DNA of 63,992 bases, counting the filler, from Candidatus Hydrogenedentota bacterium (GTDB taxonomy: Bacteria; JBFMHD01), in NCBI GenBank assembly GCA_040752395.1. It is 9 parts of 9 records of this genome, joined end to end, with 100 filler letters (N's around TTAATTAATTAA, not from the genome) between each part and the next. Parts side by side here need not be neighbours in the genome. Positions count along the whole stretch, not along the records: positions 29,863 to 35,593 come from JBFMHD010000178.1; 8 more parts are not named here. One strand, written 5' to 3'. How positions within the stretch are numbered: position 1 is the first letter of the stretch; every line of letters starts with the position of its first letter. The notes beneath the pieces are model-generated. The model ran no database searches. It had not been told where the DNA came from and was given only the letters and a program-made list of their open reading frames with translations. Positions 1-63,992 of this stretch are shown here, piece after piece. The position numbers and the translations under genes are program-made.

Positions 1-451
1 GAATTAAATAGCCGCTTTCTGAAATACGGGGCTTAATAACCACTACATCTGTGTTAAATATTTTATTTATTTGTAATATTGTGTTTCTAATTTCGGATGT
101 CTTCTTAGTATTTTTAAAATTAAGTAGTGTTGTAGGGATTGTATTTATGTGTCTTAATTCGTATAAGTATTTATACTTATCAATATTCCAAAAAATAAAG
201 TCATAATCGTTTATCAGTTTAATGTTATTTTTTTTGAGCATTGATATTTGCTTTAAAAATTCTTGATAGTGTAAATAATAACCCCAGATGCTTTTTAAAA
301 TTACTACGTCAAAAGGTTTTGATATCTCTATGGCATTTTTCAAAGTAACGATTTCACAAGAGAATCCTTTATTTCTATAGGCGTTACGTATATAAATGTC
401 TTCCTGGATTTTCCCTACATGTTTTTCTGATGAAGTTATATATATTTTCAT
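1..451 (-). CDS. ATP-grasp (RimK/glutathione synthetase-like) ligase, 3' end beyond window
   Basis: Not in the ORF track. Manual translation gives MKIYITSSEK...VILKSIWGYY...WNIDKYKYL...VVIKPRISESG, matching ATP-grasp motifs. Its ATG overlaps the upstream stop (ATGA). Confidence 0.7.
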   Translation of the reverse strand, partial: MKIYITSSEKHVGKIQEDIYIRNAYRNKGFSCEIVTLKNAIEISKPFDVVILKSIWGYYLHYQEFLKQISMLKKNNIKLINDYDFIFWNIDKYKYLYELRHINTIPTTLLNFKNTKKTSEIRNTILQINKIFNTDVVVIKPRISESGYLI

Positions 452-2013
452 GTCAATAATTCTATGGATGATTTAAGGCGTAAAAAGGATTTCAATAAAT
501 CTTCGTATTTATCAAATGCGATAGTTACCCTTGCAATAAGCTGGTCTTGATTAGGCCAACAGATTGCTTTTCCAGTCAATAATTTAATATTACCTGATGT
601 ATATAAAAATTTTAGCAAAGTTGCATCATCAACTATCCTAAATCCTTTATAAGTTTTTCCAAGTAATTTACTTAAATCCAAGAGTATAAAAAAACCCGAC
701 TCTGGCTCAAGTACTATACTAATATCTTTGATACCATTCATAGTTTTTTTAATATCGAAAATAAGTCTGTTGTTTTTGATAATTTTGTTCAGCAGAATTC
801 TTTCTTTCTTATTAATTTTGTCAGTTCCTATAATAATGGCCTTCGCGAAAATATACCTTTCATAATATTTTCTGGTTATATCGGTGAAATACTTTTCTCT
901 TTCCATGAGAGCATTATTTTCCGATAAAAAAGTTGCGCCCATAGCGGCCGACTGTAATAATGATAATGAATCCAAGTTTTGAAATATTTTATCTCTTATC
1001 AAAGAAATAATCGTCTCATTAGCAATTAACATACCTGATCTTAAACCAGCTAATCCGTAAGGTTTAGAAAGAGAATATAGTGTTATAGTATTATCAAAGT
1101 GTCCCTTTAAACTGCAAATAGGTAGTACGGTAGAATTTCTATTGAATTCTAGACCAAAATAAGCCAAATCATCAATAATAAATACACCGGCATTATTGCA
1201 AATATTAGAAATTTCCAATAATAACGATTCATCTTTTTTGCTATATACAATACCAGTCGGGTTATGTGGGTTTAAATTAAGAAAAGCAGAAATTCTTGGC
1301 GGTACATCAGAATGTCTAAAAACATATCCACCCCGATTCATTTTATAATTTCGCCTAAGTTCATTGTTTGTGCTAGAAATAAGTTGTTTAAGTTCTTTCG
1401 GATTAATTTTCCAATTATTAAAGCTTGTAAGTGGCAAAAGCTTAACCTTACCTCCAATCCTTTCCGGTATGAAAGCAAAAAGCCCATAATTGGGAGCCGT
1501 CATAATGACTACATCCCCATAATCCAGTATTGTTTCCATAATAAAAGTAAACGCTTGTGTGCTTGAATGAGTAAAAATAATATTATTCTCAACAATTTCT
1601 AAATCATGAAAAATTCTAAAATATTTTATAATGGGCGCCTTATCCTTACTATCCCCCGCAGCTAGTTGATAATCAGAAAGTACTCTATTTTTCAAGGCAT
1701 GTTTTATACTCGTAATGCATCTACTAAAAGGCTTAAAACGCGCGGGGCTTCCAATTCCCAATCTTACTTTATCCACCACTGGATTTTTAAATCCTTTTAT
1801 AAGAAGGTTTGATGAAAGACTGTAATTTTCATATGCTTTAGCAGCCTCTTGTATCTCGATAGATTTCCAAGAATTCAAAAGCGTATTACCCAAGTAAGGC
1901 AGTCCACCATAAGACATTCTATTGACTTGGTTAGACGGATACATACGTATCACAGATCTTATGGATTTTGGAAAATCTTTATTTCTCACAACTTTTTGTT
2001 TATTATCCATCAT
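448..2013 (-). CDS. PLP-dependent fold-type I enzyme (aminotransferase class I/II family), unusually long
   Basis: Motifs NPHNPTG, DDLAY and SLSKPYGLAGLRSG (PLP lysine). Confidence 0.85.
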   Translation of the reverse strand: MMDNKQKVVRNKDFPKSIRSVIRMYPSNQVNRMSYGGLPYLGNTLLNSWKSIEIQEAAKAYENYSLSSNLLIKGFKNPVVDKVRLGIGSPARFKPFSRCITSIKHALKNRVLSDYQLAAGDSKDKAPIIKYFRIFHDLEIVENNIIFTHSSTQAFTFIMETILDYGDVVIMTAPNYGLFAFIPERIGGKVKLLPLTSFNNWKINPKELKQLISSTNNELRRNYKMNRGGYVFRHSDVPPRISAFLNLNPHNPTGIVYSKKDESLLLEISNICNNAGVFIIDDLAYFGLEFNRNSTVLPICSLKGHFDNTITLYSLSKPYGLAGLRSGMLIANETIISLIRDKIFQNLDSLSLLQSAAMGATFLSENNALMEREKYFTDITRKYYERYIFAKAIIIGTDKINKKERILLNKIIKNNRLIFDIKKTMNGIKDISIVLEPESGFFILLDLSKLLGKTYKGFRIVDDATLLKFLYTSGNIKLLTGKAICWPNQDQLIARVTIAFDKYEDLLKSFLRLKSSIELLT

Positions 2014-2083
2014 TTGATTTTAAAAATTTCTTTTATTTTAACTGATGTATCTCTTGATTGATTCCTAAAGAGAAGATATTCTT

Positions 2084-3130
2084 TTAAAACTTCTTTATAA
2101 TTAAATTTGGAAGAAGATGTAATTCTTCAAAAGTTAATTTACGTTTAATAGTTGGTTTATCCATCAGGCGTAACGCAGCATTTGCAATATCTATTTTTGT
2201 AGGATAATAATATTTAGTTAGTGCTGTTGAGGTGGGAACTGGAACATTAGGGCAAGAAAGCGATACTGGACTATTCTTTAGATATAATAACTTTTGTTTC
2301 GCAATGTCCGCAATAACATCTGTGCCAATACTAAAAGCGTGATTAGTAGTATCAACCGTAATAAGTCGGCCAGTTTTTTTTACTGATTTTAAAATAGTCT
2401 CGTAATCTACCGGATTTATGGAAACAAGATCTATAAGTTCTACGTCAACATGGTCACGAATTAGCTTTAAAGCTTCATATGCCGTAATCAAACCATCTCC
2501 ATAAGAAACAATTGTAAGATCTGTACCCTTTTTCACCACAACAGCTTTATCAAGTGGTTCATTATATAGTCCGGTTGGCACATCTTGTCTTAGAGAAAAA
2601 AGCCAGCGCGATTCCAAGATAACCACGGGGTTTTTGTCGCGGACTGCAGAAATAAGCAAGCCTTTCGCCATATACGGAGTAGAAGGAATTACAACCTTAA
2701 GGCCAAGTGCATTGCCAAAGAGTGAATAGAGCGCTTGTGTGTGTTGTGGGCCTTGTCCCCACTGTCGACCAATATTGATTCTGAATACAATTGGAACTGG
2801 ATGCTCGCCACCAAACATATAATTCCACTTCGCTGCCTGCGTAAAAATTTGGTCAGCAGCAAAGAGCGCAAATTCAATCCTACCGTGATGCACAATAGGA
2901 CGAAGACCTGTTATAGCTGCGCCAATAGCCATTCCTGTTATGGCATTTTCTGATTGTGGCGTTTCGATTATTCGGTAAGGATATTTTTCTTTAAGCCCAG
3001 CTGTTGTTCCGTCTGCACCGTTTTTGTATGAAACCTCAAGACCCATAACAATAACATCTTGATCAACTTCCATTATTTGATCCGTGGCTTCTTTAATTGC
3101 TTCAGTGTATTTAATAATCCTATTAGGCAT
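2084..3130 (-). CDS. 2-oxoacid dehydrogenase E1 beta-like (transketolase C-terminal) subunit
   Basis: Motifs ETPQSENAITGMAIGAA, GPQHTQ and VVIPSTPYMAKGLL. Start moved to the ATG of MPNRII, which overlaps the alpha-subunit stop. Confidence 0.85.
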   Translation of the reverse strand: MPNRIIKYTEAIKEATDQIMEVDQDVIVMGLEVSYKNGADGTTAGLKEKYPYRIIETPQSENAITGMAIGAAITGLRPIVHHGRIEFALFAADQIFTQAAKWNYMFGGEHPVPIVFRINIGRQWGQGPQHTQALYSLFGNALGLKVVIPSTPYMAKGLLISAVRDKNPVVILESRWLFSLRQDVPTGLYNEPLDKAVVVKKGTDLTIVSYGDGLITAYEALKLIRDHVDVELIDLVSINPVDYETILKSVKKTGRLITVDTTNHAFSIGTDVIADIAKQKLLYLKNSPVSLSCPNVPVPTSTALTKYYYPTKIDIANAALRLMDKPTIKRKLTFEELHLLPNLIIKKF

Positions 3131-4097
3131 AGAGGTTAGTGTATAAACTTTCTTTCTTTGGAAAAGGTGCCTTCTCGGCAAACATGATGGCATCAGCAAC
3201 AGTTTTTATAATATTATCTTCTGTGGCAACAATTTCGCTTTCGGAGATTCCCAAAGCGAGGATTTCTCGTCTCATCTTTGCTACTGAATCTTTTTCTTTT
3301 CTCCGTTCAGCCGTATCTTCTTCACGAGTTTCCTCCTCAAAAGTTGGCCCACTGTGTGCCATGTGGCGGTAGGTCATGCACTCAATAAGAGCAGGTTTGC
3401 CTATGCGTACTTCGGTGATAAGTTCTCTAGCTTTTATTGTTACATCTAAATAATCATTCCCGTCAGCTTTTATGTATCGTACTCCAAATCCAGTAACAAT
3501 CTTTTCGGTATCATAATCCGCAGATCGACGTTCCCAAAGACGCGTGTTAATAGATCTAAGATTATTTTCAAGAACCAAGAGTAATGGTAGTTTAAAAAGT
3601 GCTGCTAGATTTAAAGATTCACAAACACCTCCCTCTTCAAACGCGCCATCGCCTAAAAACACGACTGTTACTGTACCGCTCTTGTGATACTTTTGTTCAA
3701 ATCCACTACCACAAGAGAGAGGTACAGCACTTGAGAGAATTGGCGTCGACCCAATGAAATTAACCGATGTATCAATCAAGTGCATTGACCCACCTTTGCC
3801 ATGGGAACAACCGCATTCCTTTCCAAGTAATTCACAGACCATCTTTTTAAGATCTCCGCCTTTAGCCAGATAGTGTCCGTGTGATCGATGGTTGCTCATC
3901 ACTCGGTCGCCTTTCTGTAATGCATCGCAGATGCCCACCGCTACTGCTTCCTGGCCAATATAGAAATGGACAAGACTCATTATATTATTCTTAAGATAGT
4001 AAGCTGCTATTTGCTCTTCTGTTGTTCGAATAAGGAACATTTTTTTATAGGCGGCAATCCTTTCTGTGGTTCCGATTAATATTTTTTTGTTTTTCAT
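3123..4097 (-). CDS. TPP-dependent dehydrogenase E1 alpha-like subunit
   Basis: Motifs HFYIGQEA, HRSHGH, GKGGSMH, GDGA...ENN (TPP motif) and YRHMAHS. Confidence 0.9.
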   Translation of the reverse strand: MKNKKILIGTTERIAAYKKMFLIRTTEEQIAAYYLKNNIMSLVHFYIGQEAVAVGICDALQKGDRVMSNHRSHGHYLAKGGDLKKMVCELLGKECGCSHGKGGSMHLIDTSVNFIGSTPILSSAVPLSCGSGFEQKYHKSGTVTVVFLGDGAFEEGGVCESLNLAALFKLPLLLVLENNLRSINTRLWERRSADYDTEKIVTGFGVRYIKADGNDYLDVTIKARELITEVRIGKPALIECMTYRHMAHSGPTFEEETREEDTAERRKEKDSVAKMRREILALGISESEIVATEDNIIKTVADAIMFAEKAPFPKKESLYTNLYA

Positions 4098-4453
4098 AGT
4101 ATTTTTGAATCTTTTTAAAAAATTTATTATTCTTACCTTGAATTACGAAATTAAGTTGATACCATGAAAGTACAGGATTATTCTGTATTTTCATTATACC
4201 AATTTATTCTCTAACAGGACTTACGGCGCCTTGAAAAGATAGCGTATTGACAATGTAATCAGCGTATTGAAACCCATAACTGCATTTCTGTTTTACCCCC
4301 AATTACGAAATTCAAAAAATATGATTTTTAACCCATATTAAACCAATACTGAAACTAAAATTCACAATTAAACCAATACTAAAAACACTCTGAATGTAAA
4401 TTCAGTTTCTAATTTTTTTAAAAATATTATATTTTTAAAAAAATAAATATCAC

Positions 4454-4763
4454 ACCTTGAATTACGAAATTAATTTGGTATTATAAAAATTACAGGGTAT
4501 ACCCTTTTTCTTTTCTCTCTTTTCTTTTAATTTGGTTATTTACAGGGTATAATCCCTGTTTTTTTATATCATGCAAATCCAAATAAAGGTTTACAATGAT
4601 ATATTAAACAAAGTAAAAATTATTTGCAACCCTTAATCTTTTAAAAATTCATACCTTGTAATCTCACAAGCACATTTAGATAATCAAGATTAAAATGTGA
4701 TTCTTTTTGATTTTTTTGATTAGCTAAATGTTTTTATGAGAAAGCAATTTCGTAATTCAAGGT
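4454..4763. mobile_element. MITE/IS remnant with 18-bp perfect terminal inverted repeats; extra left-end copy at 4135-4152
   Basis: ACCTTGAATTACGAAATT at 4135 and 4454, with the reverse complement at 4746-4763. No ORF inside. Confidence 0.65.
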
Positions 4764-5035
4764 TAACTACCTAACCAATTAAGATATGAGAGGGCTTGGA
4801 TAATTGCCTCGTTTTGTTCGCCCCATTTATATTAAATAATAACTGGTGAATTATTTTCATCTAATCCCAAGGCGTCTATTCTTCCACTATCGGTGATAAC
4901 TTCTGGAGCTATATAACGAATACCAAAAATATCTTCTAAATTATCATCAATGAGATTTTGTAGTTCTTTCTCATTTCTAAAGTTTGACGCTTTAATCTGG
5001 CTTGTTTTGTTGTTTTGGATTTTAAAAATTGGCAT
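4763..5035 (-). pseudogene. NucS/DUF91-like PD-(D/E)xK endonuclease pseudogene
   Basis: EKELQ...GRIDALGLDENNSPVII*YKWGEQNEAIIQALSYLNWL: a stop replaces the Glu of the E-x-K motif, and the frame ends at the MITE boundary. Confidence 0.7.
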
Positions 5036-5037
5036 AG

Positions 5038-5250
5038 TTATTTAATTAAATCATCAACCGCTACGCCTAATGCTTTGGCGATTTTTGATAATGTTTCAAT
5101 GGTCGGATTTTTATTTCCGCCAGATTCAATCTTGATAATCGTATTATAGGTAACATCGGCTAATTTTGAGAGCCGATCTTGAGAAATACCCATTTTATTG
5201 CGGTATTTCTTGATATTTTCAGCGATTGTGGATTTATTGTATGACTTCAT
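5038..5250 (-). CDS. XRE-family helix-turn-helix regulator
   Basis: Motifs ISQDRLSKLA and KIESGGNKNPTIETLSKIAKAL. Confidence 0.9.
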   Translation of the reverse strand: MKSYNKSTIAENIKKYRNKMGISQDRLSKLADVTYNTIIKIESGGNKNPTIETLSKIAKALGVAVDDLIK

Positions 5251-5679
5251 TGTAATATATTACTATAATCAAAGTAATAGATGTAGAGATTTCTTAATAT
5301 TACAATGATAACAAAAATTTATAAAAGAGTAAAGAACAAAAAGGGAGTAAAATTTCGCAGGAACGCGCACGGGAAGGGTGGGGCAAGTTCCTGCACCTTA
5401 AAAATCTGCGGCTCGCCCGCGAAGCGGGCAAAGACGGGCGGACAAAAAGGAAGGGGTTTTAGGAGTTTAAGTCCCCAGGAATTTTTGCCCGCCCGCCGCA
5501 ATTTTTTGCAGAGTTCTTGCCGCGCCGCAGGCGCGGCAGTCAGTTTCGTTCAAAATAGGTTCGGATTTGGTAGTATAAATGCTCCAGTATCAAACTTTCG
5601 TCTTTTTTGCCTGCTGTTTCGGCGGCGCGAAGCGCCGCCCCCGAATTCGTCGGGAAAAAACCGAAAAGTTTTATCGTGA

Positions 5680-5751
5680 AGCGGGAGACGGGACTCGAAC
5701 CCGCGATCTTCTCGTTGGCAACGAGACATTCTACCACTGAACTACTCCCGC
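5680..5751 (-). tRNA. tRNA-Gly(GCC), CCA not encoded
   Basis: GCGGGAGTAGTTCAGTGGTAGAATGTCTCGTTGCCAACGAGAAGATCGCGGGTTCGAGTCCCGTCTCCCGCT folds as a cloverleaf with a GCC anticodon. Confidence 0.95.
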
Positions 5752-5968
5752 GTTTAATTAACAAATTTACGATTTTTCGATTATTCATCATTATTCATCA
5801 ATATTATTCAATTATTCATCAATCGCATTTATTGGTCAATCACTTGCGCTTGACGGGTACATTGGTAACACTTTTTGATGTTGAAAATGAAATTCTACGG
5901 GTGTCTGATATCCAAGAGATTGGTGAGGTCTATTGAAGTCGTATTCAATTAACCATTCAGTTAAATTC

Positions 5969-6068
5969 NNNNNNNNNNNNNNNNNNNNNNNNNNNNNNNN
6001 NNNNNNNNNNNNTTAATTAATTAANNNNNNNNNNNNNNNNNNNNNNNNNNNNNNNNNNNNNNNNNNNN
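5969..6068. other. Artificial contig linker (also 12000-12099, 18016-18115, 23919-24018, 29763-29862, 35594-35693, 41421-41520, 62089-62188)
   Basis: Identical N-run/TTAATTAATTAA/N-run spacer with stops in all six frames. Confidence 0.98.
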
Positions 6069-6070
6069 TT

Positions 6071-6220
6071 CGAGACGGGATAGAATCTTATTTTGTAGAA
6101 GAAGATACAGGGAAAGAGATTGAGGCGCATCTTAGATGGGACAGTAAATCAAAGGTGTGTGTTGAAGTTTCTGTTGATAAAAATGGCAACATCGGCATAA
6201 CTAAAATACTATATAACTAA
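6071..6220 (+). CDS. C-terminal fragment of a GDYXXLXY-domain-like protein (cut by contig start)
   Basis: Translates as RDGIESYFVEEDTGKEIE...VEVSVDKNGNIGI*. Confidence 0.55.
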   Translation, partial: RDGIESYFVEEDTGKEIEAHLRWDSKSKVCVEVSVDKNGNIGITKILYN

Positions 6221-6230
6221 AGTTTAAATT

Positions 6231-7175
6231 ATGTATGAAAATTTTAAGGGAAAGAAGATTTTATTAACAGGCGGTGGCGGTTTTGTTGGCAGATTTCTAC
6301 ACAAAAAATTAATGGAATATCAGCCACAAGATGTTTTTATCCCACGCTCAAAAGATATAGACCTACGAATAGAAGCAAATGTCTCAAGACTTATTAATGA
6401 TTATAAACCACATATAGTCATACATCTTGCTGCTGTTGTTGGTGGTATAGGGGCTAATAGAGAAAACCCTGGTAAATTTTTCTACGATAATATCTCTATG
6501 GGTATACATCTTATAGAAGAAACGAGAAAAATTAACGTAGAAAAGTTTACCTGTACAGGAACCATTTGTGCTTACCCAAAGTTTACACCTGTACCATTTA
6601 AAGAAGACGAGTTGTGGAATGGTTACCCTGAAGAGACTAATGCTCCATACGGTATAGCAAAAAAGGCTCTTCTTGTTCAATGTCAAGCATACAGAGCGCA
6701 GTATGGAATGAATGCTATCTATCTATTACCTGTTAATCTTTATGGACCTTATGATAACTTTGACCCGAAGACCTCACACGTGATACCGGCTTTAATAAGA
6801 AAATGTGTAGAGGCAAAACGTAAAAATCTAAATAAAATAGTTGTCTGGGGAAGTGGCAAGGCTACAAGGGAATTTCTCTATGTAGAGGATTGTGCAGAAG
6901 CTATAGTAAAAGCCACACTATATTACGATGGTAGTGAACCTGTTAATATCGGTTCCGGTAAAGAGATATCAATACGAAACCTTGTATATCTCATTGCAAG
7001 GCTCACGGGTTTTAAAGGTGGAATAGAATGGGACGAGACAAAACCTGATGGTCAACCACGAAGGTGTCTTGATACAGGCAAAGCTTTTAAATATTTCAAT
7101 TTTAAAGCTACAACAGATTTTGAAGAAGGTCTCAAAAAAACCATACAATGGTACGAGGAGAATTTTAATGAATAG
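6231..7175 (+). CDS. fcl: GDP-L-fucose synthase
   Basis: Motifs [38 protein letters not shown] and KPDGQPRR. Confidence 0.92.
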
Positions 7176-8595
7176 TTTTTCTATAACTGAAAAAATAAAA
7201 CAATTCTATGATGAGAATATCCAGAATTTCCAAAAGTTTAGAGTAAAAAACTGGTACTATTATCAGTGTATATTATCATTGCTAAAATTTCTTATACCTG
7301 AAAATAAAAAAATTCTTGATATAGGCTGTGGACCCGGTGATTTTCTTTATGAACTCAAACCATCAATCGGCATTGGTATAGATTTATCACCAAAAATAAT
7401 CGAACAAAACAAAAACAAATATCCGCATCTAAATTTCTACACAATGGATATCCAGAAAGAAACTCACTCTGATACTTTTGATTATATTACGATTATAAAC
7501 ACCATAGGTGATCTTGAGGATGTATGGCAATGTTTCAGGGATATAAGAAAGAATTGTAAACAGGAAACAAGGATTGTTATCATTTATTATAATTATCTTT
7601 ATGAACCTCTGTTAAAATTAGCTGAGAAACTGGGTCTTAGAATGCCTCAGCCAAACCTCAACTGGCTTAATTTTGATGATATCTCAAATCTCCTTTATTT
7701 AAATGGGTTCGAAATAATAAAGATGGGATACAAATGTGTATTTCCATTTTACGTTCCTCTCTTCTCTAAAATAGTAAACAGCATATTTTCTTCCATACCA
7801 TTAGTTCACAGGCTCGGTCTTATAAGCTATTTAGTCGCAAAACCATCACCCGAACCCGTAAAATCGCTTAAAGAATACACTGTATCTGTAATTGTTCCTG
7901 TCAAGAACGAACGAGATAACATAGAACCCACTGTAAAACGGACCCCGAATATGGGGTTACACACAGAGATAATTTTTGTTGACGGTAACTCCAGAGATGG
8001 CACACGAGAAAAGATACTTGAGATTATAGAAAAATATAAAGGTATAAAAGAGGTCAGATTAATCGACCAGGGTAAAGGTAAAGGCAAGTGCGATGCTGTG
8101 CAAAAAGGATTTAATGCTGCGCAGGGCGAAATACTGATGATACTTGATGGGGATCTAACCGTGCCACCAGAAGACCTCGAAAAATTTTATAAAGCGATTG
8201 AAGAGGGACGCGGTGAACTCATTAATGGTTCTCGTCTCGTATATCAGATGGAAGACGAAGCAATGAGAACACTTAACCTTATAGCTAATAAATTTTTTGC
8301 ATCTGCTTTCACTTTTATACTCGGTCAGAACATAAAAGACACTCTATGCGGAACAAAAGTATTGAAAAAAAACGATTATCTTGAAATTGTAAAAAATAGA
8401 GCTTATTTTGGAGAGTTTGACCCATTTGGAGACTTTGACCTGCTATTCGGTGCCAGTAAGAATAATCTAAAAATTGTTGAACTGCCGATACGATACCGCA
8501 GACGCATATATGGTGATACTAAAATCAACAGATTCAAACACGGTCTCCTGCTCTTAAAAATGTGTATGTATGCTTTTCTCAAATTTAAATTATGA
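7168..8595 (+). CDS. Fused class I SAM methyltransferase-like / GT2 glycosyltransferase
   Basis: N-terminal LDIGCGPG; C-terminal [20 protein letters not shown] and DTLCGTK. The start at 7168 has a GAGGAG SD. Confidence 0.85.
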
Positions 8596-10544
8596 GATTT
8601 CTCTACACCATCTTATTTATAGAACTCTACTGCCTTATAATATATCCCACCTGGTATACACCTGATAATATTTTCATATTAAAATTATTCTTTTTTCATT
8701 TCTATTATATAGCGATACTTCTGCAAGTTTATATAATAAATAAAATTGTTGATCTAAAAAAAGTTGATATAAACTATAATTTTTTTAAACCAGATTTGTC
8801 GTTTTTTATAATTGTCCTCATATATCTCGCAGGTATAATACCTTTTATAAACTACCCTGTACTCACAAAACTTGATGACCATTTCCATACAGCATTCCCA
8901 GCTGCCTTTGTCTGTAAAATAGATGATATCATTATTAGAATATCCTCTGGGTTTCTGAACATACAAATTATATCGTGGCTTCTTGTATTTTGTTTGTTAC
9001 TATTATTTATATTTCTGAAAAGAAAAACTCTCCAATATATATCTCCTTATAAAATTTTATTTATTCTTTATCCTATGTTTTTAATCTATTTTTTCTTTCT
9101 GTCATATAATCAAATACTGGATAGATTCGGTAAGGTTATCTGGTTTCACAGATATCCACCAGTAGGTAAGACTCTGTTTGCCATCTCTTATTCATTATTT
9201 ACGATAGAAAATTGGGGAGGTAGATTAACTCAAATAATATTTAACATATTATCACTCTACATTCTCTATCGACTATGTGACTTCTTGCCTTTTAAAAATA
9301 AAATATCACGTCTTTTCACTCTCTCTTTATTCATTTTTAACCCACTATTCTGGAATATTATTTATCTTAATCATCTTGAGCAGGGTTCTGTATTTTTCAT
9401 TCTCATTATAATCTACTTTTTTCTTCGCTGGAATGAAAATTTGGATTTGCAAAAAGATAAGTACTTATTACTTTTCTGGCTTTTCTTTTGCACGGCACTC
9501 TTCTATAAACAACTGATTATATTTTTATTTCCAATTATAGTTTTATATTACATATTTCAAAGAAATGTACATTTCAAAAAGAGAGCCATATCATTTCTTA
9601 AAGCATTAAGTGTCCCTCTTATAATTTTTATCCCATATTTTATATTTGACAAACTTTATGGCATCTCACCTGCAGGGATATTATTTTCTCAAGTTAACAG
9701 TCTTTTTTCACCGTTTATTACTCTATTTCAAACTGCGGTATATTCTGGCTTTGGGTTGACTGTACTTCTTGTTGCAGGATTTATTTATTCTCTATTATTC
9801 ATAAAAAATAGTTATATAAAGTTCTTATATATTTTTACCATTTTCTATCTATTATTAATAAATATTACGAATGCCTGGACTTTTATAAGACACATACTGC
9901 CAGTATATATTCCGCTTGCTGTTTTCATAGCAATTTTGCTTGATAATTTGTATTCTTATTCAAAAAAATTAACATTCATAATTCTTATTTTTGTTTTTTG
10001 TGAGATGTTCTATTTAAACTTTCTCTCTTCTGAAAATGAGTTAATAACTTTCAGGACAAAGGAATATTATGATGTAGATTATGAGGATCTCAGCAGGTAT
10101 ATAAAATCACACGGCCTCTACAATGATAAAATCTATGCTCCTAATGCCTGTGAACCCTCTCATTTCTATTTTTATAAGCATAAAATCCCGACCGATAATC
10201 TTATCAGAATTTTTTGGTGCAAGGCTGAAAATCAGAATATCATAAATCTGTATAATTTCCTAAAAGACAGTAAGATAAAATATTTGGTTGTCTTATCACC
10301 TGATAAAAAACGCATCACAAGATATAATAAATATTTTTTAAATTATTTCCAAACTTTTAACCCGCTGAACACTGGTTATCCAGGTGCCTCATATTTCTGG
10401 AACGGTCTTGTAAACAGCAATCTTCAAGCTAAACTCTTTTATAAGTATCAAAATTATGGTTTCCAATTAATCGAATCATTCGGGAATAATCAGAATACCA
10501 TTCTTTTATTAAAGACTCCTGGATTTCTTTTAGCAGATTTATAA
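8592..10544 (+). CDS. Multi-TM GT-C (ArnT/PMT-like) glycosyltransferase
   Basis: More than 10 hydrophobic segments, an HRYPP motif, and glycan-cluster context. Confidence 0.6.
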   Translation: MRFLYTILFIELYCLIIYPTWYTPDNIFILKLFFFHFYYIAILLQVYIINKIVDLKKVDINYNFFKPDLSFFIIVLIYLAGIIPFINYPVLTKLDDHFHTAFPAAFVCKIDDIIIRISSGFLNIQIISWLLVFCLLLLFIFLKRKTLQYISPYKILFILYPMFLIYFFFLSYNQILDRFGKVIWFHRYPPVGKTLFAISYSLFTIENWGGRLTQIIFNILSLYILYRLCDFLPFKNKISRLFTLSLFIFNPLFWNIIYLNHLEQGSVFFILIIIYFFLRWNENLDLQKDKYLLLFWLFFCTALFYKQLIIFLFPIIVLYYIFQRNVHFKKRAISFLKALSVPLIIFIPYFIFDKLYGISPAGILFSQVNSLFSPFITLFQTAVYSGFGLTVLLVAGFIYSLLFIKNSYIKFLYIFTIFYLLLINITNAWTFIRHILPVYIPLAVFIAILLDNLYSYSKKLTFIILIFVFCEMFYLNFLSSENELITFRTKEYYDVDYEDLSRYIKSHGLYNDKIYAPNACEPSHFYFYKHKIPTDNLIRIFWCKAENQNIINLYNFLKDSKIKYLVVLSPDKKRITRYNKYFLNYFQTFNPLNTGYPGASYFWNGLVNSNLQAKLFYKYQNYGFQLIESFGNNQNTILLLKTPGFLLADL

Positions 10545-10551
10545 TATTTTT

Positions 10552-11538
10552 ATGGATATAAAGTCGTTATTGATAACAAAAGACAGATTTTATGCATCAT
10601 TAAGAACGTTTTTCAAAGAGCAGGGGTTCACCGAGGTCGAAACACCTGTACTCTGTTCTTCACCTGGTGCCGAAGCTCATATCGAAGCCTTCTCTACCAT
10701 CCTTGAATTTAATGACAAAAAAAGAGATATCCGCTACCTTATTAACTCTCCTGAATTCCAGATGAAATCGTTACTTGTTTATTTAGACAAAATTTTCCAG
10801 ATTACTAAATCCTTCAGAAATAAAGAAATATCAAGGCTGCATAACCCTGAATTTACCATACTTGAATGGTATAGAAATCATTCCATAGTGCAGGACTTGA
10901 TATCTGACTCAAAAAATCTAATCTCATTCATATTTAATGAATTCCATATCCCGGGACCGACTCTTGAGATTGTTTCTTATGATAGTTTATTCGAAGAATA
11001 TCTTAACCTCACACCGTCGGATTTTAACTCACTTGACTCGCTACTTGGTTACCTCAATGGTAGTGGCAGAATTCTCCAGAGTCAACATATCCTAAAAAAT
11101 ATTAAAAATTCATCAACACTGGACGAGGCTATTAATATCCTTTATGTAAATTATATCGAGACTATACTACAAAAACAAAAATGGAACGGTATAATATATC
11201 CTTTCCCATCTTTATTCACTACCCTTTCTAAAAATTTTTTGCAAAATCCGGCGTTAGCAGAACGGATGGAGTTATACTTAAATGGTATCGAGATAAGCAA
11301 TGGGTTCTTGGAAATAGATAACTATGAAGATTTTATTAATAGATTAAATGTAATATATAACTATAGACAACAGAATAATTTACCAATATATCCAGTAGAT
11401 GAGAGGTATCTTGAATTGTTAAAAAACAATCTTCTTCCACCGCATTCTGGTATAGCGCTTGGTTGCGACAGACTCCTTATGGTTCTTCTCGGTTCGCATA
11501 ATATCCAGGATATCCTTCCATTCAGTATTGCTGGCTAA
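10552..11538 (+). CDS. epmA: EF-P lysine aminoacylase (LysRS2-like catalytic domain only)
   Basis: Motifs EVETP, YLINSPEFQMK, FRNKE..HNPEFTILEWY, ERMELY..GIEISNGF and GIALGCDRL. No anticodon-binding domain. Confidence 0.85.
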   Translation: MDIKSLLITKDRFYASLRTFFKEQGFTEVETPVLCSSPGAEAHIEAFSTILEFNDKKRDIRYLINSPEFQMKSLLVYLDKIFQITKSFRNKEISRLHNPEFTILEWYRNHSIVQDLISDSKNLISFIFNEFHIPGPTLEIVSYDSLFEEYLNLTPSDFNSLDSLLGYLNGSGRILQSQHILKNIKNSSTLDEAINILYVNYIETILQKQKWNGIIYPFPSLFTTLSKNFLQNPALAERMELYLNGIEISNGFLEIDNYEDFINRLNVIYNYRQQNNLPIYPVDERYLELLKNNLLPPHSGIALGCDRLLMVLLGSHNIQDILPFSIAG

Positions 11539-11728
11539 CTCAACACTACCATATATATTTCTCGAATTATTTTCTTTGCAACTGTTATTTAAGAATACGG
11601 TGGATGAACCTGATGTAAGTGATGAGACCGTACGCTTGTAGTCTGAAGTCGATAATGTAAAATAGGGATTGACTTTTTAATATAAATGATTATAATTATT
11701 ATGAATAAATAATTGGAGATCCTATAAA

Positions 11729-11999
11729 ATGAACCCGATGGATTTTGTCGACGCTTTAAGAAAAGTAATTGTAGAAACCCTTGTACCCGAGATAAGAGAA
11801 TTAAGAGAAGATACTAACTGTAAATTTGAGGCGATACAGAAACAGATGGATGAACGATTTACAGCTATGCAGGAACAGATGGATGAACGATTTACCGCTA
11901 TGCAGAAACAGATGGATGAACGATTTACAGCTATGCAAAAACAGATGGATGAGCGGTTTGCTAAAATGGATGAGAAGTTTGAAAAGTTTGCTATTGCGT
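11729..11999 (+). CDS. Coiled-coil protein with 11-residue repeats (cut by contig end)
   Basis: (QKQMDERFTAM)n with a GGAG SD upstream. Confidence 0.7.
11837..11968 (+). repeat. 33-bp coding tandem repeat, about 4 units
   Basis: CAGAAACAGATGGATGAACGATTTACAGCTATG repeated. Confidence 0.9.
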
Positions 12000-12099
12000 N
12001 NNNNNNNNNNNNNNNNNNNNNNNNNNNNNNNNNNNNNNNNNNNTTAATTAATTAANNNNNNNNNNNNNNNNNNNNNNNNNNNNNNNNNNNNNNNNNNNN

Positions 12100-12220
12100 G
12101 GGGCTCCAGCCGGCTGTAGTCCGTAGCCTGTAGCCTGTCCTGATACCTCTCACTTCTTCCGTTATCTTGCTTCTTGCTTCTACTTGATATTATTAGAGTT
12201 ACAGCGTTTTTCAGAGGAGG
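12100..12220 (+). repeat. Modular intergenic repeat copy (modules B-C-D)
   Basis: CTCCAGCCGGCTGTAG...CTTGCTT...CTACTTGATATTATTAGAGTTACAGCGTTTTTCAGAGGAGG. Confidence 0.9.
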
Positions 12221-13018
12221 TTAATCCCGATGTAGGAACTCTTTTTTATCACACGGATGTGAACAACTAAATATAAAAATATGCCAGGGAAGGCTGTATC
12301 TATCAGGCTGCCGGTTAAGGGATTAGAAATTAACCGGTATAATGCTTTTTAGTAATTTATTATATCAGCCTATAAGATTCTTTGTTTATAGCTTGTCTGC
12401 ACTATATAATAAATTAGTGTGGATCAAAGATTATCATCGAGGCTTTAAACAAAAGAACTATTTTATGGTATATGTTTTTAATAATATTCTGGAAAGGTGC
12501 ACAATAGAAGTGTGCCCAAAGGAAAGGCCATAGATATAGCTATAGCCATAGTGATGATGTTTTTCCATTCACAGTTACTTGTAAAATGTCTTATTTTTGT
12601 AAGTTCGTAATGGTATAATTCATCTATGACCAGGATATGGTCTTTTTAGATGTAACTTCTTTTTGAAAATCCTACAGGGAACTGGATCAAAATACACTTA
12701 AGGGACGCGATACTGGATGATAAGGGACTCATCCGGTACAGGCCGCAGCTTATCTTGTCGCCTGACTCAATGTTAAGGTGTTATAATCATTTTTGAGTCA
12801 GGCGAAAGATATCTGTTTTGGCTAAAAGAGACATTATTACTTATATTGAATTTCTATTTAGCATTTTGCGATAGAAATTCAAAATAATAATGTTTTATAG
12901 TTACAGTAGTATTATGCACGCTAAAAGTGCGGAGAATATGTTTGTAATTAGCGCGGTGGTGCCACTGGCTTATCCGTGGTGCCTTATGGTCAAATACAAA
13001 CAAGGAGGTTGACCTTTT

Positions 13019-13861
13019 ATGGTCCAGATTTCCAATAATCCTACTATGTTCACACGTTTTCAGCTTGAAAAAACAAATTTCGCATTAGAGCGAGACGTGG
13101 AGCAGCTATCTACAGGTAAACGGATTAACAAAGCAGCTGATGATGCTGCGGGTAGCGGCATAGCCACAAAATTGTTGACTCAAGTTAAAGGTGTACATCA
13201 GGCGGTAAAGAATGCAGAAGATGGTTTCACGGTTCTTCAAATTGCAGAGGGTGGTCTACAGGAGATGACCCTTTTTCTACAGAGAGCCCGTGTTCTTGCT
13301 GTAATGGCAGCTAATGACGTTTTAACAACTGCTGATAGGTCCGACATCCAAATTGAAATCGATATGATAAAAGATGAAATAGATAGACTAAGTTCAGTAG
13401 TAAACTTCAATCAGTTCCAACTTTTAAATAGAGAGGGTACTAATGAAGAAGAGGAGACTATCACACTTCACATAGGTCCGAACCAAAACGAAACACTTGA
13501 TTTAAGTCTTAAAGCTGATGCACGAGCCCAGACTTTAGGAATAGATACTTTAGACGTAACAACAAGGGAGAATGCTCAGAATACGATGACTCAGGTTGAT
13601 GATGCCCTAGAGCATATATACGAATTACGTGCACGGATCGGTGCAGAGGAACATCGTCTGGAGGGTGTGCTCATCTCTTTAGACGCTCAACTCAAAAATA
13701 TGATGCGCGCATATTCAGGCATACAAGATGCAGACATAGCCAATGTACTTGTACAATTAACAAGGGACAAGATCGTTCAACAAACAAGCGTTTCAGCAAG
13801 CGCGCAGGCAAATTCGGACTTTAAGAACAGTTTAGGAACAATTGTAAACTTAGTAATGTAA
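13019..13861 (+). CDS. Flagellin (minimal D0/D1 type)
   Basis: Motifs LSTGKRINKAADDAAG, NAEDG...AEGGL, RARIGA and IQDADIA. AGGAGG SD. Confidence 0.93.
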   Translation: MVQISNNPTMFTRFQLEKTNFALERDVEQLSTGKRINKAADDAAGSGIATKLLTQVKGVHQAVKNAEDGFTVLQIAEGGLQEMTLFLQRARVLAVMAANDVLTTADRSDIQIEIDMIKDEIDRLSSVVNFNQFQLLNREGTNEEEETITLHIGPNQNETLDLSLKADARAQTLGIDTLDVTTRENAQNTMTQVDDALEHIYELRARIGAEEHRLEGVLISLDAQLKNMMRAYSGIQDADIANVLVQLTRDKIVQQTSVSASAQANSDFKNSLGTIVNLVM

Positions 13862-13995
13862 GGTAGCAAGTCTACCAAAAGTTAAGTGACATTAACACTT
13901 GCATTTCTGGAAAATCAAGCCATTTCCAGGAAAGAGCGTGACCTCAGTTTGCTTAAAGATTAAGTCGTTTTGAAAATCCCACAGTTTTATATATT

Positions 13996-14038
13996 AAGGA
14001 ATCCCCGTTGAAAAAGTTTTCTTCGGGGATTTCTTTTT
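13996..14038 (+). terminator. Probable intrinsic terminator between convergent genes
   Basis: AAGGAATCCCCG...CGGGGATTTCTT stem followed by a T-run. Confidence 0.6.
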
Positions 14039-14112
14039 AGTAACGTTACTACCCGACTCTGCTAAAAAATTGCAAGTTCTTCATCCGTTGCGTAGAAAGA
14101 ATGGGCTAATAC

Positions 14113-14331
14113 CTATTCTGCTGGTAAAAGCTCTTCAAGTGATTTCAGAACCTGTCGGCATTGATTCAGTCCGAGCCATATACCCTTTTTTGTTGGTTTC
14201 ATTTCGTTCGCATCGGTATAGAAAAATCTTCTAATATCTATGCCTCTTTTTTCATTAAATTCTGATTGTCGTAATACTATAGGATTTTTTGAATCCACAT
14301 TTATCACAACTTGTTTTTCAAACCCTGGCAT
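14113..14331 (-). CDS. PC4/YdbC-like ssDNA-binding protein
   Basis: Motif IDIRRFFY...MKPTKKGIWL. SD supplied by repeat module D. Confidence 0.85.
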   Translation of the reverse strand: MPGFEKQVVINVDSKNPIVLRQSEFNEKRGIDIRRFFYTDANEMKPTKKGIWLGLNQCRQVLKSLEELLPAE

Positions 14332-14340
14332 TGTTATCAC

Positions 14341-14710
14341 CTCCTCCTCTGAAAAACTTTGTAACTATAATAATATCAAGTAGAAGCAAGAAGCAAGATA
14401 ACGGAAGAAGTGAGAGGTATCAGGACAGGCTACAGGCTACGGACTACAGCCGGCTGGAGCCAAAAGCCAAAAGCCTCCTGAAAAGTCTTGAGTCTTGAGT
14501 CTCGAGTCCTGTTTTGACTCACGACTTGCGACTTGTGACTCTTTTCATATCATCTTTAGTTTTTCATCCTTTGTGTAGAGCGCAAACCGCGCTCATGAGT
14601 ACTCCTATGATAAAATGAGAAATATAGAAGACAGGGGCAGGAGGAAAAGGCATAAAGTTAAATTCAAAATTCAAAATTAAAAATTAGAAGACAGGAGACA
14701 GGAGACAGAA
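14341..14710 (-). repeat. Modular intergenic repeat, near-complete copy (F-A-B-C-D plus TTCAAAA/AGGAGAC tracts)
   Basis: Reverse complement of the 33698-34034 copy, with different unit numbers. Confidence 0.9.
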
Positions 14711-14729
14711 GTAAAAATTGGTTTTGTTA

Positions 14730-15671
14730 TTATCTCCCAAACTTATAACCAGCAGAGACACGATGCGAGTCACCTAAATCCCCCATCGGTAAGAAAGCAT
14801 AGTCCAGGGTGAACGATTGATAACGGATACCACAGCCAAGTGTTAAACCATCGTCTGCATCAGTTAATGCCTGACTATAGCCTGCACGTAACGCTAAACT
14901 ATTAAGAACCCACCACTCTAAGCCGCTATTAAACCTTAATTCATTATCCGTTGGATAATTTAAATCAGCAACCCATAAAACGCGACCAGCTCTTAACCTG
15001 TATGCAAGCCCAAGTTTGAAATTTAATGGTAGATCATCTTTTTGGTTTATGAATCTTATTTTCTTTCCGATGTTCTGGATTGAGCCACCGATACTTAAAT
15101 TCTCGTATTTTGAAGGGAGATATATAAAACCGAGATCACAAGCAAATGATGAAGCATCCTCGTCTTCAAGCTCCTCTGCAATATATTTAAAAGTCAAGCC
15201 CAGATTCAGCTGTTTCTTATAGCAAATCGCATAGGATAACATACAAGCTAAATCATTTGCTCCAAAAGTACCTGCATTGGTGCTCAACACCTGACCTAAT
15301 ACGGTCTCAGTAGTTCTTATTTGCTCGCCAGCATCAAGATAAGTTAACCCGATAGCCCATCCACCATCCCATCGTTTCGCTGGTAGTGCAACCGAAACAA
15401 AATTCTGCTCTATATCAACAATGGAATCATTATATTGAAACGCTACATCAATATTATTAACATTAGCAAGACCTGCGGGATTCCAGTAGATAGATAACGC
15501 ATCACCATAGACCCCGGCATACGCCTCACCCATAGAACTCGGTCTTGCACCAACACAGATTTTTAAAAACTGTGCACCTGATGTCCCTGCATCTTTGTCA
15601 ATAGCGATTAAAGCGGGTGAGATAACTAAAAAGTAAGAAATAAAGAGCCATGCTGATAATGGTCTTCTCAT
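14730..15671 (-). CDS. PorV/PorQ-like (UPF0164) outer-membrane beta-barrel protein
   Basis: Signal peptide, GAQFLKI.VGAR..SMGEA, YWNPAGLA and C-terminal DYAF..MGDLGDSHRVS. Confidence 0.85.
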   Translation of the reverse strand: MRRPLSAWLFISYFLVISPALIAIDKDAGTSGAQFLKICVGARPSSMGEAYAGVYGDALSIYWNPAGLANVNNIDVAFQYNDSIVDIEQNFVSVALPAKRWDGGWAIGLTYLDAGEQIRTTETVLGQVLSTNAGTFGANDLACMLSYAICYKKQLNLGLTFKYIAEELEDEDASSFACDLGFIYLPSKYENLSIGGSIQNIGKKIRFINQKDDLPLNFKLGLAYRLRAGRVLWVADLNYPTDNELRFNSGLEWWVLNSLALRAGYSQALTDADDGLTLGCGIRYQSFTLDYAFLPMGDLGDSHRVSAGYKFGR

Positions 15672-15787
15672 TTTTAATCCTTATTAAATCTCCCCAATTT
15701 TAATTATATACTATTTCTTACTATTTTTCAAGTAAATATTACAAAAATTTGTAATCCCCCACTTAGTCCACTACTCTTTTCATTTAA

Positions 15788-15931
15788 TTAGATTTTCTGC
15801 GTAAAGATAAGATTTACAGATTTATCAACCTGTTCAACATATTTTGTAAAATTTTCAATTATATCATTGATGTTATCAAATACAATCTTGTCTTTAATAT
15901 CAGTGTACTCGTGCACAAGTCTGTTTCTAAG
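15788..15931 (-). pseudogene. HepT/DUF86 (HEPN) toxin C-terminal remnant
   Basis: LRNRLVHEYTDIKDKIVFDNI... carries the RX4H motif, preceded directly by an in-frame TAA. Confidence 0.65.
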
Positions 15932-16146
15932 TTAATAATCTCTTTTTTCATGCTGGTTTTGATTCTAAAACAAAATCGTTAATGTATGTGTCTTTCAATT
16001 ATGGTCAGAAATTACACAAAAAAGTCTGATGTATAGGAGTCTTAAGTGAGAGTGTCTGAACCATAGTTATCAAGTTAATATACTGATTTAATATTTAGTC
16101 TCAATCACTTTTCGTTCATAAAAACCAGAACTGTCCCGGTTTGTCT

Positions 16147-18015
16147 TTATGGTATAATGTCGTCTTTATCAAACTTCTGATCAACGCCGTCAAACCTGAA
16201 ATCAGGGTATCTGTCCTTGCATTCCTCCTGGAACGAAAGAACTGCAAACTCTACACTCCCGACCTTTTTAGTAAACCGAACAACAACATTAAGCTTTTTC
16301 TCAAGCTCAATGCTCGTACCATCTCTTATTACACCTTTAGATATAATTCTAAAATATCCATTAGAAGTAAATCTTATAACAGGGCTCGTGATAAAATCTT
16401 TCATATCTGCTTCGCTAATACTCCCACGCCTTCTCATTAGATCAGACCTGTCTGTGATATAATTATCATCAGCGGTTCCCTCAATACCATCAGGTCCAAG
16501 TCTCGCTATCGCAATTGTATCACCAATAGTCCCACTACCTGCTTCATATATTGCTATGCCCCTTAAAAGCGGCGTATCTGCGGTGTTTAAATTAATAAAT
16601 GTATCTTGCTGTAAACAATACGGGTTTAAAAAACAAACATCTTTCTGGTCAACGTTACCAACACACGCGATATCAGCCTGTGTTTCCCATGGTTTATAAT
16701 TAACTATCTCATTTACATCAGTAACGGTCCCAAATTGGTCAGGACTGAGTGCAGCGAGAATTTCACAATATATAGAACTCGCGATAAAAGTCGTACTATT
16801 TACAGGTACACCAGCAGAGCAATCTATAACATTAACCAGAACCTCGATATCATCATCGAAATCAACCGAGAGAGGAGCAGCCTTACCCTGTGCATCGCGT
16901 GTAAAATTAATCCCTTTGCCAGTACCATTGCCGTACCCATAAAAGAACATAGGTTCTACAGCATAGCCAGGTGTACCACCTTGATAAAGACTTCGTCTCC
17001 AAGCTAATTTATCAGCGTCCCAGCCAAGTACCACATCACCATTTACATAAAACATATTCTCTCTTTCATCTGAATATTTACCACTGCTATATCCATCAAA
17101 ATCACTCGTTTTATTCATAATATCAACACGACCACCAGTATCAAAAAGTTCAACCTTGAGGTTCGCAGTTGTATTCATAGCCTTAGATGAACCTGATGTA
17201 TTTAAAGTATGAAGTCCTGTACAACCAGTGGTTAAATATACAACCCCTCTGGTACAGGTTATCTCATTTGGTGAACCAACGCTCGACTTAATATTAAAGA
17301 TAAAATTTATATCAGCATTTCTGCCAAAAACCATCCCAACACCACGGGCCGGGATAACTGTATTGGTGTAACCGGTAAAAGCTCTAAGACCTGTCTCAGT
17401 AGCGCCATCTACTTTTATTTTATAATTTTTTGCATCAATACTTTCATCAGTATTATTATATAACTCGATATATTGATAATTCTCAAGTGTTTGAGAAACA
17501 CTCGACCCTATATTAATAAGTCCTGAGGTTTCAAAACCCGTGTTTATACTCCCAGGTGTATTAGTGGTCAAAACCCATCCACTGCCGTCATCACCATCAA
17601 CATTATTAGGAGCCTGTAAGCCATTAGCACCTCCTGCTGGAGTTACGTGTAAATAATTAGATTGAGTAGGCGAACCGGTCCTTGTAAGTCCCGGATAACT
17701 ATTCGGTTCACTTCCCCAGGCCACAGCATCAATAATATTACCGGCAGCATCCTTAAGTACAATATAATCACCCGGACCATCCTGTAAGTTTGTTGATGAA
17801 AGAGTAGCATCTGCATTAGGAGTGCCTGCATCCCCGGCAACATAAAATCCAAGCTGATCACCTTCATTATTGGTAATGCCATCATTAGGTATAGTAAATG
17901 CTGCTATAGTATGAGTAAATTGCAATGCAGCGTCTTGGTTATAATGTATAATTTTATAATTCTGCAGATTGATGCCGGTTATACCAATAAGCTCTACAAA
18001 CTCTTCGGTACCAGC
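16147..18015 (-). CDS. Large exported protein with lamin-tail-like domains and a GspK/PulK-like C-terminus (N-terminus cut by contig end)
   Basis: Frame is open to 18015 (EEFVELIG). LTD-like motifs YIELYN and IIDAVAW; GspK-like motifs INLNTA..LRGI, GPDGIEGTADD and FRIISKG. Confidence 0.6.
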   Translation of the reverse strand, partial: AGTEEFVELIGITGINLQNYKIIHYNQDAALQFTHTIAAFTIPNDGITNNEGDQLGFYVAGDAGTPNADATLSSTNLQDGPGDYIVLKDAAGNIIDAVAWGSEPNSYPGLTRTGSPTQSNYLHVTPAGGANGLQAPNNVDGDDGSGWVLTTNTPGSINTGFETSGLINIGSSVSQTLENYQYIELYNNTDESIDAKNYKIKVDGATETGLRAFTGYTNTVIPARGVGMVFGRNADINFIFNIKSSVGSPNEITCTRGVVYLTTGCTGLHTLNTSGSSKAMNTTANLKVELFDTGGRVDIMNKTSDFDGYSSGKYSDERENMFYVNGDVVLGWDADKLAWRRSLYQGGTPGYAVEPMFFYGYGNGTGKGINFTRDAQGKAAPLSVDFDDDIEVLVNVIDCSAGVPVNSTTFIASSIYCEILAALSPDQFGTVTDVNEIVNYKPWETQADIACVGNVDQKDVCFLNPYCLQQDTFINLNTADTPLLRGIAIYEAGSGTIGDTIAIARLGPDGIEGTADDNYITDRSDLMRRRGSISEADMKDFITSPVIRFTSNGYFRIISKGVIRDGTSIELEKKLNVVVRFTKKVGSVEFAVLSFQEECKDRYPDFRFDGVDQKFDKDDIIP

Positions 18016-18124
18016 NNNNNNNNNNNNNNNNNNNNNNNNNNNNNNNNNNNNNNNNNNNNTTAATTAATTAANNNNNNNNNNNNNNNNNNNNNNNNNNNNN
18101 NNNNNNNNNNNNNNNAGGCTTGCC

Positions 18125-19072
18125 GTGGGAAACAAGCACCAACAAGGACGCAAGGTGCTTATTATAAAAATCGGGTTCTCAGAGTTTCTTGATAATCGGG
18201 TTGAAACAACGATAAGTTTAGGAGACATTTTAAGAAGTACCTGTATTTTACATCTTTTTAGAAACGATGATGTCACTCTTCTAACAGCTAAAGAGGGGCT
18301 GATCCTGTTAGAAGGTAACCCTTATATAAAGCGACTCCTTACCTATGATTTAACAACAATTCTCCAACTTCAGGCTGAACATTTTGATATCGTCGTTAAT
18401 CTTGAAAAAGTGCCTGGTATCTGCGCATTTTGTGATTCTATTACCGCATGGCAAAAATATGGGTTCAGATTTAATGTGATAACAGGTAATATCGAAGCTT
18501 ATCAGGGAGCAGATACTGTTCTCTATTTAAGTCAAAGTATGAGATTGAAAAAAAGAACCACAGAATATTACCAGTACTTTTTATTCGATCTTGTTGGTAA
18601 GAAATGGAATAAAGAAGAATATATTTTAGGATATAAACCAAAGTCTAAAATAATATATGATATTGGCTTTAATTATGCGGTTGGACCCAAATGGCCATCA
18701 AAGGCATGGAGTATTGAAAACTGGAAGCAACTTGAAAAACTCCTGCAGAATAAATATTCGATATGCTGGCAGAAAGGGTTATCAAATCTTGCGGAATATA
18801 TCGAGTGGCTGAACTCCTGTCGTATCATTATAACAAACGATAGTCTTGGTTTACATCTTGGCCTTTGCTTAAAGAAAAAAATTATAGCTCTTTTTGGTCC
18901 TACCTTTGATACAGAAGTTTATATGTATAATTGTGGTATAAAATTACTACCAATGACAAATAGAAAATGTCTTCCCTGTATGCAGCCTTATTGTAAATAC
19001 AAAATTAATTGTATTGATTTAATAAAACCTGAAAGAGTAGCAACGGCTGTATCTGATATTACAAAAATATAG
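18125..19072 (+). CDS. GT9 (ADP-heptose:LPS heptosyltransferase-like) glycosyltransferase
   Basis: Motifs SLGDILRST, WPSKAW and ITNDSLGLHL...ALFGPT. The start may lie beyond the contig edge. Confidence 0.85.
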   Translation: MGNKHQQGRKVLIIKIGFSEFLDNRVETTISLGDILRSTCILHLFRNDDVTLLTAKEGLILLEGNPYIKRLLTYDLTTILQLQAEHFDIVVNLEKVPGICAFCDSITAWQKYGFRFNVITGNIEAYQGADTVLYLSQSMRLKKRTTEYYQYFLFDLVGKKWNKEEYILGYKPKSKIIYDIGFNYAVGPKWPSKAWSIENWKQLEKLLQNKYSICWQKGLSNLAEYIEWLNSCRIIITNDSLGLHLGLCLKKKIIALFGPTFDTEVYMYNCGIKLLPMTNRKCLPCMQPYCKYKINCIDLIKPERVATAVSDITKI

Positions 19073-19074
19073 AT

Positions 19075-19196
19075 TAAAAATTCAAAATTCAAAATTAGAA
19101 GTAGTGAGGGTCACAAGACCCTCACCACTTCGAAAAACGCTGTAACTCTAATAATTCGGGCTACAGGCTACGGACTACAGCCGGCTGGAGCCCGAA
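19075..19196 (-). repeat. Modular repeat copy (B plus SD-less D) fused to a hairpin between convergent genes
   Basis: Hairpin GAAGTAGTGAGGGTC-ACAA-GACCCTCACCACTTC. Module D ends TTTTTCGAAGTGG rather than CAGAGGAGG. Confidence 0.8.
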
Positions 19197-19220
19197 GCGA
19201 TAAACAGGGTTTTAAGAAAA

Positions 19221-20588
19221 CTAAATAAATGTTAAAATCCAAAATGCAATAGACGTTATAAAAAAATAGACAACAAACACCACAAGTAGCCATCCCATAA
19301 TTTCCTTGAACTCAAGTTTGGCAACTGCAAGCATCGCTATCGCCCAGAACGGCTGTATCATATCTGTAAGCATATCGCCCCAGGCATAGGTTATAACTGT
19401 CTTCCATAACTCTATTCCAAGTTGTTTTGAAGCCGGGATTAAATACGGTGCTGTAACAGCCCATTCAGAACCGCCAGAAGGTATAAGATAATTAAGGCCA
19501 CCTGCATACCAATAGATAATTAAAAGAAACGATTTTGATGAACATATTGTTACAAAAAGTTCTGTAAAAAATGTTGCTAAAGCTGTGAATTTGAATAGCC
19601 CGAATATACCTGCATAAAAAGGGAACTGTATTATCACACCCCAGACTGTTTTCCCAGCTTCCTCACAAGCTTTAAGAAAACTCCGGGGGCTATAGTGTAA
19701 GAGTAACCCGATTATCAAAAAAATAAAATTTACTGTATTTAATGTAAGCCCGCCTTTTTCTATAAAAAAATAATTCACAAGCCAGATAATACCAATACAG
19801 GAAAAAATCAGATTAAACCCGGGCCACCAGTTGAGCCACTCTGAAGGTGTAAGTTTTCCTTTTGGTTTCTCAACAGCTTCATAAAGTTTTAATTGTTCTA
19901 AAAGTTCTTGTTTTAAAATAAATGTATTCTCCGGTTTGGGATGCATTCCTGCCATAAGTAAAGAAATGACCACAGTAATTATCAAAGTTAGAATTAAATT
20001 AAAAAGAGAGAATATGGTCTCTGTTGTTGGAATAACATTTTCCAGGATGTTTGATTTTATAAGAAAATTATCCGGGGTTGCAACAATAAGTGTTGCAGAG
20101 CCGGAAAGACCTGAATGCCAGGTGCAACCAAGCCCAAGATATGCTGCTGCAATTAGAAGTCTGTAATCCACTTTTGGATTTCTCTTTACTATAAAAAGTG
20201 CAAACATTGCAGAACCGATCAGACTTAAGCCCCAGTTAAGCCAGGCCAAAATCATAGAAAATAAAGCCATTAAGAGAACTGCTTGATACGGTTTATCAGG
20301 GTTAGGGATTGCTGAGACTCTATCCATAATTCTTCTTACTGGTGGTGAGACAGCAAAGATATAACCAGTCATCATTATAAGACACATCTGCATAGCAAAT
20401 TCCAAAAGAAACCAGAACCCATCACCCCACGCTTTTATACTCCCCATTAATGATGTATCTCCCCATATAAGTGCCAGGATAAATGTTACGACACTTAAAA
20501 TTATTACAATAACAAAAGAATCCGGCATCCATTTCTGAGTGAACTTTGTGAACTTATCACCAAGTATTCTCAAAAAATCAATAAACAC
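19221..20588 (-). CDS. atoE: Short-chain fatty acid transporter (AtoE family)
   Basis: Motifs WMPDSF, FAMQM, LNWGLSL, QFPFYAGIFG, IPSGGSEW and MIQPFWA. Confidence 0.85.
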   Translation of the reverse strand: MFIDFLRILGDKFTKFTQKWMPDSFVIVIILSVVTFILALIWGDTSLMGSIKAWGDGFWFLLEFAMQMCLIMMTGYIFAVSPPVRRIMDRVSAIPNPDKPYQAVLLMALFSMILAWLNWGLSLIGSAMFALFIVKRNPKVDYRLLIAAAYLGLGCTWHSGLSGSATLIVATPDNFLIKSNILENVIPTTETIFSLFNLILTLIITVVISLLMAGMHPKPENTFILKQELLEQLKLYEAVEKPKGKLTPSEWLNWWPGFNLIFSCIGIIWLVNYFFIEKGGLTLNTVNFIFLIIGLLLHYSPRSFLKACEEAGKTVWGVIIQFPFYAGIFGLFKFTALATFFTELFVTICSSKSFLLIIYWYAGGLNYLIPSGGSEWAVTAPYLIPASKQLGIELWKTVITYAWGDMLTDMIQPFWAIAMLAVAKLEFKEIMGWLLVVFVVYFFITSIAFWILTFI

Positions 20589-20727
20589 GTTTTGCTCCCA
20601 TTAAAATATCAGAATAAATAAAAATAGAAAAAGGGTCAAACATTTTTTCTTGCTCTATATTATCCAACTTTTGTAATATATAAATGAGAGTAAACCTCAC
20701 ATCTATGTACAGATGTGGAGGTAAAAT

Positions 20728-21711
20728 ATGAAGACACTAATCCTCAGTCGTAAGGACATAGAAAAACTTATTTCTCCTAAAGAGGCAATTAAAGTTATAG
20801 AAAAAGCTTTTTATTATTACGGGAAATCTCAAGCTATGATGCCTGAAAAGATTTACCTTAACATCGAAGAATATAACGGTGATTTTAGAGCAATGCCCGG
20901 ATATATAAAACCGCTGGGATCTTGCGGCGTAAAATGGGTCTGTTCATATAAAAAAAACCTGAATTTCAAGCTGCCATCCGTTATGGCTGTACTAATCCTT
21001 AATTCACCTAAAAATGCATATCCTTTATCCATAATGGACGCTACCTATCTTACAAATTTAAGAACAGGGGCAGCTTCAGCTGTTGCTACTAAATATCTTG
21101 CAAGAGCCGACGCTGAAGTTTTGGCTTTTGTTGGTTGCGGTGTTCAGGCAGAATTCCAATTTTGGGTCTTCAAGGAAGTTTTTAAAAGATTAAAGCTGAT
21201 AAAAATTTATGATATAAATTCAACCGCGATGCTAAGCTTTGAGAAAAAAATTAAAATGTCAAAATTCAATGTAGAAACTTCAAAAAATATTGAAGAATGT
21301 GTTAAAGATAGTAATATAGTGATTACAACAACCCCTTCAAGAAAACCTATAATAAAATTTTCATATCTGAAAAACGGTATACATATAAATGCTATCGGTG
21401 CAGATGCACGCGGAAAACAGGAACTCGAAATAAAAATCCTTAAAAATGCAAAGATAGTCGTTGATGATTATAAGCAGGCGATGCACAGTGGTGAGATAAA
21501 TACCGGTGTGAAAAAGGGTATAATTACCAGAAAAGATATTTATGCAAGTTTAAGTGAAATTATAACCGGTTTAAAGAAAGCTCGGGAGAAAGAGGATGAA
21601 ATTACTGTTTTTGATTCTACGGGTTTAGCAATCCAGGACATAGCTGTTGCAAGTTTTGTCTATAGAAAAGCTAAAAAATTAAAAGTCGGCTTACAGATAC
21701 AATTGATTTAA
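20728..21711 (+). CDS. Ornithine cyclodeaminase/mu-crystallin family (archaeal-type alanine dehydrogenase-like)
   Basis: Motifs GDFRAMP, RTGAASA, GADARGKQE and FDSTGLAIQD. Confidence 0.85.
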   Translation: MKTLILSRKDIEKLISPKEAIKVIEKAFYYYGKSQAMMPEKIYLNIEEYNGDFRAMPGYIKPLGSCGVKWVCSYKKNLNFKLPSVMAVLILNSPKNAYPLSIMDATYLTNLRTGAASAVATKYLARADAEVLAFVGCGVQAEFQFWVFKEVFKRLKLIKIYDINSTAMLSFEKKIKMSKFNVETSKNIEECVKDSNIVITTTPSRKPIIKFSYLKNGIHINAIGADARGKQELEIKILKNAKIVVDDYKQAMHSGEINTGVKKGIITRKDIYASLSEIITGLKKAREKEDEITVFDSTGLAIQDIAVASFVYRKAKKLKVGLQIQLI

Positions 21712-21718
21712 CCCATTT

Positions 21719-22696
21719 ATGGTAAGAATTATGCGTTTATTGATTTTAATAATACTTATTGTATCATCTATTTGGGGCTGGAAATTCTGGAGTAAATCTT
21801 TTAGAAATTCTTTAAAGTATGAGTCCGAATTAAGTAGACTCCTGAAATCCCATGTGATCACTCTCTCACACCAAATAGGCGATAGAAACGTTTTTTCTAT
21901 TGATGCATTGAATCAGTCCGCGGATTACATAACTAAAACTTTTAACTCCATCGGATACAAGACAGAGTTTCAGTATTATACTTGTAGGGGAGCTAAAATA
22001 AAAAATATTATTGCGACAAAGATCGGTGTTTCGAATCCTTCTTTTATAATAATAGTCGGTGCTCATTACGACACCTGTTTTAATGTAGGTGCTGATGATA
22101 ACGCAAGCGCTGTTGCCGCTCTTCTTGAACTTAGCCGGTTTATGTTTAATAAAAAGACTGATAAAACTCTAAAATTCATTGCGTTTGTAAATGAGGAACC
22201 ACCGTTTTTCAAGAGTGATAATATGGGCAGTATGGTGTACGCAAAAAAAGCAAAAGAAAAAAATGAGGATATAAAAGCTGCGATAATACTTGAGATGCTC
22301 GGGTTTTATAACGAGAAACCGTTTTCACAGCGCTACCCACCTCTTTTCGGTTTCTTTTTCCCAAGTAAAGCAAATTTTATCGCAGCAATTGGTAATTTTA
22401 AATCGCAGTGGCTCGTTAAAATGGTTGTAAAAAGTTTTAAGAAAGCAACCTCTTTCCCTATTGAATATCTAACAACATTCAGCTTTGTACCAGGCGTCGA
22501 TTTCTCTGATAACTGGTCATTCTGGAAAATGGGATACCCTGCTATAATGATTACTGATACAGCATTCTATAGAAATCCCCACTATCACACAAATTCCGAT
22601 ACTTACGAAACGCTTAATTATGAATACATGGCAGAGATAGTTAAAGGAATAGCCGAGTCATTAATTGACCTTACTTCTGATGCCCCTCCCCTATGA
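21719..22696 (+). CDS. M28 family peptidase
   Basis: Motifs GAHYD, GADDNAS, EEPP, SDNWSF and YHT..D. Confidence 0.85.
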   Translation: MVRIMRLLILIILIVSSIWGWKFWSKSFRNSLKYESELSRLLKSHVITLSHQIGDRNVFSIDALNQSADYITKTFNSIGYKTEFQYYTCRGAKIKNIIATKIGVSNPSFIIIVGAHYDTCFNVGADDNASAVAALLELSRFMFNKKTDKTLKFIAFVNEEPPFFKSDNMGSMVYAKKAKEKNEDIKAAIILEMLGFYNEKPFSQRYPPLFGFFFPSKANFIAAIGNFKSQWLVKMVVKSFKKATSFPIEYLTTFSFVPGVDFSDNWSFWKMGYPAIMITDTAFYRNPHYHTNSDTYETLNYEYMAEIVKGIAESLIDLTSDAPPL

Positions 22697-22756
22697 AAAA
22701 GTAAAAAGTGAGAAGTAGCATAATGTATCTTCCAAAAATATAGAAGTGAGCCTTTG

Positions 22757-22869
22757 TAATAAGCACCTTTAGGTGTGTCTTTAAGATGAGGTATTTATAT
22801 TATTTTTAAGAGATTATTAAAACGGGTCTTGGGACCCTCACTACGTTTAATATATTTTTTCACACGTTC
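22757..22869. repeat. Partial copy of the GAACGTGTGAAA MITE family
   Basis: Body matches 41959-42026 and ends in TTTCACACGTTC. Confidence 0.6.
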
Positions 22870-22910
22870 TCAGTTATAGAAGCAAGAAGCAAGAGACATT
22901 ACCTTTTTCT

Positions 22911-23828
22911 ATGTTTGAAAAATGTAGATTATGTGGGTTTGAATGCGGTGTTAATAGAATAAGAGGAGAGAAAGGAAGATGCAAAGCCGGGTGTGAACTA
23001 AAAATAGCTAAATGGCTGCTGCACTTCGGTGAAGAACCACCTATAAGCGGAAATAATGGTTCAGGCACTATATTTTTTTCCTGTTGTTCCCTTCAATGTG
23101 TCTTTTGTCAGAACTATCAAATAAGTCAGGAAAGGATGGGAGAATTATATTCTATTGAAGAGTTTGTAAATATAATTTTTAGTCTACAGAATAAAGGGTG
23201 CCATAATATTAATCTTGTATCTCCTACACATTTTACACCTTTGATTAAACAGGGGATTATTAAGGCTAAAAATAATGGCCTTAAAATTCCTGTTGTTTAT
23301 AATACTAATGGTTTTGATAGCAGAGAAAATATTAATATGCTTGAAGGCATAGTTGATATTTATCTGCCTGATTTTAAATATTTTAATGATGGTTTCGCAT
23401 TAAAATATTCTTATGCAAAAAATTATAGAAAAACCGCTGAAAAATCTATACTTGAAATGTACAGACAGGTCGGTCATCTACAACTGGATCCTGATAAGAT
23501 AGCTTATAAAGGTATATTAATAAGACATCTGGTATTACCAGATTATATTTCAGGAACTTTTGAGATTTTAAAATGGATTAAAGATAAATTGTCTAAAAAA
23601 ACTTATATAAGCATTATGTCTCAGTATAATCCTGTATATAAAGCAAAAAAATATCCTGAAATAAATAGAACAATAACAAGAGATGAATATGAGAAAGTTA
23701 TAGAGTTTGCAGCTCATTTAGGATTTTCTAATTGTTTTATTCAGGATTATGATAGCCCAGATTATTATCTACCTGATTTTTCTAAAGAAAACCCATTTAA
23801 TTGGACAACCAGGGTTCAAAAGAATTAA
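22911..23828 (+). CDS. Radical SAM protein, PflX-like
   Basis: Motifs CRLCGFECGVNR, HFGEEPPISG..GSG and CSLQCVFCQN. Confidence 0.88.
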   Translation: MFEKCRLCGFECGVNRIRGEKGRCKAGCELKIAKWLLHFGEEPPISGNNGSGTIFFSCCSLQCVFCQNYQISQERMGELYSIEEFVNIIFSLQNKGCHNINLVSPTHFTPLIKQGIIKAKNNGLKIPVVYNTNGFDSRENINMLEGIVDIYLPDFKYFNDGFALKYSYAKNYRKTAEKSILEMYRQVGHLQLDPDKIAYKGILIRHLVLPDYISGTFEILKWIKDKLSKKTYISIMSQYNPVYKAKKYPEINRTITRDEYEKVIEFAAHLGFSNCFIQDYDSPDYYLPDFSKENPFNWTTRVQKN

Positions 23829-24187
23829 TTTCTCTGAAGAAGAATTTAAAAGATTTTTCTATTTTTTTCAAAAAATATTAATTCAGAAGCACTTGACGAA
23901 GTCTGGCCACCGAATTTTNNNNNNNNNNNNNNNNNNNNNNNNNNNNNNNNNNNNNNNNNNNNTTAATTAATTAANNNNNNNNNNNNNNNNNNNNNNNNNN
24001 NNNNNNNNNNNNNNNNNNTTTTTCTTTATAATCAAATATAACCTCGAGGTTTCCACCGCATCTCTTGCATACGAATGATTCTTTTGGATCATTTTCAGTG
24101 TTACATCTGATACATTTTGTAATAAATTCCATATTATATTATTAACTATAGTATATTATACTATCACAAATAAATTTGCAAAAGATT

Positions 24188-24898
24188 TTATTTTACTTTA
24201 TTCCAGTATCTTTTTATCCTGTAGATTGATACAAATATTTTCATTAAATCAAAGACCGTTAATTTTGTTTTGCCGGATTTTCGCTCACTGAAACAGATAG
24301 GTATCTCTTTTATTCTATAACCTCTTTTACAGAAAATATAGAGTATCTCTTCAAGTATAGAAGGTGTTGTTGAGAATAAATTATCAACGGGTATATTTTT
24401 TAGACATTCAACCCGCAAACATCTGTAACCGCTTGTATAATCTTTTACAGGAAGACTGAATATCAGTTTTACATAAAAGTTAGAAAGATATGTTAATATC
24501 TTTCGGTAGAATTTTCTGTGAGTCTGGTCTGATTGAGCATCGAGTCTGGAACCTATAACCATATCACAATCAGTTATGTTTTCCAGGAAGCGTGGTATAT
24601 CAGAGGGATTATGAGAAAAATCAGCATCAAGTTCAATAAGATAATCACATTGCTGTTTTAGAATGTATTGATATGCCTCCTTCTGTGCAGAACCCCTACC
24701 GCGAATCTTTCGGAAAATATAGTGAAGATTTTTATAGGTCTCTTTTAGTTTAAGGATCTTCTCCTGTGTCCCGTCAGTTGAGTCATCATCAACGATAAGT
24801 ATATTAAATTCTGGATCAATTTTAAAAATAGTAGTGATAAGCTCTTCTACGTTCCCAGCCTCATTAAGCGTCGGTATAAAAATAAAGACTTTACTCAT
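24188..24898 (-). CDS. Polyprenol monophosphomannose synthase-like GT2
   Basis: Motifs IPTLNE, VDDDSTDGT, DADFSH and KDYTSGYR. Confidence 0.88.
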   Translation of the reverse strand: MSKVFIFIPTLNEAGNVEELITTIFKIDPEFNILIVDDDSTDGTQEKILKLKETYKNLHYIFRKIRGRGSAQKEAYQYILKQQCDYLIELDADFSHNPSDIPRFLENITDCDMVIGSRLDAQSDQTHRKFYRKILTYLSNFYVKLIFSLPVKDYTSGYRCLRVECLKNIPVDNLFSTTPSILEEILYIFCKRGYRIKEIPICFSERKSGKTKLTVFDLMKIFVSIYRIKRYWNKVK

Positions 24899-24951
24899 AA
24901 TTTATATAATTATATAGTAATCTTTTATAATGCAAAAGACAAGCTAAATTT

Positions 24952-26040
24952 ATGGCGAAAAGAATTATTGTATTCTTAGTCCTGATTACATTTTTTTGCT
25001 CTTGCGGCCGAAAATATGAAAAGCCACGAACTATTAGAAGTAGTGATGTAAAAGATAGAAAAAATCTGTTTAAAAAATTAGATTCTGATAATATAAAAAT
25101 AAAACCAGCTTGTAATAATGATTATTTATCAGTTTTATATAAATTAATCAAAGAAGCTGAAAGATCAGTTGATGTTTTGCAGTTTGAATTAAATAGAGAC
25201 GATGAAGTAAGCAACATATTTAATGAACTTATAAAAGCAGTAGAAAGAGGCGTTGAAGTGAGAATATTAGCTGAGGATTCCATAGAGTTTAATAAAGAAC
25301 AAATCTCTTTTCTTCTCTCTAATGGCATAAAAGCAAAGCTCGATAAACCTTATAAAAAAATTCATTCTAAACTAATAATTATAGATGATAATAAAGCTAT
25401 AATTGGTTCTACTAACTGGAGTTATATGTCTTTGAAATATAATAATGAGACAAACGTGTTTATTGAGGGAAAAATTGTAAAAACTTACAAAGAATATTAT
25501 GAGAGGTTGTGGAACAGACAAATGAGTGATGATATTATAAAATTTTATACCGATAGAGTTAAACCCCTTATTGAAAAAGACTATTATCACCATTTAATAG
25601 AACAATTTAAAAACGCAACCAGAGAGATCGATGTATGTATGTATGGGATAAAATATTATGAAGGTAATACTGATGTTTATTCGCCAGACAATTTATTAAT
25701 AGGTTTAATAGCTGCAAAACAAAGAGGGGTTAAAGTACGGATGATACTTGAGCAAAGCGATTTTAATGATGTAACGAATGAGAATAACAGAGAAGCAGAA
25801 GAATATTTAGAAAATAATGGTATAAAAGTAAAGTGGGAGACGTTAGATACCATAACCCATGCAAAGCTGGTGATAATAGATAATGAAGTTATCGTTGGGT
25901 CGACAAACTGGGGTTTTGATGCATTAAGAAACAGGGCAGAGACAAATATCAGTGTTAAAGATGAAGAGATATTAAGATATTTTAAAGATTATTATAATAA
26001 AATATATCAGGATTCTGTTGATAATATCTTAATTGAGTAA
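24952..26040 (+). CDS. Phospholipase D-family lipoprotein (two HKD motifs)
   Basis: HSKLIIID...GSTNW and HAKLVIID...GSTNW, plus a lipobox-like CSC. Confidence 0.85.
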   Translation: MAKRIIVFLVLITFFCSCGRKYEKPRTIRSSDVKDRKNLFKKLDSDNIKIKPACNNDYLSVLYKLIKEAERSVDVLQFELNRDDEVSNIFNELIKAVERGVEVRILAEDSIEFNKEQISFLLSNGIKAKLDKPYKKIHSKLIIIDDNKAIIGSTNWSYMSLKYNNETNVFIEGKIVKTYKEYYERLWNRQMSDDIIKFYTDRVKPLIEKDYYHHLIEQFKNATREIDVCMYGIKYYEGNTDVYSPDNLLIGLIAAKQRGVKVRMILEQSDFNDVTNENNREAEEYLENNGIKVKWETLDTITHAKLVIIDNEVIVGSTNWGFDALRNRAETNISVKDEEILRYFKDYYNKIYQDSVDNILIE

Positions 26041-26391
26041 AATAGAGTTAAAAGATGATACAAATCCCCATCCAGATAGAGAAATAGCTGAATCGACCTC
26101 AAGAAAACAAAAGTTATGTACAAAAAAATGACAGGACAGTATGGTATTAAGAGGGAAATGTTTGCTTTATTGTAAACTGCTATCTGTTTCGTAACAATTT
26201 ATCAAATGTTTTTATATCTGATTTTTATTTTTTAAAACTTGAATTTTGCTATTTTTATAGCAGGATGGGGAATTTCTAAGTTGTCTTAAAAAATTGGGTC
26301 TCGAAATCTGCCAAAACACTTTTTCCTGGATGTGTAACTAACCCGCTCGATTGATAAATAAGGGGGTAGATTCGAAAATCAGAAAGAGGTG

Positions 26392-27228
26392 TTAGCTTAG
26401 TAAATTCGAGCTGTAGTTAATAGTAGAAAAGGGTAGGGGATTAAGTTCTGAGATCGAGTACCACCGAACCATCTTAAAAAATACTTCACTTGTTGAGAGA
26501 CAATCTATCCAGGACTTATGTCGCGAAAACGGGACCCTTATTTTATTTTCTTTTAATAAACCATCAAGTCTGACTGATTTACCGTATAATTTTTTGCCTA
26601 TCTGAAACGTATCAAGAACAGGGTTCGAGGGCCTCTTAATCTGTAATTTATCAAAATAATGGTTTAAAAAACCCATATCAAAATTCACACGATGAGCAAC
26701 TACAAGTGAATGGTCGATAAACTCTAAAAATTTAGGCAATACTTTTTCTATTGAAGGACAGTTTACGAGGTCTTCAGATTTTATGTTATTGACCTTTTGT
26801 GCTATCTGAGAAAAAAAGTTAGTTTTTGGTTTTATACGCTGAAAAAATATTCCATTAATATCAACACTTAATTTTTTCTTTATATTATATTTTAAGCAGC
26901 CTATCTCTATTATCTCTCCGCCTTCTTCTAAAAAACCAGTAGTTTCGATATCAATAAAAACAATACTTTTAAATCTTCTTAATTTTTTTAAAGTCTCTAT
27001 AAAATATTTTTCGCTTATTAAATGTTTTTTCGATTTATTTAGATTATTAAAACAGGTTTTGCATACAAAAAATGTCTGATGCTCTTTATTGATTTTACTT
27101 TTTGCTGTTATGACTTCCTTGCATATTATTTTTGCGTCGCATATAGCACATTCTTTTCTGGAGCCGATCTTAAGATAAGGTCCAAATAAAGAGTCATAAA
27201 CAACCTTGCATATATCTTTCGGAGTCAT
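26392..27228 (-). CDS. DEDDh 3'-5' exonuclease (DnaQ-like) with N-terminal CxxC/CxxC
   Basis: Motifs DIETTG, AHRVNFDMGF and H....D; Cys pairs CAIC and CKTC. Confidence 0.8.
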   Translation of the reverse strand: MTPKDICKVVYDSLFGPYLKIGSRKECAICDAKIICKEVITAKSKINKEHQTFFVCKTCFNNLNKSKKHLISEKYFIETLKKLRRFKSIVFIDIETTGFLEEGGEIIEIGCLKYNIKKKLSVDINGIFFQRIKPKTNFFSQIAQKVNNIKSEDLVNCPSIEKVLPKFLEFIDHSLVVAHRVNFDMGFLNHYFDKLQIKRPSNPVLDTFQIGKKLYGKSVRLDGLLKENKIRVPFSRHKSWIDCLSTSEVFFKMVRWYSISELNPLPFSTINYSSNLLS

Positions 27229-27390
27229 TTGATCAATTATTTTTCTATCTAAAATTACACAGGGTTTTTTGTTTTTACTACCCTGTTATTCAGGATAAAA
27301 TTCTTTTATTTTTGAATATTTTGTCAAGTAAAAAACACCAGCCATTTTTCATTGACATAAATTGTAAAAGTTTTAATATATTTTGTTTTC

Positions 27391-27460
27391 TGATACTTCT
27401 TACTTCCCACTTCTTGCTTCTACTTGATATTATTATAGTTACAAAGTTTTCCAGAGGAGG
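27391..27460 (+). repeat. Modular repeat copy (C-D only) supplying the SD of the nitrilase gene
   Basis: CTACTTGATATTATTATAGTTACAAAGTTTTCCAGAGGAGG. Confidence 0.85.
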
Positions 27461-27470
27461 TATAAAAACT

Positions 27471-28346
27471 ATGCCAAGGATTGTAAAAGCAGGTCTTGTA
27501 CAAACTCAGTTAAACACACCTGTAACCAAGCCAATCAAGACTATTAAGAAAAATATGATTGATTTAAATGAGGACTTGATTCGACAGGGGGCAAAAAAGG
27601 GTGTGCAGATTATTTGTCTGCAAGAGATTTTCTATGGGCCTTATTTCTGTGCCGAACAGAATATAAGATGGTATGAATCTTCTGAACCTATCCCGGATGG
27701 TCCGACTACGCGCTGGGCTATGGATCTGGCTAAAGAACTTGGGATGGTTATAATACTGCCAATCTATGAAGAAGCGATGACCGGTGTTTATTACAATACT
27801 GCTGCTTGTATAGATGCTGATGGTACTTATCTTGGGAAATACAGAAAAAATCATATACCGCATTGCGGACCCGGGTTCTATGAAAAATTTTATTTTAAGC
27901 CCGGGAACCTCGGTTATCCTGTATTCGAGACAGCGATAGGTAAAGTTGGTGTCTATATTTGCTATGACAGACATTTTCCTGAAGGCGCAAGATTACTCGG
28001 GCTTAATGGAGCTGAGATAATTTTTAATCCTTCTGCAACTGTTGCTGGTTTATCAGAATACCTCTGGTTATTAGAGCAGCCTGCTTGCGCTGTTGCAAAC
28101 CAGTATTTTGTCGGTGCCATTAATCGTGTCGGCTATGAAAAGCCCTGGAATATCGGCGAATTTTATGGACAGTCATATTTCTGCAATCCACGAGGACAAA
28201 TACTTGCTAAAGGACCTAGAAATAAGAATGCGGTTGTTATTGCTGAACTTGATTTAGACCAGATTCTTGAAGTGAGAAACGTCTGGCAGTTCTTTAGAGA
28301 CAGAAGACCTGAAACATACGGAGATATGGTGAGGCTACTGCCGTGA
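27471..28346 (+). CDS. Nitrilase-family carbon-nitrogen hydrolase (beta-ureidopropionase-like)
   Basis: Catalytic triad motifs LQEIF, YRKNHIP and ICYDRHFPE; C-terminal WQFFRDRRP. Confidence 0.9.
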   Translation: MPRIVKAGLVQTQLNTPVTKPIKTIKKNMIDLNEDLIRQGAKKGVQIICLQEIFYGPYFCAEQNIRWYESSEPIPDGPTTRWAMDLAKELGMVIILPIYEEAMTGVYYNTAACIDADGTYLGKYRKNHIPHCGPGFYEKFYFKPGNLGYPVFETAIGKVGVYICYDRHFPEGARLLGLNGAEIIFNPSATVAGLSEYLWLLEQPACAVANQYFVGAINRVGYEKPWNIGEFYGQSYFCNPRGQILAKGPRNKNAVVIAELDLDQILEVRNVWQFFRDRRPETYGDMVRLLP

Positions 28347-28355
28347 GGACCCACA

Positions 28356-29582
28356 ATGGTTAAGTCAATACCTGCTTCCAAGATAGCAATGTTAGCTGAT
28401 AAGTATCGAAATGATATGGTTACATTTATGCGTGATTTGATTCGGATACCAGGTGAATCTACTAAAGAAGAAGAGGTGATAAAACGGACAGAGGAAGAGA
28501 TGAAAAAATGCATCTTCGATGATGTTTTTATTGACCCTATGGGCAATGTGATTGGAAGAATAGGTAGTGGAAAAACTATTATTGCGATAGATGCTCATAT
28601 GGATACTGTTGGCGTAGGTGATAGAAGTTCGTGGCAATGGGATCCCTATGAAGGTAAAGTTGAAAATGATATCATTTTTGGTCGGGGTGCAGCAGACCAG
28701 CGGTGTGCTATGGTTGGTATGGTTTATGGTGGACGAATTATTAAAGAACTTGAGCTCATTGATGATTACACACTTTATATAGTCGGTAGTGTTCAGGAAG
28801 AGGATTGCGATGGCCTGCCCTGGTTATACATTGTAAAAGAAGATAAAATTATACCTGAGTGTGTCATGATAACTGATTCGACGAATATGAACATCTATCG
28901 TGGCCAACGCGGTAGAATGGAGATACGCGTGACGGTACAGGGTAGATCCTGCCATGGATCAGCACCAGAACGCGGTATCAATGCCATATATAAAATGGTA
29001 CCCATCATTGAAGGGATCGAAAAACTTAACAAAAAATTGAAAAAAGATAAATTTCTTGAGAAAGGCACAATTACTGTAACCCAGATTTTTTTTCAAGGAC
29101 CTTCACAATGTGCTGTTCCTGATTCCTGCACTATACATATTGATAGACGTTTAACCTTAGGCGAAACTAAAGAATCAGCAATTGCAGAGATAAAATCATT
29201 AAAAGGAGCAGGAGATGCAACTGTTGAGGTACCTGTTTATCGACAACCTTCCTGGCGGGGAGTGGTATATGAAATGGAAAAATATTATCCCACTTGGGTA
29301 TTACCAAAAGACCATATCGCTGTTAAATCTGCTACAAAAGCCTTTAAAAAGGTGCTTAAAAGAAAACCTGTAATAGGGAAATGGACTTTTTCAACTAATG
29401 GTGTTGCTGTGATGGGGATTTTGGGTATCCCTTGTGTTGGGTTTGGGCCTGCTGATGAGATTTATGCCCATTCTGTTCTTGATCAGGTACCGATACAGCA
29501 TCTTGTAGATTCAGCGAAAGTGTATGCAGCATGGCCGCTTGCTTATTTAAAAGAAAAATCGCAGCATCGAATTGAAAGTTGA
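28356..29582 (+). CDS. YgeY-like M20 metallohydrolase
   Basis: Motifs DAHMDTVG, GSVQEEDCDG, RGQRGRMEI and WTFSTNGV. Confidence 0.85.
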   Translation: MVKSIPASKIAMLADKYRNDMVTFMRDLIRIPGESTKEEEVIKRTEEEMKKCIFDDVFIDPMGNVIGRIGSGKTIIAIDAHMDTVGVGDRSSWQWDPYEGKVENDIIFGRGAADQRCAMVGMVYGGRIIKELELIDDYTLYIVGSVQEEDCDGLPWLYIVKEDKIIPECVMITDSTNMNIYRGQRGRMEIRVTVQGRSCHGSAPERGINAIYKMVPIIEGIEKLNKKLKKDKFLEKGTITVTQIFFQGPSQCAVPDSCTIHIDRRLTLGETKESAIAEIKSLKGAGDATVEVPVYRQPSWRGVVYEMEKYYPTWVLPKDHIAVKSATKAFKKVLKRKPVIGKWTFSTNGVAVMGILGIPCVGFGPADEIYAHSVLDQVPIQHLVDSAKVYAAWPLAYLKEKSQHRIES

Positions 29583-29587
29583 AGTTA

Positions 29588-29762
29588 GAGCACAAAGGCA
29601 CCTGCCTGCGCCGCACTCCGCTGCGGCAGGCAGGCAAAGGCACAGAGGCACAGAGGCACAAAGTATGAAAAGAGTCACAAGTCGCAAGTCGTGAGTCAAA
29701 ACAGGACTCGAGACTCAAGACTCAAGACTCAAGACTTTTCAGCAGGCTTTGGGCTTTTGGCT
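29588..29762 (+). repeat. Modular repeat copy (CCTGCC hairpin, E, A, start of B) at contig end
   Basis: GGCACAGA units and GTGAGTCAAAACAGGACTCGAGACTCAAGA. Confidence 0.9.
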
Positions 29763-29862
29763 NNNNNNNNNNNNNNNNNNNNNNNNNNNNNNNNNNNNNN
29801 NNNNNNTTAATTAATTAANNNNNNNNNNNNNNNNNNNNNNNNNNNNNNNNNNNNNNNNNNNN

Positions 29863-29990
29863 CCTGTTTTGACTCACGACTCTCGACTCCCGACCCCTAA
29901 TATACCCCATCCCCTATGACCCATCCCCTAATATCCTTTGTGCCTCTGTGCCTTTCCTTTAAATCTTTCAATCTTTCAATCTTTGACTTC
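29863..29990 (-). repeat. Modular repeat copy with G-run module at contig start
   Basis: Near-perfect reverse complement of 35501-35590. Confidence 0.9.
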
Positions 29991-29994
29991 TAAT

Positions 29995-31164
29995 TTACTC
30001 GATATGAAATAGTCTGAACAATACCACTATTGGGGTGTAGTATGATTTTATAGCATCAGCATTACCACCATACGCTGTAACTATAGCAGGGTATTTATCA
30101 CATAATTTGAAATAATTTGATGCTTTATTTAGAATGAGCTGTGTTTTCTGCATTTGTTCTGGGGGATAATTTTTTACGGTTTCCGGATCAGAGCTGATGG
30201 ATTTTAAGTGTTCAAGAATTTTTATTACGATATCACGTTTTATGTCTACTAATAGATCAATGAGTTCTACTGGATATTTTTGTGAGACAAGGAATCTACC
30301 TTCTTCAAGGAGTAGTTTTATACGGTTAGCAATGCTGAGTTGTTCAGCGATTTTTTCATAATCTCTATATTTTATTTCTTCTTCTGGTTTCTTTTCTTTT
30401 TTAGGCAGTTCTTTTTTTTCTTCGCCAAACATCCATGCGTTCAAACATCTACGAGTTCTTTTCGAACGAGAGTCATAGATTTTAAGTCTGCCGTCCTCAA
30501 CACTATAGATACAGGTACGGTTTTCGCGTGATAGTATAGAATCGAGCTCTTCTTTTTGTTTTAGAAAATCGCTTATTGATTCATCGGTATCGATTAATTT
30601 TAAAATCTCGGAGATTGGTTTCTTGGATATAGTGGTCGCTGAGCTATAAATAGATTTGAGGTACTCGGTATATAAAAATGTAGAGCTTGTTAAAAGAGGA
30701 AACTTAAATAATAGATCAGCTTTTTTATTTAATCCCGCTTCTTTTATCTCGCATAGCTTAATTAATTTTTCATATTGAGATGGTAGTATTAAATGGATAA
30801 ACTGGTAATCTTTAAATTCTTCGAATCTGCCAGTGAACTGCATTCTTTTACCGCCAATGATTTCCGGTTTACCTGAATAATGTCCCTGAAACGAGCCAGC
30901 AGAGTTGTATAAGATATACACTTCAAAATCGCGCATCGATTTCGATTCAGTTCTAAAACCTGCTTCTTCAAGATAGGATTTAATCTCATGGTCTATATTA
31001 TGTAATGTTATTTTAGAAGGGGAGGGGTATCCATATATATCTCTTATAAAATCGCAATCAGTTCCATAAAAGTTCATTATGACTTTAGTTTTTAATCCCT
31101 CCTGCAGCCCTTCTATCTCTTTATAAAATTTCCATAAATAATAAACTATAAGATAATCTTTCAT
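29995..31164 (-). CDS. Hypothetical protein
   Basis: 389-aa ORF immediately downstream of FapA with a GGAG SD. No recognised motif. Confidence 0.7.
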   Translation of the reverse strand: MKDYLIVYYLWKFYKEIEGLQEGLKTKVIMNFYGTDCDFIRDIYGYPSPSKITLHNIDHEIKSYLEEAGFRTESKSMRDFEVYILYNSAGSFQGHYSGKPEIIGGKRMQFTGRFEEFKDYQFIHLILPSQYEKLIKLCEIKEAGLNKKADLLFKFPLLTSSTFLYTEYLKSIYSSATTISKKPISEILKLIDTDESISDFLKQKEELDSILSRENRTCIYSVEDGRLKIYDSRSKRTRRCLNAWMFGEEKKELPKKEKKPEEEIKYRDYEKIAEQLSIANRIKLLLEEGRFLVSQKYPVELIDLLVDIKRDIVIKILEHLKSISSDPETVKNYPPEQMQKTQLILNKASNYFKLCDKYPAIVTAYGGNADAIKSYYTPIVVLFRLFHIE

Positions 31165-31178
31165 GGTAGTTGATACTC

Positions 31179-32594
31179 CTAGCCACTACCTACCACAAAT
31201 GCACCGTCGATTATTTTTATAAAAAACGGTGATTGTTCTGTGGAGATTTTAATACTATTTTTTGGTGAATAGAACTCAGTGCCCGGATAAATTTTCTTTG
31301 CAGATATAACCGAGGCATAGGATTCGTTAATTTTAAACGAAAGTAATCTTGTTTCAATTATAATAGCTAAAATCTCACCAATAGACTTTTTTCTTAGAGC
31401 AATTAATGCATCATATAGTTTAAGTTTTTCTTCATCAAGTTTACCCTCTTTTTTCTGCGATTCAAGGATATTAATATTTTTGTCTGACTCAATATAACTT
31501 CTGCGATTTTTAATAAATTCCTTCTCAAGCTGCATAAATCTTGCAAACGCCTCGTAGGGTAGTCCGCATTCTATCACAGTGCGTGGATATGCCTCAGCTC
31601 CGATAACATTCGCAACAACACCTTTTGTAGCAGTAATTTTACCACCTATAATTGCACCTTTCCCCTCCTCAACTTTTAAAAAACCACCTGTATATATTTC
31701 GCTATGCATTATAGAATCGTGAACTATACAATCTTCTTTTGAATATACTATACCCTGATTGACAAATAATACCTCAACTTTTTCAGCGGTGATAATCCCT
31801 TTTTCTTTGCCATTAAAACCACCTTTTATTGTTACAGATTTTCCAGACTCAATGTTTGCAGCACCAACTGCTCCATTAATCACAATTTCTTCATTAGCTT
31901 TTATAATATAACCATCTAAAACAGAGCCCTGAACAATTACGCTACCAACAAAATGTATGTTACCGGTTGCTGAGCCAACATCTCCACTAACAATATACAC
32001 AGGGTCAACTTCTATACGATTTTTTCGTATCACTACCATTCCGTCACAGGAAGCATATAGTTCGTTCCCATCTTGAGAAAAATAAGTATTCGTGCCTCCA
32101 AGAAGTTTGACATCCGCAACTCGGCTTGGATGAATCGTGAGACGTTTTACAGATATACCTGTCCGTCCGTAAACAGGTGGTATATGAACAGCTAACAACT
32201 GATCCTTAACAATATTCTCAATTTTATGTAATTCTTTAAGATTAACTCTACCGTGTTCATCTACTTTTGGCATGGTTTCAGAATCAATTCTGAATTTATA
32301 ATCGATATAGCCATCTTTCCCCTCAACCGCAGGTTTCCCCCATGCTATCTCCACCCATTGTTCTTCTATCTTTTTACTGATAACATTTTCAAAGATTGAC
32401 TCATCTATACCGTATTTAATACCTTTTGAGTTTATTATGGCTTTTATTTCTTCGGCAGATGGTCTATACTGAAGAAAGGTACTTGCATCGATACGAATAT
32501 ATCCTTTAAGGTCATTATCTCTGAAATCAACAGCAATATGTCGTTTCAAAGCATTCTCTCTTGGGATATCTTTTTCATCTTCTATATCAGCCAC
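31179..32594 (-). CDS. FapA/DUF342 flagellar assembly protein
   Basis: Motifs GIKYGID, GKPAVEGKDG and GDVGSATGNIHFVGSVIVQGSV. Confidence 0.88.
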   Translation of the reverse strand: MADIEDEKDIPRENALKRHIAVDFRDNDLKGYIRIDASTFLQYRPSAEEIKAIINSKGIKYGIDESIFENVISKKIEEQWVEIAWGKPAVEGKDGYIDYKFRIDSETMPKVDEHGRVNLKELHKIENIVKDQLLAVHIPPVYGRTGISVKRLTIHPSRVADVKLLGGTNTYFSQDGNELYASCDGMVVIRKNRIEVDPVYIVSGDVGSATGNIHFVGSVIVQGSVLDGYIIKANEEIVINGAVGAANIESGKSVTIKGGFNGKEKGIITAEKVEVLFVNQGIVYSKEDCIVHDSIMHSEIYTGGFLKVEEGKGAIIGGKITATKGVVANVIGAEAYPRTVIECGLPYEAFARFMQLEKEFIKNRRSYIESDKNINILESQKKEGKLDEEKLKLYDALIALRKKSIGEILAIIIETRLLSFKINESYASVISAKKIYPGTEFYSPKNSIKISTEQSPFFIKIIDGAFVVGSG

Positions 32595-32889
32595 TTAAGA
32601 ACCCCTTTGAAAAACGTTAAAAAGTTAAAAGTAAAGAAAAAATATCTTGTTTTTTATACGTTATGTGGGCAGAAGAAACTTGAAATATATATTATATTTT
32701 ATAAAATAAAAAATCAAGGATAATAAATCAAGATAATAATTGCAAAAAAAATTAAAAATTGATATAATAGACCAGAGTATAAAAATTTCATTTAAGCACT
32801 TGCCTCTGGCTTATTGCATCTCGCTTCTTATCACGGGAGCCAACTCTTGAACTCATGAACTCATCAACTTTTTCGAAGGAGTCCTTACG

Positions 32890-33654
32890 ATGGAGATGAA
32901 CAAAGAGTATTTAGATAATATAGTGATAATAAAATGTGAAAAGATTATGGATATAAATGTGCTTAAAGATCTGGATAAAGTATTTAAAGAGTGTTTAAAT
33001 GCAAATGATATATATCTTGTTCTTGATTTAATAGATACTAAATTTCTCGATAGCATAATAGCAGGAAAAATACTGGCTATGCTTAAACTCTTCCACGCAA
33101 AAGGTGGAGATATAAAATTATTAAACCCACAATTAAATGTTATTCAGGCTTTGAAAACACTCGGCGTCATCGGATTGATTGATATCTATGACAACATTGA
33201 TGAGATAAAAAAATCATTTACTCAAAGAGAACTTGAAAAAGAGGAACTTGAGTTTATTAAAAAAGAAGTTATAAAAAAAATTTTAATTAAATATGATGGG
33301 TTATGTACTGATATAACTATCGAGGACAGATTGCAGGCTGCTATTGAAGGAAGATATGTACCTAATATTGAAAGAGACTTAAATATTGTGGATATGTTTA
33401 GCAAAAAAAAGATGGTTCTTTTTGATAATGTAGATGAGTTCTGTGAACATCTTGAAAAATATTTCAGGGCAAGAAGTCTCTCTTTTGAAGATATAAAAAA
33501 TATGAAAAATGAAATGATAAAACTTAATGAATATTACTTAAAAGCTCTTAATAAAGAGATTAACATTGAAGAGTTATATAAAATTTTTGATATTGGTAAA
33601 TTCGATGCTATAAATAGAAAACTCGAACAGTTAAAAAAAATGATTGAAGAATAA
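32890..33654 (+). CDS. STAS-domain anti-sigma-factor antagonist with C-terminal extension
   Basis: Motif LVLDLIDTKFLDS...GGDIKLLNP. Confidence 0.75.
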   Translation: MEMNKEYLDNIVIIKCEKIMDINVLKDLDKVFKECLNANDIYLVLDLIDTKFLDSIIAGKILAMLKLFHAKGGDIKLLNPQLNVIQALKTLGVIGLIDIYDNIDEIKKSFTQRELEKEELEFIKKEVIKKILIKYDGLCTDITIEDRLQAAIEGRYVPNIERDLNIVDMFSKKKMVLFDNVDEFCEHLEKYFRARSLSFEDIKNMKNEMIKLNEYYLKALNKEINIEELYKIFDIGKFDAINRKLEQLKKMIEE

Positions 33655-33676
33655 TAAAGAAATGATATAATTTTTT

Positions 33677-34034
33677 GATACTTCTTACTTTTTCGAACTA
33701 CACTATTGGGTTCTTGGGTTATTGGGTTATTGGGTTTTTGCGTTTTTGCGCTCTACACAACGTATGAAAAACTAAAGATGATATGAAAAGAGTCGTGAGT
33801 CAAAACAGGACTCGAGACTCAAGACTCAAGACTTTTCAGCAGGCTTTTGGCTTTTGTCTCCAGCCGGCTGTAGTCCGTAGCCTGTAGCCTGTCCTGATAC
33901 CTCTCACTTCTTCCGTTATCTTGCTTCTTGCTTCTTGCTTCTTGCTTCTTTCGTTATCTTTCTTTCCGTTATCTTGCTTCTTGCCTCTTGCTTCTACTTG
34001 ATATTATTAGAGTTACAATGTTTTTCAGAGGAGG
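33677..34034 (+). repeat. Most complete modular repeat copy (ATTGGGTT tract, A, B, C, D)
   Basis: All main modules in one orientation, ending in TTTTTCAGAGGAGG 5 nt before the ATG. Confidence 0.92.
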
Positions 34035-34039
34035 CTTAT

Positions 34040-34720
34040 ATGGATACCATTGATAAAGTTTTCCCATGGGAAGACCCGTCACTTGACATCTGGCAACGAT
34101 GTATTGAAACAATAAAAGGCGTGCTTTTTCAACCCGCTTCCACATTCGCTAAGATATCTCCTCAAACAGGTATAGGTAAATCATTATTATTTGCTGTTAT
34201 TTTCGGTACAATCGGGAATGTATTTGCAACAATTTATCAACTTGTTTTACAAAGTTTCAGTATGCTTGGGCCGTTTTTCGGGACCAGACCAGATATAAAG
34301 GAAAGTGTTCTCGGTTTTATCGCGATGCCAATTGTCCTTGTATTATTTATTATTATATCGCCACTTTTAGTTATGGTTGGTGTATTTATCTGGGCAGGAA
34401 TATATCATTTATTCCTTTTATTATTTCGAGCCGCAGAAGGTGGTTTTGAAGCTACAATAAAAGTTGTAGCTTATACGATGGGTTCCACGATGTTGTTTAA
34501 TATCGTTCCTTTTTGCGGTTGTATTATTGCAGGTATCTGGAGTCTCGTCTGCTACATTATAGGTTTTAAAGTTGTTCATTCTACAGATACATCAAAGGCT
34601 GTTTTTGCAGTATTGCTGCCTCTTATTATTGTATGCTGCTGTTGTATAGCAGTTATTATGATGATAGCAGGGATGGGTGCGTTTGCCGGATTTACTGCCT
34701 ATCAAGGACAAGGCTTTTAA
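34040..34720 (+). CDS. YIP1-family membrane protein
   Basis: FPWED...VLFQPASTF, GGFEATIKVVAY and five TM segments. Start reassigned to after the SD. Confidence 0.8.
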   Translation: MDTIDKVFPWEDPSLDIWQRCIETIKGVLFQPASTFAKISPQTGIGKSLLFAVIFGTIGNVFATIYQLVLQSFSMLGPFFGTRPDIKESVLGFIAMPIVLVLFIIISPLLVMVGVFIWAGIYHLFLLLFRAAEGGFEATIKVVAYTMGSTMLFNIVPFCGCIIAGIWSLVCYIIGFKVVHSTDTSKAVFAVLLPLIIVCCCCIAVIMMIAGMGAFAGFTAYQGQGF

Positions 34721-34745
34721 GTCGGGTACTGATTCTAACAACACA

Positions 34746-35441
34746 GTGAATAATTACAAAGCTATATCGTTTGACCTTTATAATACAATCCTTGAGATAG
34801 AGACTGATGAAGAATCAGCTGAAACCTTTGATACATATTCAAAACTCTTAAGCGAGAAAAAGATATTTATTCCACCAAATACATTAAAAGAAGATTATAA
34901 AAATATCTTGCAAGAAACAATAAAGACAACAAAACAAGGAAGAGAGATCGATATAAAGAAAGTATTTAGAAAAATATTTATCAAAAATAAAGTGGTAATA
35001 ACTGGTGATAGAGTTGATGAATTGATCTATTTATTCAGGATCGCATCAAGAAAAAAGATTAGATTAAAGATCGAATTAAGAGATTTTTTAAAAGAATTGA
35101 AAACTTGCTATAAACTCTACATCGTAAGTGATGCTCAAAAATATTTTGCTTTTCCTGAAATAAAATTATTTAGTATAGACAAAATTTTTAATAGAATTAT
35201 TCTATCCCAGATTATAGGTTATAAAAAGTCATCAGGTAAATTGTTTGAGTATCTTATGAAAGAAGAGCATCTTGGTAAAGATGATATTATACATATAGGT
35301 GATGATGAGGATAGTGATCTACAGGGTGCGAGTAAAAGCGGTATAAAATGTATAATTATAGACTCTGTCGATGAAGTTATACAAGCTTTTCAGTCTATAG
35401 ACTATGAAATCAGTCGAGGGATTGAAAGATTCAAAGATTGA
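34746..35441 (+). CDS. HAD-family hydrolase
   Basis: Motifs FDLYNT, VSDAQ, KK and HIGDDEDSDL.GA. GTG start inferred. Confidence 0.85.
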   Translation: MNNYKAISFDLYNTILEIETDEESAETFDTYSKLLSEKKIFIPPNTLKEDYKNILQETIKTTKQGREIDIKKVFRKIFIKNKVVITGDRVDELIYLFRIASRKKIRLKIELRDFLKELKTCYKLYIVSDAQKYFAFPEIKLFSIDKIFNRIILSQIIGYKKSSGKLFEYLMKEEHLGKDDIIHIGDDEDSDLQGASKSGIKCIIIDSVDEVIQAFQSIDYEISRGIERFKD

Positions 35442-35593
35442 AAAATTAAAAATTCAAAATTAGGAGACAGGAGACAGAAGACAGGAGGAGAAGACACAGA
35501 GGCACAGAGGCACAAAGGATATTAGGGGATGGGTCATAGGGGATGGGGTATATTAGGGGTCGGGAGTCGCAAGTCGTGAGTCAAAACAGGACT
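35420..35593 (+). repeat. Modular repeat copy with G-run module at contig end
   Basis: AAAGATTG, TTCAAAA, AGGAGAC and GGCACAGA tracts, then GGGGATGGG...GGGGTCGGG, then module A. Confidence 0.9.
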
Positions 35594-35693
35594 NNNNNNN
35601 NNNNNNNNNNNNNNNNNNNNNNNNNNNNNNNNNNNNNTTAATTAATTAANNNNNNNNNNNNNNNNNNNNNNNNNNNNNNNNNNNNNNNNNNNN

Positions 35694-35862
35694 TTTTTCA
35701 TGCTTTGTGTAGAGCGCAAAAACGCAATAACCCAATAACCCAAGAACCCAAGAACCCAATAGTGTAGAGCGCAATCCGCGCTCATGAGTACTCCTTTTGA
35801 AAACAGACCGGCTGACTACAAAAATTTTACTTTTAACTTTTTAATTTTAACTTTATTATATT
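35694..35862 (-). repeat. Modular repeat copy (F plus ATTGGGTT tract) at contig start
   Basis: GGAGTACTCATGAGCGCGGATTGCGCTCTACAC on the minus strand. Confidence 0.85.
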
Positions 35863-35866
35863 ACTT

Positions 35867-36757
35867 ATGACTGAATTTGATAAGTATTTTTATACACTAA
35901 ATAAATACTATCGTGAATTATTCGGCTGCCGAACCCAGCGAATAGCTATACGAACAGAATCTACCTGCCCCAATAGAGATGGTACAAAAGCAAGTGGTGG
36001 GTGTATATATTGTTCATCTGAAAATCTTATGCCACCAGGGTATTATAAAAACAAGCCTGTGAAAGAACAAATAATTGATAGTATGAATAGAAATAAAAAA
36101 ATAAAAAAATTTATAGCTTATTTTCAAGACCATACGTTTACTTATAATTCGATAGAAAGAATGCAGGCATCTATTAAACCTGTTTTTGAGTTTGACAGGA
36201 TTATAGGGATCTCTATAGGTACAAGGCCAGATACTTTTAATAAAGAGATAATCAATCTTTTGGTCGAGTTAAAAGAGAAGAGATATTTAGAGATCGAGCT
36301 CGGACTCCAGTCTGCAAATGATAAAACACTTGAGTTTATAAACCGCAAACATACAGTAGCGGAATTCGTAAATGCAGTTAAAATGTTAGCAGATTTCAAT
36401 ATCCCTGTTATCGCACATATTATCATAGGGCTTCCTTATGAAGATAAAAATGATTTTATTAAAACAAGGGATTTATTAAACAGGTTGCCTGTAAAAGGTG
36501 TTAAATTTCATAATCTACATATACTTAAAAATACTTATCTTGAAAAATTATATAAGGAGAACAAAGTTAATGTTTTAGAGATGGATGAATATATAGATAT
36601 TCTTGTAGAACTAATCAAAGGTTTACGAAAAGATATAGTTGTTTATAGATTACTTGGCGAGGCATCTATGCAATTAACAATAGCTCCTCAATGGATTCAC
36701 AAAAAAGATGTATTTATGAATAAATTATTATATATTCTAAGAAAGCAGTTCTGCTGA
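35867..36757 (+). CDS. TIGR01212-type radical SAM protein (YhcC/YtqA-like)
   Basis: Motifs TCPNRDG...GGCIYC, IGTRPD, ELGLQS and GVKFHNL. Confidence 0.9.
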   Translation: MTEFDKYFYTLNKYYRELFGCRTQRIAIRTESTCPNRDGTKASGGCIYCSSENLMPPGYYKNKPVKEQIIDSMNRNKKIKKFIAYFQDHTFTYNSIERMQASIKPVFEFDRIIGISIGTRPDTFNKEIINLLVELKEKRYLEIELGLQSANDKTLEFINRKHTVAEFVNAVKMLADFNIPVIAHIIIGLPYEDKNDFIKTRDLLNRLPVKGVKFHNLHILKNTYLEKLYKENKVNVLEMDEYIDILVELIKGLRKDIVVYRLLGEASMQLTIAPQWIHKKDVFMNKLLYILRKQFC

Positions 36758-36885
36758 CTCAACTTTGTTTCAGCCGAAAAACTGCCAGGACAAACGAGCG
36801 ACTCCCGAGCTATTGCTTAATATTTACACAAGGATTTAATATTCAGAGAAAATAATGATTAAAATAAAAATAATTATGCGTTTCA

Positions 36886-37446
36886 TCAGCTGATCTTGAA
36901 TAATCGACTTAATTTTTTCAATATTTCAGGTGAACCCTTTACTTCACATAAAGGCTTTAATTGTCTAAATATATAGCTAACATCAAGACCCTTTTTCTGG
37001 CGTTTAATAATTCCTTCAATATCCACCCAATCCTGTGGTCTTTCTGCAAAAGCTTTTAATATTATGAGGTCCTCTGCTGAACAAGTAATGATAGAAAAAT
37101 CTTTTATATACTCAAATGTAGATGCCCTTTTAATCATTTTTTTTTCAAAAGGTAGAGCAGCAAGCGCGATATCCGCGGATATACCATTCTTTGCTTTTAG
37201 AAGAAGCACCCTATTTTTTAATGCAAACTCTTTCGGATTAGCTATGCGTGATTTATATCTTTTTAACAATGCATCAATATATTTATGTTCCGACCCAAAT
37301 CCAGTCAGCAGGCTGATATCTATATCCTGGGTCATTCTGACCTCCCCCCATCGTATTACTGCTAAACCACCTATTATACAGAAAGACCATTTTTGTGATT
37401 TAAAAAATTCTTGAAAATCTAAAGCTGCTTCAAGTAGTAAACTCAT
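36886..37446 (-). CDS. Nucleotidyltransferase (DUF6036/AbiEii-like)
   Basis: Motifs IIGGLAV..WG.VR.TQDID and EDLIILKA.A.RPQDW.D. Confidence 0.75.
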   Translation of the reverse strand: MSLLLEAALDFQEFFKSQKWSFCIIGGLAVIRWGEVRMTQDIDISLLTGFGSEHKYIDALLKRYKSRIANPKEFALKNRVLLLKAKNGISADIALAALPFEKKMIKRASTFEYIKDFSIITCSAEDLIILKAFAERPQDWVDIEGIIKRQKKGLDVSYIFRQLKPLCEVKGSPEILKKLSRLFKIS

Positions 37447-37685
37447 CGAGCTATTTCTATAAAGTATTTTTGCTGTTCAACTAATCCACTATATTTTCTC
37501 TCTTTAGAAAATTTATAAGCTAATTGAAGCATATCATCCACTATATGCTGATTTTTCTTATAATCAAATAACTGTAATTCCATATTCTTTAATTTATCTA
37601 AGTTTTTGCCTGCTCTTTTCCAGGTATTAACCCATAGTTTAATATCATTCTTATCATCTTGTTTTATAATATCACGTTTTTTCAT
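37443..37685 (-). CDS. Small protein coupled to the nucleotidyltransferase (putative TA partner)
   Basis: 80-aa ORF with an ATGA overlap with the downstream gene. Confidence 0.65.
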   Translation of the reverse strand: MKKRDIIKQDDKNDIKLWVNTWKRAGKNLDKLKNMELQLFDYKKNQHIVDDMLQLAYKFSKERKYSGLVEQQKYFIEIAR

Positions 37686-37794
37686 AGTTATTACCTTACA
37701 ATATTAAGTTGATATTGTAATGTCAATATGAATTTTAATCTGAAAGATCAAATATGGTTTTAATGCTGTAATAAAGAGTTTCAGCCTGTACTTC

Positions 37795-38982
37795 TCATTC
37801 GGCCAACTTATACTCAATTAGCTTTCCTACAAACGAACCTACTGCAATCTTTGCTTTAACATATACAGGTATCTTAAGATAATCATCAGTTAGCCAGACC
37901 TCAACATCACCCTTTCCCATAAATATGCCTTCTGATTGTAATCTTGGTATAACAAGGATAGTTTTAAATCTTCCAGCTGGTACACTGATAAGCTCTTTTT
38001 TAGTAACATCTATACGTAGATTATAATTTTTTCTTCCATCAAATACAGGTATCTCTATATACTTACCCACCTGTAAATCCATTGTTCTTATGTTATACAA
38101 TGCGCCGAGAACATCGGTAACAAAGGGTTGGATATGCATTGGTTGGTATTTTTCATTGTTTTTTGTTCTTATCGCTATGCCTTTAACAGGCTCTATCTCA
38201 ACTATCTCGTCCTTCTTTTTTAAAGCCTCTCTAAGATGTTTTTCATAGCGATAGGTAAATAAACCCTCTTTATCAAGATATGTTTCAAGTATATCCTTAA
38301 CTTTAAACCAGAATAAAGATATACTCTCAGTACGCATTCTTATGTAATATGTTTTTCTGTTATTAAACAGCTGACCCTCTGCAACACCAATCTCAGAACG
38401 ACCTGCCGGGATCCCGAAATAAGTAATTTTATATTTTAAAACTTCTCCTGGCAAAAAGGCATTATTTACTTTTACAGGATATACAATCTCAGGCTCCTTT
38501 TTAGCGATCAGGGGTGGTGGCGGCGGTTTGGGTTTAACAATTTTTTCAGGTGGTTTAATTACACCTTTATATACCCAGACGAGTTGACCTGATGCCAAAA
38601 TAATTGGGTTCCAGAGCGCTGTCTCTTTAAGTACAAAATACGTCTCGCCTATATTTATAGTATCGTATTTTAAATTCCAATCAGGTCTATCAAAATAGAA
38701 GTATATACTCTCAGCTTTTTGTTCGATAAGGTATCGTGTATCAATTACTGTTACTTGTTTAATAATTATTACAGTTTCAGTCAGAAGTGATGTTGTTTCC
38801 AGTGTCTCGATACACTTTATAATTTCTTGAATGGTTGTATCTTCTTCTGGCAAACCAGGGGTAGTTGTATCTGTTGAAATCTGCTGTGGCTGTTCTTCCC
38901 AGGTATCTTCGATAATGATCTCTTTTTCTCTTACACAGGATATGGTAAAAAATATACACGTAATTAAAAATAATTTTTTCAT
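37795..38982 (-). CDS. DUF3108-domain lipoprotein
   Basis: Signal MKKLF...ISC; motifs GEVLKY.I.YFGIPAG, VPAGRFKT and VWLTDD..KIPV. Confidence 0.75.
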   Translation of the reverse strand: MKKLFLITCIFFTISCVREKEIIIEDTWEEQPQQISTDTTTPGLPEEDTTIQEIIKCIETLETTSLLTETVIIIKQVTVIDTRYLIEQKAESIYFYFDRPDWNLKYDTINIGETYFVLKETALWNPIILASGQLVWVYKGVIKPPEKIVKPKPPPPPLIAKKEPEIVYPVKVNNAFLPGEVLKYKITYFGIPAGRSEIGVAEGQLFNNRKTYYIRMRTESISLFWFKVKDILETYLDKEGLFTYRYEKHLREALKKKDEIVEIEPVKGIAIRTKNNEKYQPMHIQPFVTDVLGALYNIRTMDLQVGKYIEIPVFDGRKNYNLRIDVTKKELISVPAGRFKTILVIPRLQSEGIFMGKGDVEVWLTDDYLKIPVYVKAKIAVGSFVGKLIEYKLAE

Positions 38983-39095
38983 ATTATTAATGTTATTTTT
39001 AACTATAGTTAAGCAGAAAATACAAGATAAAAATTCATAGTTTTGAGGCACAAAGGCACATCTGTCTCCTGCTTCTTCATTCCACCTATAACTGA

Positions 39096-39184
39096 GAACG
39101 TGTGAAAAAATTAGACTTTTTTAGAAAATGTGGACTGATAATAAAAAACTTAGCAGGTATTAATGTTGATTATTTCACACGTTC
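39096..39184. mobile_element. 89-bp MITE with 12-bp TIRs and a possible TGA target duplication
   Basis: TGA|GAACGTGTGAAA...TTTCACACGTTC|TGA. Confidence 0.6.
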
Positions 39185-39303
39185 TGAGGCATTACCATTT
39201 TATCACATTGATATTGACTTATTCTAAATAATAATATATAAAGAGAGCAGGTCTTTACAACATTTTTCTTGTAACTTCATAAAGGGGCTGTATTGTAATA
39301 ACT

Positions 39304-40053
39304 ATGAGCCAGGAATGGAAGGATTTTTCTAAAATATTTCCAAGAGTATTGAATAAAGAAGAGAGACGGATAAAAGCTTACAAAATACGGCAGATTATAA
39401 GCGACTATACCTCGAAAACAAGCGGTTTTACACCGCAAACGATGATCGATATTGGGTGTTCAAGCGGTATAATTACATCTGAAATCGCTGAGATTTTTGA
39501 TAAAGCAATAGGATTTGACGTAGACATAAATGCGTTAAGATACGCTAAAGATTCACTTTGCAGAAGGGTTTTATGGGTTGTATCGAACGCTCAAGCGTTA
39601 CCTGTAAAGAATAACTCCGTTGACCTTGTAATCTGCAACCATATTTATCAATATATGGGAGACCCGAAACTTATGATGAATGAGATAGAACGGGTATTAA
39701 AGCCCGGAGGGATCTGCTATCTCGCTGTAGCAAACAGGTTTGCGCTTTTTTTTAAGAATTATCCGCTTATAGGGATTCTCCTGTGGCTGCCTCCGAGATT
39801 ATTAAAGAAGATCAAATTTATTTTTCCTGAAAAATTTTTTTCTCAAAAACTTGTTGATAGGACGGAGCATCTTAAATTGATCTCAGGATTTGACTTTACG
39901 GAATACACGATTGATATATTAAAAAGACCGGGAAAGTATTTTACCGAGATACCGCTTTTTTACAGTATCCTATCAAAAGTACCGGAGTCTATTTTAAAAA
40001 GCTTAATATACTTTTCATTCAGTTTCATCTGGATTCTTAAGAAGAAAAAATGA
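39304..40053 (+). CDS. Class I SAM-dependent methyltransferase
   Basis: Motifs IDIGCSSG, LPVKNNSVDLV and RVLKPGG. Confidence 0.88.
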   Translation: MSQEWKDFSKIFPRVLNKEERRIKAYKIRQIISDYTSKTSGFTPQTMIDIGCSSGIITSEIAEIFDKAIGFDVDINALRYAKDSLCRRVLWVVSNAQALPVKNNSVDLVICNHIYQYMGDPKLMMNEIERVLKPGGICYLAVANRFALFFKNYPLIGILLWLPPRLLKKIKFIFPEKFFSQKLVDRTEHLKLISGFDFTEYTIDILKRPGKYFTEIPLFYSILSKVPESILKSLIYFSFSFIWILKKKK

Positions 40054-41087
40054 GTATCATCAGCCACTTTTTATCATATAAAGACAGACTGCGGTCATAT
40101 CACCTGCATGGCCTCAAAAGTTGCGGTATAAAAAAGATTAGTAACATACTGCAAACCGAGTACTCAATATATAAAGGCGAGACCATCCTCAAATCCAAAC
40201 CCTATATCGCCAACATAGATATAGGAAACGTCTGCAATTACAAGTGCAGATTCTGCCCCACGGGCGAGGGAAGAAGGGGAAGAGAAACTATTATTATGTC
40301 CTATGATAGATTCAAGGATATTTTTTTCAGGCTCCACTATGATTACTTTCTGATACTCTACCTTCATATCTGGGGCGAACCGCTTTTAAATAATGATTTG
40401 GGAAAAATCATCAGACTGATAAAAGAGAAGAACGTTTTCTGCGGGTTCAGCACGAATTTAAGTCTTATGACTTACGAAAAAGCCTTTGAAATAGTTGAGA
40501 GCGGACTTGATTTTATGGTTCTCAGTCTTGACGCGGCAACAGAAGAGTCATACAGGAAATTCAGGACAGGAACTTTTGAGAACGTGATTAGAGGGCTTGA
40601 ATATCTTATCAAAGCGCGCGGCAAATTAAAAAAGAGCAAACCATATCTGGAATGGCAGTTTATACTTTTTGAGCACAACAGATCCGAGCTTGAAATGGCA
40701 AAACGATTAAGCGTGGAATACGGCGTTGATAATTTTACGGTTCTTGAGCCTTATGTTGAGGACAAAACGTGGATTCCATTGGGGAAACAGGACAAATCGG
40801 TTTATAAACATTCATCCCTGCGTTTCTGCAAACGTCCCTGGACGCATATAGCGATCCAGTCTGATGGCGGAGTCTCGCCCTGCTGCTGGGTTTATTATAA
40901 AAAAGACGATTTTGGAAATATACTCGATAAAGATTTTGACGGTATCTGGAACGGCGGTCAATATATAAGCGCAAGAGAAATCCTTTTGAATAAAGATGGT
41001 ACAGGCATAAAGAATGTCTGTCACCTATGTTCCAAAACCAATGTATCGCCGTTTGCATCGTTAAGAGATAAAGATGGGAATGCTTGA
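40050..41087 (+). CDS. Radical SAM/SPASM-domain protein
   Basis: Motifs CNYKCRFC, WGEPLL and C-terminal CKRPW...DGGVSPCC...CHLC. Confidence 0.9.
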   Translation: MSIISHFLSYKDRLRSYHLHGLKSCGIKKISNILQTEYSIYKGETILKSKPYIANIDIGNVCNYKCRFCPTGEGRRGRETIIMSYDRFKDIFFRLHYDYFLILYLHIWGEPLLNNDLGKIIRLIKEKNVFCGFSTNLSLMTYEKAFEIVESGLDFMVLSLDAATEESYRKFRTGTFENVIRGLEYLIKARGKLKKSKPYLEWQFILFEHNRSELEMAKRLSVEYGVDNFTVLEPYVEDKTWIPLGKQDKSVYKHSSLRFCKRPWTHIAIQSDGGVSPCCWVYYKKDDFGNILDKDFDGIWNGGQYISAREILLNKDGTGIKNVCHLCSKTNVSPFASLRDKDGNA

Positions 41088-41144
41088 GAATATTTTGTCG
41101 ATCATATTTACGGAGTAATATGGATTAACATAGTACGTATTGCG

Positions 41145-41267
41145 TCACCACAGAGGATATATGTCCTGAGGATTCTTATCTTTTGATGCCTTCTTATTAT
41201 GTTCTATTATCTTTATCACCAGAAAAATAGCAGCAATCAGCAGCAAAACAATGATGATATACCACAT
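41145..41267 (-). CDS. 40-aa single-TM small protein (not in the ORF track)
   Basis: MWYIIIVLLLIAAIFLVIKIIEHNKKASKDKNPQDIYPLW, downstream of the repeat-borne GAGGAGGTG. Confidence 0.6.
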   Translation of the reverse strand: MWYIIIVLLLIAAIFLVIKIIEHNKKASKDKNPQDIYPLW

Positions 41268-41280
41268 ATATATTTATAAT

Positions 41281-41420
41281 CACCTCCTCTGAAAAACGCT
41301 GTAACTCTAATAATTCGGGGTACAGGCTACGGGCTACGGACTACAGCCGGCTGGAGCCCGAAGCCCGGAGCCTGTAGCCAACATATCATCTTTAGTTTTT
41401 CATATATTGTGTAGAGCGCA
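41281..41420 (-). repeat. Modular repeat copy (partial A, B, short D) at contig end
   Basis: CCCGAATTATTAGAGTTACAGCGTTTTTCAGAGGAGG on the minus strand. Confidence 0.9.
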
Positions 41421-41520
41421 NNNNNNNNNNNNNNNNNNNNNNNNNNNNNNNNNNNNNNNNNNNNTTAATTAATTAANNNNNNNNNNNNNNNNNNNNNNNN
41501 NNNNNNNNNNNNNNNNNNNN

Positions 41521-41902
41521 TTGGATAACAAATGGCTATCTTGGTGATATAGCTGTTGGTGATATAAGAAATACCCAACCCGGATTTATGAAGGGACCTG
41601 TTTTAGACGGTATTTTAAGCCGCATATGGGAACATATTACTGAGACCTGGTCCGACCATCCAGTTGATTCTCCAAGACGGGTTGTTCTACCAATAGTAAG
41701 CGATTTCCCTAACGGCGCAGATGGCCGTGAGATACTTGCATTTGGTGAATTTTTTATAAATAGAGTCTATGATGGCAATGGTGTTGAGGTACCCTGGAGC
41801 AATTGTTTCAACCCAGATGGTTCCCCTAACCCAAGTGCTGTTACTGGTTCTCAACCTTATTACGAATTTATCTTCCTTGAATACGATTATGATGTCCAAT
41901 AG
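41521..41902 (+). CDS. C-terminal fragment of a probable TadG-like pilus protein (cut by contig start)
   Basis: PRRVVLPIV...ILAFGEFFI motif and Tad-like neighbours. Confidence 0.45.
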
Positions 41903-42061
41903 ATGTACTTAGCAGACCACTTTGTGCCTCTAACCACTCAGAATATGTGAAAAAATTGTAGTAAGCATCTTTAGATGCGTCTTTAAGATCGAGGTATTTA
42001 TATTATTTCTAACAAATTATTAAAATTTTAGTCATTAGTCTTTGACTTGTGACTTATGGCT

Positions 42062-42356
42062 TAGATTCAAAGATTCAAAGATTAAAAATTCAAAATTCAA
42101 AATTAGAAGTAGTGATGGTCTTTAGACCCGTAGTATAGCCGGGTTTACCCATCCATAGACAGGCACAGAGGCACAGAGGCACAAAGGCAGAAAGTTAAAT
42201 TAAAAATTCAAAATTAGGAGTTAGGAGTCAGGAGTCAGACTTCTTGCTTCTTGCCTCTTGCCTCTTTCGTTATCTTTCTTTCCGTTATCTTGCTTCTTGC
42301 TTCTTGCCTCTTGCTTCTACTTGATATCATTAGAGTTACAATGTTTTTCAGAGGAG
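42062..42356 (+). repeat. Modular repeat copy (short-unit tracts, E, C, D)
   Basis: Ends CTACTTGATATCATTAGAGTTACAATGTTTTTCAGAGGAG. Confidence 0.9.
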
Positions 42357-42361
42357 TTATT

Positions 42362-42643
42362 ATGGAATGGGTTATAACAATGATAACGCTTGTAGCAGGC
42401 TGTGTCACAATAGCCTGGTTTATCCGTGATGTAAGAAAAGAGAATAGTAAAATATTAAAATCTATGCTTGATGTCCAGAATACATCACTTGCTGTTCAGA
42501 AAACATCACTTGATGTTCAGCGAGAAGTGGTACAAATACTGGTAAAGATAGAGGAAGGACAACGAGAAGGGTTCAGAATGTTAAGTGAAGATATGACAAA
42601 ATTAGGTGCGATACTTGAAAGGGTCTCATTTGCACCCAGATAA
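42362..42643 (+). CDS. Small protein with an N-terminal TM segment and coiled coil
   Basis: MEWVITMITLVAGCVTIAWFIRD..., with its start directly after the module D SD. Confidence 0.7.
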   Translation: MEWVITMITLVAGCVTIAWFIRDVRKENSKILKSMLDVQNTSLAVQKTSLDVQREVVQILVKIEEGQREGFRMLSEDMTKLGAILERVSFAPR

Positions 42644-44052
<1,409 letters not shown>

Positions 44053-44053
44053 T

Positions 44054-44580
44054 AAGTGTGGTTTGCACTCTACACTATTGCGTTTTTGCGTTATTGGGTT
44101 ATTGGGTTATTGCGTTCTAAATTCTGGCTGTTGACTACAGATCTCATCATTCCGCATTTTTTAAAGGATGTTGGCTTCAGGCTCCGGGCTTTTGGCTCCA
44201 GCCGGCTGTAGTCCGTAGCCTGTAGCCTGCTGAAAAGTCTTGAGTCTTGAGTCCTGTTTTGACTCACGACTTACGACTCACGACTCTTTTCATATCATCT
44301 TTAGTTTTTCATCCTTTGTACCTTTGTGCCTCTGTGCCTCTTGTTTCTTCCGTTATCTTGCTTCTTGCTTCTACTTGATATTATTAGAGTTAGAATGTTT
44401 TTCGAAGGAGTCAACATGAGCGCGGTTTGCGCTCTACACAATCTATGAAAAACAGGTTTTTTTCCCTTACTTTTAACTTTTGCCTTTTAACTTTTAACTT
44501 GTCATAGGAGTTAGAAGTTAGGAGTTCGTAATAATAGATCCGAGCTTCGAGCTCCGAACTCCGAACTTTTTCAAAGGAGG
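44054..44580. repeat. Rearranged modular repeat cluster: degenerate F, B(+), A(-), E(-), C(+), D(+), F(+)
   Basis: Module A appears as CTGAAAAGTCTTGAGTC...GACTCACGAC immediately after a forward module B. Confidence 0.9.
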
Positions 44581-44582
44581 CG

Positions 44583-46502
44583 ATGCCTATGTTTAAAACT
44601 AAAGAACGTGGTTCGATGATGGTATTTATCGCATTTATGATGTTAGTATTCATAGTATTGCTCGCTTTAATTATTGACATCGGTTTTAGATACGCTGAGC
44701 GACAGAACCTTGTTAATCTTTGCGATGCTGCTGCGTTAGCAGGGGTAAGTGATTTACCTGATAGTAAACCCCAGGCCATTGGTGATGCGATCAAGTATGC
44801 ATTATACAATAATTATAACGGCGAGATAAATATCGGTGGTTTCCTCGATACGAGTATCGCCACACCACCGCTTTCACAATATACAGAAGCACAGCTTAAA
44901 ACGTTTCTTATTCAATCATTAAACCAACCTGCAGGCAGTTACGGTTTATACTATGACAATTTTATTTCGATACCATTAGAGAATTTCACACAAGCAGAGT
45001 GGACCAGCTCACTTGTAGGCGACCTTGTAAATACTTATACTGACCCTGACTCAGTCACGTCGATGTATAATCCGTCCAAACATTTCACATTGACACTAGT
45101 TCCTGGCTGTCCTACGCCAGAAATATTAAGTCAGGGTGCGGACCCTGAGCGGGCGTTCTTTGTCGGCGCTATTGAGAAGAGTGTCAATCTTTTTGCAAGC
45201 TCATTCTATGATTATTACTCCTCGCTCGGTGCTCATGCAGTTGCTTATAATAATATAAATTATGAAAATGATATGGAAAACTATTCTGACTCAATAAACC
45301 TCCAGGCCCATCTCCATGGCACACCTGTAATCGCTAATGGGAGATTGTATCAAGGGACCGCTACAACGAGCGGCGGGCTGATGTTTTGTCTAGATCCTGA
45401 GACCCTTATGCCTTACTGGTATTTTGATACTAAAGACGGTACGCTTGTAACATATGATATTGTTACAGGTGAGGTCCTCTCAACTACTAACTATGCAACC
45501 TATGGTCATGGCGCAGGTTCTCATGGTATCCAGACAACCATCGCTTATGATAATGATTATATTTATTTTCAATCTACCAATGGTTATATGTACGCGCTTA
45601 ATGCTCAAAATGGTCAGCCTGTATGGCAGACCCAATTATCATCGGGCCAGGAATCTAATGTCTGGGTAAACTCTTCACCAGCTGTATGTGATGATTATAT
45701 AATCACGGGCCAGGTAGATGGCACTGTACAATCTCTAAATAAAGCTACAGGTGCTGTTGTCAGTACTTATACCACTGGTAATGCTGTTATTTCAAGTCCA
45801 ACTGTTGTTGAAAATAACACAGTTTATATTGGCAGCAATGATGGAAAGCTGTATTCATTAGCTGTAGATCAAAACAATGGTACTCTTACTCAGAACTGGA
45901 GTTATACAACAGGTGGTAGTGTTCGTGCCAACCCCACATATTATAACGGTTCTGTATATTTCGGTTCAGATGATAACAAGTTTTATAAGCTTGATGGAAC
46001 AACAGGAGCACAGACGTGGGAATATAATACAGGTCTGAACCCGAGTTATCCAAATTTTAGAAATGGTGCTGCAATAGAAGAAAGGTATAATGCAAGCACT
46101 TTAAGTTTAGATAAGTATGTTCATGTTGGAGATTCGTATGGAAAGATATATTGCATCCAGGATAATGGTAGTTCTAATACTTTATCCTGGTCAGTACAGC
46201 CGCCTGCGGTCAAGGATGGTTATCCTGTATGCAGCAGGGTCGAATCAACACCTACTATAATTAATAATGTGGTTTATTATGTAACCCGGAATGAGGGTGG
46301 TGGTATAAAGAGTGGTGCTGTGTATGCTTATGACACAACTAATGGCTCTCTTCTTGATAGCTACTGGCTCGCTAATGACTCTCATGCTACACTTATAACA
46401 CAGGAAGGCTATGTTTATTTTGGTGGTTGTGATAATTTATTACACAAGCAGACTGACTTACAAAACTTATCATTTCTTTGTGATTGGTATTTGATACAAT
46501 GA
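44583..46502 (+). CDS. TadG-like pseudopilin fused to a PQQ-like beta-propeller
   Basis: ERGSMMV...LIIDIG...DAAALAG, followed by repeated SSP...VYIGS.DGKLY.L blades. Confidence 0.8.
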   Translation: MPMFKTKERGSMMVFIAFMMLVFIVLLALIIDIGFRYAERQNLVNLCDAAALAGVSDLPDSKPQAIGDAIKYALYNNYNGEINIGGFLDTSIATPPLSQYTEAQLKTFLIQSLNQPAGSYGLYYDNFISIPLENFTQAEWTSSLVGDLVNTYTDPDSVTSMYNPSKHFTLTLVPGCPTPEILSQGADPERAFFVGAIEKSVNLFASSFYDYYSSLGAHAVAYNNINYENDMENYSDSINLQAHLHGTPVIANGRLYQGTATTSGGLMFCLDPETLMPYWYFDTKDGTLVTYDIVTGEVLSTTNYATYGHGAGSHGIQTTIAYDNDYIYFQSTNGYMYALNAQNGQPVWQTQLSSGQESNVWVNSSPAVCDDYIITGQVDGTVQSLNKATGAVVSTYTTGNAVISSPTVVENNTVYIGSNDGKLYSLAVDQNNGTLTQNWSYTTGGSVRANPTYYNGSVYFGSDDNKFYKLDGTTGAQTWEYNTGLNPSYPNFRNGAAIEERYNASTLSLDKYVHVGDSYGKIYCIQDNGSSNTLSWSVQPPAVKDGYPVCSRVESTPTIINNVVYYVTRNEGGGIKSGAVYAYDTTNGSLLDSYWLANDSHATLITQEGYVYFGGCDNLLHKQTDLQNLSFLCDWYLIQ

Positions 46503-46506
46503 TATA

Positions 46507-46712
46507 CTTTTAACTTTTTAATGTTTTTCGAAAGAGTGCCCATGAGCGCGGTTTGCGCTCTACACTATTGGGTTCTTGGGTTATTGCGTTATTGCGTTTT
46601 TGCGTTATCTTGCTTCTTGCCTCTTGCTTCTTTCGTTATCTTTCTTTTTCGTTATCTTGCTTCTTGCTTCTACTTGATATCATTAGAGTTACAATGTTTT
46701 TCAGAGGAGGAG
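46507..46712 (+). repeat. Modular repeat copy (F, ATTGCGTT tract, C, D)
   Basis: Starts ATGTTTTTCGAAAGAG and ends ATGTTTTTCAGAGGAGGAG. Confidence 0.9.
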
Positions 46713-46719
46713 TACTACA

Positions 46720-47241
46720 ATGAAAAGAAATCTTACTTCTTACTTCTTACTTCTTACTTTTATAATATCCTGTGGTTCGAGTGAAGAGCGCGATTTTAAA
46801 AATGTCAAAGAAAAACTGCTTGAGCAAAAAAAAATGGGCGAGTTAGTAAAGCATGATGCTCCGGCTCCACAGCCCAGGCAACCAGTACCAAAACCACCCC
46901 AGAACAAATACACGATTTATTTAAACGGTGAATCGTACGGTCCTATAATCGCAGAAGAAGTAATCCAATGGATAAAAGAGAGACGCATCTGCCCATCAAC
47001 ATATATCTCTAAAAATAACTCTGAATATAAACCTCTCAGTTATCAGACTGAATTTTACGATATTCTTGTTGAAATCTTCCCGGAAGAAATGGGACGTGAT
47101 TCTCTGGTTTCAGAAAAACAGATAAAAAGTAGTTCGGCAACTGGCGCCAACATTGTAGAATACAGCGACAGACCATCTCAATCTCAACCGGTTATCCCAA
47201 AATCAAAAATAGTCACAGGCCCTGTTCCGCCAGACGAATAA
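46720..47241 (+). CDS. Lipoprotein with a GYF_2/DUF4339-like domain
   Basis: Lipobox IISC and the motif NGESYGPI....VIQWIKERRI. Confidence 0.65.
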   Translation: MKRNLTSYFLLLTFIISCGSSEERDFKNVKEKLLEQKKMGELVKHDAPAPQPRQPVPKPPQNKYTIYLNGESYGPIIAEEVIQWIKERRICPSTYISKNNSEYKPLSYQTEFYDILVEIFPEEMGRDSLVSEKQIKSSSATGANIVEYSDRPSQSQPVIPKSKIVTGPVPPDE

Positions 47242-47383
47242 TATTATAGAGAGCTCTTAAAAAACCTTGTTCGTAAGACACAAGGATTGAAAGATTCAAA
47301 GATTAAAAAATTGAAAGATACGGCAAGGAAGAGTATATTTATCTTGCTTCTTGCCTCTTGCTTCTAAATTAAAGAAGACCTCT

Positions 47384-48130
47384 ATGCAAAGGTTGTTATT
47401 TTATTGCTTTCTTATTTTATCATTTATATTTGTAGATTGCGGCAAAAAAGAAAAGATCCATTATCTTGCAGACCGTGATAACCTACAAAATAAGCCTGTC
47501 AATAAAAAAAATATCCCTGATTTTATGAAACCACTGCCATTTTCAAAAGAAGAAATAACAAAAGTTATATATCCAACAGCTTACAAAAAAAATTCTCAAT
47601 ACTATTATAAAGAAAATGAGATCGAATACAACATCATTCTTCGTGAGGTCCATAAAGGGAATGTCGATAATGATGATGACCTCGAGTACGGAATTGGAAC
47701 AGATTTAATCCCTGTTAAGGATAAACATAATAAATATGGTTTTTTTACAATATTTAAAACGACACCCTCTGAATTAAAAGTGTTTTATCAGATAAAAACA
47801 GCTTTTGAATCTAAAAGAAATATAATTGATCTCAGTCCGAATGATAATTTCGGAGAAATCTATATCTATGAGATCGCCAGCGATATATCCAAGAATTTAA
47901 TAATAAGTAAACATATAATTTATAAATATATTAATAATGAATTTAAAATCATCTGGGAATATGCTGATAAATACAAAGATAAGCCATCTGTTCAATGTTA
48001 TTTTACTGACTTACCCGAGATCGCGGGAGAAGATAATTTCTGGGAAATCGTCATCAAAACCGGTAAAAAGGATATAATTTACAGATGGGACAGCGAAAAA
48101 TACATCCTTGAAAAAACTATAAAAAAATAA
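47384..48130 (+). CDS. Hypothetical lipoprotein
   Basis: Signal MQRLLF...FVDC. Start reassigned to past the repeat tract. Confidence 0.65.
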   Translation: MQRLLFYCFLILSFIFVDCGKKEKIHYLADRDNLQNKPVNKKNIPDFMKPLPFSKEEITKVIYPTAYKKNSQYYYKENEIEYNIILREVHKGNVDNDDDLEYGIGTDLIPVKDKHNKYGFFTIFKTTPSELKVFYQIKTAFESKRNIIDLSPNDNFGEIYIYEIASDISKNLIISKHIIYKYINNEFKIIWEYADKYKDKPSVQCYFTDLPEIAGEDNFWEIVIKTGKKDIIYRWDSEKYILEKTIKK

Positions 48131-48204
48131 TCAGAAACCCACTATTTATTTCTGTTGACGTTATCTATATTATGGGTTATACATTTATTTTGAGGTGATG
48201 AATA

Positions 48205-48420
48205 TTGATAAAATATCCTGTTATTGTTCATAAAAGCAAATATGGGTATGATGTTGAATGTCCAGTGCTTCCTGGATGCTGTTCCCAGGGTGATACATTT
48301 AAAGAAGCTATTGAAAACATCAAAGACGCTATAAAAACCTATCTTGCAACTATTGAAGAACTTAATAAAAGAAAAATCAGTAGAAACAAAACTCTTAAGT
48401 ACGTGGAGGTAGCTGTATAA
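48205..48420 (+). CDS. HicB-family antitoxin (short form)
   Basis: Motif YDVECPVLPGCCSQGDTFKEAIENIKDAI. Confidence 0.88.
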   Translation: MIKYPVIVHKSKYGYDVECPVLPGCCSQGDTFKEAIENIKDAIKTYLATIEELNKRKISRNKTLKYVEVAV

Positions 48421-48421
48421 T

Positions 48422-48565
48422 TTGTTATTTACTGATTTGTCAAATGAACGTATAATTAGAGTTCTACAAAAAATAGGATTTGAAATCATCAAGCATGGAA
48501 AACATACCAGTATGGCCAAGGGGAAATATATTGTCACTATTCCGCGGCATAACAGGACTAACTGA
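48422..48565 (+). pseudogene. Truncated HicA-family toxin
   Basis: IIRVLQKIGFEIIKHGKHTSMAKGKYIVTIPRH, then a stop; the C-terminal helices are missing. Confidence 0.65.
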
Positions 48566-48573
48566 TAACGAAT

Positions 48574-50856
48574 TTGAAAATCTTTTATGAGACTGAATAT
48601 AGTATTAATATGTTTCTTAATAATATTGCCAAGACAAATAAGGTACTTAATATAAAATTAAAACATTTTAAGATTATAAAAATTGTTTTTTTATCAATAC
48701 CTGTATTATTTAATCTCTCTGTTATATTAAAATTGATATGGGGGTTTGAAATCTATGGCGACGATAATTCGTATCATCTTGCTGTATGCAGATACAATGA
48801 ACAATTGCTAAAAAATGGTTTTAACCCATTAGATAGTTTTATTCCTTACTGGAACTGTGGGTTCCCGATTAATCAATACTACAACCCGCTTGCACGAATC
48901 ATTGTACCGCTTGTGCACCTCGTATTGTTTTATCTGCCTTTGTATATAATTTTCAATTTATTTATTGTGATATTATATTCGACTTTCCCCTTAATAATAT
49001 ATTATTCAGCAAAGAAAATGAATATGAACCCTGTTGGTAGTATCTGTTCAGCACTTGTTTCTACGCTCATACTTGGTGAACAATCATTTGGTATAGAATA
49101 TTCCTCTACATTTTATTCGGGTCTTTTCACTCAATTATTTGGTGTCTATTCTCTCCCGCTTGCAATCGCGTTCTCATATAAATCTTTATTCAAAGATTTC
49201 AAAAAATGTTATCTTTTACCTGTTTTACTATTGTCTCTTACTCTGCTTTTTCATTCGATAGTCGGTTTCATAGCGATAATCTCGATTATATTAATTGTGT
49301 TTATAGATTTTTCCCCGCAATTAAATAAAAGATATCAGCTACCAAATTATGTATTACAAACTAAAAAAATATTAAAAATAGTTATAATAATAATGCTCTC
49401 TTTTTTAATAACCGGATTTTTCTTTATTCCTGCGATTATTCATTCCAATGCCAATGGTGAGGAACCATTTGCTCCTTTGTATATGCAGGATTCTTTCGGT
49501 ACCATTCCTGTACTTAAAAAATTATTCACAGGTAAGATGTTTGATAATGGCCGTTTGCCTGTTTATTCTTTATTATTACTTCTCGGTATCATCTCTTGTA
49601 TTTTAAGAAAGAACAGGGTTATAAAATTTTTACTACTCGGATTCTTTGTTTTTCTTCTCTTATATTTTGGAAGAAACAGCCCTGTGGGTAAAATAATAAA
49701 CCTGCTCCCGCTATCATCTTTCCTCCCTATGTTTAGATTTGTCATCGGTGTTCATTTCTTCTCTATCTTCATTGTCGGTTATGCGTTACAGAGAATAATA
49801 TTTTTCAATCTACCATTCCGCACTGGCCAGCGTTTGAGAAGATGCTTTATTATATTGCCACTTATTGCTATCATATACCTCTACACAAGTAATAAAAAAA
49901 GTATGTTCTGTGAAACTTTTATTAACTATAGAAAAGAGCTAAATTATAGAAATATTCTTTTAGATATAGTAAAAAAACTCAAAACCTTACCGGTTGCCCG
50001 TCTATATATAAGTGATACTTTTTGTGATGGCAGCCATTTTACCTATGGTTTATTGCCTATGTATTCTGATAAGCCTGTGTTATACGGTTATACAGTAGCA
50101 GCAGGCCTTAACTCATTACCATTCTATTATTCCCAGTATCTGGCACTTGACAACGCTTCTGAATTAAATTTATTTAACGTTCGATATCTATTATCATTCA
50201 ATGACAGACGACCACCCCTTCTTTTTAATAAAATATATTCGAATAAAATATATTCGTTATATGAATTCAACACAAGCGGTTATTTTGACGTATGTTATTC
50301 TGATATCGCAATAATCGGAAACAAAAAGTCTGTAAGAAAAACCATACTTAATTTCTGGTCACATTCTTCATTATTACAACAAAAAAGATTTATCACTATC
50401 TTTGACGAGAAAGCTGATTATAGTAAAAGCATAAGTTTTAAAAACAGGATATATGTAAATAATAATGGTGACATCATTGAATTAATCTGGAACAATTGTA
50501 AAATACCTGTAGATCAGCTTAATCATCTATTATTAAATACCACTAATCCTGTCCCTGTAATACAGATTATTGAAGAAAAAATAGATTATAACAAGTATTC
50601 TGCAAAGGTCTCTGTGGATACCGATGCTATTATATTATTAAAAGTTTCTTATCATCCCTATTTTAAATGTTTCGTAGATGAAAACAAGACCGAGATAATA
50701 CAATTGTCACCAGGATTTATAGGTGCAAAAATCAATCAGGGAATACATAACGTAACATTTATCTATAAACCGGGTATGGAAAAATATATCCTTTATCTAA
50801 TCTCTATAGCTACTATTTTATTTTTAATAATTATACCTCACTTTTCACACCGGTGA
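48574..50856 (+). CDS. YfhO/PTPS-related multi-TM membrane protein (GT-C-like)
   Basis: D...H, YWNCGFP..QYYNPL and C-terminal LKVSYHPYF...VD. Start uncertain. Confidence 0.7.
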   Translation: MKIFYETEYSINMFLNNIAKTNKVLNIKLKHFKIIKIVFLSIPVLFNLSVILKLIWGFEIYGDDNSYHLAVCRYNEQLLKNGFNPLDSFIPYWNCGFPINQYYNPLARIIVPLVHLVLFYLPLYIIFNLFIVILYSTFPLIIYYSAKKMNMNPVGSICSALVSTLILGEQSFGIEYSSTFYSGLFTQLFGVYSLPLAIAFSYKSLFKDFKKCYLLPVLLLSLTLLFHSIVGFIAIISIILIVFIDFSPQLNKRYQLPNYVLQTKKILKIVIIIMLSFLITGFFFIPAIIHSNANGEEPFAPLYMQDSFGTIPVLKKLFTGKMFDNGRLPVYSLLLLLGIISCILRKNRVIKFLLLGFFVFLLLYFGRNSPVGKIINLLPLSSFLPMFRFVIGVHFFSIFIVGYALQRIIFFNLPFRTGQRLRRCFIILPLIAIIYLYTSNKKSMFCETFINYRKELNYRNILLDIVKKLKTLPVARLYISDTFCDGSHFTYGLLPMYSDKPVLYGYTVAAGLNSLPFYYSQYLALDNASELNLFNVRYLLSFNDRRPPLLFNKIYSNKIYSLYEFNTSGYFDVCYSDIAIIGNKKSVRKTILNFWSHSSLLQQKRFITIFDEKADYSKSISFKNRIYVNNNGDIIELIWNNCKIPVDQLNHLLLNTTNPVPVIQIIEEKIDYNKYSAKVSVDTDAIILLKVSYHPYFKCFVDENKTEIIQLSPGFIGAKINQGIHNVTFIYKPGMEKYILYLISIATILFLIIIPHFSHR

Positions 50857-50926
50857 TAACCTCCATACAGAATTTACTTGACATTTATTCTTTGTTGTAA
50901 TATTGGTTTTAATAAAGCCGCTACCA

Positions 50927-52423
50927 TCAATTGCCAGAAACAAAAAACTGTCCGGTAAACAATTGGTGTGATGTTAATACATAGATAATTACAAAATAAA
51001 TCAATAGATATATCAATGCGATAACTACACTTCTATCCATAATCGCTACATTACAAGGAATATATTCTTTTATATTTACAGGAATAACGAGAAGCAGTAA
51101 GAGAAATACAGGCATAACAAAATAAATAAATCTCTTCTTAAATATCTCTATTTTTGTATCAAGAAAAACAAAAGGAGAAAGATAAAGAAAAATTAAGGAT
51201 ACCAATTTATAATTATACGAACAAGATGGCAGTATATCCATTACTATATTTAAAATTACAAGCTCAAGCAGAATAAGTTTATCCCTGTTTTTATTCTTTA
51301 TAACGATTACTACGTATGCTGATATCATAAAAGCGCTTATAATCTTGTATAGGTTTAAGAGCGCTGTCTTGTTTAATGAAAATAACTTAAGAAAATATAA
51401 GAGTGAATGATTCACCCACGAATCAGGTACACAACCCGAAAAAACCGGTAAAACATTAAAAATATAGTAATACCAGTTATTTAACCCTGTAAGTATGATT
51501 ATAATTATACTCAGTATCAGAGCCATTATTAATATCTTGAATTCTTTTCTTATCAAAAAGAAAAAAATAAAAATACCAGGATAAAGCTTGAGCATAAATG
51601 CAAGGGTAAAAAACAGAGCCGTTAGATATTTATTATTTTTTAAAAGATAAAAATAAATAAAAAGAACAATGAATAGCAGAACCAGAATGTCGGTCTGACC
51701 TCGTTCTAAATGAAATATTAAAAAGTGTGATTGAAAGTATAAAACAAACAATGATATGAATGACATGAACTTAAACCGCGTTAATTGTGAAATAAAATAT
51801 ATAGATACTATAAGAAGTAGCAAACTTATAAGAGTCCATAAATAATAAGCGGTTTTGAAAGAAAGAAAAGCAAATGGTATAAAAACATAAGCGAGTAAAG
51901 GAGTACCAACAAATCTGCTTCTTTCTTTTAAATAATAGCATTCATCAGCATAGATATCATAATATTTCTCGCCTTTATCCCTGTTATTTATATATATATT
52001 GTAACTATCTAAGGTGGTAGTGCCACCAACCAAACTTCTATTTGAGGATTTTTGACGCAATGTAGTTAAGTTAAAATTCTGCTCGAATTGCACAGATCTC
52101 ACAATATAAGAATCTAACAGAGTAAGCCCAGCTATATAATTAGCTAAATAGTCACCACCTGGTCTCGGATCAACTGGCATATATCCAAACCCGAGCGGTT
52201 TCGTATACTTATCCTGCGTAATACCATAATAAAGCGGTATAAAAAAAGATGATATTAAACTAAAAATAAATAATAGAAATAAAAGATAAATCACTTCCTT
52301 CTCTTTTAATTCGCTCTGGATTTGAGAGTATAAACTTTCCATAATCATAATAGTAAAGAAATAAGATAATAGAGTATCAAAAATATACATATTGAGAAGA
52401 AAAAAAAGAGACCCGAAAAACAA
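50927..52423 (-). CDS. GT87/DUF2029-like membrane glycosyltransferase
   Basis: Motifs DYLANY, TPLLAYVFIPF, RGQTD, LKLYP and NHSL. Start uncertain. Confidence 0.7.
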   Translation of the reverse strand: MFFGSLFFLLNMYIFDTLLSYFFTIMIMESLYSQIQSELKEKEVIYLLFLLFIFSLISSFFIPLYYGITQDKYTKPLGFGYMPVDPRPGGDYLANYIAGLTLLDSYIVRSVQFEQNFNLTTLRQKSSNRSLVGGTTTLDSYNIYINNRDKGEKYYDIYADECYYLKERSRFVGTPLLAYVFIPFAFLSFKTAYYLWTLISLLLLIVSIYFISQLTRFKFMSFISLFVLYFQSHFLIFHLERGQTDILVLLFIVLFIYFYLLKNNKYLTALFFTLAFMLKLYPGIFIFFFLIRKEFKILIMALILSIIIIILTGLNNWYYYIFNVLPVFSGCVPDSWVNHSLLYFLKLFSLNKTALLNLYKIISAFMISAYVVIVIKNKNRDKLILLELVILNIVMDILPSCSYNYKLVSLIFLYLSPFVFLDTKIEIFKKRFIYFVMPVFLLLLLVIPVNIKEYIPCNVAIMDRSVVIALIYLLIYFVIIYVLTSHQLFTGQFFVSGN

Positions 52424-52438
52424 GAATTGACTTAAAAA

Positions 52439-52466
52439 TAAAAAAATAGTAGCTTATAGCCGATAA
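52439..52466 (+). promoter_or_regulatory. Sigma-28 (FliA)-type promoter upstream of fliS
   Basis: TAAA-N16-GCCGATAA. Confidence 0.7.
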
Positions 52467-52485
52467 ACCAAAAGAGCATTAACAA

Positions 52486-52932
52486 ATGGTGATAAATCCT
52501 TACGAAAAGTATAAAAAGGCTCAGGTCGAGACAGCTAATCAGGGTAAACTTATTCTGATGCTTTATGATGGTGCGATACGATTTTTGAACTTAGCTCTGG
52601 TCGCACTATCAAAACGCATACTTGATCAGGCAAATAATAATATCATTCGTGCACAGGATATTATCTGGGAGTTACTCGGTTCTTTAGATATGGAGCGTGG
52701 TGGCGAAATCGCCGCTAACCTCTTTAAATTGTATGATTATATGAATAGAAGATTAATACTGGCAAATATAAAAAAAGACCCGGCACCTGTAACCGAAATA
52801 ATAAATATCCTCCAGCAGCTACGCGAGGCATGGGCTGTAGTATTTAAAGAAAGCACCACTTGTGGGATACGAGAAAATTCACCACTTTCAAATCTACCTG
52901 TCAACGGAGGCCAGATATCATTTGAACGATAA
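52486..52932 (+). CDS. fliS: Flagellar export chaperone FliS
   Basis: Motifs VETANQGKLILMLYDGAI, GGEIAANL..LYDYM and LREAW. Confidence 0.95.
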   Translation: MVINPYEKYKKAQVETANQGKLILMLYDGAIRFLNLALVALSKRILDQANNNIIRAQDIIWELLGSLDMERGGEIAANLFKLYDYMNRRLILANIKKDPAPVTEIINILQQLREAWAVVFKESTTCGIRENSPLSNLPVNGGQISFER

Positions 52933-53386
52933 AAATCATATCATCAATCTTTTAAATACAGAAATAAAAATTCTTCAACAAATAATAGATAAAATAGAAT
53001 CATTGAAACAATCGTTTAATATTAACGATATAGAGGCTATAAATAAGATAATTGAAGAGATAAATAAATTATATACCGAGCTTTCCAAAGGAGATGTCTT
53101 CATCAGCCGGCATAGTCTTAAAAAACAACTCAATACCCAAACAGATAACTGGAGCGATATTATACCAGCAGCAAAATTAGAGAATGAGCCTTCTGTCAAT
53201 AAATTAATAGAGATTTATAATACTCTGAGTTCTAAGACCAACGAGTTATCTTTAAACATTGTTTCAAGAATTAAAGATATTAATGCGGGCTTGAATAATA
53301 TCGAGGTATCGCGTAAGATAAGCAATAAATATCGGAGTTTATCTAAGATGCCAAAAATAAGTATTTTTATCGACAAAAAGAAGTAA
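52922..53386 (+). CDS. Helical protein downstream of fliS (FlgN/FliT-like)
   Basis: GGAGG SD with a TTG start; C-terminal IFIDKKK; fliS context. Confidence 0.5.
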   Translation: MNDKNHIINLLNTEIKILQQIIDKIESLKQSFNINDIEAINKIIEEINKLYTELSKGDVFISRHSLKKQLNTQTDNWSDIIPAAKLENEPSVNKLIEIYNTLSSKTNELSLNIVSRIKDINAGLNNIEVSRKISNKYRSLSKMPKISIFIDKKK

Positions 53387-53430
53387 TGATAACCTGTTTC
53401 CCCCGCCCTTCTATAATAACTTAAATTTAA

Positions 53431-53584
53431 AAGTGAGAAGTGAGAAGTATCAGGACAGGCTACGGGCTACGGACTACAGCCGGCTGGAGCCCGAAGCCCG
53501 GAGTCTGCTGAAAAGTCTTGAGTTTTGAGTCCTGAGTCCTGTTTTGACTCACGACTCACGACTCTTTTCATACTTTGTGCCTCT
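53431..53584 (-). repeat. Modular repeat copy (A-B-partial C, no D) between convergent genes
   Basis: Modules A and B are present; the SD module is absent. Confidence 0.9.
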
Positions 53585-53633
53585 TTTCCTCCCCTTTAAA
53601 GTGTCTCACGTTTCAGGGAAGCAGTATAAAATA

Positions 53634-53870
53634 TTAAGCCGCTGAAAATTCTTCTTCTAAAGAAACTATCTTTGATGCGTATAATAATACAGCTTTTATA
53701 TCTTCTTTGCTAATAAAAGGATACTCCTCTAAAAGTCTTTCCTCAGTGTATCCGTAGGCTAATTTTTCAAGGAGTAAATCGACTGGTAAACGGGTTCCCT
53801 TAATAACGGGTTTACCAAACATTATCTCGGCATCTCTTTCGATGCGGCATAAAAGGTCTTTTTCATTCAT
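53634..53870 (-). CDS. DUF433 antitoxin-like protein
   Basis: Motif GKPVIKGTRLPV...LLEEYP.ISKEDIKA.L.YA. Confidence 0.9.
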   Translation of the reverse strand: MNEKDLLCRIERDAEIMFGKPVIKGTRLPVDLLLEKLAYGYTEERLLEEYPFISKEDIKAVLLYASKIVSLEEEFSAA

Positions 53871-54229
53871 TTTATCACCTCTATTGGAACAATTCTAAAT
53901 TTTTCTTTCGTTATCACAACAAAGTGATCTACGATCTTTTTCGCATAACGTTCCAACAACTTATTTAATAGGTTAATCTTTTCAAAGGAATTCTGTCCTT
54001 TAATGCGTAGTAGTATAATCCCATAGGCTATTTTTTTCTAAAGAAAAACGATTTCGCCAAAATCCTTATCATTAGTGATAATTATCCTTTTCTCATCATA
54101 TGCAAGTCTACACACTTCATCATCTTTCATTCGTTTGTTAATTTCGGCCACCCATTTTGTATCAAAACCTTTATTTCTTAAAAAATCTACAATTTGTTTT
54201 TCTACATTTACATTGGCAATAAATTCCAT
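53867..54229 (-). pseudogene. DUF5615 PIN-like toxin with an internal amber stop
   Basis: ...ITNDKDFGEIVFL*KKIAYGIILLR... The frame continues to a TGA overlapping the DUF433 ATG. N-terminal acidic residues are absent (ANVNV). Confidence 0.75.
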
Positions 54230-54420
54230 GGAACACATTCCTAAGTAATCATTGTAAGCAAGCATTAAACCCGGTAATATATATTTAAATTATAATAATT
54301 TTTTCATCAAGAAAGATTTTTTAAAAATTTAAGATCGATGCTGATGAGCAATTTATGATTGGTGATTATAAAGAGGAATCTGTCTTCTGTCTTCTTGTAA
54401 AATATGGGATGTGCCATTAA

Positions 54421-56019
54421 TTAAAAAGAAGTGATGATAAACTCTTTTAATTTATTTTTTAATACCTCAAATTCAATATTCTTATTATTCATATACTCTT
54501 CATAAATAAGCGTTTCAAATATTCTGCCGGTATCTTTATCTTCTATAATCTCATTTATATTAGTTGCTTTTTCTATATCTTTTATTTTTTCGATAAAATA
54601 ATCCTTTATTTCTTCATAAGGCAATAGTATTCTCTCTTGCTTTAATATTATTCTTTCTTTTATTTTTTTGAATGAAAAATCACTGATTTTTTTGAATTCT
54701 GTATTGGATATTCTCGCTGATTTTTCATAAATCTGGTAAAATTTATTATTTTTATTCTCAGATACTATTTTCTCTATCTGCCTCCTGTAAAGGTCAAGAT
54801 TGTATGTTGTTTTTATTTTAGTCCCATCCACAGCCTCTACTTCAAAAGTCTTGATTCGGGATAATTGTGTAAATATATAACTATTATATTTATTCAGCAG
54901 ATTATAATCATAAATACCCCGGCTGTATACTTTTTTAAACGGGAATCCTGAATCTATGCCTGCAAGAATAATGTGCTCAAGTCCGATACGGAGCACTATA
55001 TTTATAAGAGGTATAACAACGCTGCCACCCTGATTAATAAAAACTCCTTTTATATAGCCATGATTAGCTAACCAGAGATTAAGTGGATGGTCTGATGGTA
55101 TAAGAACGATGTTATTAAAAAATGTCAGTATATCAGCATTAGAGATTGTATCACATAACAGAACAGGCATTTTCTCGTTATTTTTCTTGTTTTTAAAAAA
55201 GGTCGATGTTTTTCTTTGCGGGTCAACACTGCAGACGAAATCTATATCCACACCTTGTTCAAGACATGGCTTTAATGCTGAATCAGCTACAAAAGTATAA
55301 CAATATTTAGATTTATCTCTTATCTCTTTAATATCTTCTTCCAATGATGGGCCGCTGCCTATTATTATCCCGGTGCCTTTGATTCTTGGAAGACTTGAGG
55401 TAGTAAAAAACTTTTTATCAGATTTTAAAGTTTTAACAAAATTATCAAACCATAACCTGCCAAACTTTGAAACAACAATATTAAATGTTGTTCTTTCATC
55501 TACTGCATATTTAACATCTTTAAAGATTTTATCTAATAATTCTTTATCCTGTAAAAATTCATTTTCATTAACAATGGTTACTACTTTCCCATCAAGAAGC
55601 GGGTCAAAATTATTCATTATAACGTCGGTAATGTTCTTTATATCTGTACAAAATATGAGATGTAGTTTACTTAAAACATCTTCGTAATCAACGACATTCA
55701 TAGATATAGTTATGCACTCTAAGAATGGTTCAATAACAACGACTTTTTTCACTATCTCTTTCAACAAAACCAGGGTATAACCAGCACCAAGACCAATGAC
55801 AATGACAAACGTATCTTTATCTATATTTAAACTATCTATCTTTCTTTTTGCTTCCTTTATCGGATCGTAGATAGAATGAAGATAATTTCCATTATTATCC
55901 GATAAAGTGATTAACCCATTCTTAGTTTTTAGTATTTTGAATTTTTTATTTGTTGAACAGATAAATGGTTGCACGAACTTTTTTTTAAAGAACAATTTAT
56001 TTTTATCAAACAATCCCAT
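54421..56019 (-). CDS. Maf/DUF115 (MptE-like) motility-associated factor, putative flagellin glycosyltransferase
   Basis: Motifs YLHSIYDPIKEA, GLGAGY, IIGSGPSL, VDPQ, GGSV and LAGID. Confidence 0.8.
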   Translation of the reverse strand: MGLFDKNKLFFKKKFVQPFICSTNKKFKILKTKNGLITLSDNNGNYLHSIYDPIKEAKRKIDSLNIDKDTFVIVIGLGAGYTLVLLKEIVKKVVVIEPFLECITISMNVVDYEDVLSKLHLIFCTDIKNITDVIMNNFDPLLDGKVVTIVNENEFLQDKELLDKIFKDVKYAVDERTTFNIVVSKFGRLWFDNFVKTLKSDKKFFTTSSLPRIKGTGIIIGSGPSLEEDIKEIRDKSKYCYTFVADSALKPCLEQGVDIDFVCSVDPQRKTSTFFKNKKNNEKMPVLLCDTISNADILTFFNNIVLIPSDHPLNLWLANHGYIKGVFINQGGSVVIPLINIVLRIGLEHIILAGIDSGFPFKKVYSRGIYDYNLLNKYNSYIFTQLSRIKTFEVEAVDGTKIKTTYNLDLYRRQIEKIVSENKNNKFYQIYEKSARISNTEFKKISDFSFKKIKERIILKQERILLPYEEIKDYFIEKIKDIEKATNINEIIEDKDTGRIFETLIYEEYMNNKNIEFEVLKNKLKEFIITSF

Positions 56020-56066
56020 AAAAAATTTTTGTGTTATTGGCCAAGTTTTAACAAGTCGAGACCTAC

Positions 56067-58394
56067 TTAATCAACTCTGGTAAGGATTGATGGGTTAATA
56101 TCTCTGATATGTTTACATCCTGTAAGAACCATAGCTTTAGCTAACTCTTTTTTTATTTTTTCAAGATAATATTTAACCCCATCGGCACCGCCGCCATAAG
56201 CATATATAGCTACTGGTCTACCAATAAGCACGGCTTTAGCTCCGAGTGCCAGACATTTTAATACATCCTCACCGCCTCTAATCCCACCATCGATAAGGAT
56301 TTCTATCTTGTAATTCTGCATTGTTTTGCATATCTGCGGTAATACCTCAAGTGTTCCTGATAGCGAATCAAGTACCCTACCGCCATGATTTGAGACAATG
56401 ATAACTTTGGAGCCTGATTTTTTAGCTTTAAGAGCATCAGCTGGTGTCATTATTCCTTTCATCACAAAAGGCAATTTAGTAGATTTAATAATCTTTTTAT
56501 AGTCTTCAACATCTCTTGCACCGACAGCCTCTCCTTTTAATACCATTGTAACGAATGAGATAGCATCAACATCCATGCCGACAGCGATGGCCTGAACTTT
56601 TTCCGCAGCCCGAATTCTTGTTATAATCTTTTCATCGTCAATGCGTGGTTTAAAAATAGGTATGCCCATACCACCAGCTCTTCTTATCGCTTCAATACCC
56701 ACAAGATATTTTGTAGGTGTGGCACCATCACCAACGAATGCAATTGTACCTGCACTTTTTGCACCCTCAATAACGGCATTTACATACTCTTCTTCAGACA
56801 TCCCACCTCCCATATTTGTTGTAGTGCCAGTTATAGGAGCAACCATAACAGGCATACTTAATTTATAACCTAAAAAGTTTATTGACAGATCCGGTTCTCT
56901 AACAGAGTGTATAACATTGATATTCAAATTATATTTAGCTAAAGCCTCAATATTCCTTATAAACGCTTTCCCACTACCGACGCTACCCATCCCTGGCATC
57001 TGTCCTGCACATTTTATCCCGTTGCAGATAGGGCATATAAAACAGGTGCCGTGAAATTTTCGAAGCGCTGTTTTTAAGATTTCTTTTTCATCGATTAGCG
57101 AAGGTGGTCCAACCTCAATTTTTATAGTTCTGAAAGTTTTCTTCATAATATTCCGTGCCTTTATATAATTATCTGCATACACAATTATATTCCCTGCTTT
57201 ATCCATATTAGATTGTGGATAATATACTTTATCACCCTCTTTGTTTCTTAAATAAATTTCAGCCACCCCTCTAATTTTTAAAGCTTCGTCTATCCCTGTT
57301 ATAGATTTAATCTCGCCTGGCACAGGGATAATAGCTCTTTCAATACTTACTTTATTAAGAAATTTTTTAGGTATTTTAGGTTTCATTCCGAGTGCGATTT
57401 CTATTGCAGCCTTGATTGAGCTGAATCCTGAGTGAAGTGGATAAGTGTATGCACTCATAAATCCACCGGATAATCTTGCTCCGATCTCACCGATTTTAGG
57501 ACCCTCACTTGTAAGTTTTATATCACCTTTAGCAGCACCGATATCTATCCCGAGTGAGTATATACCTGCCTTCATAATCGAGCAGGCCTGTTTAATTATA
57601 TCTTTTGGTTGACGGCTTGGCATATCATGTCCTATCTCTACAAAAAACGGTGGATAATTTTCTGGATTTTTAAGAATCTCCTCTTTTTGGGGATAGATAG
57701 GTTTAGCAAGCGGGTCATAACTGCCAGTCCCTCCCAAAGTAACTCTATAGCCTATAATTCTATCAGCTATACCTACAAAAATTATTTCTCCATCAAATAT
57801 TAATGCATCAATAGATAATTCAGGTCCATCCATATATTCTTCGAGTATCAGTTCACCGCTTGGCGAATTTGCTTTAGCGTGTCTAAACGCTTCTTCTATA
57901 CCATCCATCGAATCGATTCTCATAACCCCGCGTGCACCCATATTGTCACTCGGTTTTATAACAAGCGGGAACCCGAGTTTATCAGCTATACGTTTAGCAT
58001 CTTTAACACTCCAGACCTCACTGAATTTAGGTGATGGAATTTTATGTTCTTCAAATCTTCTTCTCATTTTAAGTTTATTACTCGAAGCTTCGGCATTCTC
58101 AAATTTGATACCCGGTAATCCAAGTGCATTAGCAACTGCTGCAACTGTCATAGAAGCATCTGTGCCGACTGTTATGACACCATCTATCTTTCGCTGTTGA
58201 GATATCTCTCTTGCTATGCGTACAGTCCCTTCAATATCTTTTGTGCTCATAATAACAGGCATATCAGCAAGCGGCATCCCTTTTGCCAAAGGATCATAAT
58301 CAGTGATAATAGTAAATAACCCCATCTCTTTGGCTTTTTCAATAGCTGGAACCTGTAGTATACCAGCTCCGATAATCATTATTGTTTTTTGCAT
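56067..58394 (-). CDS. Fusion of an ATP-grasp ligase and an FMN-dependent alpha-hydroxy-acid dehydrogenase
   Basis: N-terminal IGAGILQ, KPSDNMGARGV, EEYMDGPE and EIGARLSGG; C-terminal CFICPICNG..C, MKGIM, VSNHGGR and DGGIR.G.D..K.LALGA. Confidence 0.85.
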   Translation of the reverse strand: MQKTIMIIGAGILQVPAIEKAKEMGLFTIITDYDPLAKGMPLADMPVIMSTKDIEGTVRIAREISQQRKIDGVITVGTDASMTVAAVANALGLPGIKFENAEASSNKLKMRRRFEEHKIPSPKFSEVWSVKDAKRIADKLGFPLVIKPSDNMGARGVMRIDSMDGIEEAFRHAKANSPSGELILEEYMDGPELSIDALIFDGEIIFVGIADRIIGYRVTLGGTGSYDPLAKPIYPQKEEILKNPENYPPFFVEIGHDMPSRQPKDIIKQACSIMKAGIYSLGIDIGAAKGDIKLTSEGPKIGEIGARLSGGFMSAYTYPLHSGFSSIKAAIEIALGMKPKIPKKFLNKVSIERAIIPVPGEIKSITGIDEALKIRGVAEIYLRNKEGDKVYYPQSNMDKAGNIIVYADNYIKARNIMKKTFRTIKIEVGPPSLIDEKEILKTALRKFHGTCFICPICNGIKCAGQMPGMGSVGSGKAFIRNIEALAKYNLNINVIHSVREPDLSINFLGYKLSMPVMVAPITGTTTNMGGGMSEEEYVNAVIEGAKSAGTIAFVGDGATPTKYLVGIEAIRRAGGMGIPIFKPRIDDEKIITRIRAAEKVQAIAVGMDVDAISFVTMVLKGEAVGARDVEDYKKIIKSTKLPFVMKGIMTPADALKAKKSGSKVIIVSNHGGRVLDSLSGTLEVLPQICKTMQNYKIEILIDGGIRGGEDVLKCLALGAKAVLIGRPVAIYAYGGGADGVKYYLEKIKKELAKAMVLTGCKHIRDINPSILTRVD

Positions 58395-58576
58395 CTTTTA
58401 TTTCCTCTCTTTATTTGCCTTCCTTTGTCTTCCTTTGTAATTACTTTGTCGTTTTGCTCCACATTGCAAATTGCTTTATTTAGAAGCAAGAAGCAAGACC
58501 TGTCTCCTGTCTTCTTTCTGCCTCTGTGCCTCTAACTACAATTTTCGGTTCTACATTCGCAGAATATTGTCTGACT

Positions 58577-59251
58577 TCATTTCCCTGATTTTACAATGTA
58601 TTGGACAGAAGAAAATGGGATTATAAATGCGTGACCCGTTGAATCAATTAATATGAGCTCAGGTAGACCTGATAACCCATTATCGATACTTTTAATCTTG
58701 CCTATTAATTCTCGTTCACCGACAAGTAAAAGTCTAACCTCAGCCTTCTCATTAATTAAATTAATCATTCTCTCTGCGCTTTCAGATTCTTCTTTTTTGC
58801 CCCATACAATTTCATCCATTAATTTCTGATTACTTATTCTTAATCTTTTAATTATTATTTTTGTAATATTCAGCAAAATTTTAAAATATTCAGGGTTGTT
58901 TTTCCAATCAGATTCAAATTTTTCTTTGGATATTTTTACCAGTTTTGCATTATTTATTGTTCGTGCGGTTGCTGATCGTGCTTCAGGGTCAATCATAGTG
59001 AGTTCACCAAAGGTCTCGCCAGCATCAAGAATAGCTACTTTAGTCTCCCGATTTGTAGAGACATCCTTTTTAGAGATACCAACCTGCCCCTCAAGTATAA
59101 AATAAAACCCATCAGCTGTATCGCCTTCGGAAAAAATTTTAGTCATCTGTGCCAATTCTTGTACCTCACCTGATTCAAGTAGTTTCGTTATAGTTTCTTT
59201 GCTTACACCATCAAACATCTGATGTTTTAATAAAATTTCATAAGACATCAT
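58577..59251 (-). CDS. cNMP-binding domain protein with a non-HTH C-terminal domain
   Basis: Motifs IFSEGD..DGFYFILEG, FGELTMID and RSATA. GGAGG SD before ATG 59251. Confidence 0.85.
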   Translation of the reverse strand: MMSYEILLKHQMFDGVSKETITKLLESGEVQELAQMTKIFSEGDTADGFYFILEGQVGISKKDVSTNRETKVAILDAGETFGELTMIDPEARSATARTINNAKLVKISKEKFESDWKNNPEYFKILLNITKIIIKRLRISNQKLMDEIVWGKKEESESAERMINLINEKAEVRLLLVGERELIGKIKSIDNGLSGLPELILIDSTGHAFIIPFSSVQYIVKSGK

Positions 59252-59345
59252 AAAAAACCTCCTGACCCCTGACTCACGGCTCTTTGACTCTATAGAGTGA
59301 TTTACAATTCGACATGCGCAGCATGACACCTAACATATGGGTTAG

Positions 59346-60377
59346 TTACTTCCTTGCAATATAAATAAGTGGGTCCAATGTTCTATTGTATCTTCTTACT
59401 TCAAAATGTAGATGTGGTCCTGTAACTCTACCTGTACCACCTGACCTGGCAATAACCTGTCCCTGATTAAGTTTCTGGCCTTGTTTAACCTCTATTCTTG
59501 ATAGATGTGCATATAAAGTCTTATATCCATTTTTATGTTCAATTATAACTGTTCTACCATAACCGCCAAGATAACCTACAAATCTGACCACCCCATTTTG
59601 CGAAGCTTTGACTTTTGTACCACAACCACAACCTATATCTATGCCTCTATGAAAAATGTATCTTCTAAAAATAGGGTGAAGTCTTATACCATATCGTGAA
59701 GTCAATCTTCCTCTCACAGGCCAGATAAAACTATCATAATTTTTTAATTTTTTTGAAACAGGTTTAACTTTCTTTGGTTCAGGTATATATATCTTTTCCC
59801 CACTTGTTATTAAATCAGCGTCATTAATATTATTAATTTTTAAGATATAGTGAGCAGAGGTTCCATACATTCTTGATATTTCCCAGATACTTTCACCTTT
59901 TGTAACTTTATGGATAATAACATCAATAGATGGTATTTTTAACTTCTGTCCAACCTTTATTCTTTTTGGATTAGTAATATTATTGATATTTAAAAGTGTA
60001 TGTAATTTAATACTATTTTGTTTAGCAATTTTAGCCGCGCTATCTCCAGATTTTACTATATATTCTTTAAAAACAAGTTTTTTTTCTACGGACTCATTAT
60101 CCTCACCCTCAGAAAATATTAAATTTTCTATAAAGTTTACATCCTCATTTGACAATTCAGACAGCTCAGATATTAAAAATTGCGTGTCTCTTATAACATT
60201 ATCTTTACCTACATATTCAGACAAAATAATAGCTCCATCTATCATTCTTTCAGCTGGTAATATTTTCTCAAATTTGAAATAAGAAGAATATACCTGATTA
60301 GTTATAAAGATAAGCGAACCAAATGTTATTAAAATAAAAATCAAAGATAAAAAAAACTTTTGTCTGTAAATAGCCAC
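59346..60377 (-). CDS. LysM x2 plus M23 peptidase
   Basis: LysM motifs YIVKSGDS and HKVTKGES; M23 motifs HRGID, YAHL and TGPHLHFE. Confidence 0.92.
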   Translation of the reverse strand: MAIYRQKFFLSLIFILITFGSLIFITNQVYSSYFKFEKILPAERMIDGAIILSEYVGKDNVIRDTQFLISELSELSNEDVNFIENLIFSEGEDNESVEKKLVFKEYIVKSGDSAAKIAKQNSIKLHTLLNINNITNPKRIKVGQKLKIPSIDVIIHKVTKGESIWEISRMYGTSAHYILKINNINDADLITSGEKIYIPEPKKVKPVSKKLKNYDSFIWPVRGRLTSRYGIRLHPIFRRYIFHRGIDIGCGCGTKVKASQNGVVRFVGYLGGYGRTVIIEHKNGYKTLYAHLSRIEVKQGQKLNQGQVIARSGGTGRVTGPHLHFEVRRYNRTLDPLIYIARK

Positions 60378-60411
60378 TTTTCCCCCTTTATCTTTAATAA
60401 TATTATTATAA

Positions 60412-60439
60412 TTGTCGGCTAATTTAAAATAAGTCTTTA
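60412..60439 (-). promoter_or_regulatory. Sigma-28-type promoter upstream of the M23 peptidase
   Basis: TAAA-N16-GCCGACAA on the minus strand. Confidence 0.55.
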
Positions 60440-60502
60440 ATTTTTACAATTTTTAGTGTCAAGTCATTGATTCAAAATTTTGCGTTTATGGACATTCGTG
60501 AA

Positions 60503-61861
60503 TCATTTATTCATTGATTCTAAAAAATCGGCGTTAGATTTAGTATTTGCCATTCTTTCTATGAGTAGTTCCATTGCTTCAACAGGTCCGAGAGGCTGTA
60601 ATACTTTTCGAAGTATCCATACTTTATTAAGTTCATTTTGTTTTAAGAGCAGTTCTTCTTTACGGGTTCCTGATCTATTAATATCGATAGCTGGAAAAAT
60701 TCTTCTATCAGCAAGCTTTCGATCAAGTACAAGTTCCATATTCCCTGTACCCTTAAACTCTTCAAAAATAACCTCATCCATTCTGCTGCCGGTTTCAATG
60801 AGAGCCGTAGCCACGATGGTTAAACTTCCGCCTTCCTCAATATTTCTTGCGGCACCAAAAAACCGTTTAGGTTTATGTAAAGCATTTGAATCTACCCCAC
60901 CGGATAATATTTTACCGCTTGTCGGTACTACCTGGTTATAAGCTCGCGCAAGCCGGGTTATAGAATCTAATAGAATCACGACATCGCGCTGATATTCTAC
61001 CAATCTCTTTGCTTTTTCCAGGACCATTTCTGCAACCTGAACGTGTCTTGATGCGGGTTCGTCAAAAGTAGAAGATATAACCTCGCCTTTAACAGTACGC
61101 GCCATATCCGTGACTTCCTCAGGTCTCTCATCGATAAGTAAAACAATAAGCACAACCTCAGGATGATTTGTTGTAATAGAATTAGCAATTTTCTGGAGTA
61201 GTACGGTTTTGCCTGCACGTGGTGGCGAAACTATCAATGCGCGCTGGCCTTTGCCAATCGGGGCAAGTAGATTGATTATTCTCGTTGAAATATCATCACT
61301 TTTATGCTCTAAATCAAGTCTTTCATGCGGATATAAAGGCGTAAGATTGTCAAATAAAAGCCTATCACTAGCTCTCTCAGGACTTTCGTCGTTTACTTCC
61401 TCAATCTTTAAAAGAGCAAAGAACCGCTCTTTTTCTTTTGGTGGTCTAATTAAACCACAGAGACAATCACCTGTCCTTAATCCAAACCGCTTTATTTGTG
61501 AAGGGGATACATAGATATCATCAGGACCTGATAAATAACTATAATTCACACTTCTTAGAAACCCATAGCCATCTGATAATACTTCAAGCACACCCTCACC
61601 CTCTATCAACTGGTTCTCTTCAAGATGTTTTGCCTCAATAATAGCAACTATTAAATCCTGTTTCTTCATACCACTATAATTTGGTACTTTTAGCTCGCGC
61701 GCTATCTGGGCAAGCTCACTAATGGTCTTCTTTTTAAGTTGTGTCATCCCGAATTCTTCAACTGCTTCTGCATCTTTTAATTCTGCCTCATTATTATTCT
61801 CAACAACCTTATTTGAGCTGTTTTTTGATTTTACCCTGCTATTACTTCTCTGGCTTCTCAA
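60503..61861 (-). CDS. rho: Transcription termination factor Rho
   Basis: Motifs [32 protein letters not shown] and [14 protein letters not shown] start after the repeat-borne SD. Confidence 0.97.
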
Positions 61862-61869
61862 GTTAAATA

Positions 61870-62088
61870 CCTCCTCTGAAAAACGTTGTAACTCTAATAA
61901 TATCAAGTAGAAGCAAGAAGCAAGATAACGGAAGAAGTGAGAGGTGTCAGGACGGGCTACAGGCTACAGGCTACGGACTACGGCCGGCTGGAGCCAAAAG
62001 CCAAAAGCCTGCTGAAAAGTCTTGAGTCTTGAGTCTTGAGTCTTGAGTCCTGTTTTGACTCACGACTCTTTTCATATCATCTTTAGTT
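61870..62088 (-). repeat. Modular repeat copy (A-B-C-D) supplying the SD of rho; runs to contig end
   Basis: CTACTTGATATTATTAGAGTTACAACGTTTTTCAGAGGAGG on the minus strand. Confidence 0.92.
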
Positions 62089-62300
62089 NNNNNNNNNNNN
62101 NNNNNNNNNNNNNNNNNNNNNNNNNNNNNNNNTTAATTAATTAANNNNNNNNNNNNNNNNNNNNNNNNNNNNNNNNNNNNNNNNNNNNTGAATGTGAAGA
62201 TTGGGAGGCATATTGGAAAAAGCGAATGGAAATAAGTGATGGTTGTAAAATTACTCTCTTATCTATTGATTTTGAGGTCATAGCAGATTAACTAACAAAT

Positions 62301-62600
62301 TTGGGACGCTGCCAAGATATTGCATTAGCAATTTCCTATGCAAGACAGATGATAGATAATTGCAATTTAGGCGCAACAGTAAAATACATCCAGATGAAGA
62401 TAAATAATGAAAAATCCACTGGTATCGCTTTAGATATCGGTTGTTTATACAAACCTACGGTAGAAAATCTCACCATTGGAGCAAACATCCAGAATCTAGG
62501 TCCTAAATTGAAGGCGTTTATCAGTGAAAAAGATGCCTTACCACTAAATATTAAAGTTGGTGGGGCATATAAATTATTGAATAAAATATCACCAAAGTAG
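62301..62600 (+). pseudogene. Internal fragment of a PorV/PorQ-like protein
   Basis: LGATVKYI...ALDIGCLY...GANIQNLG...LPLNIKVG resembles the middle of 14730-15671; both ends are missing. Confidence 0.65.
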
Positions 62601-62759
62601 CTCAATATATTGTTTCTATAGTAATTTTAGGTCAAATTGTAACTAATAAATTAATGTCTCCGTATTAATTGTTGCAGGCATAATATTTGTCATTTTAATA
62701 ATAGTAGGAATAATATTAACTCCTGACACTGATAATTCTTAAAATGAGGTATAAGTTCA

Positions 62760-62858
62760 ATGGCTGTGTTAATACCACTATTTATAATTACTATCTTTGC
62801 AAGCATATTAGCATTCATAGTATGGCGTCAAGATAGACAAAGTATATCAAAAAAGTAA
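62760..62858 (+). CDS. 32-aa single-TM small protein
   Basis: GAGGT SD; MAVLIPLFIITIFASILAFIVWRQDRQSISKK. Confidence 0.45.
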   Translation: MAVLIPLFIITIFASILAFIVWRQDRQSISKK

Positions 62859-63389
62859 TGTAACTGTTTTATCTGATTCAAGATTAATATGCCCAATACC
62901 ATATGCCTTGTGTAGAAATGGGTTTATAAATCCATTTGAGATTGGAAATTTAATCCTGTATTCTGGTAGGATATAGCTAAATCTTTCTATTATTTTCTCA
63001 TGTGGATTCTTTTTAGGTTCACTACTAAATGGAATCCCAAGAAACACACAATCAGCAGATTTTATTGCTTTAGCAAGGAAGGGATCGTTTTTTTTATCTG
63101 TGGAAAAGTAAATGTCAAAGCCAATTGCAGAAGCCTTATATTGGTTGGTTAAAACATCAATCAGTTTAGCATACATTTTATGTGAGATAGGCTTGCCACC
63201 TTCTATCTCTTTATCTATCGAAATAATCCAAATATTTGTATCTTGCTTTTTGGTGCCTCGTAATTTATACAACAATTCTAACTCAAGTTCTTGCAGCATA
63301 CCATGAGGGATGAGCCAAAAGATGACCAAAGTTATCATTAATCCTGATATTAACCTGATAAAAAATAATTTTCTTGACATTTTTACCAT
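62847..63389 (-). pseudogene. Truncated CHASE2-domain sensor
   Basis: Motifs IISID, YAKLIDVL, AIGFDIYF and GHINL. Ends before any TM or output domain. Confidence 0.6.
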
Positions 63390-63408
63390 TTTATAGTATT
63401 ATAAAAAT

Positions 63409-63615
63409 ATGCAACTTAATGAGAAACAAAAGACCAGAATAGCTGATTTTGTAACAGACATTGGTAAAGTATCTATTGCTGCATTAGTTTTTGGACAATT
63501 CTTATCAAAAGAACCTTTTAATTGGTATATATTTTTTACAGGACTTATCATCTCTCTTTTATTTGTTGGAATTGCCCTCATATTGGAATCAAACTTAACA
63601 CAAAGGGAGGAATAA
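63409..63615 (+). CDS. Small two-TM protein
   Basis: ADFVTDIGKVSIAALVFGQF followed by a second TM segment. Confidence 0.6.
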   Translation: MQLNEKQKTRIADFVTDIGKVSIAALVFGQFLSKEPFNWYIFFTGLIISLLFVGIALILESNLTQREE

Positions 63616-63618
63616 ATA

Positions 63619-63723
63619 ATGACTGGGATATTTATAATTATGATTGGTACACTAATCTTTGGGTTAGTTATGCTTTATCTTGACTATCGTGGCAGGAAAA
63701 AGGCACTATCTTCTAAGAAATAA
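63619..63723 (+). CDS. 34-aa single-TM small protein
   Basis: GGAGG SD; MTGIFIIMIGTLIFGLVMLYLDYRGRKKALSSKK. Confidence 0.55.
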   Translation: MTGIFIIMIGTLIFGLVMLYLDYRGRKKALSSKK

Positions 63724-63728
63724 ATTCT

Positions 63729-63975
63729 GTAACCGTTCAGGTGTAATGAAGGAAAAAGGAGAAATATGGGAAAAAGGGAAATTTATTTTAATGTATGGAA
63801 TTTGAAAATTGTTCTTTATGAGTAGAGATTTTAATCTCTCTTGCAGATATAAGAGAATAAATTCTCTACTCTGTGTAATTACATAGCTTAACTTGAATTT
63901 GAAATAAAATTCTTTAATATTTTTCCCCTTTTCCCCTACTTTTCCATTTTCCCTTACTTACACCTGAACGCTTAC
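63729..63975. mobile_element. 247-bp MITE with 18-bp TIRs and an 8-bp target-site duplication
   Basis: TAAATTCT|GTAACCGTTCAGGTGTAA...TTACACCTGAACGCTTAC|TAAATTCT. Confidence 0.88.
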
Positions 63976-63992
63976 TAAATTCTACTCCTTCC

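Follow-up and report, generated by a model that had tools for sequence, protein, structure and literature searches.

A polar mosaic repeat family that probably supplies the ribosome-binding sites of unrelated genes in a Candidatus Hydrogenedentota genome

What fills the spacer in front of a Yip1 gene in a Candidatus Hydrogenedentota bacterium, and why does similar sequence stand directly upstream of rho and of other unrelated genes? We studied this question in a 63,992-nt stretch of DNA (hereafter, the window), which is a concatenation of at least nine contigs (C82-C90 and others) with runs of N between them, and in the draft assembly from which it was taken (349 contigs, 2.84 Mb, 93.8% complete). 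A preliminary description had proposed that the window holds about 16 copies of a dispersed modular family that provides the ribosome-binding site (RBS), and possibly the promoter, of the genes that follow. Modules A-D of the copy at 33677..34034 lay where that description had placed them, and the tandem tracts that it listed were recovered by Tandem Repeats Finder (AGGCACAG, TATTGGGT, ATTCAAA, AGGAGAC and AAAGATTC). A module scan of the window returned 20 clusters, including 14 composites, and the order A>B>C>D was maintained (Table 1); the count agrees with the number of copies proposed. A 22-mer of module D matched the window nine times at ≤3 mismatches, whereas 0 of 100 dinucleotide shuffles gave any match; a looser 14-mer of D matched 12 times.

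Table 1. Positions, in window coordinates, of the complete element upstream of the Yip1 gene, of its modules, and of other copies of the family.
Feature	Position	Strand	Context
Complete composite element	33655..34039	+	Entire spacer, from stop of STAS-domain gene (ends 33654) to Yip1 ATG (34040)
Octamer arrays TATTGGGT / TCTTGGGT / TTTTGCGT (modules F/f/T)	33704..33751	+	
Module A, imperfect hairpin of GTGAGTC / GACTCAA heptamers, loop AAAACAG	33785..33837	+	
Module B, heptamer arms (GGCTTTT.. / GTAGCCT..) flanking palindrome CAGCCGGCTG	33842..33891	+	
Module C, pyrimidine heptamer tract (CTTGCTT)n	33920..33995	+	
TGATATTAT, TG-extended -10-like motif	33999..34007	+	Candidate promoter of C-type D copies
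Module D core, 31 nt	34003..34033	+	Homology stops at 34033, 6 nt 5' of ATG
D1, ATTATTAGAGTTACAATG	34003-34020	+	Half of D free of Shine-Dalgarno site
D2, TTTTTCAGAGGAG	34021-34033	+	Contains Shine-Dalgarno site
B-C-D element, orphan	12106..12219	+	Start of contig C84; D match at 12199-12220; no ORF downstream
Composite H-A-B-C-D	14344..14699	-	Precedes PC4-like gene (GTG 14340 or ATG 14331)
Lone D module	27420..27459	+	Precedes carbon-nitrogen hydrolase gene (ATG 27471)
D-less composite e E A E' e' G' g'	29636..29976	.	Between convergent genes
B-type D	41284..41354	-	Precedes 40-aa ORF (ATG 41267)
Composite G, E, K, C, D	42061..42356	+	Precedes 93-aa ORF (start 42362)
Composite G, K, E, A, B, B-type D	42644..42922	+	From upstream gene stop (42643) to TadE-like gene (ATG 42934)
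Composite with internal D' variant and terminal D2 variant TTTTTCAAAGGAG	44076..44579	+	
Composite J, F/T, C, D	46505..46709	+	Precedes ORF (start 46720)
Composite A-B-C-D	61871..62061	-	Precedes rho (TTG start 61861)

Pfam matches among the D-led genes of the window were CN_hydrolase, Yip1, TadE, Rho and PC4. The gene starts that had been listed behind D all held up, with the qualifications that rho opens with a TTG and that the PC4-like gene has two candidate starts (Table 1). In the element at 44076..44579, the internal D' ends at 44410 and is followed by a stem module (GAGCGCG..GCGCTC), and the terminal D2 variant lies 3 nt 5' of a Tad/TadG-like gene (44583). A 16-codon mini-ORF (ATGAGCGCG...) that follows internal D' copies was read as the junction with the next sub-element and not as a leader peptide. 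In the composite at 29636..29976, the G octamers point toward the stop of the minus-strand gene. The sole Rfam match in the window at gathering score was a tRNA; the family itself matched neither an Rfam model at that score nor the phage records searched, in line with the earlier remark that it was not a recognised one. An E-value-mode Rfam search of 33640-34060 brought up a single miRNA model, whose 22 bits lie below its gathering score of 60; we ascribe this match to chance.

Genome-wide, the family proved far bigger than the window shows, with 326-371 copies of D (core sequence ATTATTAGAGTTACAATGTTTTTCAGAGGAG), about 220-228 copies of module A and 329 of module B. In 251 of 326 D copies (77%) a start codon was found 2-15 nt downstream, counted if it opened an ORF of at least 60 aa or one running off the contig, compared to 360 of 5000 random positions (7%) and 312 of 1616 other GGAGG sites, indicating that D is not placed at random; the other 75 copies had no downstream ORF. 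With independent gene calls, 248 of 362 D copies preceded a called gene and only one fell within an ORF of at least 150 aa. When 371 copies were anchored on the Shine-Dalgarno-free half of D only, the next 13 positions (D2) were found to be 83-99% conserved (307-367 of 371 copies), and after GAGGAG the information fell from 1.5 to 0.3 bits in one step. Because homology breaks off sharply at this point, the Shine-Dalgarno site is part of the repeat. The spacer between D and the start (2-15 nt) is variable and unique at each locus, and the ATG lies outside the repeat.

Among the 2181 genes encoding ≥100 aa, 240 (~11%, about one in nine) had D2 within 40 nt of the start, with a GGAG-to-start spacer that peaks at 5-8 nt (6-9 nt in non-D genes), and TTTTTCA precedes 194 of the 266 GAGGAG-type Shine-Dalgarno sites of the genome. 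Pfam matches were obtained for 46 of 56 sampled D-led proteins, including RpoB, RpoC, L11, S9, EF-Tu, RecA, FtsA, DnaB and DnaX as well as GatB, TpiA and Pgi. Of the 56 sampled, 19 have a domain that aligns from profile position 1-2 and begins by residue 10, which confirms the called start in these cases. The D-led genes have no functional theme, ranging from RNA polymerase to sulfatase and pilus genes, and housekeeping genes among them include rpoB, rpoC, tuf, recA, rplK, dnaB and rho. That D is the source of the Shine-Dalgarno site for many unrelated genes, rho included, was borne out, with 77% of copies preceding a start. Judged from sequence, it is very likely that D2 is used as an RBS, and the wider reading, that the polar repeat family is genuine and that its 3' module is an RBS in use, appears probable. 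On the mRNA, the invariant D2 (UUUUUCAGAGGAG) would present an unstructured U-rich leader and a strong Shine-Dalgarno site, and would be the place where translation is initiated in ~11% of the genes, some of them essential.

The arrangement of the modules is highly ordered. From the upstream stop codon to the next start, the mosaic reads G-H-E-K-F/T-A-B-C-D, and in 948 clusters the modules were optional yet strictly collinear, with both gene ends anchoring the mosaic: the median distance to the upstream stop climbs from 22 nt for G to 220 nt for D, and the median distance to the downstream start drops to 9 nt at D. On its upstream side, module A had a stop in 147 cases and a start in 16. D led 107 of the 673 genes behind co-directional spacers of 100 nt or more, versus 11 of 230 genes with a divergent one (odds ratio 3.8, p = 4e-6), and in the conserved rplKAJL-rpoBC cluster, composites precede rplK, rplL, rpoB and rpoC. 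Exact arrays had a period of 7 in 927 cases, 8 in 178, 6 in 81 and 9 in three, the most frequent heptamer array being AAGAAGC/CTTGCTT (273 arrays). An intergenic excess of period 7 is also seen for heptameric simple sequence repeats (GGGAATC / GGGGA(C/T)T, Xanthomonas and Nostoc) and for the cyanobacterial STRR.

The lengths of full elements vary in 7-nt steps. The preliminary description had suggested that arms of variable number tune expression; we found no support for this, as the copy numbers of the two arms of module A are uncorrelated (r = 0.01), as one would expect of simple replication slippage. Across the 11 inner pairs of A, compensatory changes were near absent, no pair showing them in more than 3 of 221 copies; for module B, whose core is palindromic, each copy was counted on both strands (n = 600). 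As compensatory change is almost lacking, the pair counts are uninformative on RNA structure. In a consensus of 52 full elements, the identity of D1 was the same as that of the flanking modules (90-99%), which speaks of recency or homogenisation and is no evidence of function. We envisage a polar, non-autonomous, lineage-specific mosaic repeat that would replace entire spacers, from the stop codon to the RBS of the next gene. The arrays of heptamers and octamers in its upstream part, together with the imperfect hairpins A and B, would be slippage-prone filler, at most punctuating transcription or mRNA decay between co-directional genes.

Whether D also carries a promoter is a separate matter. 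The motif TGATATTAT occurs only in C-type D copies (at least 205), while B-type copies (at least 99) carry GAATTAT instead. Elsewhere in the genome, the motif is also found ~12 nt 5' of two tRNA-Pro genes, TTGATATTATTAAAATTACA(A)T immediately adjoins two tRNA-Pro genes, and a shorter version adjoins a third. Since a promoter is needed there and a Shine-Dalgarno site is not, this hints at promoter activity. A consensus promoter scan did not call D and gave a better sigma-70 match at the 5' edge of the element (33644-33671; TTGAAG-16-TATAAT with TG, 10/12 positions), so that the entire composite could be a long 5' UTR. The share of copies in divergent context was the same for both types (C: 16 of 129; B: 7 of 68; p = 0.82), lending no support to a type-specific promoter, and divergent spacers, which cannot do without a promoter, are poor in D. 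It is conceivable, if slightly doubtful, that D1 acts as a promoter; it would then be a weak, -35-independent one, the TG-extended -10 TGATATTAT being its C-type form.

The alternative that survives best, though we consider it less likely than not by a clear step, takes D to be promoterless and the composite to be a long structured 5' UTR or intercistronic spacer, transcribed from the promoter at the 5' edge or from the upstream gene. The two hairpins would then act in mRNA processing or stability, as in REP/BIME, ERIC and Correia elements, and D would restore an accessible RBS. Besides the sigma-70 match at the 5' edge, this explanation is favored by the enrichment of the element in co-directional gene pairs and within conserved operons (rpoB-rpoC, for example), by D-only copies in spacers of 25-42 nt, which are too short for a promoter, and by the lack of the TG -10 in B-type copies. 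It also agrees with the moderate folding of the two hairpins, which are 50-55 nt each and made of repeats (A: -17.1 kcal/mol, z -2.05; B: z -2.05), next to an open D (z -0.12). However, the element as a whole folds no better than shuffles (z +0.33), the structure of A has no compensatory support, the arm lengths of A are uncorrelated, and the D1-like sequence that abuts tRNA-Pro genes resembles a promoter.

How did the family reach so many spacers? Copies share a constant 3' end and are shortened from the 5' side to varying degrees, the shortest measuring 13 nt. In tRNA-Ser(tga) and tRNA-Tyr, nucleotides 1-4 of the tRNA coincide with the GGAG that closes D. Only 4 of 43 RNA genes identified by ARAGORN (42 tRNAs and one tmRNA) begin with GGAG, and a hypergeometric estimate for both fusions falling on such genes gives p = 0.007, with two loci only. 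The tRNA fusions hint at homology-anchored copying. The spread would probably have done without a dedicated transposase, the likelier route being homology-driven copying between spacers (gene conversion or template switching) that is anchored on the right side at the GGAG of the resident Shine-Dalgarno site. We put forward an anchor at GGAG tentatively. Bolder, and rather improbable in our estimation, is the reading that the Shine-Dalgarno motif is itself the recombination anchor and that copy-and-paste overwrote spacers from the stop codon to GGAG throughout the genome, even at tRNAs starting with GGAG. Local conversion left no sign, as 162 adjacent pairs on the same contig were no more alike than random pairs (0.633 vs 0.670), in an assembly that may be biased against nearby identical copies.

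A competing account, to which we accord a low probability, is that of a selfish non-autonomous element (MITE- or REPIN-like) that is moved in trans by an unassembled or unrecognised transposase and inserts preferentially just 5' of GGAG; the RBS 'function' would merely be the condition on which a copy survives. Hundreds of near-identical copies with a very sharp 3' end, the 5'-shortened copies, the 75 orphan D copies and the D-GGAG fusions at two tRNA genes, where a Shine-Dalgarno site is useless, are consistent with this account, as is the load of repeats, which make up at least 6% of the genome and take in 305 of the 698 contig ends. The transposase could sit in the unassembled 6% of the genome. 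On the other hand, terminal inverted repeats were absent and inverted D was not mirrored at composite 5' ends (948 clusters, 52-element consensus), nor was a D-...D+ arrangement present among the common strings of the 948 clusters. As the preliminary description had noted, no mobilising enzyme is encoded in the window, and none is obvious in the assembled genome either: Y1/RAYT (PF01797), RVT_1, TnpB and rve gave no match in the 93.8%-complete genome (a control search for RAYT was positive in 6 of 14 named genomes), and three contigs with DDE_Tnp_1 carried no family modules save one loose C-tract match on one of them. Optional, collinear modules anchored at both gene ends also fit the replacement of spacers better than the insertion of a unit.

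Among 40 other genomes, which share only the domain with the source genome, none contained the D pattern at ≤2 mismatches; the phylum set consisted of the source genome alone. A metagenome scan produced three loci that we judged to be chance matches, two being one locus in coding sequence and the third (L087) a start-adjacent site with D2 as its sole module in an unrelated organism (best tblastx 40% identity). A plasmid search gave one 45-nt match (13% of the query) between the octamer tract and a Vibrio record, and a literature search found no description of the family. A search with Rho returned ~60-74% identity matches from many phyla and no phylogenetic placement.

It is quite unlikely, in our view, that D or the pyrimidine heptamers upstream of it are the operator of one trans-acting factor (CsrA, a cold-shock protein, ribosomal protein S1 or a small RNA) that binds ~300 mRNAs and sets their translation jointly. 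An identical leader of at least 13-31 nt beside the Shine-Dalgarno site of ~11% of genes, with pyrimidine-rich heptamer arrays (CTTGCTT, ACTTCTT, AACTTTT) directly 5' on the sense strand, would suit such a factor, and a similar proposal was made for the TAACTGA repeats in the accessible part of PMC4679880, where CspB is described as binding T-rich heptamers, one protein per heptamer. The genome has one CSD protein and one CsrA, neither of them linked to D. The D-led genes lack a functional theme, however, D holds a single GGA whereas CsrA sites are usually paired (same part of PMC4679880), neither a factor nor an antisense partner was identified, and the identity of D is no higher than that of modules without a plausible operator role. 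Finally, chimeric joins or collapsed repeats in a short-read bin are a most improbable source of the family: although the draft is in 349 contigs, with so many ends in repeats, and 130 of 326 D copies lie ≤400 nt from a contig end, 196 lie at least 400 nt away with unique sequence on both sides, the 31-nt core adjoins unique coding sequence whose start is confirmed by Pfam, and mis-joins could swap the pairing of upstream gene and element and could not make D-gene junctions.

The repeat family explains the poor assembly of the genome. Spurious ORFs of 50-70 aa arise inside the repeats and corrupt gene calling, and some upstream ORFs extend into the elements.

That a repeat can bring along both a promoter and an RBS is an idea already published. 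The REP2 repeats of Neisseria and IR-A/IR-B of a Borrelia plasmid are intergenic, have no terminal inverted repeats, and have a pair of internal stem-loops toward the 5' end, behind which come a promoter and an RBS directly before unrelated ORFs; how they multiply is unknown according to the same source (PMC3184786). By analogy, REP2 is the nearest known concept: here too, D stands directly 5' of ORFs and holds the Shine-Dalgarno site in a fixed register, C and D (with the -10-like motif and Shine-Dalgarno site) follow after hairpins A and B, and terminal inverted repeats are absent. Compared by description and not by sequence, the two differ in that REP2, a repeat of 120-150 bp with 23-26 copies, takes in the ATG and marks a contact-induced regulon (PMC3184786), whereas the present family has ~360 D ends at ~11% of genes without a functional theme, stops before the start codon, is built of arrays of heptamers and octamers, and has a stop-to-start polarity.

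Several other systems share single traits, described here from the accessible portions of the respective papers where these are cited. TAACTGA heptamer direct repeats of marine Beggiatoaceae, some Cyanobacteria and Bacteroidetes likewise form forward arrays a few nt from the starts of unrelated, partly essential genes, with no mobilising mechanism evident in that portion and a translational role proposed (PMC4679880). There, the heptamers themselves replace the Shine-Dalgarno site, which most such genes lack (PMC4679880), while here a unique 31-nt module with a strong Shine-Dalgarno site lies between heptamer tract and start; TAACTGA was not among the 14 commonest heptamer arrays of the present genome. 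BOX elements (Streptococcus pneumoniae, S. suis) and BIMEs of E. coli are also composite and modular with variable internal units, are described as having no transposase of their own, and affect neighbouring genes (PMC3049150). In BOX, the bounds boxA and boxC pair together, and there is neither start-codon anchoring nor an RBS end; BIMEs accompany REP units and RAYT, the latter not found in the present genome. The units here, arrays of 7- and 8-nt repeats plus one unique 31-nt module without a palindrome, also differ from the short GC-rich palindromes (about 20-40 nt) of REP/BIME/REPIN. MIRU is a 40-100 bp unit of operons whose ORF ends overlap the flanking stop and start codons; the present elements do occur inside conserved operons, and some upstream ORFs extend into them, but D stops 2-15 nt before the start without overlap. 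The heptameric simple sequence repeats, whose excess is ascribed to polymerase slippage, are single-motif arrays mostly near gene 3' ends in the text available from PMC4692102, unlike ordered mosaics with a terminal Shine-Dalgarno module.

As a model of how the family could work and spread, the nearest is provided by the PeSLs (promoter-early stem-loop cassettes) of T4-type phages, small repeated regulatory cassettes between co-directional genes with stem-loop terminators and promoters, where recombination between copies shuffles genes (PMC2839356, in part). PeSLs are phage elements whose promoter and terminator activity was shown experimentally and, as far as that part of the paper describes them, they have no terminal Shine-Dalgarno module and no heptamer arrays, unlike the present family.

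If D works as proposed here, a single standard part would have replaced the individual RBSs, and possibly the promoters, of ~11% of the genes, core transcription, translation, replication and recombination genes among them. The sharp GGAG boundary, together with the tRNA fusions, would offer a concrete and testable mechanism for the question that Delihas raised for REP2, namely how repeats with a promoter and RBS originate and multiply (PMC3184786). Should the Shine-Dalgarno motif indeed be the anchor, the translation-initiation regions, and perhaps promoters, of more than a tenth of the genes, rpoB, rpoC, tuf, recA and rho included, would have been standardised by a concerted evolution of gene-expression signals without a transposase. 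With D working as proposed, the genome would also be a natural experiment in standardising expression signals, and D a candidate portable expression part for a phylum without a cultured member.

We re-read the sequence of the composite (an element built of several modules) that precedes a gene for a Yip1-domain protein, and at 33655-34039 the modular layout of the preliminary description was borne out, with all of the named modules present. A motif scan of the window returned 20 clusters, 14 of them composite, with the order A>B>C>D in every case, and the other tandem tracts named in the preliminary description were recovered by Tandem Repeats Finder. A 22-mer of the terminal module D, which carries a Shine-Dalgarno (SD) sequence, matched the window nine times (shuffles with any match: 0/100) and a looser 14-mer 12 times. 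Pfam placed CN_hydrolase, Yip1, TadE, Rho and PC4 domains 3' of D copies, in agreement with the genes that had been named; the rho start codon is TTG, and an orphan copy at 12199-12220 is without a downstream ORF. The product of the D-led gene at 14113-14340 (minus strand) is a small bacterial protein homologous to PC4, a transcriptional coactivator of eukaryotes (PF02229, E = 7e-11). In a tad-like cluster, a composite lies 5' of each of four consecutive genes that run in one direction (42362, 42934, 44583, 46720). The TadE-like ORF (42934-44052) contains a long imperfect hexamer/30-mer tandem array (43373-43593; CTGGAA-like, ~37 units), presumably encoding a low-complexity Gly/Thr-rich stretch, and a 33-nt unit forms 3.7 in-frame repeats at 11837-11959, within a 108-aa ORF (11729-12055) at the end of contig C83.

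Coordinates of the composite before the Yip1-domain gene, of tRNA genes associated with D-like sequence, and of the contig joins
Feature	Location	Remark
Octamer arrays	33704-33751	
Hairpin A	33785-33837	
Hairpin B	33842-33891	
Pyrimidine heptamer tract C	33920-33995	
TGATATTAT	33999-34007	
D module	GAGGAG end at 34033	6 nt 5' of ATG of Yip1-domain gene
tRNA-Pro gene	C5 8806-8882	outside window
tRNA-Pro gene	C304 3564-3639	outside window
tRNA-Pro gene	C97 3600-3677	outside window
tRNA-Ser(tga) gene	C28 176-267	outside window
tRNA-Tyr gene	C175 3078-3162	outside window
Contig joins (paired N runs)	5969-6068, 12000-12099, 18016-18115, 23919-24018, 29763-29862, 35594-35693, 41421-41520, 62089-62188	

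Genome-wide, D occurs in 326 copies (22-mer, ≤3 mismatches), 362 copies (14-mer, ≤1 mismatch) or 371 copies (anchored on the half without the SD). A start codon, counted if it opened an ORF of ≥60 aa or one running off the contig, lies 2-15 nt 3' of D in 251/326 copies, compared to 360/5000 random positions and 312/1616 other GGAGG sites, so the random placement relative to starts that would have told against the family is not what the genome holds. When copies were anchored on ATTATTAGAGTTACAATG alone, the following 13 bases, TTTTTCAGAGGAG, were 83-99% identical (307-367 of 371), and past TTTTTCAGAGGAG a single position suffices for the information to drop from 1.5 bits to 0.3, indicating that the SD belongs to the repeat and is not a conserved target beside it. 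Two main contexts are found 5' of D: a C-type (...CTTGCTTCTACTTGAT abutting ATTATTAGAG; at least 205 copies), which yields TGATATTAT, and a B-type (...GTAGCCTGTACCCCGA abutting ATTATTAGAG; at least 99 copies), in which no TGATATTAT is formed. Consensus homology of D copies ends at discrete lengths (31, 48, 54-55, 58, 63, 75 and 81 nt), and in a large class only 11-13 nt of homology remain, with TTTTTCAGAGGAG directly after other heptamer arrays; real genes with short spacers likewise present a series of copies shortened at the 5' end with a constant 3' end. Internal D' variants (TTTTTCGAAGGAG), with ATGAGCGCG(G)TTTGCGCTCTACAC downstream after a 5-nt gap, occur at 44411-44440 of the window and at about a dozen further loci genome-wide; the latter sequence is a small GC stem with which a 16-codon ORF could begin, and we interpret it as the join to the following sub-element. 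A 22-nt identity to D2 (the 3' 13 nt of D, holding the SD) and part of D1 (the 5' half), 8 nt before an ORF start on a metagenome contig (L087, 191-211), was read as chance; this contig comes from an unrelated organism, lacks the other family modules, and its best tblastx match to the source genome is 40% identical.

D2 lies ≤40 nt from the start in 240 of the 2181 genes of ≥100 aa (11%). The spacing from GGAG to the start peaks at 5-8 nt in D-led genes and 6-9 nt in other genes, TTTTTCA stands 5' of 194/266 GAGGAG-type SD sites in the genome, and RNA folding indicated that D is unstructured (z -0.12). Among 56 D-led proteins sampled from 20 stretches picked for many D-led genes, 46 had Pfam matches, including RpoB, RpoC, L11, S9, EF-Tu, RecA, FtsA, DnaB, DnaX, GatB, TpiA, Pgi, AccD, a sulfatase, a PilZ protein and BMC shell proteins, and no functional theme was found among the D-led genes. 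The domain, aligned from profile position 1-2, begins by residue 10 in 19/56, so the called starts are correct. Since D2 holds the only SD before essential single-copy genes, at a normal distance from the start, in an open region with a U-run 5' of it, the best supported reading is that D2 would be the working translation-initiation region of D-led genes; the proposal that D supplies the ribosome-binding site of unrelated genes, rho included, is thereby supported from sequence.

That D also acts as a promoter is plausible, given its TG-extended -10 and a parallel at tRNA genes, but unproven. Two tRNA-Pro genes lie directly 3' of TTGATATTATTAAAATTACA(A)T, the half of D that resembles a promoter and excludes the SD, and a third has a shorter version, while other tRNA genes have ordinary TTGACA/TATAAT-type promoters; the tRNA-Pro sequence could be an ancestral promoter from which D1 was derived. 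Against a promoter in D, a consensus promoter scan favours the 5' edge of the element, TG is absent from B-type copies although C-type and B-type occur in the same contexts (p = 0.82), and D is scarce in divergent spacers: in spacers of ≥100 nt it precedes 107/673 genes with a co-directional upstream neighbour and 11/230 divergent ones (odds ratio 3.8, p = 4e-6). In the Yip1 composite, a good sigma-70 match with TG (33644-33671; TTGAAG, 16 nt, TATAAT) lies at this edge and overlaps the upstream gene's stop codon; the predicted promoter could drive a long leader across the whole element.

All modules are oriented relative to the flanking genes. Ordered by median distance from the upstream stop, they run G (22 nt), H, E, K, F/T, J, A, B/C and D (220 nt), and D lies a median of 9 nt from the downstream start; A has a stop on its upstream side in 147 cases and a start in 16, the corresponding counts for D being 206 and 23. 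On contig C13, composites are located 5' of rplK, rplL, rpoB and rpoC within the conserved rplKAJL-rpoBC cluster (2320-16712), and the ORFs of rpoB and rpoC are ~460 nt apart, with modules F/T, A, B, C and D in the gap.

Exact tandem arrays are dominated by period 7 (927 arrays; period 8, 178; period 6, 81; period 9, 3). The 52 full A-B-C-D elements differ in length in 7-nt steps, with a consensus 90-99% conserved from the stem module through GAGGAG. Hairpins A and B fold moderately well (z ~ -2), and shuffled sequences fold as well as the whole element does (z +0.33). Arm copy numbers of hairpin A are not correlated (r = 0.01, n = 177) and compensatory changes are almost absent, which suggests slippage as the origin of the arrays rather than selection for an RNA fold. 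Spurious ORFs of 50-72 aa arise within repeat arrays genome-wide. Some real upstream genes also end inside element sequence, for example one of 681 aa on C119 (C tract) and one of 691 aa on C297 (stem module); thus the repeats also rewrite gene 3' ends.

The source genome is a draft in 349 contigs (2.84 Mb, 34.8% G+C; completeness rating 93.8%). The 63,992 bases of the window comprise contigs C82-C90 and others with N runs between them, not one DNA piece, and gene neighbourhoods across these joins are meaningless. Fourteen-mers with ≥8 occurrences cover 6.1% of the assembly and contain 305 of the 698 contig ends, from which we conclude that the family is the reason for the genome's fragmentation; 196/326 D copies lie ≥400 nt from any contig end. 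A phylum search returned the source genome alone, the 40 relatives used for comparison are kin at domain level only, and Rho, which shares 60-74% identity with its counterparts in many phyla, gave no phylogenetic placement.

As for the mode of spread, Y1_Tnp/RAYT, RVT_1, TnpB zinc-ribbon and rve had no matches in this 93.8% complete genome. DDE_Tnp_1 had three, and their contigs are free of family modules save for a single loose match to the C tract on one contig. Two further tRNA genes bear on this question: tRNA-Ser(tga) and tRNA-Tyr have a complete B-type D copy 5', whose terminal GGAG constitutes acceptor-stem nucleotides 1-4, and at tRNA-Tyr a ~310-nt composite fills the spacer to the preceding tRNA. 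Only 4 of the 43 RNA genes found by ARAGORN (42 tRNAs and one tmRNA) start with GGAG (p = 0.007 for both D copies landing on this class, hypergeometric estimate). We infer that whole spacers may be replaced by homology-driven copying with GGAG as the right anchor, which would fit better than classical transposition given that copies share a constant 3' end and vary in how far they extend 5', that the elements are anchored at both gene ends, and that D is fused to tRNA genes. Neighbouring copies are no more alike than random pairs.

The family had not been recognised in the preliminary description. No sequence match was found in Rfam or phages, and a plasmid search gave a single 45-nt match, to the octamer tract. 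The closest concept is that of Neisseria REP2 and Borrelia IR-A/B, which lack terminal inverted repeats and lie directly 5' of ORFs, with two 5' stem-loops followed by promoter, RBS and ATG (PMC3184786). The present family differs from REP2 in copy number (~360 vs. 23-26), in stopping short of the start codon, in its heptamer/octamer mosaic and in its polarity from stop to start, and it shows no regulon theme. The TAACTGA heptamer repeats of marine Beggiatoaceae stand before start codons in place of an SD (PMC4679880), whereas D carries one; heptamer excess in itself is already known (PMC4692102); BOX elements are similarly modular but without start-codon anchoring (PMC3049150); and for a regulatory cassette that spreads and shuffles via recombination, the nearest model is the PeSL cassettes of T4-type phages (PMC2839356). 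No description of this repeat family was found in the literature searched. Its scale, polarity and lineage make it of considerable interest, and spread by GGAG-anchored copying would be a testable lead.
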